Assembly: GCA_965220965.1 (NCBI GenBank)
Contig: OZ244852.1
Location: 2,368,001-2,432,000, forward strand
Reading direction: 5' to 3'
DNA length: 64,000 nucleotides
Source of the DNA: Candidatus Marinacidobacterium sp.
GTDB lineage: Bacteria > Acidobacteriota > Vicinamibacteria > Marinacidobacterales > Marinacidobacteraceae
The notes beneath the pieces are model-generated. The model did not search any database. It had not been told where the DNA came from and saw only the letters and a list, made by a program, of their open reading frames with translations. Shown here piece by piece: positions 1 to 64,000 of this stretch (within the stretch, counting starts at the first letter, position 1; each line of letters opens with the position of its first letter). Both the position numbers and the translations under genes were made by a program.

Positions 1-1014
1 ACTCGGGAAGTCCTGCTCGGCGGCCTCGTCGTGGATCGTGCTCTGCCCGAGCACGGTGGCGGTCGTGCTCTCGGCGCCGCCTCCGATCCCGGGGATCGTC
101 ACCTGGTCGTACTTGTTCCAGGGGTACGGGACGCCGTACTCCTCCTCGAAGAAGGCCATCATCGCCGGGGTCTTGTGGAAGCTGCGGTCCGCGTCCTCCA
201 CGTCCTTCGGGTAGACCCAGTAGTTCACCGGAATGTCGCCGTGGCTGTCCTCGATCACCTCGTAGGGCCCGGCGGCGAGAACCGAGAGGTACGTCGGGTG
301 GGGCTCGTCGAGCCGCCAGTGGTGCGTCCGGGTCCCAGGACGCGGGCCCTCCTCGATACCGACGAGCCGGCCGTTCGAGAGAACTCTCCAGTCCTCGCGC
401 ACGGTGGCGAGGAGCTCGAACGTGGCCCGGTCCGAGGGGTGGTCGACCGAGGGGTACCAGTGCCGCGCGCCCTCCGGGAAGGACAGCGTGTTGATGAGCT
501 CGGGATTGGCGTCGGTGGGGGCCTTGAAGTCGAGCCCGAGGTCGTAGCTGGCGGGCATCCCGTAGCGGGTGGCGTCCACGTCGATCCCGGTCCCGCCGTA
601 GTCCACCTCGATCTCGAGTTCTTCGCCCTGGGGCAGCACCTCGGCGAGTTCGATGGCGAGCGTCCCGCCTTCGTGGCGGAAGTCGAGTTCCGCGCCCTCC
701 GCGCGAACCGCCCGCACTTCGAAGGTCTCCGCGTCGAGCGCGAGCGAGCTCAGGTCTTCCTCGGCGCGAAGCTGGATGCGCGCCGTTCCCTCGAGCCCCT
801 TCGTCGTCTCGTCGAGGTCGAGGGCGACCCGGTAGTGGAGCACGTCGAACGGCTCGTCCCGCAGCGCCCGCTCCGGATAGTGGGTGAGATCCTCGAGCGC
901 GGACTCTGCTGGGGGCGGCGGTTCGGGGGCGCAAGCCAGCGCCCCGGCGAGCGCGGCGGCGAGCAGGGCGCCCGCCAGGGGAAGCTGGCGGCGGAGGCCT
1001 TCGAGGCGGTTCAT
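1..1014 (-). CDS. M1 family aminopeptidase, probable lipoprotein (3' part runs off the window start)
   Basis: Manual translation from ATG at 1014 (ATGA overlap with the TonB receptor stop): MNRLEG...ALAC lipobox, FDVLHY, ARHWYPSVDHPSDRATF, PTYL, YPWNKYDQV, GGAES (GAMEN-like motif). Absent from the ORF track because the stop lies outside the window. Confidence 0.88.
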   Translation of the reverse strand, partial: MNRLEGLRRQLPLAGALLAAALAGALACAPEPPPPAESALEDLTHYPERALRDEPFDVLHYRVALDLDETTKGLEGTARIQLRAEEDLSSLALDAETFEVRAVRAEGAELDFRHEGGTLAIELAEVLPQGEELEIEVDYGGTGIDVDATRYGMPASYDLGLDFKAPTDANPELINTLSFPEGARHWYPSVDHPSDRATFELLATVREDWRVLSNGRLVGIEEGPRPGTRTHHWRLDEPHPTYLSVLAAGPYEVIEDSHGDIPVNYWVYPKDVEDADRSFHKTPAMMAFFEEEYGVPYPWNKYDQVTIPGIGGGAESTTATVLGQSTIHDEAAEQDFPS

Positions 1015-2951
1015 CGGGAGAGGTCGAAGTCCACGCCGATGTGGACCGCTCTGGGGGTGCCCAGCGTCTCGATCGGAGTGCGCGCCGAGATGATCTCGGC
1101 GTCGAGCAGGTTTTCGCCGGCGGCGAACACCGTGACCTGCGAGCTCAGCGGGAAGGCGACCCGGAGCCCCACCGAGACGAAGCTCGCCATCGGGAGCTCG
1201 TTCCGGTCGTCCTCGAACTGCTCCGACTGGAACCGGACGTCCCCGCGAACCACGGCCGGCCCGCGCCAGACGATGCCCGCCGAGCCTTGGTGGAGGGGAA
1301 CCTGGGGGATCCGCAGCCCGGTCTCCTCGACCTCGGTTGCGGATAGCAGGTAGGCGGCGAAGAACTCGAGGTCGGCGGCGGGGAACGCCCAGATCTCGGC
1401 CTCCGCGCCCCGAGCCGTCGCGCGTCCGATGTTCTGGCGCTGGCGGAAGACGCCCTGGTCGTTCACTTCGAGCGTTACGTTCCCCACCGTGTCGCGCAGC
1501 GAATTCCACCAGCCGTTGGCGCGCACCATCCAGCGGGCGTCGGGGTGGAAGTCCACGCCGGCCTCGGCGCCGTAGAGCGTCTCCTCGCCGAGCGCATCGT
1601 TCGCCGCGACCCGGACATTCCCCACCCGGAACGGCCGGTAGAGCTCGTTCAGCGAGGGCGCGCGGAACCCGCGGTAGGCGGAGGCGCGCAGCGTGGCTGC
1701 GGAGGACGCCCGGTAGCGAAGCCCGAGGCGGGGGTTCACGCTCGCCTTCGTCCCGGCGTTCTCCCACAAGTCGAGCCGGCCGTCGGCGGTGAGTTCGAGG
1801 TTGGTCGCGAGCTCGAGCCGCTGCTGGACGAATGCGCCCAGCCGGTTCTGGATGTGCTCGTCCCACGAGGACCGGATCCAGTCGGCGCCGGCCTGGAGCC
1901 CTTCGCCGAGCCGGGCCGAGAACGACCCGCCCAGACCCGAGTACTCGTACATCTGCTGCGAGGTGGGGATCTCGCGGTCCCGCCCGGCCAGGATCCGGGA
2001 GAAGTCGCTGTTCAGGCGCGAACTCTGGCCAAAGGCGCGCAGGTCCCAGCGGTCCCCGGTGACGCCGCCCTCCACGAAGACCATGCGCGAGTCGTTCACC
2101 TGGATGGGCGTGCCGTTCCGGCGATCCTCGGAGTAGTAGTTGACCGCCACGTGAGCCCGGCCGGCGGTCGCGCGGCCCACCAGCGAGCTGAAGTCCACCC
2201 CGGCTGGCTCGTCGACCGCGCCCCGCTCCGCTTCCCGGATGCGGTGGTAACCGTCGCTGTTCAGGATCCGGGCCGCGCCGATGACGGAAACGTCCCCGGC
2301 CGAGTGCGAGGCGAGCACCTCGCCGTCACGGATGCCGAAGCTCCCGAACCGGCCCCGCGCGCGGAGAACCCCCGGCTCCGGCTGGCGGGAAAGCAACTGG
2401 ATCGTGCCTCCGAGCGCCGAGCTCCCGTAGAGCGGGCTGGCGGCGCCGCGGGCGACCTCGGCGCGGTCCAGATAGAGCGTCGGCAGCCGGTTCCAGTACA
2501 CCCAGTTCCCGAACGGGTCGTTCATCGGGACGCCGTCCCACAGGACGAGCGTGCGGCTCGCCCCGCTGGGCCCGATCCCGCGCAGGGAGACGCCGGTCGT
2601 CGTGGGATGGGAGATGAAGCTGGTGTTCCGGCGGAAGAGGCCGAACCCCGGAACCCGGGAGAGCGCCTCGTCCATGAGCATCCCGGGAGACTCGGCGAGC
2701 GCCTCGCCGCTCACCGGGGTCACGAACGCGGCGGCGTCGCGGAGCGGTTCCTCGTTGCGGCTCGCGGTGACGACGACCGTCTCGGAGTGCGCCGGGCGGG
2801 CGTCTTCCTCGTCCTCCGATGCTTCGTCCTGGACTCTCTCTTCCGGATCGTCCTCGGCAGAGAGAGCCGGCGATGGCGCCAGCATGACCGCGAGGAGCGG
2901 CAGCGCCAGAAGGGCGCGCGCCGCCCGGACCCGAAGGGGGGGTGTCGTCAT
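1011..2951 (-). CDS. TonB-dependent outer-membrane receptor
   Basis: Signal peptide, TonB box ETVVVTASR, plug motifs (LRGIG, LVLWDGVP, EVARGAASPLYGSSALGG), FRAPSLNELY, ENLLD, terminal beta strand. Start placed at MTTPP (2951); the ORF track extends to 2987. Confidence 0.9.
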   Translation of the reverse strand: MTTPPLRVRAARALLALPLLAVMLAPSPALSAEDDPEERVQDEASEDEEDARPAHSETVVVTASRNEEPLRDAAAFVTPVSGEALAESPGMLMDEALSRVPGFGLFRRNTSFISHPTTTGVSLRGIGPSGASRTLVLWDGVPMNDPFGNWVYWNRLPTLYLDRAEVARGAASPLYGSSALGGTIQLLSRQPEPGVLRARGRFGSFGIRDGEVLASHSAGDVSVIGAARILNSDGYHRIREAERGAVDEPAGVDFSSLVGRATAGRAHVAVNYYSEDRRNGTPIQVNDSRMVFVEGGVTGDRWDLRAFGQSSRLNSDFSRILAGRDREIPTSQQMYEYSGLGGSFSARLGEGLQAGADWIRSSWDEHIQNRLGAFVQQRLELATNLELTADGRLDLWENAGTKASVNPRLGLRYRASSAATLRASAYRGFRAPSLNELYRPFRVGNVRVAANDALGEETLYGAEAGVDFHPDARWMVRANGWWNSLRDTVGNVTLEVNDQGVFRQRQNIGRATARGAEAEIWAFPAADLEFFAAYLLSATEVEETGLRIPQVPLHQGSAGIVWRGPAVVRGDVRFQSEQFEDDRNELPMASFVSVGLRVAFPLSSQVTVFAAGENLLDAEIISARTPIETLGTPRAVHIGVDFDLSR

Positions 2952-3036
2952 TGCGAAGCAGGATATATCGGGCGGAATCGGCTCCAACCCGACGAGGAAC
3001 CGGTCCGCGAGGCCCCGACCAACTTTCGCGGGAACC

Positions 3037-3668
3037 TCAACCGTTCCGGGGTTGCTTCCAGAGCCGGACTACGAACCGGTCGTCGTCTTCCTCCAGGTCC
3101 GGCTCCGTTCCGTTGTGGCGCCGCATGGAAGCGATGATCCGGTTGCGAACGCCCATGCCGAAGTGCTCGATGTAGCCGTAGTCCCGAAGGATCTCCTTGA
3201 GCAGCTCGTTGCGCGCCACCCGGACGACGCCCTCCCGCATCTTGTCGACGGTGACGCCGTTCGGAAGCCGGCCAGGGGAAATCACCTCGAGCCGGTCCCC
3301 ATAGATCGACACCTCGATATCCGTTCCCTCGCGCGCGTCCGTGTCGTACCCCTTCTCTTCCCCGGAGAACGCCACCGCGGTCACGCCCGCCTGCGGCAGG
3401 CGACGGTTCGGGTTGTCCCCAAACAGCAACAGGCCCGCGACCGAAGCGCGCGGATCGCCGGACGACCCGACGAGCAGGTCCGAGTTGAACAGGAGGCGGC
3501 GCCAACTCTCGCCGTGTCCCGCGCCGGCGCGGAGCGCTTCAGCACGTCCCGGTAGTAGTTCTCCACACGGTCCATGGCGAAACTCCTGGGGCCGGTGTCC
3601 TGAACACCGCGAGGCTCGTACCGGATGAGAAGGGGAGCCTGAGGCTCGAGCGATTCGGCCAAGTTCAT
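3037..3668 (-). pseudogene. Degraded AlbA_2/HATPase_c_4 (RecG-C-like) DNA-binding protein remnant
   Basis: C-terminal motifs DRLEVISPGRLPNG, ARNELL, IEHFGMGV and AGLLLFG are recognisable. The reading frame shifts near 3515, the N-terminal AlbA domain is absent, and the REAxxNAxxHRDY segment is missing. Confidence 0.7.
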
Positions 3669-4444
3669 GGCGCCGGATCCTTCCCGGAATGCTCGGGCGC
3701 GGTCCGCGATCCGAACTGGTCGATGAACCGCCGGATGAGGTCGTCGGCGCCGAGCGGAGGGATCGCGGCGCGGAGCGCCTCGAGATCGGGATACCCGGTG
3801 AGCGCGATGTAGCGGGGATAGTTCGCGAGCCGGGCGATCAGGTCCTCTCTCCCGAGCTCCGGGTGGAACTGGGTCCCGTAGATCGGCCGGTCGCGGAACC
3901 GGAAGGCCTGGTTCTCGACCGCCTCTGTGGAGGCCAGACAGACGGCGCCGTCCGGGAGCCGCGTCACGGTGTCCTCGTGGCCGATCACGGCGGGGAACCG
4001 GTCGCCGGCCCCGCCGAACACCGGGTCCCGACGGCCCGCATCGGTGAGCCGGAGTTCGCGGAAGCCGACCTCCACGTAGCGGCGCTCCTGGACGACTTCC
4101 CCGCCGAGCGCCCGCGCCAGCGCCTGGAACCCCCAGCAGGACCCGAACGTGGGCCCGGCGCGCTCGTAGAGCCGCTCCATCGTGTGCTGGACATCGTCGT
4201 TCCAGTGCCGCACGACCGAGTAATCGCCGCTGCCGCCGATGAACACGAGTTCGGCCTCGTCCAGAAGCGCCTCCGGGGGGCGTCCCCGGACGAGACTGAA
4301 GACGGCGAGCTCCCGTTCGGGAATCCCGAGGAACCCGGCGAAGACCCGGCGTTCCTGCGGCCCCATCGGGTCGTCCGGCTCGCGCGCCTGAAGGAGCAGA
4401 CAGCGCGGCCCGGAGTCCGCCTGGTCCGGCGACAGCCTCGTCAT
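3665..4444 (-). CDS. Class I glutamine amidotransferase (GMP-synthase GATase-like)
   Basis: GGSG, GSCWGFQ nucleophile elbow and QFHPE catalytic His-Glu. Start chosen at MTRLSP. Confidence 0.85.
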   Translation of the reverse strand: MTRLSPDQADSGPRCLLLQAREPDDPMGPQERRVFAGFLGIPERELAVFSLVRGRPPEALLDEAELVFIGGSGDYSVVRHWNDDVQHTMERLYERAGPTFGSCWGFQALARALGGEVVQERRYVEVGFRELRLTDAGRRDPVFGGAGDRFPAVIGHEDTVTRLPDGAVCLASTEAVENQAFRFRDRPIYGTQFHPELGREDLIARLANYPRYIALTGYPDLEALRAAIPPLGADDLIRRFIDQFGSRTAPEHSGKDPAP

Positions 4445-4520
4445 GGAACGCAGCGGCCGACCCCGGCCCTTGGCCGCACCCATCCGGCGCGACGCGCCGC
4501 CCCGGGTCGCCGAGGCCTGA

Positions 4521-5210
4521 CTATAGACGGCGCAGGACGGAGCTCTGGAGTTCCTCCCGCCAGACGAGCTTCACCCCGGCGGCGGTGATCTCGTGCCGTT
4601 GCTCCGAGCCCTCGACGAAGCGGCTCCCGCTCCCGACGATGAGCCTGGTCCGGTCGCCCTCCCCTTCGAGATGAAAGCGGAACAACCCGCCGGTTCCCAG
4701 CGCCCGGAACCACATGACGGGTTCCGACAGCTCGAGCAGGGGCTCGAGTTCCGGCAGACGGAGACGATGACGCCGGAGCAGGTCGTCGCTCGCCCGGTCG
4801 CGGATCAGGTCATGGAAGCGCCGCTGGAGCGCCAGCAGCAGCGGAAGGGAAACCTCGTGGCGCACCTTCGGCGTCAGCACGGAGACGAGGTGGGAGTGTT
4901 CGCGCCGCTGGGCCACCTCGAGCGCGCGCTCGCCGCGCGCGGTCCGGAGCATCCGCCAGGCCCCCCGGGAGACGAGCCCCTCGGCCACATCCGCCGGGGC
5001 GCCATGCCACGCCGCCTGGTGGAGAGGCGCGTACCAGGAGGCGCCGCCCGGCCGAGGCCAGTTCACCCCCTCCGGCTCCTCGTCGAGCAGCCGGAAGACC
5101 CGGGACCAGTCGGCGTCCCGGGCGGCGTCGGCGAGAGCCTGCCCCCGCTCCCCGCGATGCCTCGGGTCCGTGATCCCGGGCCAGGATGGAATGACCGGGT
5201 TGTTTGCCAT
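4521..5210 (-). CDS. Ankyrin-repeat-containing protein
   Basis: YAPLHQAAWHGA...LVSRGA...RTARGERALEVA ankyrin-like repeat; C-terminal domain of unknown function. Confidence 0.7.
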   Translation of the reverse strand: MANNPVIPSWPGITDPRHRGERGQALADAARDADWSRVFRLLDEEPEGVNWPRPGGASWYAPLHQAAWHGAPADVAEGLVSRGAWRMLRTARGERALEVAQRREHSHLVSVLTPKVRHEVSLPLLLALQRRFHDLIRDRASDDLLRRHRLRLPELEPLLELSEPVMWFRALGTGGLFRFHLEGEGDRTRLIVGSGSRFVEGSEQRHEITAAGVKLVWREELQSSVLRRL

Positions 5211-5292
5211 GACGACACAGATGCTGGCGCCACCACCGGACAGGAGCCGTCACACCTACGGCGGCCGGACGCATGGCGCCGGCGCCGGACCT

Positions 5293-6807
5293 CTACTCCG
5301 AGGTGTAGCGCCCGAGCAGCGCCTTGCCGGGGTAGACGCCCTCGATCAGCGATCCGTCGCGGACGACCGGAACGCCGTCCACGATGACGTGGGCGACGCC
5401 TTCGGAGTAGGTCAGGTCGTCCTCGAAGTTCGCCGTGTCGATGATGGTGTCGGGGTCGAAGACGGTGATGTCGGCGATCGCGCCGATCTGGATCCGCCCC
5501 TTGCGGCGCATGATCGGGGCGATTTCCTGGAGCCGCTCGGCGGGCATGAGGGTCATCTTGCGGATGGCCTCCTTCAGCGTCAGGACGCGCTGATCCCGCA
5601 CGTAGCGCCCGAGGACGCGGGAGAAGGTTCCCGCCGTCCGGGGGTGCGCCCCCGGGGCGTAGGGCATCCCGTCGGAAGCCACGATCACCAGCGGGTCCCG
5701 CATCGCCATCTCGATGAACTCGGGCTTCATCATGTGCATGATCACGGTGCCGCCCTCGGCGTGGAACAACTCGAAGGTCTCCTGCGTGAGGCGCTCGCCG
5801 GTGTCCTGCCACTGGATGTCGCCGTAGGTCATCCCGAGCTTCTCCTGCCAGCCCTCGTCGAAGATGGCCGACGAGATCCCGGTGGACGCCGCGGTGTAGG
5901 GATACGCCTCGGTCGTGACGTCCACGCCCGCCGCGCGCGCCCCGCGGATCAGTCCCAAGGTGACCGGGAGGTGGTGGAGGCTCGAACTGTTCAGGTGGAC
6001 GATGTGGAGCGGCGCTCCGGTGGCGGTCGCGTTGGCGATGACCTCCTGGATCGCCGAAACAGCCATGTCCCGGACGTGCGTATAGATCGGGACATCGAGC
6101 TCGGCCGCCAGCTCGAAGATCCGGTAGATCTCGGTGTGCGTCGCGCCCGGGTAGTACTGGTGCGGCATCCCGATCCCGAGCCCTCCGGCGCGGAGCTCGG
6201 CGGTGATCGCCTCGCGCAGGGCCTCGAGCCCCTCGGGCGTCACCTCGGCGTAGTTGGCCGTCCGGAGGAGCTGGGCGTGTTCGAGGACGAGTTCCGCCCC
6301 GGTGCTCTCGGCGTCGAGGAGTTCGGCGGCCTGCTCCGCCACCCCGGGGATCCCAAGCAGCCGGAGCCCGCCGTGGGAAACCGAGGCCCCGTAGTGGACG
6401 ATCGCGTTGCCGGCCCGGCTCTCGACGAAGCGGGCGACCCGGGGGACGCCTCCCTCGAGCTCGAGCGCCGTCGTCACGCCGTCCATCGCCTGGAAGCGGT
6501 TCGCCTCGACGGACTGGCCGTGCACATGGAGATCGATGAAGCCCGGGCTCACGACGTGGTCGGAAGCGTCCAGCAGCGCGCCCCCCTGCTTCAGCCGGTT
6601 CGTGAGGACTTCGCGCGAAATCGCCACGATCTCGTTCCGCACGACGCCAACGTCACGGACGGCGTCGAGCCCGGTCTCCGGGTCGATGACCCGTCCCCCG
6701 GTGATCACGAGGTCGAGATCCCGCTCCTGGGCGGCGGCGCTGGCGAACGCGAATCCGGCCAAGACGACGGAGAGGGCGAGCGAAAGGCGAAGTCTCGGGG
6801 CGAACAT
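5293..6807 (-). CDS. Amidohydrolase, N-acyl-D-amino-acid deacylase / D-glutamate deacylase-like, secreted
   Basis: GGRVIDPETG, PGFIDLHVH, DGVTTALELE, ASDG, HPRTAGTF, KGRIQIGAIADITVFDP. SD AAGGAGG precedes ATG 6807; signal peptide. Confidence 0.85.
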   Translation of the reverse strand: MFAPRLRLSLALSVVLAGFAFASAAAQERDLDLVITGGRVIDPETGLDAVRDVGVVRNEIVAISREVLTNRLKQGGALLDASDHVVSPGFIDLHVHGQSVEANRFQAMDGVTTALELEGGVPRVARFVESRAGNAIVHYGASVSHGGLRLLGIPGVAEQAAELLDAESTGAELVLEHAQLLRTANYAEVTPEGLEALREAITAELRAGGLGIGMPHQYYPGATHTEIYRIFELAAELDVPIYTHVRDMAVSAIQEVIANATATGAPLHIVHLNSSSLHHLPVTLGLIRGARAAGVDVTTEAYPYTAASTGISSAIFDEGWQEKLGMTYGDIQWQDTGERLTQETFELFHAEGGTVIMHMMKPEFIEMAMRDPLVIVASDGMPYAPGAHPRTAGTFSRVLGRYVRDQRVLTLKEAIRKMTLMPAERLQEIAPIMRRKGRIQIGAIADITVFDPDTIIDTANFEDDLTYSEGVAHVIVDGVPVVRDGSLIEGVYPGKALLGRYTSE

Positions 6808-6904
6808 GGGGCGGGCCTCCTTCATCAGCGGGACGGAACCGGCCGATTCTCCCAGATTCATCGGGACGGTCGGGCCAGTCGCGGCGGCTGAACCGCCGCC
6901 CGCG

Positions 6905-8680
6905 TCAGCGGGGGATGACCGGGAGGATGACCCGCGAGGGGTGGGCGGCGTCGTGGTAGACCGTGTTCGTCGCGACGATCCCGGGACGGTCCTCCATCAT
7001 CTCCTTCCCGGTGTTGCCGTTGGGGTACCACTTGGGGAAGCTGGAGCTGGTGACCGAAAGCCGGATGCGCTGGCCGGGCTGGAAGACGTTCGACACCGGG
7101 TAGAGCTCGATCTCGTAGGGGACGATCTCTCCGGGGGTCAGCAGGGCCGGCGCCTCGTCGCCCTCGCGGTAGCGGGCCCGGAGGATCATCTGGCGGAGCA
7201 ACTGGGAGTAGCCCGATGCGTGGACCGCGGTCAGGGTGACGACCCAGTCGGTGTCCACCGCCGAGGACGCGGCGTACATCTGGACCCGCGGGAAGCCGGT
7301 GACCTCGAGGGGCGCCTCCAGCGGATCCGAGGTGAAGGTGAGGCTCAGGCGGTCCGCCGCCCGGTGGTCCTGCGCCCCTCGGGGCGCGACGAAGAGATCC
7401 CCGCCGATCGTGCGGACCGGGCGCGCCGGGTCGTACTCGTAGGAGGTCGGCGGTTCGTCCGCCTCGGGCGTCTCGGGGGTGAGCCGACCGTCGTTCAGCG
7501 AGTCCGCCGAACCACTTCGGCCCCCGCGGAAGTACCAGCTCCGCTCTTCCTGGCGAGCGAGGGGGAACTCCTGTTCGTCCCGCCAGACGTTGTCCCCCAT
7601 CACGTAGAGGCGGACCGGCGGCTCCTCCATGATCCCGTTGTCGTGCCCCTTGAGGTGGTGGTCGAACCACCGCAGCCGGAGCGCGAGATGGTCCAGCGTC
7701 GAGCCGGGGAAGCTCAGGTCGCCCACCCGATCGTCCGCGGTGGGCGGCCAGCCGTGGATCCAGGGGCCGACGATCAGCTTCTGCCGGCCGCGGGCCCGCG
7801 GACCGCCGACCTGGCCGATCCGGTCGAAGTGGCGCACCGTCCCATGGATGTGGCGGTCGTACCAGCCGCCGAGGTGGTAGACCGGAACGTCGAAGTCCTC
7901 GTAACGCTCGTCCACCGCGAGCGCCCGCCAGTAGTCGTTGTAGTACGGGTTCCCGACGAGGTCGTTGTACATGTCCGAGAACATGCTCGCGGTGAAGTCG
8001 TCGCCGACTTCGGTGTGTTCGTCGTACCAGGAGAACCAGGAGTCCGCCGTACCCAGGTAGCCGCGGTGGCCGGGAGCGTTGGCGCGGAGCGGTTTGACCA
8101 TCTCGCGCTGCGTGAGCAGCCAGGTCGGCAGCACCATGTGGAGCGCCCCGCCCTGCCAGAAAATGTCGCGGTAGCTGTTCGCGGCGTACTGCGAACAGAA
8201 CATCGCCTCGAGATGCGGCGGTCGGGTGGGGGCGGTCAGGAGCTGGTTCGCGCAGGTGAACGAGAGGCCGTGGGACCCCACCTTGCCGGTCGACGCCGGA
8301 TGCCGGGCGGCCCACTCGATCGTGTCGTGGCCGTCTTGCCGCTCGCCCCACGCCTGGTCGCGAAGCCAGGTGTACTCCCCCTCCGACCGGTAACGACCCC
8401 GTTCGTCCTGGACCATCGCGATGTAGCCGCGGGCCGCGAAGTACTCGGCGGCGCGGTTCGCGCAATCCCCCTTGTTGTAAGGCGTCCGCTCGACGAGGAC
8501 CGGAAACGGGCCGGGGCCTTGCCCCCGCGGGAGGTAGACGTCGGTCGCGAGCCGGACGCCGTCGCGCATCGGCGCCATGACCTCCTCGCAGGTCCACGAC
8601 TGCGCCCCCGCGACCGCGGGCAAGGCGAGGGTGAACAGCGCGGCGCGCCAGAACCAGGGGCGGGAGAACCGGGACAACAT
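6905..8680 (-). CDS. CocE/NonD family (S15 peptidase) hydrolase, secreted
   Basis: MRDGVRLATDVY, RTPY, QDERGRYRSEG, GLSF nucleophile, GGWYD, GPWIH, SSSFP. SD AAGGAG precedes ATG 8680. The ORF-track extension to 8836 runs into the tRNA. Confidence 0.9.
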   Translation of the reverse strand: MLSRFSRPWFWRAALFTLALPAVAGAQSWTCEEVMAPMRDGVRLATDVYLPRGQGPGPFPVLVERTPYNKGDCANRAAEYFAARGYIAMVQDERGRYRSEGEYTWLRDQAWGERQDGHDTIEWAARHPASTGKVGSHGLSFTCANQLLTAPTRPPHLEAMFCSQYAANSYRDIFWQGGALHMVLPTWLLTQREMVKPLRANAPGHRGYLGTADSWFSWYDEHTEVGDDFTASMFSDMYNDLVGNPYYNDYWRALAVDERYEDFDVPVYHLGGWYDRHIHGTVRHFDRIGQVGGPRARGRQKLIVGPWIHGWPPTADDRVGDLSFPGSTLDHLALRLRWFDHHLKGHDNGIMEEPPVRLYVMGDNVWRDEQEFPLARQEERSWYFRGGRSGSADSLNDGRLTPETPEADEPPTSYEYDPARPVRTIGGDLFVAPRGAQDHRAADRLSLTFTSDPLEAPLEVTGFPRVQMYAASSAVDTDWVVTLTAVHASGYSQLLRQMILRARYREGDEAPALLTPGEIVPYEIELYPVSNVFQPGQRIRLSVTSSSFPKWYPNGNTGKEMMEDRPGIVATNTVYHDAAHPSRVILPVIPR

Positions 8681-8774
8681 GAGCGGCGCCTCCTTGCGGC
8701 GGGCCGCCATGTTCCCACGGTCGGGGCCTCCGCGGCGCCAGCGCTCCGGATGGCGCTCCCGACGACGACCCGGG

Positions 8775-8850
8775 TGGCGCGCCCTGAGGGATTCGAACCC
8801 CCGGCCTACAGGTTCGTAGCCTGTTGCTCTCTCCACTGAGCTAAGGGCGC
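8775..8850 (-). tRNA. tRNA-Arg (anticodon ACG)
   Basis: Reverse complement GCGCCCTTAGCTCAGTGGAGAGAGCAACAGGCTACGAACCTGTAGGCCGGGGGTTCGAATCCCTCAGGGCGCGCCA forms a cloverleaf: anticodon arm ACAGG-CT-ACG-AA-CCTGT, TTCGAAT, CCA end. Confidence 0.97.
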
Positions 8851-8937
8851 GTGCGACGCGGGACCCAAGCCGCGCTCCCCGATGCGTGGACGGGATCGGC
8901 GGCTGCTCTTCGGCGCCGGACCCGAACGCCCTCCCGC

Positions 8938-9012
8938 TGGTACCGCTACGGGGATTCGAACCCCGGTTTGATGGCTGAGAACCACCCGTCCTAACCCCTA
9001 GACGATAGCGGC
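8938..9012 (-). tRNA. tRNA-Glu (anticodon CTC)
   Basis: Reverse complement GCCGCTATCGTCTAGGGGTTAGGACGGGTGGTTCTCAGCCATCAAACCGGGGTTCGAATCCCCGTAGCGGTACCA has anticodon loop TT-CTC-AG, a T-loop and CCA. Confidence 0.96.
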
Positions 9013-9912
9013 ATCGGCGGGAGGGACCACGGATCGTAACACGCCGTTCGCCCTTCGGCCGGTCGCGCCGCCCCCGCGCTCGATCCGGACGACGGTCCCG
9101 AGGCCCCAGTCCTGGATCGTGGGGGCCCGGAGGTCGGGGGCGCCGCGACGCCCGCCCCCCTCGGGCGTCAGGCGCACCAGAACGCGCGCCCGGGAACGCG
9201 AAGGGAGGAACCGGGCCAGCAGCAGGCCCTTTCCGAGGACGGCGTGGGGCGTCTCGAACACGACCCGGGAGGCCCCCGCCGCCGCGGCCGCGTCGAGCGC
9301 GCCTTCCGCCAGCGCCGCGGTGACGTCCACCTGCTCCGGTTCGGGAGGCGCGATCCAGTCCACGGCTTCGAGGACGCCGACGGCGGCCCAGGCGAGCGCG
9401 GCGTCCGCGACCGGAGCGCCGTCCCGCAACACCTGCGCTCCGCAGGCGCGGGGCCCGGCCGCCGTCAGTTCGCAGGCCACGCGAAAGCCTGGAACAAGTC
9501 GGACGCGGAGCCTTCGGGCGGCGGCGGACCCGAGCGGGCGCGGGATCGCCTCCAGTCCCGTCCGGGCGCGGCGACCGGGCAGCAGCGCTGCGGTCAGCGC
9601 GCGGCGCAGCCGGCCGGGCCGCACCGGGGCGGAGAAGCGGGGCAGCGGGCCGGCGTCCTCGAAACCGAGCGCCCGGAGGTCGGCGTAGAGGTCAGCCTCG
9701 ACGACCGGAAGGACGACGACCGCGTTCCCGGCGGCGCGCGCCCAGCGGGAGAGCCGCAGCAGATCGTCCCGGCGCGCCGCGCCGCCGGCGATGGCGCACG
9801 CCGTCAGAAGCTCCGCCGGTGCGTCAGGGCGCCAGCTCAGCGGCGACGCCGAGAGCGCCGGGCGTCCCGGCTCGGCGCCCCCTTCGCCCGACGAGCCGTC
9901 CCCCGCGCTCAC
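8998..9912 (-). CDS. Hypothetical protein, possibly a degenerate GNAT-like fold
   Basis: GTG at 9912 overlaps the pspC-like stop (GTGA), so operonic position. LYADLRALGF resembles a GNAT motif; no secure family. The 3' end overlaps tRNA-Glu by 15 nt. Confidence 0.5.
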   Translation of the reverse strand: MSAGDGSSGEGGAEPGRPALSASPLSWRPDAPAELLTACAIAGGAARRDDLLRLSRWARAAGNAVVVLPVVEADLYADLRALGFEDAGPLPRFSAPVRPGRLRRALTAALLPGRRARTGLEAIPRPLGSAAARRLRVRLVPGFRVACELTAAGPRACGAQVLRDGAPVADAALAWAAVGVLEAVDWIAPPEPEQVDVTAALAEGALDAAAAAGASRVVFETPHAVLGKGLLLARFLPSRSRARVLVRLTPEGGGRRGAPDLRAPTIQDWGLGTVVRIERGGGATGRRANGVLRSVVPPADAAIV

Positions 9913-10100
9913 TCCTCGGCGGGCGCCATCAGAATCGCGAGGATCAGGTAGACCAGGATGCCGGGAAAGGCCGCCGAGCAGACGCTCACGAGGACGAAGA
10001 GCACGCGCAGGAGCGTGCGGTCGATGCTCCACCAGTCGGCGAGACCGGCGCAGACGCCGAGCAGCATGCGCCCCTGCATCGGGCGAACGAGCTGGGTCAT
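9909..10100 (-). CDS. PspC domain protein
   Basis: LVRPMQGRMLLGVCAGLA...IDRTLLRVLF...GILVYLILAILM, the typical PspC pattern; SD GGAGGAG. Confidence 0.88.
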   Translation of the reverse strand: MTQLVRPMQGRMLLGVCAGLADWWSIDRTLLRVLFVLVSVCSAAFPGILVYLILAILMAPAEE

Positions 10101-10140
10101 GGATGTCTCCTCCGTGCGGCGACGGTCTGGAAGGGGCGGG

Positions 10141-10968
10141 TCAGGCCAGCGCTGACATCAGGACCGCCAGGAGGCTGGCGGCGAGCAGGACGAGCGCCCA
10201 CAGGCCATGGCGTCCGCGTTCCTGGCTGAAGACGCCGAAGCGCGAGGCGACCCAGTAGCCGCCGGCGAAGCCTCCGAGGTGGGCGGCGTTGTCGATGCCG
10301 GGGATGAGGAGCCCGAACACCGCCAGAAAGATGACGTAGCGCCAGATCATCCGGGCGAACGCCGAACTCGTCCGGCGGCCGACGTAGAGCAGCGCGCCGA
10401 GCAGGCCGCACACCGAGGCCGAGGCCCCCACCGTGAAGCCGGCGCCGCCGAGTCCGGGAATCGGGATGGACGCCGCCCCGAGGAACGACGACAGCAGGAA
10501 CCCGCTCATCGCCGCCACCTGGTAGATCACCAGGGTTCGCGCCGGCCCGAACTCCTGGCTGACGGCCGGGAACAGGTTCCACAGCCAGTACATGTTGAAC
10601 AGGATGTGGAGCAGCCCCCCGTGGAGCCACCCGGCGCTGAACACCGTGTACCACTTGCCGGCGGCGAACACCGGAAGCGCTCCGGAGGCGCCGAGCAGGT
10701 AGAGCACCTGACCGTCCGGACTCAGGAAGCCGAGAAACCCCCCAACCCCGATCCGGGCGCCGCTGAGGAGAAGCGCCAGCCCGAAGAGGACGGCGTTCGC
10801 GCCAATGAGCGCGGTCTGGACCGCCGGGCCGTCGAACCGCAGCATCGAGGCGAACCCGAACATCCCCGGATTGCGCCGCCCGCAGGACAGGCACTCCTCG
10901 TCCCGCACCCCGACGAGCTGGCCGCAACCCGGACACAGGACCGAGCCGGACCGCTGCCGTCCGATCAT
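10141..10968 (-). CDS. Rhomboid family intramembrane serine protease with N-terminal zinc-ribbon
   Basis: HGGLLHILFNM, GASAS catalytic Ser, AHLGG catalytic His; N-terminal CPGC...CLSC. Confidence 0.9.
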   Translation of the reverse strand: MIGRQRSGSVLCPGCGQLVGVRDEECLSCGRRNPGMFGFASMLRFDGPAVQTALIGANAVLFGLALLLSGARIGVGGFLGFLSPDGQVLYLLGASGALPVFAAGKWYTVFSAGWLHGGLLHILFNMYWLWNLFPAVSQEFGPARTLVIYQVAAMSGFLLSSFLGAASIPIPGLGGAGFTVGASASVCGLLGALLYVGRRTSSAFARMIWRYVIFLAVFGLLIPGIDNAAHLGGFAGGYWVASRFGVFSQERGRHGLWALVLLAASLLAVLMSALA

Positions 10969-10976
10969 CGCGCCTC

Positions 10977-12098
10977 CTATTCTGCCACGGCGTCATCGTC
11001 GAAATAGTCGCGCACCGCCGCGACGACGCGGTCCGCTTCGGCCTCGGTGATGCCGGGGTGGAAGGGCAGGCTGACGACCTCGTCGGCCGCCCGGATCGCC
11101 TCGGGAAAGGCCTCCTCCGGCGTCGCGCCCTGGGTCCGGAACGCCGGCTGCAGCGGAAGCGGAACCGGGTAGTGGATCAGCGTCTCCACGCCGGCGGCGT
11201 GGAGGCTCGAGCGGAGCGCGTCGCGCCTCGGGCTCCTCAGGACGAACAGGTGGCGGGCGCTCTCGTCGGACCGGTCGGCGGCGACGAGCCCGACGGGAAG
11301 CCCCCCGAGACCCTCCCGATACCGGCGGGCGAGGCGGCGACGGGCGCGCAGCCCGGCGTCCAGTCGGGCGAGCCGGACCGAGAGCACCGCCGCCTGGAGC
11401 TCGTCGAGGCGGCTGTTCCAACCGGGCCAGCCGTGCGCGTGACGGGCGATCTGCCCTCCGTTCCGGAAGCGGCGCACCCGACGGGCGATGTCGTCATCAT
11501 CGGTCGCGACGAGTCCCGCGTCGCCGAGCGCCCCCAGGTTCTTCGTGGGGTAGAAGCTGAACGCTGCCGCCAGCCCGAGCCCGCCGACCGGGCGGCCGCC
11601 GAAACGCGCCCCGTGCGCCTGACTCGCGTCCTCGATGACCGGCACGCCATGGGCCCGCGCCGCGTCGAGGACTCGGTCGAAGCGCGGCGGGGCGGAGCCG
11701 TAGAGGTGCACCGGAACGACCGCCCGGAACCGTCCGGTGGCGATCGCGGCTTCGGCCGCGGTCGCATCCATCCCGAGGGAGTGCGGCTCCACGTCGCAGA
11801 ACGCGACGGCGGCGCCGGTCCGCCGGATGCCCACACCGGTGTAACCCGCCGAGAACGCCGAAGTGAGGACGCGGTCCCCGGGCCCGACCCCGGCAGCGAC
11901 GAGCGCGAGGGTGATCGCGTCGGTCCCGGAAGCGACGCCCACCGCGTGGCGCACCCCCACCGCCTCGGCGAACGCGGACTCGAACGCTTCGACCTCGGGG
12001 CCCAGCACGTAGCGGCCCGAGGCGAGCACGCGCTGGATCGCCTCCCGGACGGCGGGGTCATCCGCAGCCTCGAGCCGCGCGAACCGGACGGATTCCAC
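10977..12098 (-). CDS. DegT/DnrJ/EryC1/StrS PLP-dependent sugar aminotransferase
   Basis: SGTDAI, PVHLYG, EDASQAHG, FSFYPTKNLGALGDAG, NSRLDELQAA, IHYP. Confidence 0.93.
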   Translation of the reverse strand: MESVRFARLEAADDPAVREAIQRVLASGRYVLGPEVEAFESAFAEAVGVRHAVGVASGTDAITLALVAAGVGPGDRVLTSAFSAGYTGVGIRRTGAAVAFCDVEPHSLGMDATAAEAAIATGRFRAVVPVHLYGSAPPRFDRVLDAARAHGVPVIEDASQAHGARFGGRPVGGLGLAAAFSFYPTKNLGALGDAGLVATDDDDIARRVRRFRNGGQIARHAHGWPGWNSRLDELQAAVLSVRLARLDAGLRARRRLARRYREGLGGLPVGLVAADRSDESARHLFVLRSPRRDALRSSLHAAGVETLIHYPVPLPLQPAFRTQGATPEEAFPEAIRAADEVVSLPFHPGITEAEADRVVAAVRDYFDDDAVAE

Positions 12099-12103
12099 AG
12101 CCT

Positions 12104-13117
12104 CTATTTCGTCGGCGGCCCCCCGGCGGTTCCCGCCAGGCGGCGGAAGGCCCTCACCGTGTGGCGCAGGCCATCCCGGAGGGACACCGACGGCGCCCAG
12201 GCGAGGTCCCGCCGGATCCGCGACGCGTCGCAGTGGATTCCTCCGACGGCGATCGCGCGATCCGTTGCGGCGAGCGGGAACGTGCTCACCCGGAGCGGCG
12301 CCCCCACGGCGTCGAACACCGCTTCGGCGAACTCGAGGAGTGTCACCGGAGCCCCGCCCAGGTTCCAGACGCCGGAGGGCGCCCCGGGGCGGCCGGCCAG
12401 CAGGAGCGCTTCGACGACCTCGTCCACGTGGAGCGGGTCCCGCAGCAGATCCGGGTCGCCGAAGAGGTGGATCTCCTCGCCGCGGAGCGCGCGCTCCAGG
12501 AAGGCGCCGCTGAACCCGGCGCCCGGCCCGTCGAGCGGCTGGCCGGGGCCATAGGTGTTCGTGAGGCGCAGCGCCGCACAGCCGCCGTCTTCCGGAGCGA
12601 GCAGCCGCAGAAGGTGTTCCGCGGCCTCCTTGTGGACCGAGTGGACATCGGGAGGCCGCACAGGGTGATCCTCGTTCACCGGGAGGGACTCGGCGGCGCC
12701 GTAGAGCTGGCGCGTGCTCGCCAGCACGACCCGGGTCGAACCGCCCACCGAGCGCATGACGCCGAGGAGCCCCATGACGTTGTCCTCGAAGTCGGCGACC
12801 GGGTTCTCCATGCTGGCGCGGTGGCCGTTCGCCGCGGCGAGATGGAAGACGACTTCGGCTTCCCGCAGCAGGTTCCTCGCTGCGCCGGGTCGCGCGAGGT
12901 CGGCGCGGTGAAACCTGGCGCCCTTGGGCGCCCCGGAGAGTCCGGCGCGATCCACCCCGGTCACCGCGGTCCCGGCCCTCGCCAGCGCGGCGAGCAACCG
13001 CCGCCCGATGAACCCGGCGGCCCCGGTCACCACGACCTCCCGGCTGCGGAAGCCGGCGGCCGCCGCGGTCACCCGCTCGCCGACCCCGGCGGGGGAAGAC
13101 GGAGGCCCGGGATCCAC
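12104..13117 (-). CDS. NAD-dependent epimerase/dehydratase (extended SDR)
   Basis: VTGAAGFIG, HLAA, STRQLYG, LRLTNTYGPG; the catalytic YxxxK appears as HSVHK. Start GTG 13117 inferred from the -10 element; the ORF-track extension to 14014 is the antisense shadow of rsmI. Confidence 0.85.
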   Translation of the reverse strand: MDPGPPSSPAGVGERVTAAAAGFRSREVVVTGAAGFIGRRLLAALARAGTAVTGVDRAGLSGAPKGARFHRADLARPGAARNLLREAEVVFHLAAANGHRASMENPVADFEDNVMGLLGVMRSVGGSTRVVLASTRQLYGAAESLPVNEDHPVRPPDVHSVHKEAAEHLLRLLAPEDGGCAALRLTNTYGPGQPLDGPGAGFSGAFLERALRGEEIHLFGDPDLLRDPLHVDEVVEALLLAGRPGAPSGVWNLGGAPVTLLEFAEAVFDAVGAPLRVSTFPLAATDRAIAVGGIHCDASRIRRDLAWAPSVSLRDGLRHTVRAFRRLAGTAGGPPTK

Positions 13118-13170
13118 GGCGGGGAGCGTACCGGTCTCCCGGGCGCCGCTACGCTCCGCGCCGTGGACCC
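13110..13170. promoter_or_regulatory. Inverted repeat carrying back-to-back -10 elements and start codons of two divergent genes
   Basis: + arm 13150-13170 TACGCTCCGCGCCGTGGACCC and - arm 13130-13110 TACGCTCCCCGCCGTGGATCC are 19/21 identical. Each arm is TACGCT, 7 nt, then an in-frame GTG. Confidence 0.6.
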
Positions 13171-13888
13171 ACGCGACCGTCCCGAAGCCCGCCCGGGCGC
13201 GCTGTTCGTGGTGGCCACCCCCATCGGGAACCTTGAAGATCTGTCGCCGCGGGCGGCCCGGGTGCTCGCCGAGGTCCCCCGGATCGCGTGCGAGGACACC
13301 CGGGTGACCGGCAGGCTCCGGGCGCGCTTCGGCTTCACCGCGCGGCTCGTCTCGCTCCATGAACACAACGAGCGCGACCGCGTTCCCCGCCTCGTGCAGG
13401 GGCTTCTCGCCGGCGAGGATCTCGCGCTCGTCACCGACGCCGGAACCCCGCTGATTTCGGATCCCGGCTACCGGCTCGTGCGGGCCGCCCGGGCCGCGGG
13501 GGTTCCGGTGCGGACGGCGCCGGGGCCATCCGCGGTCACGGCGGCGCTTTCCGTGTCGGGCCTCCCCACCGACGCCTTCACGTTCCTGGGGTTTCCGCCG
13601 CCGCGGGCCGGCGGGCGCCGCAAGCGGTTCCTCGAGCGGGCCGCCAACGCGGCCGGGTCGCTCGTGATGTTCGAATCGGCCCGTCGGGCCGCCCGCCTGC
13701 TCGACGAACTCGCCGAGACTCTGGGGCCCCGCGAGGCCTCCCTGTCGCGGGAGATGACCAAGCTCCACGAGGAACACTGGGCGGGCCTGCTGCCCGAACT
13801 CGCCGAGCGGGCGCGGCGCGAGCCCCCCCGCGGAGAGGTCACGCTGGTAGTGGCGCCGGAGGGCCGCCGGAGGGCTTCCCCGGCGTAG
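13163..13888 (+). CDS. rsmI: 16S rRNA C1402 2'-O-methyltransferase
   Basis: LFVVATPIGNLEDLSPRA, ACEDTR, DAGTPLISDPG, PGPSA, REMTKLHEE, RGEVTLVV. Confidence 0.95.
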   Translation: MDPRDRPEARPGALFVVATPIGNLEDLSPRAARVLAEVPRIACEDTRVTGRLRARFGFTARLVSLHEHNERDRVPRLVQGLLAGEDLALVTDAGTPLISDPGYRLVRAARAAGVPVRTAPGPSAVTAALSVSGLPTDAFTFLGFPPPRAGGRRKRFLERAANAAGSLVMFESARRAARLLDELAETLGPREASLSREMTKLHEEHWAGLLPELAERARREPPRGEVTLVVAPEGRRRASPA

Positions 13889-14061
13889 AATTTCCCGGTC
13901 AGGGGGCTTCGACGGGCGGCGAATCACCGACCGCCAGGCATCCGTCCCGGAAGCGGTCGCCGCGGGCGCGGCGAGCCCTTCCCGGGTCTTCCCCCGGACC
14001 CTCCCCTTTCTCACCTTCCCGTGAGGTCCCGGATCACTGCCGGCCGGGCGTCAGGAGATTC

Positions 14062-15231
14062 ATGAACTTCCTCCTTCTCTGCTCCGAGGGCCCCGCGGGG
14101 CGGGATCTCCCCTGGCGGGGGACCACGGTGGCGGAAGCCGCCGCCCGGGCCGCCGCGCCGCTCGTTTCGGACGGCGCGGTCGCGCTCGTGGTCGGCGCCC
14201 CCGCCCCGGATGTCCGACTCCCCGACGGTTTCGAGACCGCCACCCCGAAGGAGGCCGCCGCCCGGCTCCGGGCTCTCCCGGAGGGATCTTCGGGACTCGC
14301 GCTCGCCGCCGGGGTCTGCGATCCGCCGCTCGACCGGCTCGGCGGCCTGATCGAGGGCGTCACCGCCGAACGGCCGGCGCCGCTGCTGAATCAGGCCGGC
14401 CACCTGATCGCCGTCGGCTGGACCGCAGCAGCCCTCGCCGATGCGGTCGCGCCAACGTTCGACGAAACCGTCTCCGGCGTGGAGCTGCCCCGCCGCGCGA
14501 ATCGCGTCCTCGGCGTCGTCCGGATCTCGGGCGCGGCGAGCTGGTCGGAAGCCCTGTTGACCGATCGGCGGCGCACCGCCCGCAACCTCCTTCAGGCGGG
14601 GGTTCTCGTCGAGGATCCCGACACGCTGTGGGCCGACGCGACCTGCCGGATCGAGCCGGGGGCGCGCATCGGACCCTCGGTCATGCTGCTGGGAAGCACC
14701 AGCGTCGCCGCCGGCGCCGAGGTGTCGGCCTTCTGCCGACTGGAGAACACCGAGGTCCGGGCCGGGGCGCGGGTCCTGACCCACACCACGATCTCCGACA
14801 GCGTCATCGGCCGCGAAGCGAAGGTGGGACCCTTCGCCCACATCCGGCCGAACACCCGGCTCGAGCCGGGCGCCTTCGCCGGCGCCTTCACCGAGACCAA
14901 GAACGCCGTGCTCGGGAGGAACTCCGCGCTGCCGCATCTCTCCTACCTCGGAGACGCCGAGGTGGCCCACCGGGTGAACCTGGGCGCGGGGACGATCACC
15001 TGCAACTACGACGGCCGGGGCAAGCACAAGACGGTGATCGAGGCCGGGGCGTTCGTCGGCAGCAACGCGATCCTGGTGGCGCCGGTCCGGATCGGACGCC
15101 GGGCCTTCGTCGCCGCCGGATCCGTCATCGTGGAGGATGTCCCGGATGAGGCGATGGCGATCGCGCGGGGCCGGCAGGCGGTGAAACCGGGACGGGCCGC
15201 GGGACGCTTCGAGGGAGCGGACGAGGTCTGA
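14062..15231 (+). CDS. glmU: GlmU-like protein: intact hexapeptide acetyltransferase domain, degenerate N-terminal uridyltransferase domain
   Basis: C-terminal GPFAHIRP, HLSYLGDA, NLGAGTITCNYDGRGKHKT, FVGSNAILVAPV. The N-terminus lacks LAAGxGTRM/PKxL and the protein is short (389 aa). SD AGGAG. Confidence 0.8.
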   Translation: MNFLLLCSEGPAGRDLPWRGTTVAEAAARAAAPLVSDGAVALVVGAPAPDVRLPDGFETATPKEAAARLRALPEGSSGLALAAGVCDPPLDRLGGLIEGVTAERPAPLLNQAGHLIAVGWTAAALADAVAPTFDETVSGVELPRRANRVLGVVRISGAASWSEALLTDRRRTARNLLQAGVLVEDPDTLWADATCRIEPGARIGPSVMLLGSTSVAAGAEVSAFCRLENTEVRAGARVLTHTTISDSVIGREAKVGPFAHIRPNTRLEPGAFAGAFTETKNAVLGRNSALPHLSYLGDAEVAHRVNLGAGTITCNYDGRGKHKTVIEAGAFVGSNAILVAPVRIGRRAFVAAGSVIVEDVPDEAMAIARGRQAVKPGRAAGRFEGADEV

Positions 15232-15271
15232 GCGCGAGACCCCGGACCCGACCCGCAAACGGCGCATCAGG

Positions 15272-16366
15272 GTGACGCCCCTCCCGCCGGCCGAGCGGAC
15301 CGCGCTCTGGTCCGAGATCCGGGAGCAGCCGGCGGCGGCGCGCCGCGCCCTCGAGAAGCTCGCCGCTGGCGCAACCGCGCGCCGGGCCGCGCTCGCCGGG
15401 CGCCTCGGCGGGGAGGTCGTGCTGACCGGCGCCGGGACCAGTCGCCACGCGGCGGAGGCGGCGGCCGCGACCTGGCGCCGGGATCTGGGACTCGCGGCGC
15501 GCGCCGCCGCAGTCACCGGGTTCGACGCCGCCGGCGAGAAGCCCTCGGCCATCGTCGCCATCACCCAGTCGGGGGCGACCGGAAGCGTTCTCCGACTCCT
15601 CCGCGAAGCCGGGCGACAGTCCGTCTTCCGGGTGGTCGTCACGAACGCCCCCGAGAGCGAGGCGGCGGAGCGCGCCGACCTGACGCTCGTGACGCCGGCC
15701 GGACCGGAGCGGGCGATCCCCGCCACGAAGTCGTTCACGAGCGCGCTGGTCGCCCTGCTCGCGCTCGGCCGGGACTGGGCGGCGGCCGGGGGGACAGCGC
15801 CCGCGGCGCGACTCGAGGCCGCGGACCGCGTCGCCGCGGCGGCCCCCGGGCTGCTGGCGGCGGCGGTGGCGCAGGACGACCGCATCTCCCGCTTCGGAAG
15901 CGCGGCGGCGCGCCCGGGTCCGTGGTTCTTCCTCGGGGGCGCCGGGCTCCGCCCGCTGGCGCGGGAAGGAGCGCTCAAGATGGCGGAGACGGCGGTCGTC
16001 CCGGCGATGGAGCTTCCGGCGGGCGAACTGGCTCACGGCCCGGCGGCGCTCCTCACGCCGGAGACGCCGGTGGTCGTGGTCTCCGGGGACGCGAGGCCGG
16101 GACCCGCCGAGGCCCGATCCCTCGAGGCCGCGCGGTCCGCCGGCGCTCCGGTGGTCCGGATCGCGCCCGGGCCGGCGCCCGCTCGGCCCGCGGCGCGCGA
16201 GACCGGTGTGGATCTTCCGGCGCCCGCGGAGGCGGTCGGGGCCCCGGCCGCGCTCGCGTTCTTCGCGGCGCCGCTGCTCCAGCTTCTCGCCTTCCACACC
16301 GGCCGCCAGCTCGGCAGGGACGTGGACCGGCCCCCGCGTCTCGGCAAGGCGGTCGGCGATGACTGA
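15272..16366 (+). CDS. Double-SIS-domain protein homologous to the GlmS isomerase half; no glutaminase domain
   Basis: EIREQP, GTSRHAA, TQSGAT, PATKSFT, EGALKMAE, GELAHGP, C-terminal DVDRPPRLGKAV (cf. GlmS PRNLAKSV). No N-terminal CGI Ntn domain. Confidence 0.8.
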   Translation: MTPLPPAERTALWSEIREQPAAARRALEKLAAGATARRAALAGRLGGEVVLTGAGTSRHAAEAAAATWRRDLGLAARAAAVTGFDAAGEKPSAIVAITQSGATGSVLRLLREAGRQSVFRVVVTNAPESEAAERADLTLVTPAGPERAIPATKSFTSALVALLALGRDWAAAGGTAPAARLEAADRVAAAAPGLLAAAVAQDDRISRFGSAAARPGPWFFLGGAGLRPLAREGALKMAETAVVPAMELPAGELAHGPAALLTPETPVVVVSGDARPGPAEARSLEAARSAGAPVVRIAPGPAPARPAARETGVDLPAPAEAVGAPAALAFFAAPLLQLLAFHTGRQLGRDVDRPPRLGKAVGDD

Positions 16367-18563
16367 AGACGCCGCCCCGGGGCGCGACGGTCGACTTCGC
16401 GAGGTTCTCGAGGGACTGAACCCGTCGCAGCGGGCGGCGGTGACGGCCCCGGCCGGACCGATCCTCGTCTTCGCCGGCGCCGGCTCCGGCAAGACCCGCG
16501 TCATCACCCGCCGGATCGCCTGGCTCGTGCTGGAGGAGGGCGCGCGTCCCGACTCGATCCTGGCGGTGACCTTCACGAACAAGGCCGCCCGCGAAATGCG
16601 CGACCGCGTGGAGTCGCTGAGCCGGGGAGCGGCCGCGCTCGAAGACGCGTCCCGCCCCTGGGTCTCGACCTTCCACGCCTTCGCGCTGGCGCTGCTTCGC
16701 CAGTTCAGCCTTGCGGCCGGGCTGCCCACCGGGTTCCCCGTCCTCGGCGCCTCCGAGAGCCGCCTCCTGCTCCGCCGGACCGCCCGGCGCCTCGGGGTGA
16801 ACGACGACCAGATCCCGCTGCGCGCGCTGGTGTCCGGGGTCTCGGCGCTGAGGAACGCCACCGCCGCCGGCGTCGAATGGCGCGGACCGCGCCTTCCGGA
16901 GCGCCGACGGACGGTGGTCGAGGTCGCGGAGGCCTATGAGGAAGAACTGCAGGCCCTCGGGTCGGTCGACTTCGACGACCTGCAGATCCGGGCCCTCGGA
17001 CTGCTCAACGCGCACGAAGACGCGCGCCGGTTCCTGGCCCGCCGGGCCCGCCGGGTGCTGGTGGACGAGTACCAGGACACCAGCCCGCTCCAGCACCTCC
17101 TGCTGAGGAAGCTGGCGCCCCACCGCGACGTGTTTGCGGTCGGGGATGACGACCAGTCCATCTACTCGTTCCGCGGCGCCGACTACCGGAACATCCTCCG
17201 CTTCGAGGAGGACTTCCCCGGCGCCCGGGTCTTCCGTCTGGAAGAGAACTACCGCTCGACCGCGGCGATCCTCGAGGCCGCAAACGCGGTGATCCGGCGG
17301 AACCGGGAGCGGGCCGGGAAGACCCTCCGCGCGATCGGCGACAAGGGCGCCCCGGTGCGGTTCCGGGCTCACGGGAGCGAGACGGACGAGGCCCGGAAGA
17401 TTGCGGCGGACATCCTCGGCTGGGGCGACGCCCGCGGCTCGGTTGCGGTGCTCGTGCGGACGAGGGCCCAGACCCGCGCCTTCGAGGAGGCCTTTGCGGT
17501 CAGACGCATCCCGCACTTCGTGATCGGGGGCCTGCGGTTCTACGAGCGCCGCGAAGTCCTCGACGCCATCGCCTGGGTCCGGGTTGGCGCGCGCGATCGC
17601 GACGACGACGCCTTCCGCCGGGCCCTCGGGTCCCCGGCCCGGGGCGTCGGCCCCCAGTCCCTCGCGCGCATCGCCGAGGCGGCGGGGCTCGAGAAGGTTT
17701 CACTCCTCGAAGCCGCTCGCCGGCTCTCATCCGACCGCGCTTTCGGAGGGCGTCCCGCCACCGGGCTCCGGACCTTCCTCGCCGCCGTCGCGGCGGTCAG
17801 CAAGGCGGCGGAGCTGGGGCCCGAGGCGGCGGTCCGCGCCGCGGTCGAGACCAGCGGCCTCGGGGAGAGCGTCGCCGAGGACCCCGAACGGACGGAGAAC
17901 CTCGCTTCGCTCCGGTCCGCCGCCCGCGAATGGGACGCGGCGAACGGTCCCCGGGAGGGCGGCGACGCCGACGACGCGCCGGGGTCGGGGAGGGCCCGCG
18001 TCGTCGCCTTCCTCGACCAGGTGAGCCTGCTCGCCGCCGAAGACCTCGCCCCGCAGGGGGGCGCGGCGTCCGGGCCGCCGCCGGTGCTCATCATGACCGT
18101 CCACGCCGCCAAGGGCCTCGAGTTCGACCGGGTATTCCTGGCGGGGCTCTGGGAAGGCCTGTTTCCGCACTCGCTTTCGCTCGATTCGCACGCGGGCATC
18201 GAGGAGGAGCGGCGTCTCTTCTATGTGGGCATGACCCGCGCCCGCCGGGAGCTGTTCCTCTCCGCGGCGCCGGGGACGATGGCCTTTCGTCCCCAGGGCG
18301 GGGGCGTCTCGCGATTCCTCCGCGACATCCCGGGGGCGCTGGTGGAGGCTTCCGGACAACCTGCGAGGCCGCCGTCCGCGCGGCGACGCCCGGCGGCCGT
18401 CGTCGCCGGGCTTCGCCGGGGCCAGCGGGTGCACCACCCGAGGTTCGGCGAGGGGAGGGTCGAATCGGTGGACCCGGCCGCCGGCCGCGTCACCGTGGTC
18501 TTTCCCGGGTGGGGCCGGAAGCGCCTCGTGCCGGAGTACGCCCGCCTGCGGATCGTGCGCTGA
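16359..18563 (+). CDS. pcrA: UvrD/PcrA superfamily I DNA helicase
   Basis: AGAGSGKT, TFTNKAA, DEYQD, VGDDDQSIYSFRGA, ENYRST, HAAKGLEF, EERRLFYVGMTRA, and a C-terminal Tudor-like HPRFGEG. Confidence 0.93.
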   Translation: MTEDAAPGRDGRLREVLEGLNPSQRAAVTAPAGPILVFAGAGSGKTRVITRRIAWLVLEEGARPDSILAVTFTNKAAREMRDRVESLSRGAAALEDASRPWVSTFHAFALALLRQFSLAAGLPTGFPVLGASESRLLLRRTARRLGVNDDQIPLRALVSGVSALRNATAAGVEWRGPRLPERRRTVVEVAEAYEEELQALGSVDFDDLQIRALGLLNAHEDARRFLARRARRVLVDEYQDTSPLQHLLLRKLAPHRDVFAVGDDDQSIYSFRGADYRNILRFEEDFPGARVFRLEENYRSTAAILEAANAVIRRNRERAGKTLRAIGDKGAPVRFRAHGSETDEARKIAADILGWGDARGSVAVLVRTRAQTRAFEEAFAVRRIPHFVIGGLRFYERREVLDAIAWVRVGARDRDDDAFRRALGSPARGVGPQSLARIAEAAGLEKVSLLEAARRLSSDRAFGGRPATGLRTFLAAVAAVSKAAELGPEAAVRAAVETSGLGESVAEDPERTENLASLRSAAREWDAANGPREGGDADDAPGSGRARVVAFLDQVSLLAAEDLAPQGGAASGPPPVLIMTVHAAKGLEFDRVFLAGLWEGLFPHSLSLDSHAGIEEERRLFYVGMTRARRELFLSAAPGTMAFRPQGGGVSRFLRDIPGALVEASGQPARPPSARRRPAAVVAGLRRGQRVHHPRFGEGRVESVDPAAGRVTVVFPGWGRKRLVPEYARLRIVR

Positions 18564-18581
18564 GCAGCCCGTGGGGAGGGG

Positions 18582-19142
18582 CTACCCGGTCTTCCCGGCC
18601 AGCTCGGCGAGCCGGTAGACAGCCACCAGCGGGACCCCCACCGACGCCAGCCGCGCGGCCGCGCCCGCTTCGCGGTCCACCAGCGCGAGCGCGCCCATGA
18701 CCTCGAAGCCGGCCTCCCGCGCCGCTTCGACGGCGCGAAGGGTCGAGCCCCCGGTCGTCGCGGTGTCCTCGAGGATCACCGCAGGACCCGACGGCGCCTC
18801 CACACCCTCGACGAGGCGGCCGCGCCCGTGCCCCTTCCCCTCCTTCCGCACGAAGAACCCGTGGAGCTCCCGCCCCGCGGCGCCGGCGGCGCCGGCCAGC
18901 GCGGTGGCCAGGGGGATGGCGCCCGCCGCCATCCCTCCGACCGCGGCCGGCGCCCACCCCGCGTCGTCAAGCGCGGCAAGAAGCACGCGGCCGAGAAGGG
19001 GGACGGCGTCGGCGCGCATCACGGTGAGCCGAGCGTCCAGGTAAACGCTGGAAGTTCCGCCGTGGGCAAGCCGGAACTCGCCGAATCGCAAGGACTCCCG
19101 CCGCAACAGCGCGGCGAGCGCCGCGCGGTCGACGGCGCTCAC
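18582..19142 (-). CDS. pyrE: Orotate phosphoribosyltransferase
   Basis: FGEFRLAHG, YLDAR, VRKEGKGHG loop, ILEDTATTGGS PRPP motif, VDR. Confidence 0.92.
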   Translation of the reverse strand: MSAVDRAALAALLRRESLRFGEFRLAHGGTSSVYLDARLTVMRADAVPLLGRVLLAALDDAGWAPAAVGGMAAGAIPLATALAGAAGAAGRELHGFFVRKEGKGHGRGRLVEGVEAPSGPAVILEDTATTGGSTLRAVEAAREAGFEVMGALALVDREAGAAARLASVGVPLVAVYRLAELAGKTG

Positions 19143-19882
19143 CCGGGGCCGGCGCCGGGAACCGGCGGGGGCGACTCGCCCGCGTCCACGGACTCGATCG
19201 CCGCCACCACCCAGCGGGACGCGATCGCGTTCCCGAACTGGTTCGTCAGGTCGTAGCGGATCAGGACGAACCGGTAGTCCTGCTCCCCGTTCACCCGGAC
19301 GCGCAGCTCCTTCTCGGTGACGGTTCCTTCGAGATAGTCCACCGGAGCGTCCCGCAGCAGGCTGCGCCGGGCGCGGCGGCGCTCCTCCTCGAGAGCCATC
19401 TGGACCTCGGCGAGCGCCCGCCGCACCTCGGTCCGATCACCCTGATGCGTTTCCCACTCCTCCTCGATCGCCGCGAGCCGTCCTCCCAGAGACCCCTCGG
19501 GCCGAACCTCGCGGCGTTCGGCGATCGCCCGGATGGAGGCCTGGTTCGCGGAGCGGAAGCTGGAGAAGACCTGGAACTGTTCGTCCCGCAGGCGGGTCGC
19601 CTCGCGCTCTTCGTCGAGGAGCTGCGGGACCCGGTAGGGGCCGCTGGTGGGCTCCGAGACCTCGAGGAGTTCCCAGGAAGCGGGCGGGTCTCCCGGGAAG
19701 GAGACCATCGAGAGGCCGGCGAAGGTGTTCCGGTCCTCCTGCCCGAGCGCCCGGAAGAACTGCTCCAGGAGGGTCTGCTCCGGCGACCCGGAGCAGGCGA
19801 ACGAAACGAGCGCGAGCGTCGCCAGGACGGGACGAAGCGTCGCCCGCGCGACCGGCTGGCCCGATCGGCGCCCACCCGTCAC
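19139..19882 (-). CDS. Hypothetical lipoprotein with central coiled coil
   Basis: GTG overlaps the gyrA stop and its own stop overlaps the pyrE start; signal peptide ending SFA-C; charged helical middle. Confidence 0.7.
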   Translation of the reverse strand: MTGGRRSGQPVARATLRPVLATLALVSFACSGSPEQTLLEQFFRALGQEDRNTFAGLSMVSFPGDPPASWELLEVSEPTSGPYRVPQLLDEEREATRLRDEQFQVFSSFRSANQASIRAIAERREVRPEGSLGGRLAAIEEEWETHQGDRTEVRRALAEVQMALEEERRRARRSLLRDAPVDYLEGTVTEKELRVRVNGEQDYRFVLIRYDLTNQFGNAIASRWVVAAIESVDAGESPPPVPGAGPG

Positions 19883-22593
19883 GGCGTCGCGTCCCCGGGC
19901 TCCACCGCGCCGTTCCCGGGCGTCCGGGAGCCCTGCCCGTTCTCCTGCGGGTCGCCGCCCGCGGGCTCCGATTCCGGTATCCGGGAGAGGGCCACCACCT
20001 CGTCGTTGTCCCGGACCCGGACCGCCCGGACTCCCTGCGTGATGCGGCCGAGTTCGGGGAACTCGTCCACCCGGGTCCGCACCGCCTTCCCTGCGGCGGT
20101 GATGACGAGCAGGTCCTCGCCGGGCCGGACCCACACCGTGGCCACCTCGGGGCCGTTGCGCTCCGAGGTCTGGATGTTCCGCAGGCCCTGACCTCCCCGG
20201 CCCTGCGGCCGGTAGAGATCCAGCCGGCTCCGCTTGCCGAAGCCGTGGCGGGTCACCGTCAGAAGCGAGCCGCGCTCGCCGGAGGCGGCGGCGTCCGCGT
20301 CCACCACGACGAGGCTGACCACCTCGTCACCCGGTCGCAGCGTGATCCCCCGGACCCCGGCGGCGACGCGACCCATCGGCCGGACATCGCTCTCGGGGAA
20401 ACGGATCGCCTTGCCGCCCCGGGTCGTGAGCACGATCTCGCCGGAGCCCCGCGTCAGGACCGCGGCGAGGAGCTCGTCGTCCTCGCGGATGCGAACCGCC
20501 CGCAGCCCGCTCGCGCGCAGGTTCCGGTACTGCTCGAAAGGCGTCCGCTTGACCTGCCCCCGCCGCGTCGCGGTGAGCAGGAAGAGGCCCGAGGAGGTCT
20601 CGCCGGCCTCCACTCCTTCGGGTAGCGGCACCACGGCGACGACTTTCCGTTCGCGGGGCAGGCGAAGCAGGTTCACGATCGCCCGGCCGGTTCCCGCCTT
20701 CCCGGCCTCGGGGAGTTCAAATCCCTTGAGGCGGTAGATGACTCCCTCGTCGGTCAGGAAGAGGATGCTCAGGTGAGTGTTCCCCACAATGAGGTCGCGG
20801 ATGGCGTCGCCCTCGCGGATCCCGGCCCCCAGGTGCCCGGTCCCGCCGCGGGACTGGGCGCGGTATTCGTCGAGGGGCGTCCGCTTGATGTAGCCCGCCT
20901 GCGTCACCGAAACCGCGATGTCCTCGACCGGGATCAGCTCTTCGATCGTGATGTCGGTCGTCCCCTCGGCGATCTCGGTGCGCCGGTCGTTCCCGTACTT
21001 CTTCGCGGCCGCCACCGCCTCTTCGCGCACGATGGCGTCGATCCGGCTCGCGCTGCCCAGGATGTCGGAGAGCTCGAGGATCCGGGCGTCGAGCTGGGCG
21101 ATCTCGGCTTCGATCTTCTCCCGCTCCATCTGGGTGAGCCGCTGCAGACGCATGTCCAGGATGGCCTGCGCCTGCGCTTCCGAGAGCCCGGTGGCCGCCG
21201 TATCGATCGGCCCGTTCCCGGCGCGCGTCATGAGTTCCCGGTCCACCCGATGACGCGGCTGCAGCTCGCGCTGGAGCCGGGCTCGCGCCGTCTTCGGATC
21301 CGGCGAGCTGCGGATCCACCCGATGACCTCGTCGAGCCGGTCGACCGCGGCCGCAAGACCCTCGAGGATGTGGAGCCGCTCCTCGCAGCGCTCGAGTTCG
21401 AAGCGGACCCGCCTTCGCACGACGTCGCGCCGGAAGGCCAGGAAGTCGCGCAGCATCCCGAGCAGCGAGTACCGCTTCGGCCGGCCGCCGGAGATGGCGA
21501 GCAGGTTCACGCCGAAGGAGCTCTGGAGCGCGGTGTGCCGGTAGAGGTTGTTCAGGACGACCTGCGGCTCCTCGCCCCGCTTCAGGTCGATGACGACCCG
21601 CATCCCGCGCCGGTCCGACTCGTCGCGGAGATCCCGGATCCCGGTGATCCGCTTGTCCTTGACCAGGTCGGCGATCTTCTCGATCAGGCGCGCCTTGTTC
21701 ACCTGGTAGGGGATCTCGGACACCACGATCCGGTCCATGCCCTTCGCGGTCGTCTCGAAGTCGCAGACCGCGCGCACCTGGACCACGCCGCGCCCCGTCC
21801 GGTAGGCGGACACGATGCCGCGGCGGCCGTGGATGCGGCCCCCGGTCGGAAAGTCCGGGCCCGGCACGATCTGGAGGAGCTCACGATCCAGCTCCTCGTC
21901 CGGCGCGTTGGCGCGGTCGATGAGATGGACGAGCGCGGCGGTGACTTCCCGGAGGTTGTGGGGCGGAATCTTGGTCGCCATGCCCACCGCGATCCCGTCC
22001 GAGCCGTTCACCAGCAGGTTCGGAATGACGGTGGGAAGAACCTGGGGCTCCAGCGTCTTGCCGTCGAAGTTGGGCGAGAACGGGACGGTCTCCCGGTCGA
22101 TGTCCTCCATCATCGCGGTGGAGAACGGCGTCAGCCGGGCCTCGGTGTAGCGGTAGGCGGCGGCGGGATCGCCGTCGACCGAACCGAAGTTGCCCTTGCC
22201 GTCGATCAGCGGGTGCCGCAGATTGAAGGCCTGGGCCATGCGGACCAGGGTGTCGTAGACCGGGCCATCTCCGTGCGGGTGGTACTTCTTCAGCACCTCG
22301 CCCACGATCCCGGCGCACTTCGACCACGCCCGGGAGGGGAGCAGGCCCTCGCGGAACATCGCGTAGAGCACGCGGCGCTGGCCGGGCTTCAGCCCGTCGC
22401 GGACATCGGGGAGCGCCCGCCCGATGATCACCGACATGGCGTAGTCCAGATAGGACTGCTTCATCTCGGCCTCGATGTGCTCGACGCGCCGGAAGCGCGC
22501 CCGCCCACCGAGCGAGCCGGGGTCGGAGATCCCTCCGTTTCCGGGGGAACCGGGTTCCATCTCGGGGAGGGAGCCCGGGTGCGGGTCAGCCAT
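19879..22593 (-). CDS. gyrA: DNA gyrase subunit A
   Basis: [28 protein letters not shown], catalytic [15 protein letters not shown]-terminal beta-pinwheel repeats and a GyrA-box-like QSRGGTG. Confidence 0.97.
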
Positions 22594-22606
22594 GCTCAGG
22601 CCGGAC

Positions 22607-26257
<3,651 letters not shown>

Positions 26258-26661
26258 GGGCGCGCTCTCAAGGAAGCAGGCAGAAGGCGAACGGGAGGTC
26301 GGATTTCAACAACCGGACCGGACCGTTCGAGCGGGATTTCGTTTCCCGGAAGGAAGCGTTCGCAACAGACGCTGGAGTGGCTGGAATTATAGTGTTTTTG
26401 TAGGCCTGTTGAAAGTGCCGAGACACGACATAAGTCGTTCATTTCAGGATAGGAGAAGGGCCATACGGGACTGCCGGGAGTCTGTGGGCCGCCGGACGGC
26501 CGCGTGCCGGGAACGAGGGACCCGAAAGAGGGCGCGCGCCGGGCCCTCTCACTCGACAGGGAATGCGAGGCGTTCCGGCAGGTTTTCGGCGGGCTTTCGA
26601 CAGCGCCGGGGCGCCTGGCGCCCACAGCTCACGCCCTACCGACCCCGCTCGGGCGGGCGGG
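26258..26661. other. Probable replication origin (oriC) in the dnaA-dnaN intergenic region
   Basis: Locally AT-rich. The - strand reads CTTTCAACA-GGCC-TACAAAAACACTATAATT toward dnaN (box, GC tract, unwinding element). Related 9-mers occur at 26303, 26359, 26550 and 26594. Confidence 0.7.
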
Positions 26662-28044
26662 TCAGCGGAACTGCCGAAGAAGGCGCTGGACCAGGCGGTC
26701 GAGGCCGGGATCGCGGTGGCGCTGGTGCTCCACGCGCTGGATCCCGTAGGTGACCGTGGAGTGGTTCCTGCGGAACGAGGCGCCCATCTCCACGAGGGTC
26801 CGCCCGGTGACTTTGCGCGCGACGTACATCGCCACATGGCGCGCCAGGGCGAGTTCGAGGGTCCGGGAGGAACCGATCAGGCGCACTGGCGGAACCCCGA
26901 ACATGGTGGCGACCGCGGCGATCACCTCCTCGACGGTGACGCGGGGCGCCGCCGGAGCGGGAGCTTCCTCGATGACCCGGTCCACGATTCCCATCGTGAC
27001 GGCCTGGCTTCCCTCGGTGCGGGCCAGCGCCAGGACGCGGGAGAGCGCTCCCTCGAGCCCGCGCGGGCTTTTTTCGAGCGCGGATGCGATCTTCTCTGCG
27101 GCGCCGTCGGGAAGCGAAACCTCGCGAGCCTTCGCCCTGCGGCGGAGGATGTCCACCCGGGTCTTCCACTCGGGCGGCCCCATGTCGGTGACCAGACCGC
27201 TCTCCAGCCGGCTGCGGATCCTCGGATCGAGGTTCTCGATGTCGTTGGGATGGGCGTTCGCCGAGATGACCACCGGCCTCCCGCGTTCGACCAGCCCGGT
27301 GAGCGCATGGAAGAACTCCTCCGCGGAACGGCCGAAGCGCGCCAGCCCGGCCACGAACTGAAGATCGTCCACCACGAGCGCGTCGAGCTGTTGGCATGCC
27401 TCGCGGAACGCATAGAGCGCGTTTGTGCGGACCGCGTTCACGACCTGGCGGCCGAAGGACTCGCCGCGCGCATAGAGGACCCGGGGCCGACGGTTCCCCT
27501 CGCGAAGTCGCCAGGTGATGGCCTGGAGAAGGTGGGTCTTTCCGACTCCGACGTCTCCATGGATCAGCAGCGGCGTGAAGGGCGTGCCCGGAGCCCCGGG
27601 ATCGCTCACCGCCAGCGCCGCGGCCCTGGCGCACTGGTTCGCTGCGCCGCTCACGAAGGTCTCGAAGGTGTAGGCCGGCGAGAGGGCGTCGCTGCGGGTT
27701 GCGGCGCCTGCGGGCGCTTCCGCGACTGCGGTGGACCGACCGCCGGAACCCCGGCCGGCGACGACGGAGGGGAGATCAGCCACCAGACAGCGAACCGAGG
27801 CGGCGTGGCTCCCGGCGGCGCGAAGCGCTTCGAGGAGGCGCGCCTCGTAGCGTCCCTCGAGGTGGGTGGCGAAGGTGGAGTTCGGAACGAGGAGCCGAAC
27901 CTCGCTGTCCGCGTCGCCGAGCCAGCGCGCCGGCTCGATCCAGGTGCGGAACTCCCGCTCCGGAACGCGCCGCCGGAGGTCCTTCAGCGCGTCGTCCCAT
28001 AGGGAACTTCGAGAGGTTCGTTGGCTTGCAAGAGTTGGCGTCAA
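26662..28044 (-). CDS. dnaA: Chromosomal replication initiator DnaA
   Basis: FRTWI, YTFETFVSG, GDVGVGKTHL, VDDLQF, RIRSRL, RGLEGAL, and a domain IV signature variant RNHSTV. Confidence 0.95.
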   Translation of the reverse strand: MTPTLASQRTSRSSLWDDALKDLRRRVPEREFRTWIEPARWLGDADSEVRLLVPNSTFATHLEGRYEARLLEALRAAGSHAASVRCLVADLPSVVAGRGSGGRSTAVAEAPAGAATRSDALSPAYTFETFVSGAANQCARAAALAVSDPGAPGTPFTPLLIHGDVGVGKTHLLQAITWRLREGNRRPRVLYARGESFGRQVVNAVRTNALYAFREACQQLDALVVDDLQFVAGLARFGRSAEEFFHALTGLVERGRPVVISANAHPNDIENLDPRIRSRLESGLVTDMGPPEWKTRVDILRRRAKAREVSLPDGAAEKIASALEKSPRGLEGALSRVLALARTEGSQAVTMGIVDRVIEEAPAPAAPRVTVEEVIAAVATMFGVPPVRLIGSSRTLELALARHVAMYVARKVTGRTLVEMGASFRRNHSTVTYGIQRVEHQRHRDPGLDRLVQRLLRQFR

Positions 28045-28496
28045 GGTCTTGATAAAAGGGGCAACAGGTGGGGTCCGCCGAGCGCGGAAGCGCGCGGAGC
28101 GAACGGCGTTTCGGCGCCCCTGGCCGGAAGCCCGGGGAGGGAGCCGGAGATCCAGCCGCGGGCCGCGGGGCGACGCGGCGCACCCTGGCCGGAGACCGCC
28201 TCCCGCCGGCGCCGATCCGGGACTCCTCCTCCCTCGCGAGGAGGGGGCGTTCCCGGAGGAAGCGCGGGAATCTAGTCGCCGTCATCGGTCCGCGCGACCC
28301 GGCGTCCGGGCCGTCGTCCCGGCTGTCACCGTAAGTTCTTACTCCGTCAAAGCATTGCCCGATCCGGGGCCGAAACCGGGTCCTCGGGCGCGTTCCAACG
28401 ATACGCGGCGCGGCGTCGACTCCGGGCGAGTGGAATCGGAGCCGCCGCTAACGGAAAGGAGGGTGGGCAAATCCGGGCCGCGGCGGCGCCCCGTGC

Positions 28497-28526
28497 TTGA
28501 CCGCAAGCGATTCGTACCTGTAGACT
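28497..28526 (+). promoter_or_regulatory. Sigma70-type promoter for the rpmH operon
   Basis: TTGACC, 18 nt, TAGACT, about 100 nt upstream of rpmH. Confidence 0.55.
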
Positions 28527-28623
28527 GGATTGCTTTCCGCTGACCCGGGCGAGGGCGAGACCATCTCGCTGACGGGTTCCGGCGGACCCAACGATTTTTC
28601 ATCGGGTTGGAGTACCAGGTCTC

Positions 28624-28758
28624 GTGAAGCGGACGTTTCAGCCAAACCGGCGACGGAGGAAGCGGAAGCACGGCTTCCGCGCGCGGATGAGCACGCCGGG
28701 CGGGCGTGCGGTGCTGGCGCGGCGGCGCCGGCGTGGGCGTCGGCGTCTGTCGGCCTGA
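28624..28758 (+). CDS. rpmH: 50S ribosomal protein L34
   Basis: Manual translation [44 protein letters not shown]; below the ORF-track size cutoff. Confidence 0.97.
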
Positions 28759-29225
28759 AGTCCCCGCCCCGGTCCCGCCCCTCGAAGCCCGGCCCGCCGG
28801 GGTCTTCGCTACGCCGTTCCGGTGGGGTCGGGTTCCGCCCGCCGGATCAGCGGCTGCGGCGCCCGAACCGGGTGCGAAGGCCAGCCGAGTTCCGGAGCGT
28901 GATGGAGCGTGGCGCCCGCGGCGGGGCGCGCTGGGTGGTGGCCCTCTTCCTGCCTGGCGAACCGGGAGGCGGCCGTCTGGGAGTCGTGGCGAGCCGACGG
29001 GTCGGCGGCTCGGTGGCGAGGTCCCGCGCGAAGCGCCGGCTGCGCGAGTTCTATCGACGGTCGGGCTGGCGACCGGCGGGTGACCTGGTGCTGGTGGCGC
29101 GGTCCGGGATCAGCGACGCTCCCTGGGGCGCGCTCCAGCAGGCTTGCAGCCTCGCCATCCGAAGGGCGGTGACGCCCTCTCCCGGTCGGGACCGGCGTCG
29201 CCGGCGCGACCGGCCAGACCCATGA
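28755..29225 (+). CDS. rnpA: Ribonuclease P protein component (start uncertain, 28755-28872)
   Basis: [33 protein letters not shown] (RNR-motif variant), DLVLVAR; syntenic position. Confidence 0.85.
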
Positions 29226-29512
29226 GCAACCCGATGCCGCTGAGCCTGCGTCGGCCGATCCGCCTCGGCCCGGGCGTCGCGGTCGTGCTCGTGGGTGGCA
29301 TCCACGTCTACCGGGCGCTGCTCTCGCCCGTCCTTGGCGGGATGTGCCGCTTTACTCCTTCCTGTTCCCACTTCGCCGAGGAGGCGATCCGGCTGCACGG
29401 TCCGTGGCGCGGCGTTGCGCTGGCGGCGCGACGGCTGCTGCGCTGTCGACCCTTTGGCGGTCGTGGTTACGATCCGGTGCCCCGCCGCCCGGAACCACAC
29501 CGGTCGAGCTGA
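29222..29512 (+). CDS. yidD: Membrane protein insertion efficiency factor
   Basis: YRALLSP, CRFTPSCS, RLLRCRPFGGRGYDPVP. Confidence 0.92.
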   Translation: MSNPMPLSLRRPIRLGPGVAVVLVGGIHVYRALLSPVLGGMCRFTPSCSHFAEEAIRLHGPWRGVALAARRLLRCRPFGGRGYDPVPRRPEPHRSS

Positions 29513-29561
29513 AACCAGCCGGGCTCTTGACCGGCTGCGCTGATACCAAGGAATCCAGGTC

Positions 29562-31373
29562 ATGGAACGACGCGTTCTCCTCGCGTTCCTGTTGTCGTTC
29601 ATCGTCTTTCTGCTCTTTGTCCGGTTCTTCAGTCCGGACGTCCCTCCACCGGAGGAAACGGGAGACCTCGCCGCGGTCGAATCCGCCGAGGCGCCTGTCC
29701 AGTCGCCGTCGCTGTTGCCGACCGCCCCCGCCGCCGCTCCTGCGGCGGAAGTTGCGGAAGAGGCCCCCGGACAGACCGTCGAGCCGCGCGCGGCCGAGCA
29801 GGAACAGCGGATCACGGTGGCCACCCGGCTCTTCGAGGCCGAGTTCACGAACCGGGGGGCGCGGCTTCTCGGCCTTCAGCTGAACGAGCACACCGATGGG
29901 GCCGGAGATCCCTACCAGACGGTCCCGCAGGGTGACGAGCTGGTCGAGAGCGTGCGGCCGCTGGATGTGCTACTTCCCGCGGATCCCTCGCCGCTGCGGC
30001 TCCGGAGCGCGCTCTACGAGGTGACCGTCGACGGGCTGGCGCAGACCGGCCCGGTCCGGCTCGACCTCCGCGACGGCGAGTCCCGGGAGATCGCGTTCCA
30101 CCTCGCGACCTCCGACGGTCTCGAGGTCGTCAAGACGCTGCGGATCACCGGCGGCGACTACCGCATGGAGGCGCAGGTTACGGCGCAGCGCGGCGGGGCG
30201 GAGCAGGCCAAGGAGATCCTCTACGGCCCCGGGATCGGCAACGAGACCACCACCGGCACCTACGTGATCGCCGATCAGGGGGTGATCCGGACGGGCGCGG
30301 AGACGCTGCTGTTCTCCCTTGGGGATGTCCGCGAGGGGACGGCGGAGAGTCTCTCGGCGCGCGGCGTCGGAGTGAGCTCCCACTACTTCGCCGGACTGCT
30401 GGTCGCCCGGCCGGGGCAGCGCTACGAGGGGCGGCTGGAGACGCTTCTCCTTCCGTGGGACAGCTTCGCCGCCGTTTCGGAAGAGGCCTCGGGAGGGGAG
30501 CGGGAAGTCATCGTCGCGCGACTCGTCTCGGCGGGACCCGCCGAGTTCACGCTCTTCGCCGGACCGAAGCAGGTGGAAGTCCTGGACGAACTGGGCATGG
30601 ACATCGTGGACTTCGGATTCTGGAGCTTCCTCGCGATTCCCATCCGGGCGGTCCTGATGTGGTCGCACGACTTCCTCGGCAACTACGGCTGGGCGATCGT
30701 GCTCGTGACGCTCCTGATCAGCGTGCTGCTCGCGCCGCTCAAGCACTACAGCTACGTCTCGATCCGGGGCATGCAGAAGATCAGCCCCCAGGTCAAGCGG
30801 ATCCAGGAGAAGTACCGCGGCCTGAAGCCGACGGATCCGCGCCGCGGGGAAATGAACCAGGAGATGGCGGCGCTCTATCGGGAGCACGGCGTGTCGCCCA
30901 TCGGCGGATGCCTGCCGATGCTCCTGATGATCCCGTTCTTCTTCGCCTTCTACCGGCTGCTGGTCGCCTCGGTGGAGCTTCGCCACGCCCCCTGGGTGCT
31001 CTGGATCCAGGACCTGTCGACCGAGGACCCGTACTTCATCCTGCCGGTGATGATGGGCGCCAGCCAGCTCTTCATGCAGCGCATGACGACGACCCAGGCC
31101 GAAGGGATCCAGGCGAAGATCATGCAGTTCCTGCCGGTCGTCTTCGTGCTGATCCTCGCGTGGGCGCCCTCCGGGCTCGTGCTCTACTGGTTCGCCAACA
31201 ACGTGTTCTCGATGGGGCAGCAGATCGTCACCCAGCGGATCATGGACCGGCGGGAGGCGGCGGCGAAGGAGGCCGGGGACCCCGACAAGGCGATCGCGCG
31301 GACCAAGCCGGCGCGCGCCGCGGCATCCGGCGGGGAGGGCGCTCGCAAGGGCGGCCGGCGGCGCCGACGCTGA
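29562..31373 (+). CDS. yidC: Membrane protein insertase
   Basis: N-terminal TM helix, periplasmic domain, GNYGWAI, GGCLPML, ELRHAP, WIQDLS, DPYFILP, PSGLVLYW. Confidence 0.96.
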   Translation: MERRVLLAFLLSFIVFLLFVRFFSPDVPPPEETGDLAAVESAEAPVQSPSLLPTAPAAAPAAEVAEEAPGQTVEPRAAEQEQRITVATRLFEAEFTNRGARLLGLQLNEHTDGAGDPYQTVPQGDELVESVRPLDVLLPADPSPLRLRSALYEVTVDGLAQTGPVRLDLRDGESREIAFHLATSDGLEVVKTLRITGGDYRMEAQVTAQRGGAEQAKEILYGPGIGNETTTGTYVIADQGVIRTGAETLLFSLGDVREGTAESLSARGVGVSSHYFAGLLVARPGQRYEGRLETLLLPWDSFAAVSEEASGGEREVIVARLVSAGPAEFTLFAGPKQVEVLDELGMDIVDFGFWSFLAIPIRAVLMWSHDFLGNYGWAIVLVTLLISVLLAPLKHYSYVSIRGMQKISPQVKRIQEKYRGLKPTDPRRGEMNQEMAALYREHGVSPIGGCLPMLLMIPFFFAFYRLLVASVELRHAPWVLWIQDLSTEDPYFILPVMMGASQLFMQRMTTTQAEGIQAKIMQFLPVVFVLILAWAPSGLVLYWFANNVFSMGQQIVTQRIMDRREAAAKEAGDPDKAIARTKPARAAASGGEGARKGGRRRRR

Positions 31374-32035
31374 GCGGCGACTCCGGCGAGGCCAGCGGCG
31401 ATCCGCTGGGCGCAGCGCTCGCCGCCTCCACCCCGCCGATCCCCCCGGAAGCGGAAGAACCCCTCCGCGAGCTCTTCCGGCTCGTTCGCTCCTGGCGAGG
31501 CCGCGGCATCACCGGATTCCGGACCGAGGAAGCTCTCGCCGGGGGTTACTTCGCCGAGGCGCTCGGTCTCCGGGCGCATCTGCCGGCGGACGGGCCGCGC
31601 CTGGATATCGGAAGCGGGGGCGGAACGCCTGCGCTTCCGCTCGCCGTCGTGGAGCGCGCGGCGGGAACCGGCGGGCCGTGGACCCTGCTCGAGCCGCGGC
31701 GGCAGGCGGCCGCGTTCCTCGGCGTCGCGGTCGAGGCTCTCGGGCTCGATGGGCGGGTGCGGATCGTGCGGGAACGACTCGGCGAGCACCTGAGTCGCCC
31801 GTCGGCTCAGGAACTCCTCGAATCGACCGTCGCGGTCACCCTTCGCGCCGTGCGGCTCAGCCGCCGCGAGTGGCGGGGCCTGGCGGCCGGGCTGTCCGTC
31901 CACGGGCGGGTGGTCTGGCCGACGACCGCCGGAGCGCGCGAGCGCGCGGATTTGCCGAAGGGCGCCTTCGAGGAAGAGGCGCATGACGCGGCCCGCGGCA
32001 TCGTCTGGATCGGTCGAAGGCCGACCGGATCCTGA
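31370..32035 (+). CDS. rsmG: 16S rRNA m7G527 methyltransferase, divergent (start uncertain)
   Basis: LDIGSGGGTPALPLA SAM motif, LLEPRRQAAAFL, TLRAV; located immediately before parA. Confidence 0.8.
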   Translation: MSGDSGEASGDPLGAALAASTPPIPPEAEEPLRELFRLVRSWRGRGITGFRTEEALAGGYFAEALGLRAHLPADGPRLDIGSGGGTPALPLAVVERAAGTGGPWTLLEPRRQAAAFLGVAVEALGLDGRVRIVRERLGEHLSRPSAQELLESTVAVTLRAVRLSRREWRGLAAGLSVHGRVVWPTTAGARERADLPKGAFEEEAHDAARGIVWIGRRPTGS

Positions 32036-32056
32036 AGCGCTCCTCGCGCTCGGGGA

Positions 32057-32072
32057 CGTTTCACGGGAAACA
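32057..32072. promoter_or_regulatory. parS centromere site
   Basis: CGTTTCACGGGAAACA is a 14/16 match to the consensus TGTTTCACGTGAAACA and sits directly upstream of parA. Confidence 0.85.
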
Positions 32073-32108
32073 TCACCCCCCCGGCGGTGGTAGCCTTCGC
32101 CCGGTCTG

Positions 32109-32885
32109 ATGCGGGTCCTGGCGGTCGCCAATCAGAAGGGCGGAGTGGGCAAAACCACGACCGCGGTGAATCTCGCTGTCGCCCTGGCGCAACGGGAGCG
32201 GCGCACGCTCGTGGCGGACCTCGACCCGCAGGGCAACCTGACAGCCAGTCTGGGCCTCGGTCTCGAGGAAGAGGGCTACAGCGTGTACGACGCCCTCGTG
32301 GACAGGGAGCCGCTGACCGCGGTGGCTTGCCCGACGCAGATCCCGCACCTTCTGGCCTGCCCTTCGGACCCGTCCCTTGCCGGAGCGGATCTCGAGCTGG
32401 CCCGGGACCAGCCTGATCCACGCACGCGCGCATCCCGCCTCCGCGGCCTTCTCGAGGACTACCAGCGGGCGGAACCGGAGACGGAATTCGTCGTCCTCGA
32501 CTGCCCGCCGTCGCTGGGCCTGCTCACCGTGAACGCCCTGGTTGCTGCGGATGCGGTGGTGGTCCCGATGCAGTGCGAGTTCTTTGCGCTCCAGGGGCTC
32601 TCCAGCCTGCTGGATACGGTGGAGCGCGTCGCGGGCTCCTGGAACCCTCGTCTCCAGCTCGCCGGCATCCTCTTCAACATGGTGGACCGGCGCACGAACC
32701 TGACCCGGCAGGTCATGGACGAGGTGCGGCAGGCGATGGGGGACCGCGTTTTCGCCTCCGAGATTCCCCGTTCCGTGCGGCTCGCCGAAGCCCCGTCCCA
32801 TGGCGTCCCCCTCCACCTCTACGACCCAGGATCCCGGGCGCTCGCCATCTACGCCGATCTCGCCCGGGAGGTGATGGCCCGGTGA
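32109..32885 (+). CDS. parA: Chromosome partition ATPase ParA/Soj
   Basis: NQKGGVGKTTT, DLDPQGN, DCPPSLG, PMQCEFFAL, IPRSVRLAEAPSHG. Confidence 0.96.
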   Translation: MRVLAVANQKGGVGKTTTAVNLAVALAQRERRTLVADLDPQGNLTASLGLGLEEEGYSVYDALVDREPLTAVACPTQIPHLLACPSDPSLAGADLELARDQPDPRTRASRLRGLLEDYQRAEPETEFVVLDCPPSLGLLTVNALVAADAVVVPMQCEFFALQGLSSLLDTVERVAGSWNPRLQLAGILFNMVDRRTNLTRQVMDEVRQAMGDRVFASEIPRSVRLAEAPSHGVPLHLYDPGSRALAIYADLAREVMAR

Positions 32886-33769
32886 AGCGGCGCGGCCTCG
32901 GACGCGGGCTGGACAGCCTTCTGCCCACGCGCCTTCCGTCGACCCCGGAGGGAGACGCCCGCGACGTGGCGATCGGGCGACTGGAACCGAACCCCGACCA
33001 GCCGCGCACGACGGTTTCGCCAACCGAGCTGAAGAGCCTCGCCGCATCCATCGCCGCGTGGGGCGTCCTCGAGCCGATTCTCGTCCGGCCTCATCAGACG
33101 CAGCCGGGCCGGTTCCAGATCATCGCCGGCGAGCGCCGCTGGCGCGCCGCCCGGCTCGCCGGGCTCGACCGTGTCCCCATCGTCCTCCGCGACACCGCGG
33201 ACCGCGACCTCGCCGTCCTGGCCCTCGTCGAGAATCTGCAGCGCCAGGATCTGAATCCGGTGGATGAGGCGCGGGCGTTCCGGCAACTGAACCAGGAAGG
33301 CGGTCTGACGCATGAAGAGATCGCCACCCAGGTGGGCTCCAGCCGGGCCGCGGTGACGAACGCGCTGCGCCTGCTGGATCTGGGCGCCGAGGCCCTCCGC
33401 CTGGTCGAGACCGGCCGCCTTCGGGCGGCGGCGGCCCGGGCGCTCCTCCCGCTGGACCGGGAGCGCCAGAAGACGCTCGCGACCGAGATCGTGGAGAAGG
33501 GTCTCCCGGTGCGAGAAGTCGAGCGCCGGGTGCGCGCGGCGGCTGGTTCCCGCGCTGGAGCGGGAGGTCGTCCGGCGCGAGCCGCGGGCGCGCGCCTCGA
33601 TGCGAACACCCGGGACGCCCAGGACCGGATGCAGCGGGCGCTCGGGCTCCCGGTCGCGATCCGCCGGCGGGGACGCGGCGGCGCGGTCAGGATCCGCTTC
33701 TTCTCCGAGGACGATCTTCACCGCGTCTTCTTGCACCTGACAACCAACGACACCCCGAACGAGGGCTAA
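32882..33769 (+). CDS. parB: Chromosome partition protein ParB/Spo0J
   Basis: GLGRGLDSLL, PNPDQPR, GERRWRA CTPase motif, ENLQRQDLNP, HTH SRAAVTNALRLL; GTG overlaps the parA stop. Confidence 0.96.
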   Translation: MKRRGLGRGLDSLLPTRLPSTPEGDARDVAIGRLEPNPDQPRTTVSPTELKSLAASIAAWGVLEPILVRPHQTQPGRFQIIAGERRWRAARLAGLDRVPIVLRDTADRDLAVLALVENLQRQDLNPVDEARAFRQLNQEGGLTHEEIATQVGSSRAAVTNALRLLDLGAEALRLVETGRLRAAAARALLPLDRERQKTLATEIVEKGLPVREVERRVRAAAGSRAGAGGRPARAAGARLDANTRDAQDRMQRALGLPVAIRRRGRGGAVRIRFFSEDDLHRVFLHLTTNDTPNEG

Positions 33770-33782
33770 TCCAGCTTGCGCC

Positions 33783-34157
33783 ATGTGGAAGAGCTCATCC
33801 AGGAACGCCCATAGCGGCTACGTTGGGGCCGGATCCCGGTGGAACGGCGTTGTGAACGCCCCCGGCCCGTTCGAGGTCAACGGCGCCTTCGAGGGAGAAC
33901 TTCACTGCGAGGATGAAGTCTCGGTGGGACGCGCCGGCGACTTCCAGGGGAAGGTGTTCGCCCGCCGGGTGGTGGTGGCGGGCATCGTCCGGGGTGAGAT
34001 CGAGGCCGCCGAAGTCGAGGTGCGCGCCGGAGGGCGGCTCCCGGACGTTCTGGTCCGGACCGCGAGCCTGTCCCTCGACCCCGAGGGCGACGCGCAGGGG
34101 GCCCGGTTTCAGGTCAGCCCGGGAGCTCTGAGGAAGGACGAAGGCGCCAGCTCCTGA
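33783..34157 (+). CDS. Bactofilin (polymer-forming cytoskeletal protein)
   Basis: Beta-helix repeats VNGAFEGEL, VSVGRAGDFQGKV, VVAGIVRGEI; typical position after parB. Confidence 0.8.
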   Translation: MWKSSSRNAHSGYVGAGSRWNGVVNAPGPFEVNGAFEGELHCEDEVSVGRAGDFQGKVFARRVVVAGIVRGEIEAAEVEVRAGGRLPDVLVRTASLSLDPEGDAQGARFQVSPGALRKDEGASS

Positions 34158-34360
34158 GCGCGGCGGCGAGGCCCCTCTGACGGGTCGGTCCGCCGCCCCG
34201 CTCGTGGTAGCCTCCCCGCGCCTGTGAGCCCGCTCCGCGGGCGGATCCGCATCGGTCCTTCTCCCCCGCGACCGCGTCCCGGAACTCCCGGTCAGCCGAT
34301 CTCCGCTTTGGCGGCGGTGACCGCGCCGCGGCGCGCCAGGAAGCGTTCCCCCTTCGTTTC

Positions 34361-34789
34361 GTGACGATCATCCCCGACCTCACCGCGCTGCTGATTTCAG
34401 CGATCGTCGTGTGTCTCGTGCTCGTGCTGAAGTCCCAGTTCTTCGAGCCGCTGGCGCAGGCGATGGAGCGTCGCGAACAGGAGCGGGCCGCATCCAGCGC
34501 CGAGCGCCAGGCCGCCGAGGGGGATGCCCGGGCCGCCGCCGACCAGACCGAGGCCGCGCTCGCCGAGGCGCGCCAATCGGGCTACGCCGAGATGGACCGC
34601 CTCCGGCGGGAAGCGGGCGAACGGGCGGATGAGCGTCTCGCCGAGGCGCGACAGGCGGTGCGTGACACGGTGGAGAGCGGTCGCCGCCAGCTTCGCGAGG
34701 AATCGGCTCGGGCTTCGGCCGAACTCGAGTCCCGGGCGGAAGAACTCGCGGACGACCTGTCGGCCCGCCTCCTGAGGAAAGCGTCGTGA
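34361..34789 (+). CDS. ATP synthase F0 subunit b'
   Basis: N-terminal TM, FFEPL...MERR, Ala/Glu/Arg coiled coil; first gene of the atp cluster. Confidence 0.85.
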   Translation: MTIIPDLTALLISAIVVCLVLVLKSQFFEPLAQAMERREQERAASSAERQAAEGDARAAADQTEAALAEARQSGYAEMDRLRREAGERADERLAEARQAVRDTVESGRRQLREESARASAELESRAEELADDLSARLLRKAS

Positions 34790-35370
34790 CGCCTCGTTGT
34801 CGGGCGGACCTTCGGCGCGCCGCCGATGGCGCGCGCGTCCTCGTCGGGAGCCTGATCCTCCTGGCGCTGCCGGTCGCGGCGTTCGCCGCTGAAGGCGAAG
34901 GATCCCCGAACATCCCCAAGGCGGTGAACTTCACCATCCTGGCGGCGATCCTCATCTACCTCCTCGGCAAGCCGGTGGGCAATCTGCTGAACGCCAAGGC
35001 CAATCAGATCCGTGAAGGGCTGGAGGCCGCGCGCGGCGACCGGGCCGCCGCCGCGGAGGCGCGCGCGCTGGCCGAGCGGCGCGAGGCGTCGCGAGACGCC
35101 GACGCCGAGGCCGCCCGGGACCGGATCCGGGAGTCCGCCGTCGCCGAAGGGCAGCGCATCATCGCGGTCGCCGAGGAACAGGCGCGGAAGCTCACCGCCG
35201 CGGCCGAGGCCGAGATCCAGGCGGAGGTTCGGGCGGCGGAGCGCCGTCTTGCGGCCAGCGCCGCGCAGGCGGCGGTTCGCGTGGCCCGGAAACGCCTCGC
35301 CACGATGTCGGATGAGGATCACGATCGTCTCGTCCAGGCCGGGATCCAGGCGATTCGATCCGGAAGCTGA
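34786..35370 (+). CDS. atpF: ATP synthase F0 subunit b
   Basis: [17 protein letters not shown] followed by a coiled coil. Confidence 0.88.
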
Positions 35371-35388
35371 CGCGGCGCGGAGTTCAGG

Positions 35389-35952
35389 ATGCGTTCCGAT
35401 CAGGTGGCCCGGCACTACGCCCGGGTCCTGCTCGAGGTGGCGGTGGCCGAAGGCGACGACCTCGACGCTCTGGCCCAGAACCTCGACGCTTTCGCGCAAA
35501 CCGTCGCCGGGACGCCGGAACTCGCGCAGGCGCTCGGGTCTCCGGCGACGCCACGCGCCCGCCGCGCGCGGCTCGCCGCCTCGGTGGCCGAGCATGTCGC
35601 CTCCGACGCGTCCGGCCTCCGTCTGGCGCGTTTCGTGGCCGTCATGGTGGAACGGGAGCGGGCCGGCGAATTCGCGGCCACCGCCCGGGCCTACCGGGCG
35701 GCGCTCGACGAACACCGGGGCGTCGTGGAGGCCGAGGTCGTCTCGGCGCGTCCCCTCGACGACGCCGGCCGCGAGGCCCTCACCAGCGCGCTCGGCGCCG
35801 TCCTCGGGGGCCAAAGCACCCGCCTCGCGTTCCGGGAAGACCCTTCGCTCCTCGGCGGGTTCACCGTTCGCGCCGGGAACCGCATCTTCGACGCCAGCAC
35901 GAGCGGCGAGCTCGACCGTTTCCTCGCCGCGCACGGAGCGGCCGGACACTGA
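35389..35952 (+). CDS. atpH: ATP synthase delta subunit
   Basis: [30 protein letters not shown]. Confidence 0.92.
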
Positions 35953-35986
35953 CCCTCCACAACCCTTCCGTAAAGCCCAGCACCTC

Positions 35987-37516
<1,530 letters not shown>

Positions 37517-37539
37517 GTCCGGCGTCCTGAACGAACCCG

Positions 37540-39862
<2,323 letters not shown>

Positions 39863-39910
39863 TCCGGAGCAGACCACCCACAGCGCAGGCGCACATCAAA
39901 CGGAACGGAC

Positions 39911-40327
39911 ATGAGCGAAAGCAGGCTCCGGCTCGAGGTCATCACCCCGGGAGGTGTGGTGTTCCGCGACGAGGTGGACTACGTGGAAGCCCCGGGGGTG
40001 CTCGGGTTCTTCGGGATCCTGCCCGGCCACGCGCCGTTCCTGAGCCAGATCGGCAGCGGGCGACTCCAGGTGCATCAAGGCGAGGAGCGCCACAACCTTT
40101 CGGTGCACTGGGGCTTCCTCGAGGTCCACGACGACGAGGTCATCGTGTTGACCGAGACCGCCGAGCAGGCCGATGACATCGAGCTCGCGGACGGAGCGAC
40201 CGCCATCCAGCGGGCCCGGTCGCGGCAGGAGGAGTTCGGCACGGCCTACGGCGGCGCCGGCGCGAGGGCGGCCGACGATGGCCCGGACGATCCCGGCGCC
40301 TCGGCCGACGAAGCCGGAACCGGCTGA
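39911..40327 (+). CDS. atpC: ATP synthase epsilon subunit
   Basis: LEVITP, GILPGHAP, GFLEV; atypical acidic tail. Confidence 0.93.
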   Translation: MSESRLRLEVITPGGVVFRDEVDYVEAPGVLGFFGILPGHAPFLSQIGSGRLQVHQGEERHNLSVHWGFLEVHDDEVIVLTETAEQADDIELADGATAIQRARSRQEEFGTAYGGAGARAADDGPDDPGASADEAGTG

Positions 40328-40382
40328 GTCCTCGGCCGACCCCGGAACCCCGGCCCGGCGCGGCCGCCATAGAATGGGGCGA

Positions 40383-40925
40383 GTGCCCTCCCTCCCGCTT
40401 TCTCTACGTTCCCGGGGGTTCCGCGCCGCGGCGCTGTTTGCGGCGGCCCTCCTCGCGCCGGCTGCCCTCGGCTCCACGAGCCCGTCCCCCGGCGACTCAC
40501 CGTCCGGGCTCACCGTGGTTGAGGTCGCCTTCCACGCAGATCCGACCGCAGCCGGGGCCACCGGTCTCGCCGAGCCCCGTCTCGTGCTGCGCGCCCCGCG
40601 CCAGCTTCGGCTCCGGCCGAGGATGCCCGGAGAGTCGCGGCGTCCGTCGCTCGACGTTCGGGTGAGCGCCCGCCTCGAGAACCTGGAGGAGGCCGAGAAT
40701 CCGGAGGACTACTACTGCCTCGAAGAGGTGTGGGACTGGGACGACGACACCGAGTCGGTCTACGAGCCCGACTGCGATCCCTACGAACCGGGGGCTGACA
40801 TCGAGACCTACTTCTTCAACAGCCACCGTTTCTCGCTGCCCGGCACCTACCGCGTCTACCTCCGCCTCCAGCGTTCCGGCGAGACGGTGATCGCCGGCAA
40901 CATCTCGGTCCGCATCGCGAACTGA
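40383..40925 (+). CDS. Secreted hypothetical protein with PKD/Ig-like C-terminal domain
   Basis: Signal peptide, YYC...WDWDD...DC, HRFSLPGTYRVYL (PKD-like HxYxxPGxYxVxL). Start is 40383 or 40374. Confidence 0.65.
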   Translation: MPSLPLSLRSRGFRAAALFAAALLAPAALGSTSPSPGDSPSGLTVVEVAFHADPTAAGATGLAEPRLVLRAPRQLRLRPRMPGESRRPSLDVRVSARLENLEEAENPEDYYCLEEVWDWDDDTESVYEPDCDPYEPGADIETYFFNSHRFSLPGTYRVYLRLQRSGETVIAGNISVRIAN

Positions 40926-41010
40926 GGCTGGGGACGGGGCCGCTCTCACGTCGCCGCCGAGCTTGGCTGAGCGGGTCAGGCGGCTTACGACTCCGGGAAA
41001 GGACCGAACG

Positions 41011-41484
41011 ATGCGAGGACTGGCGCTTTTCGTTGCGCTAATGATGGCGGCGCCGCCGGTGGCTGGCGGGGCGGTCCTGCCTCCGGTCGAACCGTCCGGC
41101 GAACCTCCCTCCCTGCTGGAGGCCGCGGAGGTCGGGGCCGCCAGCGGGGCGTGGCGGGCGCAGAACACCGCCACGATCACGACCGGGCTGATCCGGGAGG
41201 ACGACAAGCGCCGGAGTGCGATCGCCTTCGCGCTCAGCGGCGCGCTGGCGCTCGCCGGAGCCGGTCTGTGGCGGTGGATCCCGTGCCGCAACGCCTCCGC
41301 CACCGACACGAGCTCGACCGGTGCCGCGAAGTACAACAAGTGCTTCACTCCCGATGGCGACCGCCGCCCCTTCGACCCTCCCACGAAGTACATGCTCGCC
41401 GCCGGCATCGGTCTCGAGGTCGTCTCGCTGGTCTACCTGATCGCGCACCTCAGGAGCGACGACGGCGACGACCCCCAGCCGTAG
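41011..41484 (+). CDS. Hypothetical membrane protein, paralog 1
   Basis: SD AAGGA then ATG; signal peptide, two hydrophobic helices flanking a Cys-bounded loop; homologous to the next gene. Confidence 0.75.
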   Translation: MRGLALFVALMMAAPPVAGGAVLPPVEPSGEPPSLLEAAEVGAASGAWRAQNTATITTGLIREDDKRRSAIAFALSGALALAGAGLWRWIPCRNASATDTSSTGAAKYNKCFTPDGDRRPFDPPTKYMLAAGIGLEVVSLVYLIAHLRSDDGDDPQP

Positions 41485-41753
41485 CCCGCTCGAATCTCCC
41501 GCCCCGCGGATGACCTCCGTGGCCCGGCGAAGGACCACTCCGAAGGACTCCCCATGAAGCAAGCCGTCGCGCTCCTCATCGTGATCACCCTGGTGGCGCC
41601 GCCGGTCTCCGCCAGCGCGCGTTCCGCTCCGGGCCCGGCGCCATCGGTCAGCCTTCTGGAAGCCGCCGAGGCCGCAGCCGCGACCGGGGCGTGGCGGGCG
41701 CAGAACACCGCCACGATCACGACCGGGCTGATCCGGGAGGACGACAAGCGCCG
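41145..41753 (+). repeat. 69-bp perfect direct repeat (41145-41213 = 41685-41753) within the tandem paralogs
   Basis: CGGGGCGTGGCGGGCGCAGAACACCGCCACGATCACGACCGGGCTGATCCGGGAGGACGACAAGCGCCG occurs twice, 540 bp apart. Confidence 0.92.
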
Positions 41754-42045
41754 CAGCGCGATCGCCTTCGCCATCAGCGGCGGACTGGCGTTTGCGGGCG
41801 CTTTCCTGTGGCGTTGGCTCCCGTGCCGGGGCACCGGCCCCGGAGAGGGCCAGGAGGTCGGCGGCGTTCCGCAATTGGGCTACAACAAGTGCTACACCCC
41901 CGAGGGTGAACGACGGGGATTCGAAACGCCGACCAAGGCGCTGCTGGCCGCCGGGGTTGGCCTGGAGCTCGTTTCTCTCGCCTACTGGATCGCCCACCGC
42001 CGGTCACAGAACGACCAGGCGGACGACGACCAGCAGCAGCCGTAA
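41554..42045 (+). CDS. Hypothetical membrane protein, paralog 2
   Basis: SD AAGGA then ATG; same architecture as 41011..41484. Confidence 0.75.
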   Translation: MKQAVALLIVITLVAPPVSASARSAPGPAPSVSLLEAAEAAAATGAWRAQNTATITTGLIREDDKRRSAIAFAISGGLAFAGAFLWRWLPCRGTGPGEGQEVGGVPQLGYNKCYTPEGERRGFETPTKALLAAGVGLELVSLAYWIAHRRSQNDQADDDQQQP

Positions 42046-42082
42046 GGCCGCGCCGCGGCGAGACTCCGGGCGCGCGAAACCC

Positions 42083-42637
42083 TTACCGCAGCCCCAGCAA
42101 GGTCTGTAGACGCCGCAGTGCGGTGCTCAAATCGCCGCCATGTGCTCCCATCCAGGGATGCACCTTCGCTGGCGACACACTGAGCCATGCGGTGTCGCGC
42201 CCCGCGGCGCCACCGTGTTGATGGGAAAGTCCGGCGAGGACGCCGGTGTTCGACATCAGGAAGTCCTTCTCGAACACCCATGCGTGCGCGGCAAACGGAG
42301 ACACTCCCAGACAGATCAGGATCCGATAGTTCTGATCCCGGATCTGCTGGAACCGGTAGACACCGGTGGCCCAAAGCGTGGAGAACTTGATCTCGGCCCG
42401 AACTCCCTCCAGGATCCGGTCCGCCTCCTGGTCCGGTGAACGAAGGACGTTGATACCCCGGGCGGCGCACCACCCCGCGACCAGATTCTCGCCGATCGCT
42501 CCTTTGCGACGGGACTGCTGGCGCTTGATCCAGGCGAAAGGGCTCTGCGACCAGATCAGATCCCTCTCGGTCTGGTAGTCGCCCTTCAGCCCCTCCGCCA
42601 GCCCGGCCAGCAACTGGACTTCGGGATCGCCGATCAT
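42083..42637 (-). CDS. Putative Type II restriction endonuclease (PD-(D/E)xK)
   Basis: KGAIGE...ADRIL...AEIKFS pattern and FQQIRDQNY; ATGA overlap with the upstream MTase stop. Confidence 0.65.
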   Translation of the reverse strand: MIGDPEVQLLAGLAEGLKGDYQTERDLIWSQSPFAWIKRQQSRRKGAIGENLVAGWCAARGINVLRSPDQEADRILEGVRAEIKFSTLWATGVYRFQQIRDQNYRILICLGVSPFAAHAWVFEKDFLMSNTGVLAGLSHQHGGAAGRDTAWLSVSPAKVHPWMGAHGGDLSTALRRLQTLLGLR

Positions 42638-43548
42638 GCGGCCGAGCCGTTGCATGCCGCAGCAAAGAGGCTCGGCGCCGCCGGTTGGACACGAGGCGCT
42701 TCGAAACCAACGGTCTCCGCGCCATAGGTCGCCAGGCGCGTCGCCATGACGCGCGCGGCCTCCGGACTCGAGTCAATCAGCAGGTAGTCCCGACCGTGGA
42801 GAGCCGCGGCTTCCCCCGTCGTTCCAGAGCCCGCGAAGAAGTCCACCACCAGGTCTCCCGGATTTGAGTGGACCTTGACGATGCGCTCCAGGACGCCCAG
42901 CGGCTTCTGTGTCGGGTATCCGGTCTTTTCCCGGCCCGTCGGGCTCACGATAGTGTGCCACCACACATCCGTCGGCGTCTTTCCCCGGGCGGCCTTTTCC
43001 TTTCCGACCAGCCCCGGCGCCATGTAGGGAATCCGGTCCATCTCATCGAAATGGAACGTGTAGGCGGCGGGATCCACGGCGTACCAGAGGATCGTGTCGT
43101 GTTTCGCGGACCACCTGCGTTTCGAGCGGGCGCCGTAGTCGTAGGCCCAGATGATCTCGTTCATGAAGGAGTCCCGCCCGAAGATCCCGTCTAGCAGCAC
43201 TTTGCAGTAGTGGGCCTCGCGATAGTCGATGTGGAGGAAGAACGATCCGGTTGGCTCGAGGAGCCGACGGGCTTCCCGGAGGCGGGGCTCGAGGAAGCCA
43301 AGGTAGTCGTCGTGGCGGTCCTCGTAGCCGCTCCGGCCAACCACTTCGGTTCGGTAACGCTCCCCCTGGAAGCCCGTGCGGTCGCCGTTCCTGTCGCGTG
43401 CGACCCGGATGCGGGTGCGACTCTGGGTCCTGCCGGTGTTGAACGGAGGATCGATGTAGATCAGTCCCACGCTGCCGGCGGTCATCTCCCGGAGCACCGG
43501 GAGGTTGTCCGACAGGATGATCCGACCGTTCGATCGTCGGGACTTCAT
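42634..43548 (-). CDS. Site-specific DNA methyltransferase (N6A/N4C, beta class)
   Basis: YIDPPF (motif IV), then YPTQKP and DFFAGSGTT (motif I). Confidence 0.92.
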   Translation of the reverse strand: MKSRRSNGRIILSDNLPVLREMTAGSVGLIYIDPPFNTGRTQSRTRIRVARDRNGDRTGFQGERYRTEVVGRSGYEDRHDDYLGFLEPRLREARRLLEPTGSFFLHIDYREAHYCKVLLDGIFGRDSFMNEIIWAYDYGARSKRRWSAKHDTILWYAVDPAAYTFHFDEMDRIPYMAPGLVGKEKAARGKTPTDVWWHTIVSPTGREKTGYPTQKPLGVLERIVKVHSNPGDLVVDFFAGSGTTGEAAALHGRDYLLIDSSPEAARVMATRLATYGAETVGFEAPRVQPAAPSLFAAACNGSAA

Positions 43549-43670
43549 CGGCTCAGCGGGCGTTCTCCGGCTGTGGACCGGATGCGTGCTCTCGCGCGCG
43601 CTCCCACCCGCGCCACCGAGGGTAGCACCGAGCTGGAGCCGCGCCTCGACCATACCGCGGCGGCCCGGTT

Positions 43671-46289
43671 TCAGGTTGGCGCGCCAGCGTCGCCCGGAAC
43701 CTCCACGACAGTCGCCATCTCGGCCTGGGTGTGGGTCACGATGCGGACACAGATCTGGCCGCTCGCGGGCGTCGGAAACGGCGTGCTCGTGAGCGAGAAC
43801 ATGGCTTCCTGCGCGTGGGGGTCAACGCGAGACTCCAGCCTCTTCAGCATCCGCCGGATCTGACGGTCCTGCTCTCCGCCGGGGAAGTGCATCCGGTGGG
43901 CGAAAAAGGACTGGCCGTCGTAGTCGGTGTCCAGCATCCAGCAACTGATGTCCTCGGGCTTACCTGCGCGCAGGTTGCCGGTGGTGGGGTCGAACACGTC
44001 GAAGCCCAGGACCTCGCAGGTCCAGTAGCCCGCCGGACGCGGAGCCGCCACGACCTGCACATCGGGCTCGCCGACGAGCACGAAGGCATGATCGTGCTGG
44101 CTGTCCTTCAGGTTGCCGATCGTCAGATCGCGGTTCGCCTGGGCGCGCAGCACCTGGAGGCGGCCCCGCTGTTCCAGGCCCGCGCCGGTTCCCGTCTCGA
44201 ACCCGAACGCGATTACGAGAAGGGTGGTGACGTCGCCGTCGCCGATCTGGACGGCTTCGTTCGCCGCGCGGGTCACGAGCGTCCCGGAGGCGGTGATGTC
44301 GTCTGGCAGGATCGCTACGGCGACACGGGCCCCCTGGCGCTCACCGCTCGAGGCCTGGGTGGCCAGATGGGTGACGAGTCGTCCGCCGGACCAGGCCTCG
44401 AGATCGCTCAGCCGTAGGCGTTGTCGCTGACCGGGGACGACCACGCCAGCGGAAACAAGGGCGTCCCTAACGGCGGTAACGGCGTCCGAGTCCAGGCGCT
44501 GGGCCGTGAGCCCATCGGACCCGGCGGGGAGGTATCGGTAGGGCGACTCGCTCTCCACCGTGAACGGGGAAGAGACGCGCAGGACGCCTCTCTTCCGGAG
44601 CGGTTGGTTGACGAGCAGCGTGGGGTCACGCGGCTTGTCGTAGGCCATACTGGCGGCGCTGACGCTCGGGACGCGTTCGTAGACGAATCCGAGCGCCGGA
44701 TCGTGGCGATACGACGGCGCCAAACCGGACGTGGATGGTTCGGACTTTGAGAGTGAGAGAGAGGGTTCCGCCTCTCGCAGCCTTTTCTCCTCGACCTCGC
44801 CCTCCGGAGAATCCCGCAGCAGGTAGTACGGATGGATGGCGGTCGCGAGCCGCTGCCGCGCCAGCGCGATCGGGACGCCGGCGGCGTCGCAGGTGATCCA
44901 GCGCCTCCCCCAGCGTTCGGCCACCAGCGCGGTCGTTCCGGACCCGCAGGTTATGTCCAGCACCAGGTCGCCGGGCGCCGTGGCCATGAGGATGCAACGC
45001 TCCAGAACGGACTCGGCTGTCTCGACCACATAGTGCAGGTCGTTCGGCGGCATCTGGATGTGCCAGAGGTTGGTGATCGGACGCCCTGGGATTTCATCGG
45101 CGTACCACTTCCAACTGAGGCGGTCACCGGTGGCAACCAGCCGGTTTCTGGTGGCGAGTCGTTCCAGTCCCAGATGACTGACGCTCCAGTGCCTGCCCGA
45201 ATCACACGGGAAGTCGCGACCCCGCCAACGAAACGCCTCGGAGCGACCCGTCGTGGATGGGTTCAGGGAAGTGAGTCGCTGCCGTCGAAATGTCCGTGAC
45301 CCTTGGGGTAATGCGCTTTCGGGGGACTCCCGCTCGTCGGATGTCAGCGCGCGCACCGTCCCATCGGCCAGCTCCACCATCGCGTACGAGCTCATGTGCT
45401 CGATCTTCTCTTTCAGATTCAGCGGCTCATAGAGCTGGAAGAACCTGAGCGCCGGCTTCTCCTTTGCGTACCAGAGCAGATAGTCCGCGACCTCCGGTAG
45501 CGTCTTCGACGAACTTCCACCGGTCTTGGCGAACGAGATCGTGGCGACGCGGTTCTCCGCTCCGAACACCTCGTCGAGCACGACGGCCAAGCGGTGAACG
45601 TTCGCCGCGCCGATCTGCAGGAACAGGCTCCCCGATTCGTGGAGCAGCGCATGAATCAGCCGCGTATTCCTCCAGATGTTGTCCAGATACGAATGGATCC
45701 CGTTCCTGTAGGTGTCCCGAAACGCCTGCACCATGCCGGGGTCACCGGGAATGTCTTTCGCGCCCTCCTTGACGCTCCGGCTCCGCGTTGACGGCTGGAA
45801 ATTGCTCTGGAAGGAGATCCCGTACGGGGGGTCGTAGAAGACCATCTGGACTCGCCCCGCGAGCCCCTCGCGCCGAGCGAGCGAGGCCATGACCCGACGG
45901 GAGTCCCCCCGGATGAGCCGGTTCTGCCAGTTGCCTCGGTGCTGGTACCACTCGTAGGCGGCGCTCGTCGGAAGGTTGTTGTAGGCGTCCCGGAAGAGGA
46001 ACTGGACCTCTCGCCGGTCGGCCGGCGTCCGCGTCAGCGAGTCGATGAAGCTCTTGGGATGGATCTTCTCGTGGATGTAGAGCGGATGGGCGTCGACGGT
46101 GAAGTCCTCGGCGTCCTCCCGGCCCCAAGACAGTCGAGGTCCTTCCGGGTTCCGGGACGGCGGGGAGTAGGGGATCGGCTGGCGGTCGTCCTCGGTCATG
46201 AAGGGCGCGGTCTCCTCGGTGGGAAGGTTGGTTCGCCGCGCGGATGGATGGTCGTACGAATCTGGGGGCTTTGCTCTCTTCCTGGCCAT
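43671..46289 (-). CDS. mod: Type III restriction-modification methylase (Mod)
   Basis: NRLIRGDS, YDPPYGI, LDEVFG, DITCGSGTT, WGRRWI, WMLDTDYDG; start abuts the res stop. Confidence 0.88.
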   Translation of the reverse strand: MARKRAKPPDSYDHPSARRTNLPTEETAPFMTEDDRQPIPYSPPSRNPEGPRLSWGREDAEDFTVDAHPLYIHEKIHPKSFIDSLTRTPADRREVQFLFRDAYNNLPTSAAYEWYQHRGNWQNRLIRGDSRRVMASLARREGLAGRVQMVFYDPPYGISFQSNFQPSTRSRSVKEGAKDIPGDPGMVQAFRDTYRNGIHSYLDNIWRNTRLIHALLHESGSLFLQIGAANVHRLAVVLDEVFGAENRVATISFAKTGGSSSKTLPEVADYLLWYAKEKPALRFFQLYEPLNLKEKIEHMSSYAMVELADGTVRALTSDERESPESALPQGSRTFRRQRLTSLNPSTTGRSEAFRWRGRDFPCDSGRHWSVSHLGLERLATRNRLVATGDRLSWKWYADEIPGRPITNLWHIQMPPNDLHYVVETAESVLERCILMATAPGDLVLDITCGSGTTALVAERWGRRWITCDAAGVPIALARQRLATAIHPYYLLRDSPEGEVEEKRLREAEPSLSLSKSEPSTSGLAPSYRHDPALGFVYERVPSVSAASMAYDKPRDPTLLVNQPLRKRGVLRVSSPFTVESESPYRYLPAGSDGLTAQRLDSDAVTAVRDALVSAGVVVPGQRQRLRLSDLEAWSGGRLVTHLATQASSGERQGARVAVAILPDDITASGTLVTRAANEAVQIGDGDVTTLLVIAFGFETGTGAGLEQRGRLQVLRAQANRDLTIGNLKDSQHDHAFVLVGEPDVQVVAAPRPAGYWTCEVLGFDVFDPTTGNLRAGKPEDISCWMLDTDYDGQSFFAHRMHFPGGEQDRQIRRMLKRLESRVDPHAQEAMFSLTSTPFPTPASGQICVRIVTHTQAEMATVVEVPGDAGAPT

Positions 46290-49288
46290 CAGTGCGTTCT
46301 CCCTCCGTGGATCGCCGCCTCGAGGTCGGTCGCGACGCTCGCCGGTCTCGTCAGCACGCAGTAGCGCCACTCTCCCTGGCACTCGGGGTCATCGGTGTTG
46401 CGCAGCGCCGGAATCCACGAGTCGCGAACGGCGCGTTCCTTGGCTTCGCTGTTGGGGCCGGGCAGGCCCTTGTATTCGATGACGAGATGAACCGGCCGCC
46501 CCTCCCGGTCCCGCTCCCTCAGTCTGGCCACGAAGTCGGGCAGGTAGCTCCGGGTGAGCCCGGTGCGCGCGTCCAGATACGGGATGGACCAGTGGAGGCG
46601 GTCGTTGCGCACCCAGCACTCCACGCCAGCGCTGGAGTCGAGCGCCTCCGCCACGCTGAGCTCCGGGTCGCTGTCGCAGGGCGCCCGGTTCAGTTCGGAC
46701 CGGCGGGCCTCGCGAACCCGTCGTTTGGCTGTCCAGTAATGGACCGACCCGGTGTCCAGCACGCGGTCCGCGGCCGGGTCCTCCTCGTCGGCGAAGATCG
46801 GCAGGATCCTCGGCGTCTCGTCGTCGCCAAGGGAACAGGCGCTGACGATTTCGCGCGCGACGCGGGGGGCCTGCTCGCGCCGCACGACCTCCCCGAAGCT
46901 CCCGCAGCGGACATCCGGGTGAGCGAGCCACTCCTGCGCAGCCTGAGCCGCATCCCCGAAGAGGGTTCTGCGCCGGACCGGCAGGTCGCTTCCGGCGGGG
47001 TGCAGGCCCCCTTCGATATCCCGGAGCACGTCGCGCGCGACCCGCCACTGGAAATGCCTCTCCCTGCGCCGATCCTCGAAGACTGAACCGCCACCCACCA
47101 CGCCTTCAGAATGCACGAATTCCGGTATGCCCCCCAGGGTGTCCCCCGGCGCGGTCGCATCCTCCGGGTCGCCCTCGCGAAGATCGAAGGGACGCACCCG
47201 ATCGGGTTCGAGCCGGAGCCTCCTGCCGGGCAATTCCCATCGGTACCCGGCCACTTGCGGGAACCGGATGCCGAACTCCTCCCGTCCAGTCACCGAACAC
47301 ACCTTGTAGGGCTCCCGAGGCGGCCGCGGCGCTTCGTCGCGCGCCCGCATGAACGAGAAGGGCACGCCGAAGAGGTGGGAGGTCTCGGGTCGCAACAAGC
47401 GCCGGTCCTCGTCCGCGAAGTCCTCGTACGACGTGCGCCGCAGAGAGCGGCCAGCGACCTGCTCGCATAGCAGCTCGCTCCCGAACTTGCGGAACCCCAG
47501 GATGTGGGTCACGGTGCGGGTGTCCCACCCCTCCGACAGCATGGAGACCGAGACCACGCATCGAATGCGCGCGCCCGGCCGCCCCTCCTTGCCGACCGTG
47601 TTCGCGATCTCCCGGATGCGGGCCAGACGCTCGCCCTTCGTCTTCGCGTCCGGCGCCAGCAGCTTCGCCTGCGCCTCCATCACTTGCGCCAGTGATCGAC
47701 GCATCTCGTCCGGCGCGTCCAGCTTCGAGTGGACGAGAATCGTCGGGGGCTGTTCCACCCAGCCCGATCCATCCGGGAGCACGTTCGAGAACAGCGCGCA
47801 CCTCCCCGGCTCGAAGGGCGTCGGGGGAGGTCCTTCGCCGACCGCCTCCGCCTGGTATCCGGCGATGTGCCGATAGAGCTCCGTCGCGTTCTGCACCGTA
47901 TTGGCGACCACGATGAACACCGGGATCCGGCCCGATGCCTGGTAGCGCTCATTCGTCCGCTCGTAGTGCTCGTAGAGCTTTCCGAGCGGCGCTTCCACCG
48001 TCTGCGGAAGATCCCCGGCGCGCAGTTTGCGCTCCGACGCCGGAGTGTTCTGGTAGAGGTTGCGGTAGACCGGGTTGCGGTCGCCGATGTCATCGTCCAC
48101 CGGGACCTGTGGAATCTTGGTGAGCCCCGCCTCCACCGCCTCGATGAGCGGATAGTCGCTGACGATCCAGGGAAACAGCGGACTCTCGGCGTCGGGCGGA
48201 AGCCGGAGGAACATCGGCGTCGCGGAAAAGTCGAGCACTTGCGCGAGCGTCCCGGCGTCGCGCAGCGCCTCCAGCGCCCGGAACCACAGCGCTGCGCTCT
48301 GTTCGTATTCCCTCTCCTCCCCGCTCGCCTGCCTGAGTGACGCCGACGGCCGATAGCAGTGATGCCCCTCGTCATTGAGCACCAGCAGTCGCCGGTGTCC
48401 CCGGTGCTTGCGCAGCAGCCGGTTGAGCATCGCCCTCGGACTCTCGGTCCAGGCCTCGTCCGGCCGCGTGTCCGGAGACCTTCCACGCCGCAGCATCTTC
48501 TTCGCAATCCCCGACGCGGCGTCTTTCTCCCCGTCCACGAAGAGGGTGCTGCGACGCTGGAAAGCCTGGAAGTTCAGCACCGACACCCGGGCCCGGAACC
48601 GTCCGCGCAGCGGCGGGGGCAGAAGATCCCGGTAGGCCCTGCGCCCCGCCTCGGTCTCCGGATCGAGCTCCTGGAGTCGCTCCCGGACCGTCAGGTTGGG
48701 CGCGATGAGCAACACATCCGCGTCACTCTCCTCCCGCAGCGCCCACCAGGCGATGACCATCGCCATCGTCTTCGTCTTGCCTGTCCCGGTCGCCATCTTG
48801 ATCGCCAGGCGGGGAATGGCGTCGTTCCGGGACGCATGGATGGTCGAAAGCCGTTTCCCGATTTCCTCGTAGGCGGCCCCGCCGAGACGCGGTCCCGCTT
48901 CCATGAGCCAGATGACCGTTTCCGCCGCCTCCAGTTGGCAGAAGAAGGGGCGTTCATCCAGTTGTTCGCTCGACCAGTGGTCCAGAAGCCGACGCGTCGC
49001 GCGCGACACGCCCGGCCATCCGCTCCGCCGCCAACGGGCAACCTCCTCGCGGACTCGGTTGACCAGCCGATGCGGTTCGAGCCTCGTCGAGGGAGGCCTC
49101 GACGACTGTTTCCTCGGGAGCGGCGCCGGGAGATAGGCGCCGCTCGGCCGCCGCCCCTCGACGATCTGGTCCGTAGCCCGGAAGCGCTGGTCGAGCTTCC
49201 AGTGGCGCGCCGGCTCCTCGTATGGACTGTTCAGGACCGGCGTCGCCGGTCCGTCCGTCGGGGATCCGGCTTCCGCTGGCAAGGACAA
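46289..49288 (-). CDS. res: Type III restriction enzyme Res subunit (SF2 ATPase plus PD-ExK nuclease)
   Basis: LNSPYEEP, FFCQLEA, MATGTGKT, NDEGHHCY, SATP, MLSEGWD, EQVAGRSLRR, YLPDF...IEYKG. Confidence 0.9.
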   Translation of the reverse strand: MSLPAEAGSPTDGPATPVLNSPYEEPARHWKLDQRFRATDQIVEGRRPSGAYLPAPLPRKQSSRPPSTRLEPHRLVNRVREEVARWRRSGWPGVSRATRRLLDHWSSEQLDERPFFCQLEAAETVIWLMEAGPRLGGAAYEEIGKRLSTIHASRNDAIPRLAIKMATGTGKTKTMAMVIAWWALREESDADVLLIAPNLTVRERLQELDPETEAGRRAYRDLLPPPLRGRFRARVSVLNFQAFQRRSTLFVDGEKDAASGIAKKMLRRGRSPDTRPDEAWTESPRAMLNRLLRKHRGHRRLLVLNDEGHHCYRPSASLRQASGEEREYEQSAALWFRALEALRDAGTLAQVLDFSATPMFLRLPPDAESPLFPWIVSDYPLIEAVEAGLTKIPQVPVDDDIGDRNPVYRNLYQNTPASERKLRAGDLPQTVEAPLGKLYEHYERTNERYQASGRIPVFIVVANTVQNATELYRHIAGYQAEAVGEGPPPTPFEPGRCALFSNVLPDGSGWVEQPPTILVHSKLDAPDEMRRSLAQVMEAQAKLLAPDAKTKGERLARIREIANTVGKEGRPGARIRCVVSVSMLSEGWDTRTVTHILGFRKFGSELLCEQVAGRSLRRTSYEDFADEDRRLLRPETSHLFGVPFSFMRARDEAPRPPREPYKVCSVTGREEFGIRFPQVAGYRWELPGRRLRLEPDRVRPFDLREGDPEDATAPGDTLGGIPEFVHSEGVVGGGSVFEDRRRERHFQWRVARDVLRDIEGGLHPAGSDLPVRRRTLFGDAAQAAQEWLAHPDVRCGSFGEVVRREQAPRVAREIVSACSLGDDETPRILPIFADEEDPAADRVLDTGSVHYWTAKRRVREARRSELNRAPCDSDPELSVAEALDSSAGVECWVRNDRLHWSIPYLDARTGLTRSYLPDFVARLRERDREGRPVHLVIEYKGLPGPNSEAKERAVRDSWIPALRNTDDPECQGEWRYCVLTRPASVATDLEAAIHGGRTH

Positions 49289-49437
49289 GGTTCGGTGCGG
49301 CCGGGTGATGGATCCCGGGGCCGCCGCGCCAAGCCCGGAATCGAGACGGGATTATGCGGGGTCGCGTGGAGGCGGAGCTCCTTCCCTCAAGTCATCACGT
49401 CTCGACGTGAGTTACGGCGCACCCAACATGGCGACCC

Positions 49438-49923
49438 TCAGCCCGATGGCCTGCGTGACCTCCGATCCAGATAGGCGGCGAGACCATCCAGCAGCTCCTC
49501 CCAGCCGCTCTCGTGAGCCTCGCGGGTGGAGTCGGGGGTGAACCACGTCACCTGCTCGGTGCACAGGAGAAGCGTTCCGTCGCCACTGGGCTGGAACTCG
49601 ACGGTGTTCTTCGAGACGCCGACGAGAGTTCCGTCGGGCATTACAGCCCTCACGGCGAACACGATCCGTCGTCCTTCCACGATGTCGAGGTAGTGGTGTT
49701 CGAAGGTGGCGAGGACCTCGTCACCCCGCCGCATGTCGCAGCGCTCCCGTCCACCGATGGAGAAGTCCCTTCCTTCATAGACATAGCGCATCCCGTCCGG
49801 CGCGGGCTGCCAGGCGTCGTGGGTTGTTTCGTCCGCCCAGACGGCGAACACCGCTTCCGGCGAGGCGTTCAGATGGCGTGAGACGGTGATCGTGTCGTGG
49901 CGGGCGGGCTCTTCCTTCGTCAT
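49438..49923 (-). CDS. SRPBCC/AHA1 domain protein
   Basis: VSRHLNASPEAVFAVW, DFSIGG, RRIVF, HESGWEELLDGL. Confidence 0.85.
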   Translation of the reverse strand: MTKEEPARHDTITVSRHLNASPEAVFAVWADETTHDAWQPAPDGMRYVYEGRDFSIGGRERCDMRRGDEVLATFEHHYLDIVEGRRIVFAVRAVMPDGTLVGVSKNTVEFQPSGDGTLLLCTEQVTWFTPDSTREAHESGWEELLDGLAAYLDRRSRRPSG

Positions 49924-50025
49924 GAGCGCGAATTCAAGCATCCCTTTCCGCGGCGAGGCCGGGGTCGCCTCGCCGTCCGGCTCCACCGGGCCCTGGGCGG
50001 GCGGCGACCGGGAGTCAGGACGGCT

Positions 50026-52110
50026 TCATTCGCGCAGATGCTCGCAGGCGGCGTCGAGGTCCTCGACCGGCCGGGAGCAGACGCCTCCGCGGCACGGCAG
50101 GAAGGTGACGGCGCCTTCCTCCCTCGCCAGCGCCGCCGCCGACTGCAGCGCGGGGAGGCGGCTCCCGGCGGTCTCCGCGTCCGCGAGGAGCACCAGGCCG
50201 CCGGGGATCCGCCACAGCCTCTGGAGCGCGGCGCGCGTCTCCTGGTGTGAGCGGTCCCCGACGACCACGATCTGCCGCGGCTCCGCGAGGTAGCGCATCC
50301 CGGCGCTGAGGAGCGTCGCAAAGCCCGCCGGGCTCTTGCGCGCCTGCGGCCAGAAGGCGGCGAGGATTCCGCGGGCCGCGCTGCGCCTTCGCGCGTCGCC
50401 GGTCAGGGCGTGGAGCCGCAGGAGGGCGTCCGCCGCGACCGCGTTGCCGGAGGGCAGCGCTCCGTCGTAGCCGGTCCGTGTCCGGACCGGGAGCTTCTCG
50501 TGGTCGTCCGCCGTTGTGTAGCAGCCGCCTCCCGGGGCGGCGAAGCGGGCGTCGAGCAGGTCCGCCACCTCGTCGGCCGCGAGCAGCCAGCGCTCGTCGA
50601 AGTCGCTCTCGTAGAGGTCGAGCAGGCCGGCGAGCCAGAACGCGTGGTCGTCGAGCATCGCCGGGACCTTGGCGCGCCCCCCTCCCCAGACCGCGAAGTA
50701 GCGCCCCTCCACCCGGAGCCGGTCCAGCACGAACCGGCCCGCCTCCTGCGCCAGAGCGAGGTAGCGCTCCTCGCCCAGGACGCGGGACGCCTGCGCGAAA
50801 GCGGAGATCGCGAGCCCGTTCCACGCCAGCAGCACCTTGTCGTCGAGGCCGGGCGCGATGCGCCGGGCGCGCGCCTCGAGCAGCCGGGCGCGCGACGCCG
50901 CAAGCGCGGCCGCCGTCTCCTCGGGTGTTCCGCCGAGCCGCCCGGCGAGTTCCTCGTCGGAAGCGACGCGCCGAAGGATCGTCTTCCCTTCCCAGTTCCC
51001 CTCCGGGCGCAGGTCGTAGGCGGCGGCGAATCGCGAGGTCTCCTCGCCCAGCAGGGCCTTCACCTCGTCGAGGCGCCAGACGTAGAACCGCCCTTCCTCT
51101 CCCTCGGAGTCGGCATCCAGCGCTGCGTGGAACCCGCCTTCCGGAGCGCGCATCTCGGCCATCCAGTCGAGCGCCCGCCGGGCGTCCTGGAAGTACGCCT
51201 CACTCCCTGTGACCTGACCCGCCAGCAGGTAGACCGGAACCAGCAGGGCGTTGTCGTAGAGCATCTTCTCGAAGTGGGGGACGAGCCACTCCCGGTCGGT
51301 CGAGTAGCGGTGGAATCCCCCGCCAAGCTGGTCCGCCAGTCCGCCGTCCGCCATGCTCCGGAGCGTGCGCCGGACGACCGGCAGCGCCTCGTCCGCGCGC
51401 CCGGCCGCTGCCCGCTGGAGAAGCAGGGTGAGCTGACGGCTCGGCGGGAACTTCGGGGCCGGCCCGAAACCGCCGAACTCCGGGTCATGCGAGGCGAGCA
51501 ATCCGGTCACGGCGCGGCCGATGGGCTCCTCGGTGATCAGCTCGCCGGAGGCTCCCAGGCGGCCTGGCAGCGCCGCCGCCTGACGCAGTCGCTCGAGCAG
51601 CCGCTCCCCGTTCTCCATCATCTGCGCGCGCTTCGCCGGATCCCGCCACGCCGTGGCGACCGCCTCGAGCACCCGGGGGAAACCGGGACGCCCCCAGCGG
51701 TCCTCCGGCGGGAAGTACGTTCCGCCGAAGAACGGCGTGCCGTCGGGGGCGAGGAAGGCGGTGAGCGGCCAGCCTCCCGCCCCGGTCGTCGCCTGGACGA
51801 ACGCCATGTAGATCTCGTCCACATCGGGGCGCTCCTCCCGGTCCACCTTGACCGGGACGAAGCTCTCGTTCATCCGGCGGGCGATCCCCTCGTGCTCGAA
51901 CGACTCGTGCGCCATCACATGACACCAGTGGCACGCCGAGTAACCGATCGAGAGGAGGACCGGCGCGCCGCGTCGCTCCGCTTCGGCGAAGGCCTCCGCT
52001 CCCCAGGGCCGCCAGTGCACCGGGTTGTTCCGGTGCTGGAGCAGATACGGGCTGGACTCGAGATGGAGGAGGTTCTGCGCGCCGCCGCCGGGCGCGCTGG
52101 CGGGAGTCAT
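50026..52110 (-). CDS. Thioredoxin-domain protein, YyaL/SPATA20 family
   Basis: [53 protein letters not shown]. Confidence 0.92.
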
Positions 52111-52174
52111 CGGATGGTCTCCGGAGCCCCGCTCGGCGGAGCGCTCTCCGGACCGCCCGATGGCGGGAGCCGGG

Positions 52175-53251
52175 TCAGACCGCGGCCGGCGCCCGCGTCT
52201 CGGCGGTCTCCCGGGCGCCCATCCCGGCGGCGAGGCGCTCCCCGCCCCAGCGCACCAGCGCGGTCCCGACCGTCAATCCGGCGCCGACCGAGCTGAAGAG
52301 CAGGAGGTCCCCGGGCGTCACCGCCCCGCGGTCGATCGCGTCGCGAAGCGCGGTCGGGATCGAGGCGGCCGTGGTGTTCCCGTACTTGTGGACGGTCTTG
52401 ACGACCCGTTCCGGCGGGAGTCCCAGCCGCTTGGCGATCGCGTCGATGATCCGGGCGTTCGCCTGATGGCAGACGAGGAACGACACGTCCCCGCGGGTCA
52501 GGCCGGTCTCCGCGAGCAGCTCGTCGGCGGCGTCCGCCGAGCTTCGCACCGCGAACCGGAACACCTTCCGTCCCTCCTGCCGCACGAAGTGCTCGCGCCG
52601 GTCCACCGTGTCATGGGACGGCGGGTGGAGGCTCCCTCCGGCGGTCATGTAGAGCAGATCCCGCCCGGAGCCGTCCACCTTGTTGTTGAAGCCGAGGATG
52701 CCCTCGCCTTCCTGCGCCGGTTCGAGGAGGACGGCCCCGGCCGCGTCGCCGAACAGGATGCACGTCGTGCGGTCCTGGTAATCGGTGATCGAGGTCATCA
52801 CATCGGCCCCGATCACGAGCGCCTTGTCGGCGGCGCCGCTGGCCACGAACTGGGTCGCCGTCCCGAGCGCGAAGTTGAAGCCGCTGCAGGCCGCGGAGAG
52901 GTCGAAACCCCACGCCCGGCTGGCGCCGATGTCGTCCTGGACGAGGCACGCGGTCGCCGGAAAGTTCATGTCCGGCGTCACCGTGGCGACCACGATGACG
53001 TCGATCTCCTCGGCGCTGATCCCGCGGCGGCGAAGGGCGTCTTCCGCCGCTCGCGAGGCCAGAAAGGAACAACCGGTCCCTTCTTCGACCGCCCTTCGCT
53101 CCCGGATCCCGGTGCGGTCCACGATCCACTGGTCCGAGGTGTCCACGATCTCCTCGAAGTGGGCGTTCGTGAGCACCTTGTCGGGCAGATAGGCTCCGAC
53201 CGACGTGATCGCGACGGGGCGGACCGGAGAGCGGTCGGATGGCTGGATCAA
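52175..53251 (-). CDS. fabH: 3-oxoacyl-ACP synthase III
   Basis: [20 protein letters not shown] (Cys), [12 protein letters not shown] (His), GNTTAAS (Asn). Confidence 0.95.
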
Positions 53252-53350
53252 GGGGACAACTCCCGGCGCGGGCTAGGGGCTCGCGGCTGCAAACGGGGAA
53301 TCCTACGCGAACGGTCGGCCTGCGACGCTCCCCGGCGATAATCTGACCGG

Positions 53351-54106
53351 ATGGCCGTCCCGAGCCCGTCCCCGCCAGCGCCGGAACACGGCCCGGCGGC
53401 GCAGGCGGCGCCCCCCCGCGCAAGGGCGGCGGCGTTCTACGACCTCGACGGCACGCTCATCCGGACGAACCTGGTCCACGTGCTCGCCTGGTACGCGAGG
53501 AACGATCAGGGGCTGCTCCGCAGCCTGAAGTCGGTCGCCGCCACTGCGGTCGGAGTTCCGCTGTTCTTCACGACCGACCTGTACAGCCGGAAGGTGTTCA
53601 ACGACCTGTTCTTCCAGTGGTACCGGGGGCAGTCCTACGACCGGCTCCGCTTCCTCGCCGAAGAGCTCCACGAGAAAGTGATCCGCCCCGCGATCTTCCC
53701 CGGCGCCCCCGATCTGGTGGCCCAGGCGCGCCGCGCGGGACTTCGCCCCGTTGTCGTGACCGGGGCCCTCGAAGTCTCGGTTCGGCCGCTGCTCGAGGAG
53801 CTCGGGATCGACGAGTTCGTTGCGAACCGGCTTGAGTTCGTGGACGGCCGCGCCACTGGCCGGCTGTCGCCGCCGGTGCTCGCCGGGGCGAGCAAGGCGC
53901 TGTGGATGCGCGAGTACGCCGAACGCGAGGGTCTCTCGCTGAACGACTCCTACGCCTACGCCGACAGCATGTCGGACCTCCCGATGCTGAGCGTGGTCGG
54001 CCATCCGACCGCCGCCAACCCCGACCTGCGGCTCCGCAGCACCGCCCGCCGCCACGACTGGCCGGTGATCGACCTTCGCCGACGCTCCGCAGGCCCCCCG
54101 GCCTGA
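53351..54106 (+). CDS. HAD-IB (SerB-like) phosphatase, ElbB-like
   Basis: [28 protein letters not shown]. Confidence 0.88.
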
Positions 54107-54144
54107 CATCTCGTGGACAGGCTCCGCTATCCGAAAGGCCGCTG

Positions 54145-55743
<1,599 letters not shown>

Positions 55744-55747
55744 ACGC

Positions 55748-58700
55748 GTGACCGAAACGGCTCCCCGACCCCGGATCGACCTCGGCGAGGCGTTCGCCGG
55801 CAAGGGGATCCTGCTGCTCGGCGGGACCGGGTTCCTCGGGAAGGTGGTCGTCGGGATGCTGCTCGAGCACTTCCCCGACATCCGCCGGCTCTACCTCATG
55901 GTGCGGGCCCGCGACCTCGAGGGCAGCCGGACCCGCTTCCGGGAAATGGTCGAGGAGTCGGCGGCCTACGAGCCGCTGCGCCGCCGCCACGGGGACCGCC
56001 GGTGGGAGTTCCTCGACGAACGGGTCGAGGTGCTCGGCGGGGACATCACCGAAGAGGACTTCGGGTACTCCGAAGAGGAGGCGGCCCGGGTCGCGGGGGA
56101 CATCGACCTCGTCCTGAACTGCTCGGGACGCGTGGAGTTCAACCCACCGCTCGAGAACTCGATGGCGACCAACGTTCGCGGCACCCAGAACGTCATCGCT
56201 TTCGCCCGCCGGATGCGCCGCCCGGCGCTCGTCCACATCAGCACCTGCTTCGTCGCCGGGAACCGCGCCGGGGAGATCTACGAGGACGAGCCGCTCATCG
56301 GCTATTTCCCCCGCCGGGACCGCGAGGACCAGGAGTTCCGCGTCGACCGCGAGATCGAGGACTGCGAGCGCCTCGCCGCCCGGGTCCGCGACGAGTCGAA
56401 CGACAAGTCCCGCGCCGACGAGTTCCGCGAAGCGGCGCGCCGGCGGTTCCGGGAGGAGGGGCGGAACCCCGACGACGCCCGCGCGCTCCGCCTCGCGATC
56501 GCCGCCGAACGGCGGAACTGGGTCCGTCGCCGCCTCCGCGACCTGGGGATCGAGAAGGCCCGCGGCTGGGGCTGGCCCAACATCTACACCTACACCAAGA
56601 GCCTGGGGGATCAGCTCGTCGCCGAGGCCGACGGGCTTGCCCGCGCCATCGTCCGCCCTTCCGTCGTCGAGAGCTCGCTGGCGTTCCCGGTCACCGGCTG
56701 GAACGAGGGGTTCACCACGAGCGCGCCGCTGGTGCGGATGGCGCTCCGGGGCCAGAACCTCTTCCCGGTCAAGGAGGGCGTGGTCCTCGACGTCGTCCCG
56801 GTGGACCTGGTCGCCTCGGTGACCCTCGCCGTCGCCGCCGAGACGATGGTCACCGAGCCGCGCCTCGTCTACCAGGTCTGCAGCGGGGACAAGAACCCCT
56901 CCGAGGCCTCCCGGCTGGTGGACCTCGTCGGGATCTACAAGCGGCGCCACTTCCAGAACAAGCCGGGCGGACTGAAGCTGTGGAACGAGGTGCTGGGACG
57001 GATGGAGGCGACCAAGGTTCGCTCCGACCGCTTCGAGAAGCACACGCTCAAGTGGATGCGCCGCTCGGCGCAGGGGCTCCAGGACGCGCTCGACCGCGCC
57101 TCCGGCGAGCCGCTCGGGCCGCTGGTGACCGCCGTGGACCATCTGCGGACCCAGGTGCGGGGGTTCGACCACTTCGTCAGCCAGGGCGAGCGGCACTACC
57201 ACACCTTCCGGCCCTTCATCGCCGGGGAGCGCTTCATTTTCCGGGCCGATAACACCCGCGACCTGTTCTCCCGCCTCGACGGCAACGACGGCAGGCTCTA
57301 CTTCAACCCGGAGGAGATCGACTGGTACGACTACTGGCTCCACGTCCACCTTCCCGGGCTCGAGAAATGGGTCTTTCCCACGCTCGAACGCGAGGAGCGC
57401 GGCCGCCCCCGGCGGGTCTATCAGTACAAATCGATCGTTGAGCTGTTCGAGTCGAGCACCCGGAACCACGCCGGCCGGGTGGCCATGCGCATCACCCGGG
57501 GCGGACGGGAAGAGCGGATCACCTACGCCGATCTCCGGGAGTGCGTCCAGCGGGCCGCGGGGTTCCTCCGGGCGGCCGGCTTCGGGCCGGGGGATCACAT
57601 CGGCCTCCTCGCCGAGAACGCCCCCGAGTGGGGCATGGCCTACCTGGCGATTGCTCGGATCGGGGCGGTGGCGATCCCGCTGGACCGGGACACGCGGCCG
57701 GCCGACGTCCAGCGGCTGCTCGCCGCCGGCGACGCGAAGGCGCTCATCCTGAGCGACGCGCTCCATGACCGCCACGGGGCGATGGGCGCCGGGGAGTCAG
57801 GCCCGGGGTTCCGGGACATTCCGTTCGCCGAGCTCTTCGCCCTGGAGGACGAGGCCGAAGAAGAGCGCCGCATCGCCGACCTGCCGCCCCCTCCCACCGC
57901 CACGAGCCTGGCCTCGATCCTGTTCACCTCCGGGACGACCGGGTCTCCCAAGGGGGTGATGCTCACCCACCGCAACTTCACCAGCCTGGTGGCGAAGCTG
58001 CTCACGCTCTACGACATCGGGCCGAAGGACGGCGCGCTCAGCGTTCTGCCGCTCCACCATTCCTTCGAGTTCACGACCGGGTTCCTCCTCCCGCTCTCGC
58101 GCGGCGCCCAGATCGCCTACCTCGACGAGTTGAGCGGCGACACGATCACCCGTGAACTCCGAAAGGGCCAGACCACCTGCATCGTGGGCGTCCCGGCGCT
58201 GTGGGAGATGTTCCGCAAGAACCTCCTCAAGAAATTCGGGGACCGCTCGCCGCGGGCGGAGGACCTGGCGGTGGCGCTGGTGGACGCCGCCTATCTGCTT
58301 CGCGAGGACACCGGGCTGAACCTCGGACCGGCGCTCTTCCTGCCGATCCACGCGGCCCTCGGCGGGCGGATCCGGTATCTGATCAGCGGCGCCTCCGCGC
58401 TGTCCGAGACCGACTGGAAGTTCTTCCGCGGCCTCGGCTTCCACCTGGCGCAGGGCTACGGCCTCACCGAGGCGGCGCCGGTCCTGACCGTGACCCCGCC
58501 GGAGGGACGGATCCCCCTGGGGAGCGCCGGCAAACCGCTGCCCGGCATCGAGGTCCGGATCGCCGAGCCGGACGCCTCCGGCGTGGGTGAGGTCATTGCC
58601 CGCGGTCCCAACGTCATGCTGGGGTACTACGCCAACGAAGAGGCCACCAGCGAGGTCTTGCGCGACGGCTGGCTCCACACCGGCGACCTCGGCCGGCTCG

Positions 58701-60127
58701 ACGAGGAGGGGCATCTGTTCCTCTCCGGGCGCCGCAAGGACGTCATCGTGAACCGGGGCGGACGCAACATCTACCCCGACGAGCTCGAGGAGATCTACGC
58801 CGATGAGGCGCTGATCGAGGAGATGACCGTCGTCGGCCTTCCGGACGGCTCGGCGGAGACCCCGGCCGCCGTCGTCGTCGCGAAGGATGGGGCTCCCGGC
58901 GGGGAAGGCGCCGTCCGCGCCCGTTTCCGCGACGTCGGCGCCCGGCTGCCGCTCCACAAGCGGATCGGCATCGTGGAATTCCATGAGGGCCCGCTGCCGC
59001 GCACGACCACCCGCAAGGTGAAGCGGCGCGAAGTGCTGCGCTGGCTCGCCGCCCGCCGCCGTGACGCCGCTTCGGCGGAGAGCGAGGACACCGCCGCCCG
59101 CAGCCGGCTCTTCGAGCTCGTGGCGTCGGCGTGCGAGCGGCCGGCGTCGGGGCTGCGGAGCGGCTCCCGTTTCGCCGAACTGGGTTTCGACAGCCTGATG
59201 TTCAACGATCTGGCCGCCGCGGTCGGAACCGAGTTCGGGGTGATCGTCGCCCCCGAGGATCTGGCCCGGATGGAAACCCTTGGGGACCTCTCGGACGCCG
59301 TCGGGCCGGCGCGGGCGCGAACGAAGGCCGCTCGCCGCCCATCGGAACGGAAGGCCGAGACGTCCGAGATCGAGATCCCTCCGGCGCTCGCGCGCGCCGG
59401 CCGCGCCGGTCTCACCCAGGTCCAGCACTGGTTCTACCACCAGGTGCTCGAGCCGACCTTCAGCGGGCGCGCCTACGTCCCGTCCCACACCCACTACCTG
59501 GTCGTCGCGAACCACTCCTCCCACCTCGACATGGGGCTGGTCAAGATGGCGCTCGGGGACCAGGGCTCGAATCTCGTCGTTCTGGCCGCCGCCGATTACT
59601 TCTTCGACAACCGGGTGAAGCGGACCTTCTTCCACAACTTCACGAACCTGGTCCCGATGGAGCGGCGAGGTTCGCTCAAGCAGTCGCTCGAGATGGCCGC
59701 CGGGTATCTCGACCAGGGCCACAGCGTGCTGATCTTCCCGGAGGGAACCCGCTCGCGCAGCGGGGAGATCGCGCCCTTCCGGCGGGGGTTCGCGCACCTC
59801 GCCTACCGCTGCGGCGTCGGCGTGCTCCCGATGCATCTGAACACCTGGAACGCCTTTCCGCCGGGCGCGGTGGGCCTCAGATCGCGCCGGGTGACCGCGC
59901 GCATCGGCCCCTTCCTGTCGCACGAGTTCCTCGTCGGATTCGATGCCGGAGGCCCTCGCCGGGCTCGTGACCAGGCGGTGGCCGACCTGGTCCAGACGAT
60001 GGTGGAGCGGCTCTCCCGGGGAGAGCCGGTCCAGCTCGACGAGCTGGCGGAGCGCTTCCGTCCGTCTCCGGGGGAAGCCGACGCCGCGGCGCGGGAGTCC
60101 TCCGGGGCCGCGGCTCCGGTCGGCTGA
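55748..60127 (+). CDS. Multidomain fatty acyl reductase / AMP-ligase / ACP / acyltransferase, ElbD-like
   Basis: FAR GGTGFLGK and YTYTK; adenylation FTSGTTGSPKG, GYGLTE, TGDLG; ACP LGFDSL; PlsC NHSSHLD and FPEGTRS. Confidence 0.9.
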   Translation: MTETAPRPRIDLGEAFAGKGILLLGGTGFLGKVVVGMLLEHFPDIRRLYLMVRARDLEGSRTRFREMVEESAAYEPLRRRHGDRRWEFLDERVEVLGGDITEEDFGYSEEEAARVAGDIDLVLNCSGRVEFNPPLENSMATNVRGTQNVIAFARRMRRPALVHISTCFVAGNRAGEIYEDEPLIGYFPRRDREDQEFRVDREIEDCERLAARVRDESNDKSRADEFREAARRRFREEGRNPDDARALRLAIAAERRNWVRRRLRDLGIEKARGWGWPNIYTYTKSLGDQLVAEADGLARAIVRPSVVESSLAFPVTGWNEGFTTSAPLVRMALRGQNLFPVKEGVVLDVVPVDLVASVTLAVAAETMVTEPRLVYQVCSGDKNPSEASRLVDLVGIYKRRHFQNKPGGLKLWNEVLGRMEATKVRSDRFEKHTLKWMRRSAQGLQDALDRASGEPLGPLVTAVDHLRTQVRGFDHFVSQGERHYHTFRPFIAGERFIFRADNTRDLFSRLDGNDGRLYFNPEEIDWYDYWLHVHLPGLEKWVFPTLEREERGRPRRVYQYKSIVELFESSTRNHAGRVAMRITRGGREERITYADLRECVQRAAGFLRAAGFGPGDHIGLLAENAPEWGMAYLAIARIGAVAIPLDRDTRPADVQRLLAAGDAKALILSDALHDRHGAMGAGESGPGFRDIPFAELFALEDEAEEERRIADLPPPPTATSLASILFTSGTTGSPKGVMLTHRNFTSLVAKLLTLYDIGPKDGALSVLPLHHSFEFTTGFLLPLSRGAQIAYLDELSGDTITRELRKGQTTCIVGVPALWEMFRKNLLKKFGDRSPRAEDLAVALVDAAYLLREDTGLNLGPALFLPIHAALGGRIRYLISGASALSETDWKFFRGLGFHLAQGYGLTEAAPVLTVTPPEGRIPLGSAGKPLPGIEVRIAEPDASGVGEVIARGPNVMLGYYANEEATSEVLRDGWLHTGDLGRLDEEGHLFLSGRRKDVIVNRGGRNIYPDELEEIYADEALIEEMTVVGLPDGSAETPAAVVVAKDGAPGGEGAVRARFRDVGARLPLHKRIGIVEFHEGPLPRTTTRKVKRREVLRWLAARRRDAASAESEDTAARSRLFELVASACERPASGLRSGSRFAELGFDSLMFNDLAAAVGTEFGVIVAPEDLARMETLGDLSDAVGPARARTKAARRPSERKAETSEIEIPPALARAGRAGLTQVQHWFYHQVLEPTFSGRAYVPSHTHYLVVANHSSHLDMGLVKMALGDQGSNLVVLAAADYFFDNRVKRTFFHNFTNLVPMERRGSLKQSLEMAAGYLDQGHSVLIFPEGTRSRSGEIAPFRRGFAHLAYRCGVGVLPMHLNTWNAFPPGAVGLRSRRVTARIGPFLSHEFLVGFDAGGPRRARDQAVADLVQTMVERLSRGEPVQLDELAERFRPSPGEADAAARESSGAAAPVG

Positions 60128-60143
60128 GAAGGGGTCGGCCGCC

Positions 60144-61178
60144 ATGCCGGAAGAAGAGGGTCCGGGACCGTCCGGGCCGGACCCGACGCGCCCGGTCCTG
60201 GTCACCGGGGGAACCGGGTTCCTCGGGACCCACCTGCTCGATGTGCTGCTGGGAGGCGACCGCGATGGCGCCGCGCCCCTTCGTGTTCTGGCGCGCGAAC
60301 CCGCGCCGAGGCTCGCCGCGCGCGGCGTCGAAGTCGTGGAGGGGGACCTCCTCGAGGGGCCGGGGCTCGAGGTGGCGCTGGGCGGAGTCCGTGCGGTGTT
60401 CCACCTGGCTGGCATGGTGTCCCGCGATCCCGACGCCGCCGCCCGGCTCCAGCAGGTCCACGTGGACGGCGCCCGCCGTCTCGCCGGGCTGGCCCGCGCC
60501 GCCGGCGTCGAGCGGATCGTGCTGGTCTCGACCAGCGGGACGATCGCGGTGACCACGGGCCCCGAGCCGGAACTCGAGGAGTCGGCGCCGACCCCGATCG
60601 ACCAGATCGGGGGCTGGCCCTACTACCGCAGCAAGTGGCTCCAGGAGCGCGCCCTGCTCTCCGCGGCGGAGGACCTGGAGGTCGTCGTCGTGAACCCCTC
60701 GCTGCTTCTCGGTCCGGGAGACGAGCGGCTGTCCTCGACCGGGGATGTGCTCCGGTTCCTCGCCGGGGAGGTTCGCGTGATCCCGCCCGGAGGGCTGAAC
60801 TTCGTGGACGTCCGGGACGCCGCCGCGAGCGTGGCCTCGGCGATGACCCGGGGCCGGCCGGGACACCGCTACCTGCTCGGCGGCCACAACTGGAGCTTCG
60901 CCGACTTCTTCGCCCGCCTGGGCGAGGTCTCCGGCCTGACCGCCCCCCGCCTGCGGCTCCCGAAGGAGGTCTATACCGCCGCCGCGCTCGTCTCCGAGGA
61001 GGCGGCGCGACAGTTGGGTCGCGAACCCGCGGTGGACCGGATCAGCCGCGAGATGGCCGCGAGTTACTGGTATTTCAGTTCGGCGAAGGCGGAGCGGGAA
61101 CTCGGCCACACGGCGCGCGACGGTCGCCTCACCCTGCTGGAGACGGTTCGCTGGCTCGACGGTCGCGGGCTGGCCTGA
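60144..61178 (+). CDS. NAD-dependent epimerase/dehydratase, ElbE-like
   Basis: VTGGTGFLG, HLAG, YYRSK, VNPS, FVDVRD. Confidence 0.88.
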   Translation: MPEEEGPGPSGPDPTRPVLVTGGTGFLGTHLLDVLLGGDRDGAAPLRVLAREPAPRLAARGVEVVEGDLLEGPGLEVALGGVRAVFHLAGMVSRDPDAAARLQQVHVDGARRLAGLARAAGVERIVLVSTSGTIAVTTGPEPELEESAPTPIDQIGGWPYYRSKWLQERALLSAAEDLEVVVVNPSLLLGPGDERLSSTGDVLRFLAGEVRVIPPGGLNFVDVRDAAASVASAMTRGRPGHRYLLGGHNWSFADFFARLGEVSGLTAPRLRLPKEVYTAAALVSEEAARQLGREPAVDRISREMAASYWYFSSAKAERELGHTARDGRLTLLETVRWLDGRGLA

Positions 61179-61217
61179 CGCGGGAACCGCCCAGGCAAGG
61201 GGTCGCGCCCTCTCGTC

Positions 61218-62141
61218 TCACTCCCGGCGGATCCGGATCGCTCCCGGCGCCACCGAGACGGTGACGCCTCCCCGCGCGTGGGCCTGCTCCCCGTCGACCT
61301 CCAGGCTCATTCCCGCGGGCCCGACGGGGTCGAGCGGCTCGATCCGCATGCGCCGCACCGGACGGTGCTCGATCGCGCGGTGCCCGAAGTGGGTCCCCTG
61401 GACGAGGCGCGCCACCGCGTCCAGAACCGCCACCGGGCCGAGGGGGCCGATGAGCACCGCGTCGAGCAGGCCGTCGCCGGGATTCGCGGGGGGCGCGAGC
61501 GGGATGCCTCCCCCGATGCGCCGGGTGTTCAGCAGCGAGACGTTGAGCAGCAGTCGCGGACGGTCCGGCGCATCGTCGAGCGCGACCCGGTAGCGTCCGG
61601 CGCGGGAGGAGATCAGCTCCCGGGCGGCGGCCGCCGCGTAGGAGCCTCCGCCGAGGCGGCCGCTGCCGGCGCGGGCGCGTTCGTTCACGGCGGCGGCGAG
61701 CCCGACCGAACAACTGTTCAGGAAAGTGAGCGCGGGGCCGTCAGCGGATTCAACCCGCCCCAGGTCGGTGGGTTGCGCCCGGCTGCGGGCGAGGAACCGG
61801 ACCGCGTCGGCCAGCCGTCCCGGCGTTCCCACCGCCTGGGCGAAGTCGTTGCCCGTTCCCGACGGAAGAAGTCCGAGTTCGGCAACCGCCGCGGCGTTCT
61901 CCGCCGCCTGGGACAGCCCCCGCGCGGTCTCGGAGGCGGTGCCGTCGCCTCCGAACGCCACGATCAGTTCCCGTTCGCCGGCCTCGCGCCGGGCGATGTC
62001 CACGGCCTCCTTCGGCCCCCTCGTCCAGACGAGGTCATGGCCTCCGATTTGTTCCGCGACCGCTGGCGCGACCGCGCGCCACCGCGCCCGCGCCCGTCCC
62101 CGCCCGGCCGCCGGGTTCCCGATGACCAGAACCCGGCTCAC
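61218..62141 (-). CDS. Diacylglycerol/lipid kinase (YegS/DgkB family); start 62141 or 62234
   Basis: NPAAG, GGDGT, PSGTGNDFA, DGLLD, VDGE. Confidence 0.9.
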   Translation of the reverse strand: MSRVLVIGNPAAGRGRARARWRAVAPAVAEQIGGHDLVWTRGPKEAVDIARREAGERELIVAFGGDGTASETARGLSQAAENAAAVAELGLLPSGTGNDFAQAVGTPGRLADAVRFLARSRAQPTDLGRVESADGPALTFLNSCSVGLAAAVNERARAGSGRLGGGSYAAAAARELISSRAGRYRVALDDAPDRPRLLLNVSLLNTRRIGGGIPLAPPANPGDGLLDAVLIGPLGPVAVLDAVARLVQGTHFGHRAIEHRPVRRMRIEPLDPVGPAGMSLEVDGEQAHARGGVTVSVAPGAIRIRRE

Positions 62142-62350
62142 GTGGCGCAGCCCGCCTTCACGCCGGATCGCTGCGCCCGCGAGCGCCCGCGGGCGTATGC
62201 TTTCCTCTTGCGGGCCATCGCGAGGTTCCGGCATCGCGCCGGGGCGCGCCCGGACTCCCGAAGCGCCATGAACCCCCCTCCCGTCCAGCCCGACCCGGAA
62301 TTCCCGCCGGCTGGCGTCGCCGGCGCGCCCGGAGACCCGGAGGCGCGGGC

Positions 62351-63094
62351 TTGAAGGGACTCTTCGCCCGGATCGGGCGGCACACCTCGGCGGCGCTGGC
62401 GTGGATCCGGGACAGCATCGCGCACGGGATCATACGGGCGCGGATCCCGCCGAACGCGCTGACGCTCGCCGGGCCGGTGGCGATGGCTTTCGTCTTCTGG
62501 CCGGTGCTCGAGGGCAGGCTCCAGCTCGCCGGCTGGGTCGTCCTGCTCGCCGTCGCCTTCGATTCGCTGGACGGCGCGGTGGCGAGGACCTCGGGCCGGG
62601 TCTCCCGGTTCGGCGCCTACCTCGACTCGGTGGTGGACCGCTACGCGGACATGCTGCTGCTGTTTGCGCTGCTCGTCCATGTGCTCCAGGCGTTCTCCCC
62701 GGAGTCCCGGCCCCTCTGGTTCGGCCTGTGGTGCGCGACGGCGGTCGGGACTGTCGGGACGTCCTACGCCCGGGCCCGCGCCGAGGTGCTCATCCCGAAC
62801 TGCGCCGTCGGCTTCCTCGAGCGTCCGGAGCGCACGGTAACGATCATCATCGGCCTCTGGGCCGGCAACGTCCACATCGCGATCCTCATCATGGCCCTGT
62901 GGTCGAACCTGATCGCGGTGCAGCGGGTCGTCTTCACCCACCGCATCCTCCGCCACGGCGAGGCGTCCGCCGAGACGGCCTCCCGTTTCCTCTACTGGAG
63001 GTACGCCCGCGGCTCCGCCGAGCACACGATGCAGTCGGTGGCGTTCACCCTGCTCCTGATCTTCGGCCACCTGCTCCTCCCGACGCCCTACTGA
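62351..63094 (+). CDS. CDP-alcohol phosphatidyltransferase (PIPS/PgsA-like)
   Basis: PNALT, DSLDGAVAR...FGAYLDSVVDR signature, SYARARAE, ERPER. Confidence 0.9.
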   Translation: MKGLFARIGRHTSAALAWIRDSIAHGIIRARIPPNALTLAGPVAMAFVFWPVLEGRLQLAGWVVLLAVAFDSLDGAVARTSGRVSRFGAYLDSVVDRYADMLLLFALLVHVLQAFSPESRPLWFGLWCATAVGTVGTSYARARAEVLIPNCAVGFLERPERTVTIIIGLWAGNVHIAILIMALWSNLIAVQRVVFTHRILRHGEASAETASRFLYWRYARGSAEHTMQSVAFTLLLIFGHLLLPTPY

Positions 63095-63185
63095 GGCCGG
63101 TCGGTAGCGCGTGGTTTTCCAACGGCCAGGCCGAGCGCCGGATCCCTCCTCGATCGGTCAGATATAGACTCAATCCGGAGGCGTC

Positions 63186-64000
63186 ATGTCCGACGAAACC
63201 GGAGGGGGGCTGCACCTCCCTGACCTGAAGATCACCGACTTTCGGGGCATCCGCAGTCTCTCGATCCAGCGCCTGGGTCGGGTCTCGCTCATCGCGGGAC
63301 GTAATGGGGTCGGCAAGTCCACGGTCCTCGAGGCGGTTCGTGTGTATGCGGCGCGGGCGCGACCGGCGCTCCTGGAGGAGCTCCTTTATGGGCGAGACGA
63401 ATTCGCGTCTGCGCCTGAGGACGACGACGGCTGGCCGTGGGGGGACCCGGACTACGGCGCCCTCTTCCACGGCAGGTCCATCGACCGGGGACGTCCCATC
63501 AGCATCGGACCCGCCGTCGGCCACGACGACGTGCGGATTCGACTCCTGGCTCCCACTGACACTCACTTGCCTGACCGTGCGAAGCAATTGTTCAAGGAGG
63601 CGCCTCCGGAAGGCGGTATCCAGGTCATGCAAGTCCAGCATAAGGGAGAGCAGCGGTTCGTTCCTTCGTACGCCGCGCGTGCGTTCAGTTCCCAATGGAC
63701 AGGAGTTCGCTGGAACCACACGAGGCGCAGGCTGCCCGACTCCGAGGGATGGCCCGTCATGCGCTGCAATCCGCTGGGTCCCGACATGCCACGCAATGAA
63801 GATCTCGCGCGCTTCTGGGACCAGGTGGCCCTGACCGGGGAAGAGCAACTGGCCCTGCGCGCCATGAATCTTGGGGGCAGCGGCATTGAAGGCGTTGCCG
63901 TCGTGGGTGACGATCGTGGGCGTGGCGTGGGTCGCCGCGTCGTGGTTCGAGTGAATGGCCATGAGGGGCCTGTGCCGCTGAAGAGCCTCGGTGACGGGGT
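63186..64000 (+). CDS. ABC/AAA_15-AAA_21-type ATPase (partial, runs off the window)
   Basis: Manual translation, open to the window end: DFRGI, Walker A GRNGVGKST, ABC-signature-like SLGDG at the end. SD GGAGG; TAGACT upstream. Confidence 0.85.
   Translation, partial: MSDETGGGLHLPDLKITDFRGIRSLSIQRLGRVSLIAGRNGVGKSTVLEAVRVYAARARPALLEELLYGRDEFASAPEDDDGWPWGDPDYGALFHGRSIDRGRPISIGPAVGHDDVRIRLLAPTDTHLPDRAKQLFKEAPPEGGIQVMQVQHKGEQRFVPSYAARAFSSQWTGVRWNHTRRRLPDSEGWPVMRCNPLGPDMPRNEDLARFWDQVALTGEEQLALRAMNLGGSGIEGVAVVGDDRGRGVGRRVVVRVNGHEGPVPLKSLGDG

Follow-up and report, generated by a model that had tools for sequence, protein, structure and literature searches.

An elbB-elbE-type operon and its lipid-gene neighbourhood in a Vicinamibacteria genome

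The window, by which we mean the whole 64,000-nucleotide stretch that was analysed, holds a compact group of genes with predicted roles in lipid metabolism. All seven genes named in the original prediction lie where it placed them, and the ORF listing, Pfam and NCBIfam agree on this inventory once two start codons are corrected. Judging by its relatives, the host belongs to the Vicinamibacteria (Acidobacteriota subdivision 6), not to subdivision 4, and is of a sponge/coral-associated kind. The seven genes and the neighbour of fabH are as follows.

50026..52110, minus strand: DUF255/thioredoxin-domain protein, 694 aa (Pfam Thioredox_DsbH, 236.7 bits), neighbour of fabH by synteny
52175..53251, minus strand: fabH, beta-ketoacyl-ACP synthase III (NF006829, 413.4 bits; cut-off 249)
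53351..54106, plus strand: elbB-like HAD-IB phosphatase (Pfam HAD, 122 bits; TIGR01490, 121.8 bits; cut-off 98.3)
54145..55743, plus strand: elbC-like LarA-superfamily protein, 532 aa (NF052592, 819.5 bits; cut-off 740)
55748..60127, plus strand: elbD-like multidomain enzyme, 1459 aa (Pfam NAD_binding_4/Sterile, AMP-binding, PP-binding, Acyltransferase)
60144..61178, plus strand: elbE-like extended SDR, 344 aa (Pfam Epimerase, 82 bits; 3Beta_HSD)
61218..62234, minus strand: YegS/DgkB-type lipid kinase (Pfam DAGK_cat, 82.2 bits; YegS_C, 84.7 bits)
62351..63094, plus strand: PIP-synthase-like CDP-alcohol phosphotransferase (Pfam CDP-OH_P_transf, 61 bits)

The LarA-like gene probably starts with the ATG at 54145, within an ORF of 53902-55743, and the SDR gene probably with the ATG at 60144, within an ORF of 59943-61178. 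The start codon of the HAD gene is uncertain because the first 28 residues lack conservation in relatives. Based on the corrected starts, the HAD-IB phosphatase, the LarA-family protein, the 1459-aa enzyme and the SDR form one tight operon on one strand, with spacings of 38, 4 and 16 bp. The orientations are those originally described: fabH is divergent from the operon (99 bp gap), the kinase is convergent with elbE (39 bp), and kinase and transferase point away from each other (116 bp). The ORF listing places the kinase and the transferase on transcription units separate from the elb operon. Catalytic motifs were found intact in every gene of the locus in a motif search.

Assignment of the four-gene core to the elbB-elbE type is upheld by domain order, gene order and full-length homology of ElbD to Myxococcota. 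The ElbB-like phosphatase carries the motif DLDGTL at residue 31 and is 54-57% identical to its counterparts in seven Myxococcota loci, among the loci listed. ElbD joins in a single protein a FAR-type reductase, an acyl-AMP ligase of the acyl-CoA-synthetase type, an ACP and an AGPAT-type acyltransferase (Pfam NAD_binding_4, 169 bits; AMP-binding, 265.6; PP-binding, 40.8; Acyltransferase, 86.6), with the motifs GGTGFLG25, YTYTK280, SGTTGSPK728, GFDSL1146, HSSHLD1256 and FPEGTR1330. Its identity to proteins of Minicystis rosea (CP016211.1) and two Myxococcota MAGs is 40-44% across approximately residues 8-1430, and the matches that follow these three span the ligase domain only. The ElbE-like SDR has the motifs GGTGFLG22 and YYRSK160 and scores 223.7 bits against an HpnA-like profile, under the cut-off of 367.65.

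The order HAD, LarA, ElbD, SDR is found in 25 of 26 ElbD-anchored loci, and the DUF255 gene adjoins fabH in 24 of the 26; close relatives share synteny, and loci counted among them are non-independent observations. A broader survey, anchored on ElbC, covered 155 loci, which we split into Vicinamibacteria-, Blastocatellia- and Myxococcota-type. Blastocatellia-type loci contain the HAD gene in 46/46, elbD in 47/47 and the SDR gene in 31/32 cases, and Myxococcota-type loci in 62/78, 53/70 and 43/43 cases, respectively. Judged by gene content and order, the locus is collinear with elbB-elbE clusters of Acidobacteriota and Myxococcota.

Based on the ORF listing and Pfam, elbA, the gene for a second NAD-dependent epimerase, is absent upstream of elbB, and the divergent fabH occupies that place. 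According to the accessible part of a review (PMC9131029), disruption of elbA in M. xanthus was without effect, so that elbA is not essential to the elb family. The same source relates that the alkyl and vinyl ether lipids of M. xanthus need elbD (Lorenzen 2014). Experimental proof of elb function is limited to M. xanthus.

Lyso-PAF-like and similar products are a topic of discussion for sponge symbionts, and the operon might make a neutral or signalling lipid of this sort (fatty alcohols, wax-like esters, alkyl-diacylglycerols or lyso-PAF-like compounds) and not a membrane lipid. The FAR-type domain of ElbD can release alcohols, and the HAD phosphatase suggests a dephosphorylated product. The accessible text of Loureiro et al. 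suggests chemically diverse products, and that of PMC9131029 reports TG-1, a neutral ether lipid, from M. xanthus. However, a Pfam scan detected no WS/DGAT domain in ElbD, and an AGPAT-type domain with an adjoining kinase and head-group transferase suits glycerophospholipid synthesis. We regard a non-membrane product as very unlikely.

The second gene of the operon, elbC, is described as a gene of unknown function in the accessible part of PMC9131029. The NCBIfam model that its product exceeds, NF052592, is named 'LarAH14/15/16'; Pfam Lar_N is matched at 124.1 bits (cut-off 23.3), and the closest solved relative is LarA_Sp (9q2u, E 4.7e-37). D88, H130, K205 and H221 of ElbC align to Asp73, His115, Lys195 and His211 of LarA_Sp, where Lys195 links the cofactor, His211 binds nickel and His115 is the first catalytic histidine (PMC12611868). 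Across 5 acidobacterial and 8 Myxococcota sequences, H130, K205 and H221 do not vary. The second catalytic histidine (His174 of L. plantarum LarA) is missing from ElbC, which has V198 at the aligned position; its loss has been reported for LarAH groups 14/15 (PMC12611868). Because that histidine is needed for racemisation, ElbC is probably not a racemase; from the residues that it retains, it is probably a nickel-pincer-nucleotide enzyme that works with one catalytic histidine. The genes larB, larC and larE are present in the host genome (all above cut-off: LarB 271.5 bits against 175, LarC 388.6 against 22.1, LarE 264.1 against 150) and are scattered across it. The genome also encodes a second LarA homologue (29% identity), and thus larBCE need not exist for ElbC.

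On the upstream side of the operon, FabH also exceeds TIGR00747 (372 bits; cut-off 292) and has the active-site residues Cys122 and His262, with the asparagine in 'GNTTAAS' read by eye. It is the sole KAS III of the genome (tblastn; one match to PF08541), a claim that, like the other single-copy claims made here, rests on an assembly that is 94.4% complete. As the genome has no other KAS III, FabH would be the housekeeping starter enzyme. Adjacency of fabH to elb occurs in 0/70 Myxococcota-type and 1/40 Blastocatellia-type loci of the ElbC-anchored survey, and is a feature confined to Vicinamibacteria-type loci.

The lipid kinase has the motif GGDG95 and both the DAGK_cat and YegS_C domains, scores 94.4 bits against TIGR00147, under the cut-off of 118.65, and is the only real DAGK_cat gene of the genome. 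Of the 25 Blastocatellia-type loci that could be evaluated, 9 have a convergent DAGK gene 3' of elbE, and in 5 of 6 such loci inspected this gene is paired with a PlsC-type acyltransferase; no convergent kinase neighbour was found in 35 Myxococcota-type loci. Kinases of the DAG-kinase type recur next to elb in two acidobacterial classes. Within the flanking DNA covered, the kinase/transferase pair was not found beside elb in 15 of 26 close relatives. Co-conservation of the flanking genes, proposed as a check on their involvement, is seen for the kinase, which returns in convergent orientation in Blastocatellia-type loci, and not for fabH outside the Vicinamibacteria type.

The transferase was predicted to be PIPS-like, and several features agree. 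It has the CDP-AP signature D70xxD73G..AR..G87xxxD91xxxD95 (G74, A77 and R78 included), and the SYARARAE and ERPER motifs picked out originally do align with SYIKARAE and ERPER of the M. tuberculosis PIP synthase, such that S138, R141, P159 and R161 match S132, K135, P153 and R155 of that enzyme. Two arginines bind the phosphate of inositol phosphate, R155 and R195 in M. tuberculosis and R153 and R191 in Renibacterium salmoninarum (PMC4634129). R161 aligns clearly with M. tuberculosis R155, and R198 aligns with R. salmoninarum R191 in a low-confidence stretch. The closest solved relative is M. tuberculosis PgsA1 (6h53, E 2e-17). The best NCBIfam scores, to AIPS (126.3 bits; cut-off 180) and PIPS (105.8 bits; cut-off 170), are both below cut-off. 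Of five CDP-OH transferases in the host genome only this one is PIPS-like, and the genome's single myo-inositol-1-phosphate synthase gene (MIPS; NAD_binding_5, 308 bits) lies 10.4 kb downstream; in five relatives the distance between MIPS and the transferase ortholog is 2.6-19.8 kb. Inositol is a plausible head group for this enzyme to add.

On the model of the original prediction, these eleven kilobases would encode a self-contained, dedicated route, with FabH priming special chains and with a kinase and a transferase specific to ether lipids. All the needed enzyme classes do lie side by side, and the top NCBIfam match of the transferase is to an archaeal synthase with an ether-lipid donor, ahead of bacterial PIPS, but the difference between these two sub-cut-off scores is small. 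Against it, the genome has one KAS III gene, one DAGK_cat gene and one PIPS-like gene, leaving no paralogues for ester lipids, and the flanks are not co-conserved beyond the Vicinamibacteria. A dedicated route was thus not borne out, and we consider it improbable.

At the other extreme, elbBCDE alone would be the ether-lipid unit, and the genes around it (fabH and those for the kinase, transferase and DUF255 protein) would be unrelated housekeeping neighbours, kept by inherited order in one clade and without functional significance. The sole-copy status of the three lipid genes is compatible with this, as are the near absence of fabH adjacency from the other two types of loci and the separate transcription units of kinase and transferase. 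Furthermore, a genome-wide search located the transferase ortholog 14-15 kb past elbD in four relatives, in two of which a cassette of a glycoside hydrolase and a sugar ABC transporter lies directly 3' of elbE. In all five relatives covered by that search, however, the transferase is still near elbD, at 7.6-15.5 kb, and a DAGK-type kinase is again convergent on elbE in Blastocatellia-type loci, with a different partner gene; both observations argue against inherited order as the whole explanation, which we judge somewhat unlikely.

We consider it probable that the locus represents an ether-lipid operon of the elbB-elbC-elbD-elbE type, set among general lipid genes whose neighbourhood is conserved. 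As sole representatives of their kinds, FabH, the lipid kinase and the PIPS-like enzyme would serve all glycerolipids and not a dedicated ether branch. Based on homology, synthesis could begin with fatty acids from FabH-primed FAS II. The ligase domain of ElbD would activate a fatty acid and load it onto the enzyme's own ACP (Ser1149), the N-terminal FAR-type domain would reduce the thioester to an aldehyde or alcohol, and the C-terminal AGPAT-type domain would acylate a glycerol-phosphate or DHAP acceptor. ElbC and the keto-reductase-type SDR ElbE may then supply the redox chemistry by which the sn-1 linkage becomes an alkyl ether, and the phosphatase ElbB may free the alkyl(acyl)glycerol. 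The adjoining lipid kinase could re-phosphorylate neutral glycerolipids to a phosphatidate analogue, to which, after CDP activation, the PIPS-like transferase could attach inositol phosphate derived from the nearby MIPS.

A bolder proposal, which we put forward as speculative and unlikely, is that ElbC, having lost its racemase histidine, helps to make the elb ether bond by hydride borrowing from a glycerolipid intermediate and so replaces the eukaryotic flavoenzyme AGPS, for example through transient sn-2 oxidation to a DHAP-type ketone that lets the sn-1 acyl group be replaced or reduced. The products of this clade might then pass through the kinase and the PIPS-like synthase to ether-linked phosphatidylinositol.

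The analysis bears on how aerobic bacteria build an alkyl ether bond without AGPS, and it sharpens three testable points. ElbC keeps its nickel-pincer site in a genome with larB, larC and larE; the DAG-kinase-type neighbour of elb is shared by two acidobacterial classes; and the head-group enzyme nearest to elb in the sponge-type clade resembles an inositol-phosphate transferase and is close to the only MIPS. If uncultured symbionts do make ether-linked inositol lipids, sponge lipidomes are a place to look.

Compared with the bacterial PIP synthases M. tuberculosis PgsA1 (6h53) and R. salmoninarum PIPS (5d91/5d92), the transferase has the CDP-AP signature, SYxxARAE, ERPER and the first phosphate-binding arginine in common, and its R198 aligns with the second in a low-confidence stretch; it differs in its low overall similarity, its sub-cut-off equivalog scores and a C-terminal extension of approximately 45 residues. 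The one-histidine LarA homologues (LarAH groups 14/15/17; LarA_Sp 9q2u, LarA_Bw 9q3j; PMC12611868) share with ElbC the lysine, the nickel histidine and the first catalytic histidine, and both have lost the second. At that position the solved enzymes have asparagine and occur in a carbohydrate gene context, whereas ElbC has valine and lies in a lipid operon. The eukaryotic peroxisomal ether-lipid pathway (FAR1, GNPAT, AGPS, acyl/alkyl-DHAP reductase) is similar in its FAR-type reductase, glycerolipid acyltransferase and keto-reductase-type SDR, but the locus lacks the AGPS flavoenzyme and has a LarA-family nickel-pincer protein at the unexplained position of the pathway.

Based on the published description, in the part accessible, of M. 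xanthus elbA-elbE (Lorenzen et al. 2014; PMC9131029), the HAD gene, elbC, the four-domain elbD with the same FAR-ligase-ACP-AGPAT architecture and the epimerase-type elbE occur there in identical order; our sequence comparison was made with other Myxococcota. The present locus differs in its phylum, Acidobacteriota, and in having a divergent fabH instead of elbA. A search for a CarF-type desaturase gave no match in the host genome, and its control was likewise silent.

Also close are the families of elb-like gene clusters described from sponge-associated Acidobacteriota and Poribacteria (Loureiro et al., mSystems 2022, PMC9426513; bioRxiv 2026). In their accessible text, these reports do not call the transferase PIPS-like, link it to MIPS or remark on the flanks as sole copies, and elbC has 0 occurrences. 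Clusters from sponge Acidobacteriota subdivision 6 adjoin genes for DAG kinases, for CDP-alcohol phosphatidyltransferases and for 3-oxoacyl-ACP synthases (Loureiro et al. 2026, bioRxiv 10.64898/2026.06.23.733905), and, as far as the accessible text extends, the host group (judged by the closest MAGs), 4 of 5 elb core genes and the adjacent gene classes match those of our locus. Thus, the extended arrangement, which had been thought undescribed, is already described, and the locus is a real copy of the elb operon and not a new system.

The interval 52175-63094 of the window has a G+C content of ~70%, and many spurious ORFs overlap its real genes. Based on Pfam and NCBIfam searches it contains seven real genes, and every catalytic motif sought in them is intact. 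This confirms the gene content given in the original prediction.

Genes at 52175-63094, with family matches (scores against model cut-offs where listed)
52175-53251, minus strand: fabH (NF006829, 413 bits against 249)
53351-54106, plus strand: HAD-IB hydrolase (TIGR01490, 121.8 against 98.3)
within 53902-55743, plus strand: LarA-family protein (NF052592 'LarAH14/15/16', 819.5 against 740)
55748-60127, plus strand: ElbD-like protein, 1459 aa (NAD_binding_4/Sterile, AMP-binding, PP-binding, Acyltransferase)
within 59943-61178, plus strand: extended SDR (Epimerase, 3Beta_HSD; HpnA-like at 223.7 bits, below the cut-off)
61218-62234, minus strand: lipid kinase (DAGK_cat and YegS_C)
62351-63094, plus strand: CDP-alcohol phosphotransferase (CDP-OH_P_transf)

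A reading of the frames suggests that the LarA-like gene starts at 54145 and the SDR gene at 60144, which are the likely starts. With these starts, the gaps between the four plus-strand genes (HAD, LarA, ElbD and SDR) are 38, 4 and 16 bp, a spacing compatible with one operon. The fabH gene is divergent from the operon (gap of 99 bp), the kinase is convergent with it (39 bp), and kinase and transferase diverge from each other (116 bp). A promoter and terminator scan was uninformative, its counts being near the chance level: 0 promoter-like sites (0.4 expected) and 4 terminator-like sites (3.4 expected). The ORF at 63045-63962 (minus strand) is probably spurious, having no family match in Pfam or NCBIfam and overlapping an AAA_21 gene on the opposite strand.

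The host genome (2 contigs, 3.25 Mb) has a completeness of 94.4%. ElbD-based retrieval, with one genome per species, yielded 26 loci, all labelled Acidobacteria, Acidobacteriota, Vicinamibacteria, 'Candidatus Marinacidobacterium' or Marinacidobacterales apart from one that is labelled 'uncultured bacterium'. Because the ElbD relatives belong to these groups, the closest at 84% identity, the host is placed in the Vicinamibacteria. Taxonomic placement, proposed as a check in the original prediction, thus gives subdivision 6 and not subdivision 4. ElbC-profile scans added 155 further loci, part of them on the same contigs as the 26-locus set. The two scans returned 80 loci each, none from a Myxococcus record, and the myxobacterial comparison was made with Minicystis rosea and Myxococcota metagenome-assembled genomes (MAGs) in place of M. 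xanthus MXAN_1527-1530.

The order HAD, LarA, ElbD, SDR is found in 25 of the 26 ElbD-anchored loci, the remaining one being cut at its 5' end. Among evaluable ElbC-anchored cases, Blastocatellia/Pyrinomonadaceae-type loci carry HAD in 46/46, ElbD in 47/47 and SDR in 31/32, and Myxococcota-type loci carry them in 62/78, 53/70 and 43/43, respectively. This partial linkage in the Myxococcota type agrees with a review stating that elbD/E and elbB/C need not be linked (PMC9131029). In Minicystis rosea, elbD lies ~173 kb from elbB/C. Whole-genome searches of this species and two Myxococcota MAGs recovered full-length collinear ElbD matches (40-44% identity, residues ~8-1430), and the next-best matches cover the ligase domain only. 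An assignment of the large enzyme to the wax-ester or TAG synthases was rejected, as no WS/DGAT domain was found with Pfam. The gene order and the full-length myxobacterial matches support the predicted reading of the four-gene core as an elb operon.

The second gene of the core, elbC, scores above the curated threshold for the LarAH14/15/16 model. The closest solved relatives of its product are the single-histidine enzymes LarA_Sp (E 4.7e-37) and LarA_Bw (E 1.4e-26). ElbC residues D88, H130, K205 and H221 align with Asp73, His115, Lys195 and His211 of LarA_Sp, of which His115 is catalytic, Lys195 links the cofactor and His211 binds nickel (roles as assigned in PMC12611868). V198 stands where the second catalytic residue would be. 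The four aligned residues do not vary among 5 acidobacterial and 8 Myxococcota sequences, and larB, larC and larE are all present in the genome, each above its cut-off. In Desguin et al. 2020, LarAH14 was inactive on the hydroxy acids assayed. We found no literature tying elbC to LarA or lactate racemase. A second LarA homologue (positions 1730773-1731243 of the same contig) shares 29% identity with the ElbC-like protein across 168 residues. The CarF/PEDS1 profile PF10520 had 0 matches in the genome; a control also matched nowhere, so this is no evidence of absence.

The fabH gene adjoins elb in 24 of the 26 ElbD-anchored loci. By group, it does so in 10/10 sponge-type and 4/5 Marinacidobacterales-type loci, but in only 1/40 Blastocatellia-type and 0/70 Myxococcota-type loci. 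For fabH, the neighborhood conservation that the original prediction proposed to check is thus confined to Vicinamibacteria-type loci. fabH is the sole KAS III of the genome (tblastn; PF08541 matched 1 of 14 candidates), and we therefore conclude that it is the housekeeping initiator. A dedicated fabH paralogue for the pathway was rejected on the same count of one KAS III in the genome.

The kinase is likewise the sole real DAGK_cat gene of the genome. Of the 26 loci, 10 carry both kinase and transferase in the 10 kb downstream of elbD, and one more is truncated within the kinase. Four of the genomes seemingly without the pair have the transferase ortholog 14.2-15.5 kb past elbD, and in a fifth (locus L024) it is 7.6 kb from elbD. 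Given this variable distance across relatives, the pair is a constant yet loosely attached neighbor in the clade. In two of these relatives, elbE is followed in the same direction by genes for a mannosylglycerate-hydrolase-like glycoside hydrolase and for a sugar ABC transporter (L003:15485-23123 and L008:15492-22737), and the transferase is located 14-15 kb past elbD. A convergent DAGK-type kinase also occurs within 1.5 kb of elbE in 9/25 evaluable Blastocatellia-type loci, and in 0/35 Myxococcota-type loci. In 5 of 6 such Blastocatellia-type loci examined, its partner is a PlsC-type acyltransferase in place of a CDP-alcohol transferase. Recurring in a second class, the link of the kinase to elb credibly goes beyond inherited gene order.

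The genome encodes five CDP-alcohol transferases: PgsA (125.9 against a cut-off of 109.1), a PgsA/Cls-like protein, PssA (126.1 against 107), one unassigned protein and the window's gene, which is the only PIPS/AIPS-like one. By sequence, the last resembles a PIP synthase: among solved structures it is closest to the mycobacterial and Renibacterium enzymes of this kind (6h53, E 2e-17), and its CDP-AP signature is complete. In the alignment S138, R141, P159 and R161 are counterparts of Mt S132, K135, P153 and R155, and R198 is matched to Rs R191, though only where the alignment is weak (residue roles from Clarke et al. 2015, PMC4634129). Its NCBIfam equivalog scores are below the cut-offs (126.3 against 180; 105.8 against 170), which counts against membership. 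The single MIPS gene of the genome lies 10.4 kb downstream, beyond AAA_21, DUF3226 and DUF5131 genes, two conserved family-less ORFs, and TPR, AbiEii and ferredoxin genes. In five relatives MIPS is 2.6-19.8 kb from the transferase ortholog, and an inositol link of the locus beyond inherited gene order is credible. The 8.1-Mb Marinacidobacterales genome of L024 has a second MIPS gene (G005:C1:5867640-5869779); 1.5 kb away lies another CDP-alcohol transferase, a distant one with 33% identity to that of the window.

Several features surround the locus. Directly after the PIPS-like gene (63186-64000, continuing into positions 1-2757 of the adjoining stretch L034) are AAA_21/AAA_15 ATPase, DUF3226 and DUF5131 genes, with an AbiEii gene further on. 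These resemble a small island for defence or of toxin-antitoxin type, most of which is missing at the same place in most relatives. Past the window end, two adjoining ORFs on the minus strand, 441 and 500 aa long (L034:3201-6028, contig positions 2434201-2437028), have no Pfam or NCBIfam match. In relatives with an ElbD identity of only ~70%, the two reach 91-96% and 84-89% identity, and a protein atlas places the 441-aa ORF near DUF1501/sulfatase-like clusters with a TAT signal. Upstream of the lipid neighborhood is a type III-like restriction-modification block (42634-49288, minus strand), made up of two genes for N6_N4 DNA methylases and one of the ResIII helicase type (999 aa).

The original prediction had the flanking genes complete a self-contained route to ether phospholipids. 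The elb operon in that proposal is supported, and the kinase and inositol links are credible, but the flanks are probably not dedicated: fabH, kinase and PIPS-like gene are each the sole copy. The locus is better read as an elb operon among sole-copy general lipid genes. What remains of interest is ElbC as a predicted nickel-pincer enzyme, together with the possibility of ether-linked inositol lipids.

We take the C-terminal part of DUF255 proteins to be 2-epimerase-like. Cluster families centered on elbD are described from sponge Acidobacteriota and Poribacteria in Loureiro et al. 2022 (PMC9426513). A preprint (Loureiro et al. 2026, 10.64898/2026.06.23.733905) places elb-like clusters in Acidobacteriota subdivision 6 and Poribacteria, with four of the five elb core genes kept in some families. 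It lists DAG kinases, glycerol-3-phosphate acyltransferases, CDP-alcohol phosphatidyltransferases, 3-oxoacyl-ACP synthases and an N-acylglucosamine 2-epimerase beside the clusters. The same flanking gene classes are thus on record, and the extended arrangement around elb, which had been put forward as undescribed, is already described.
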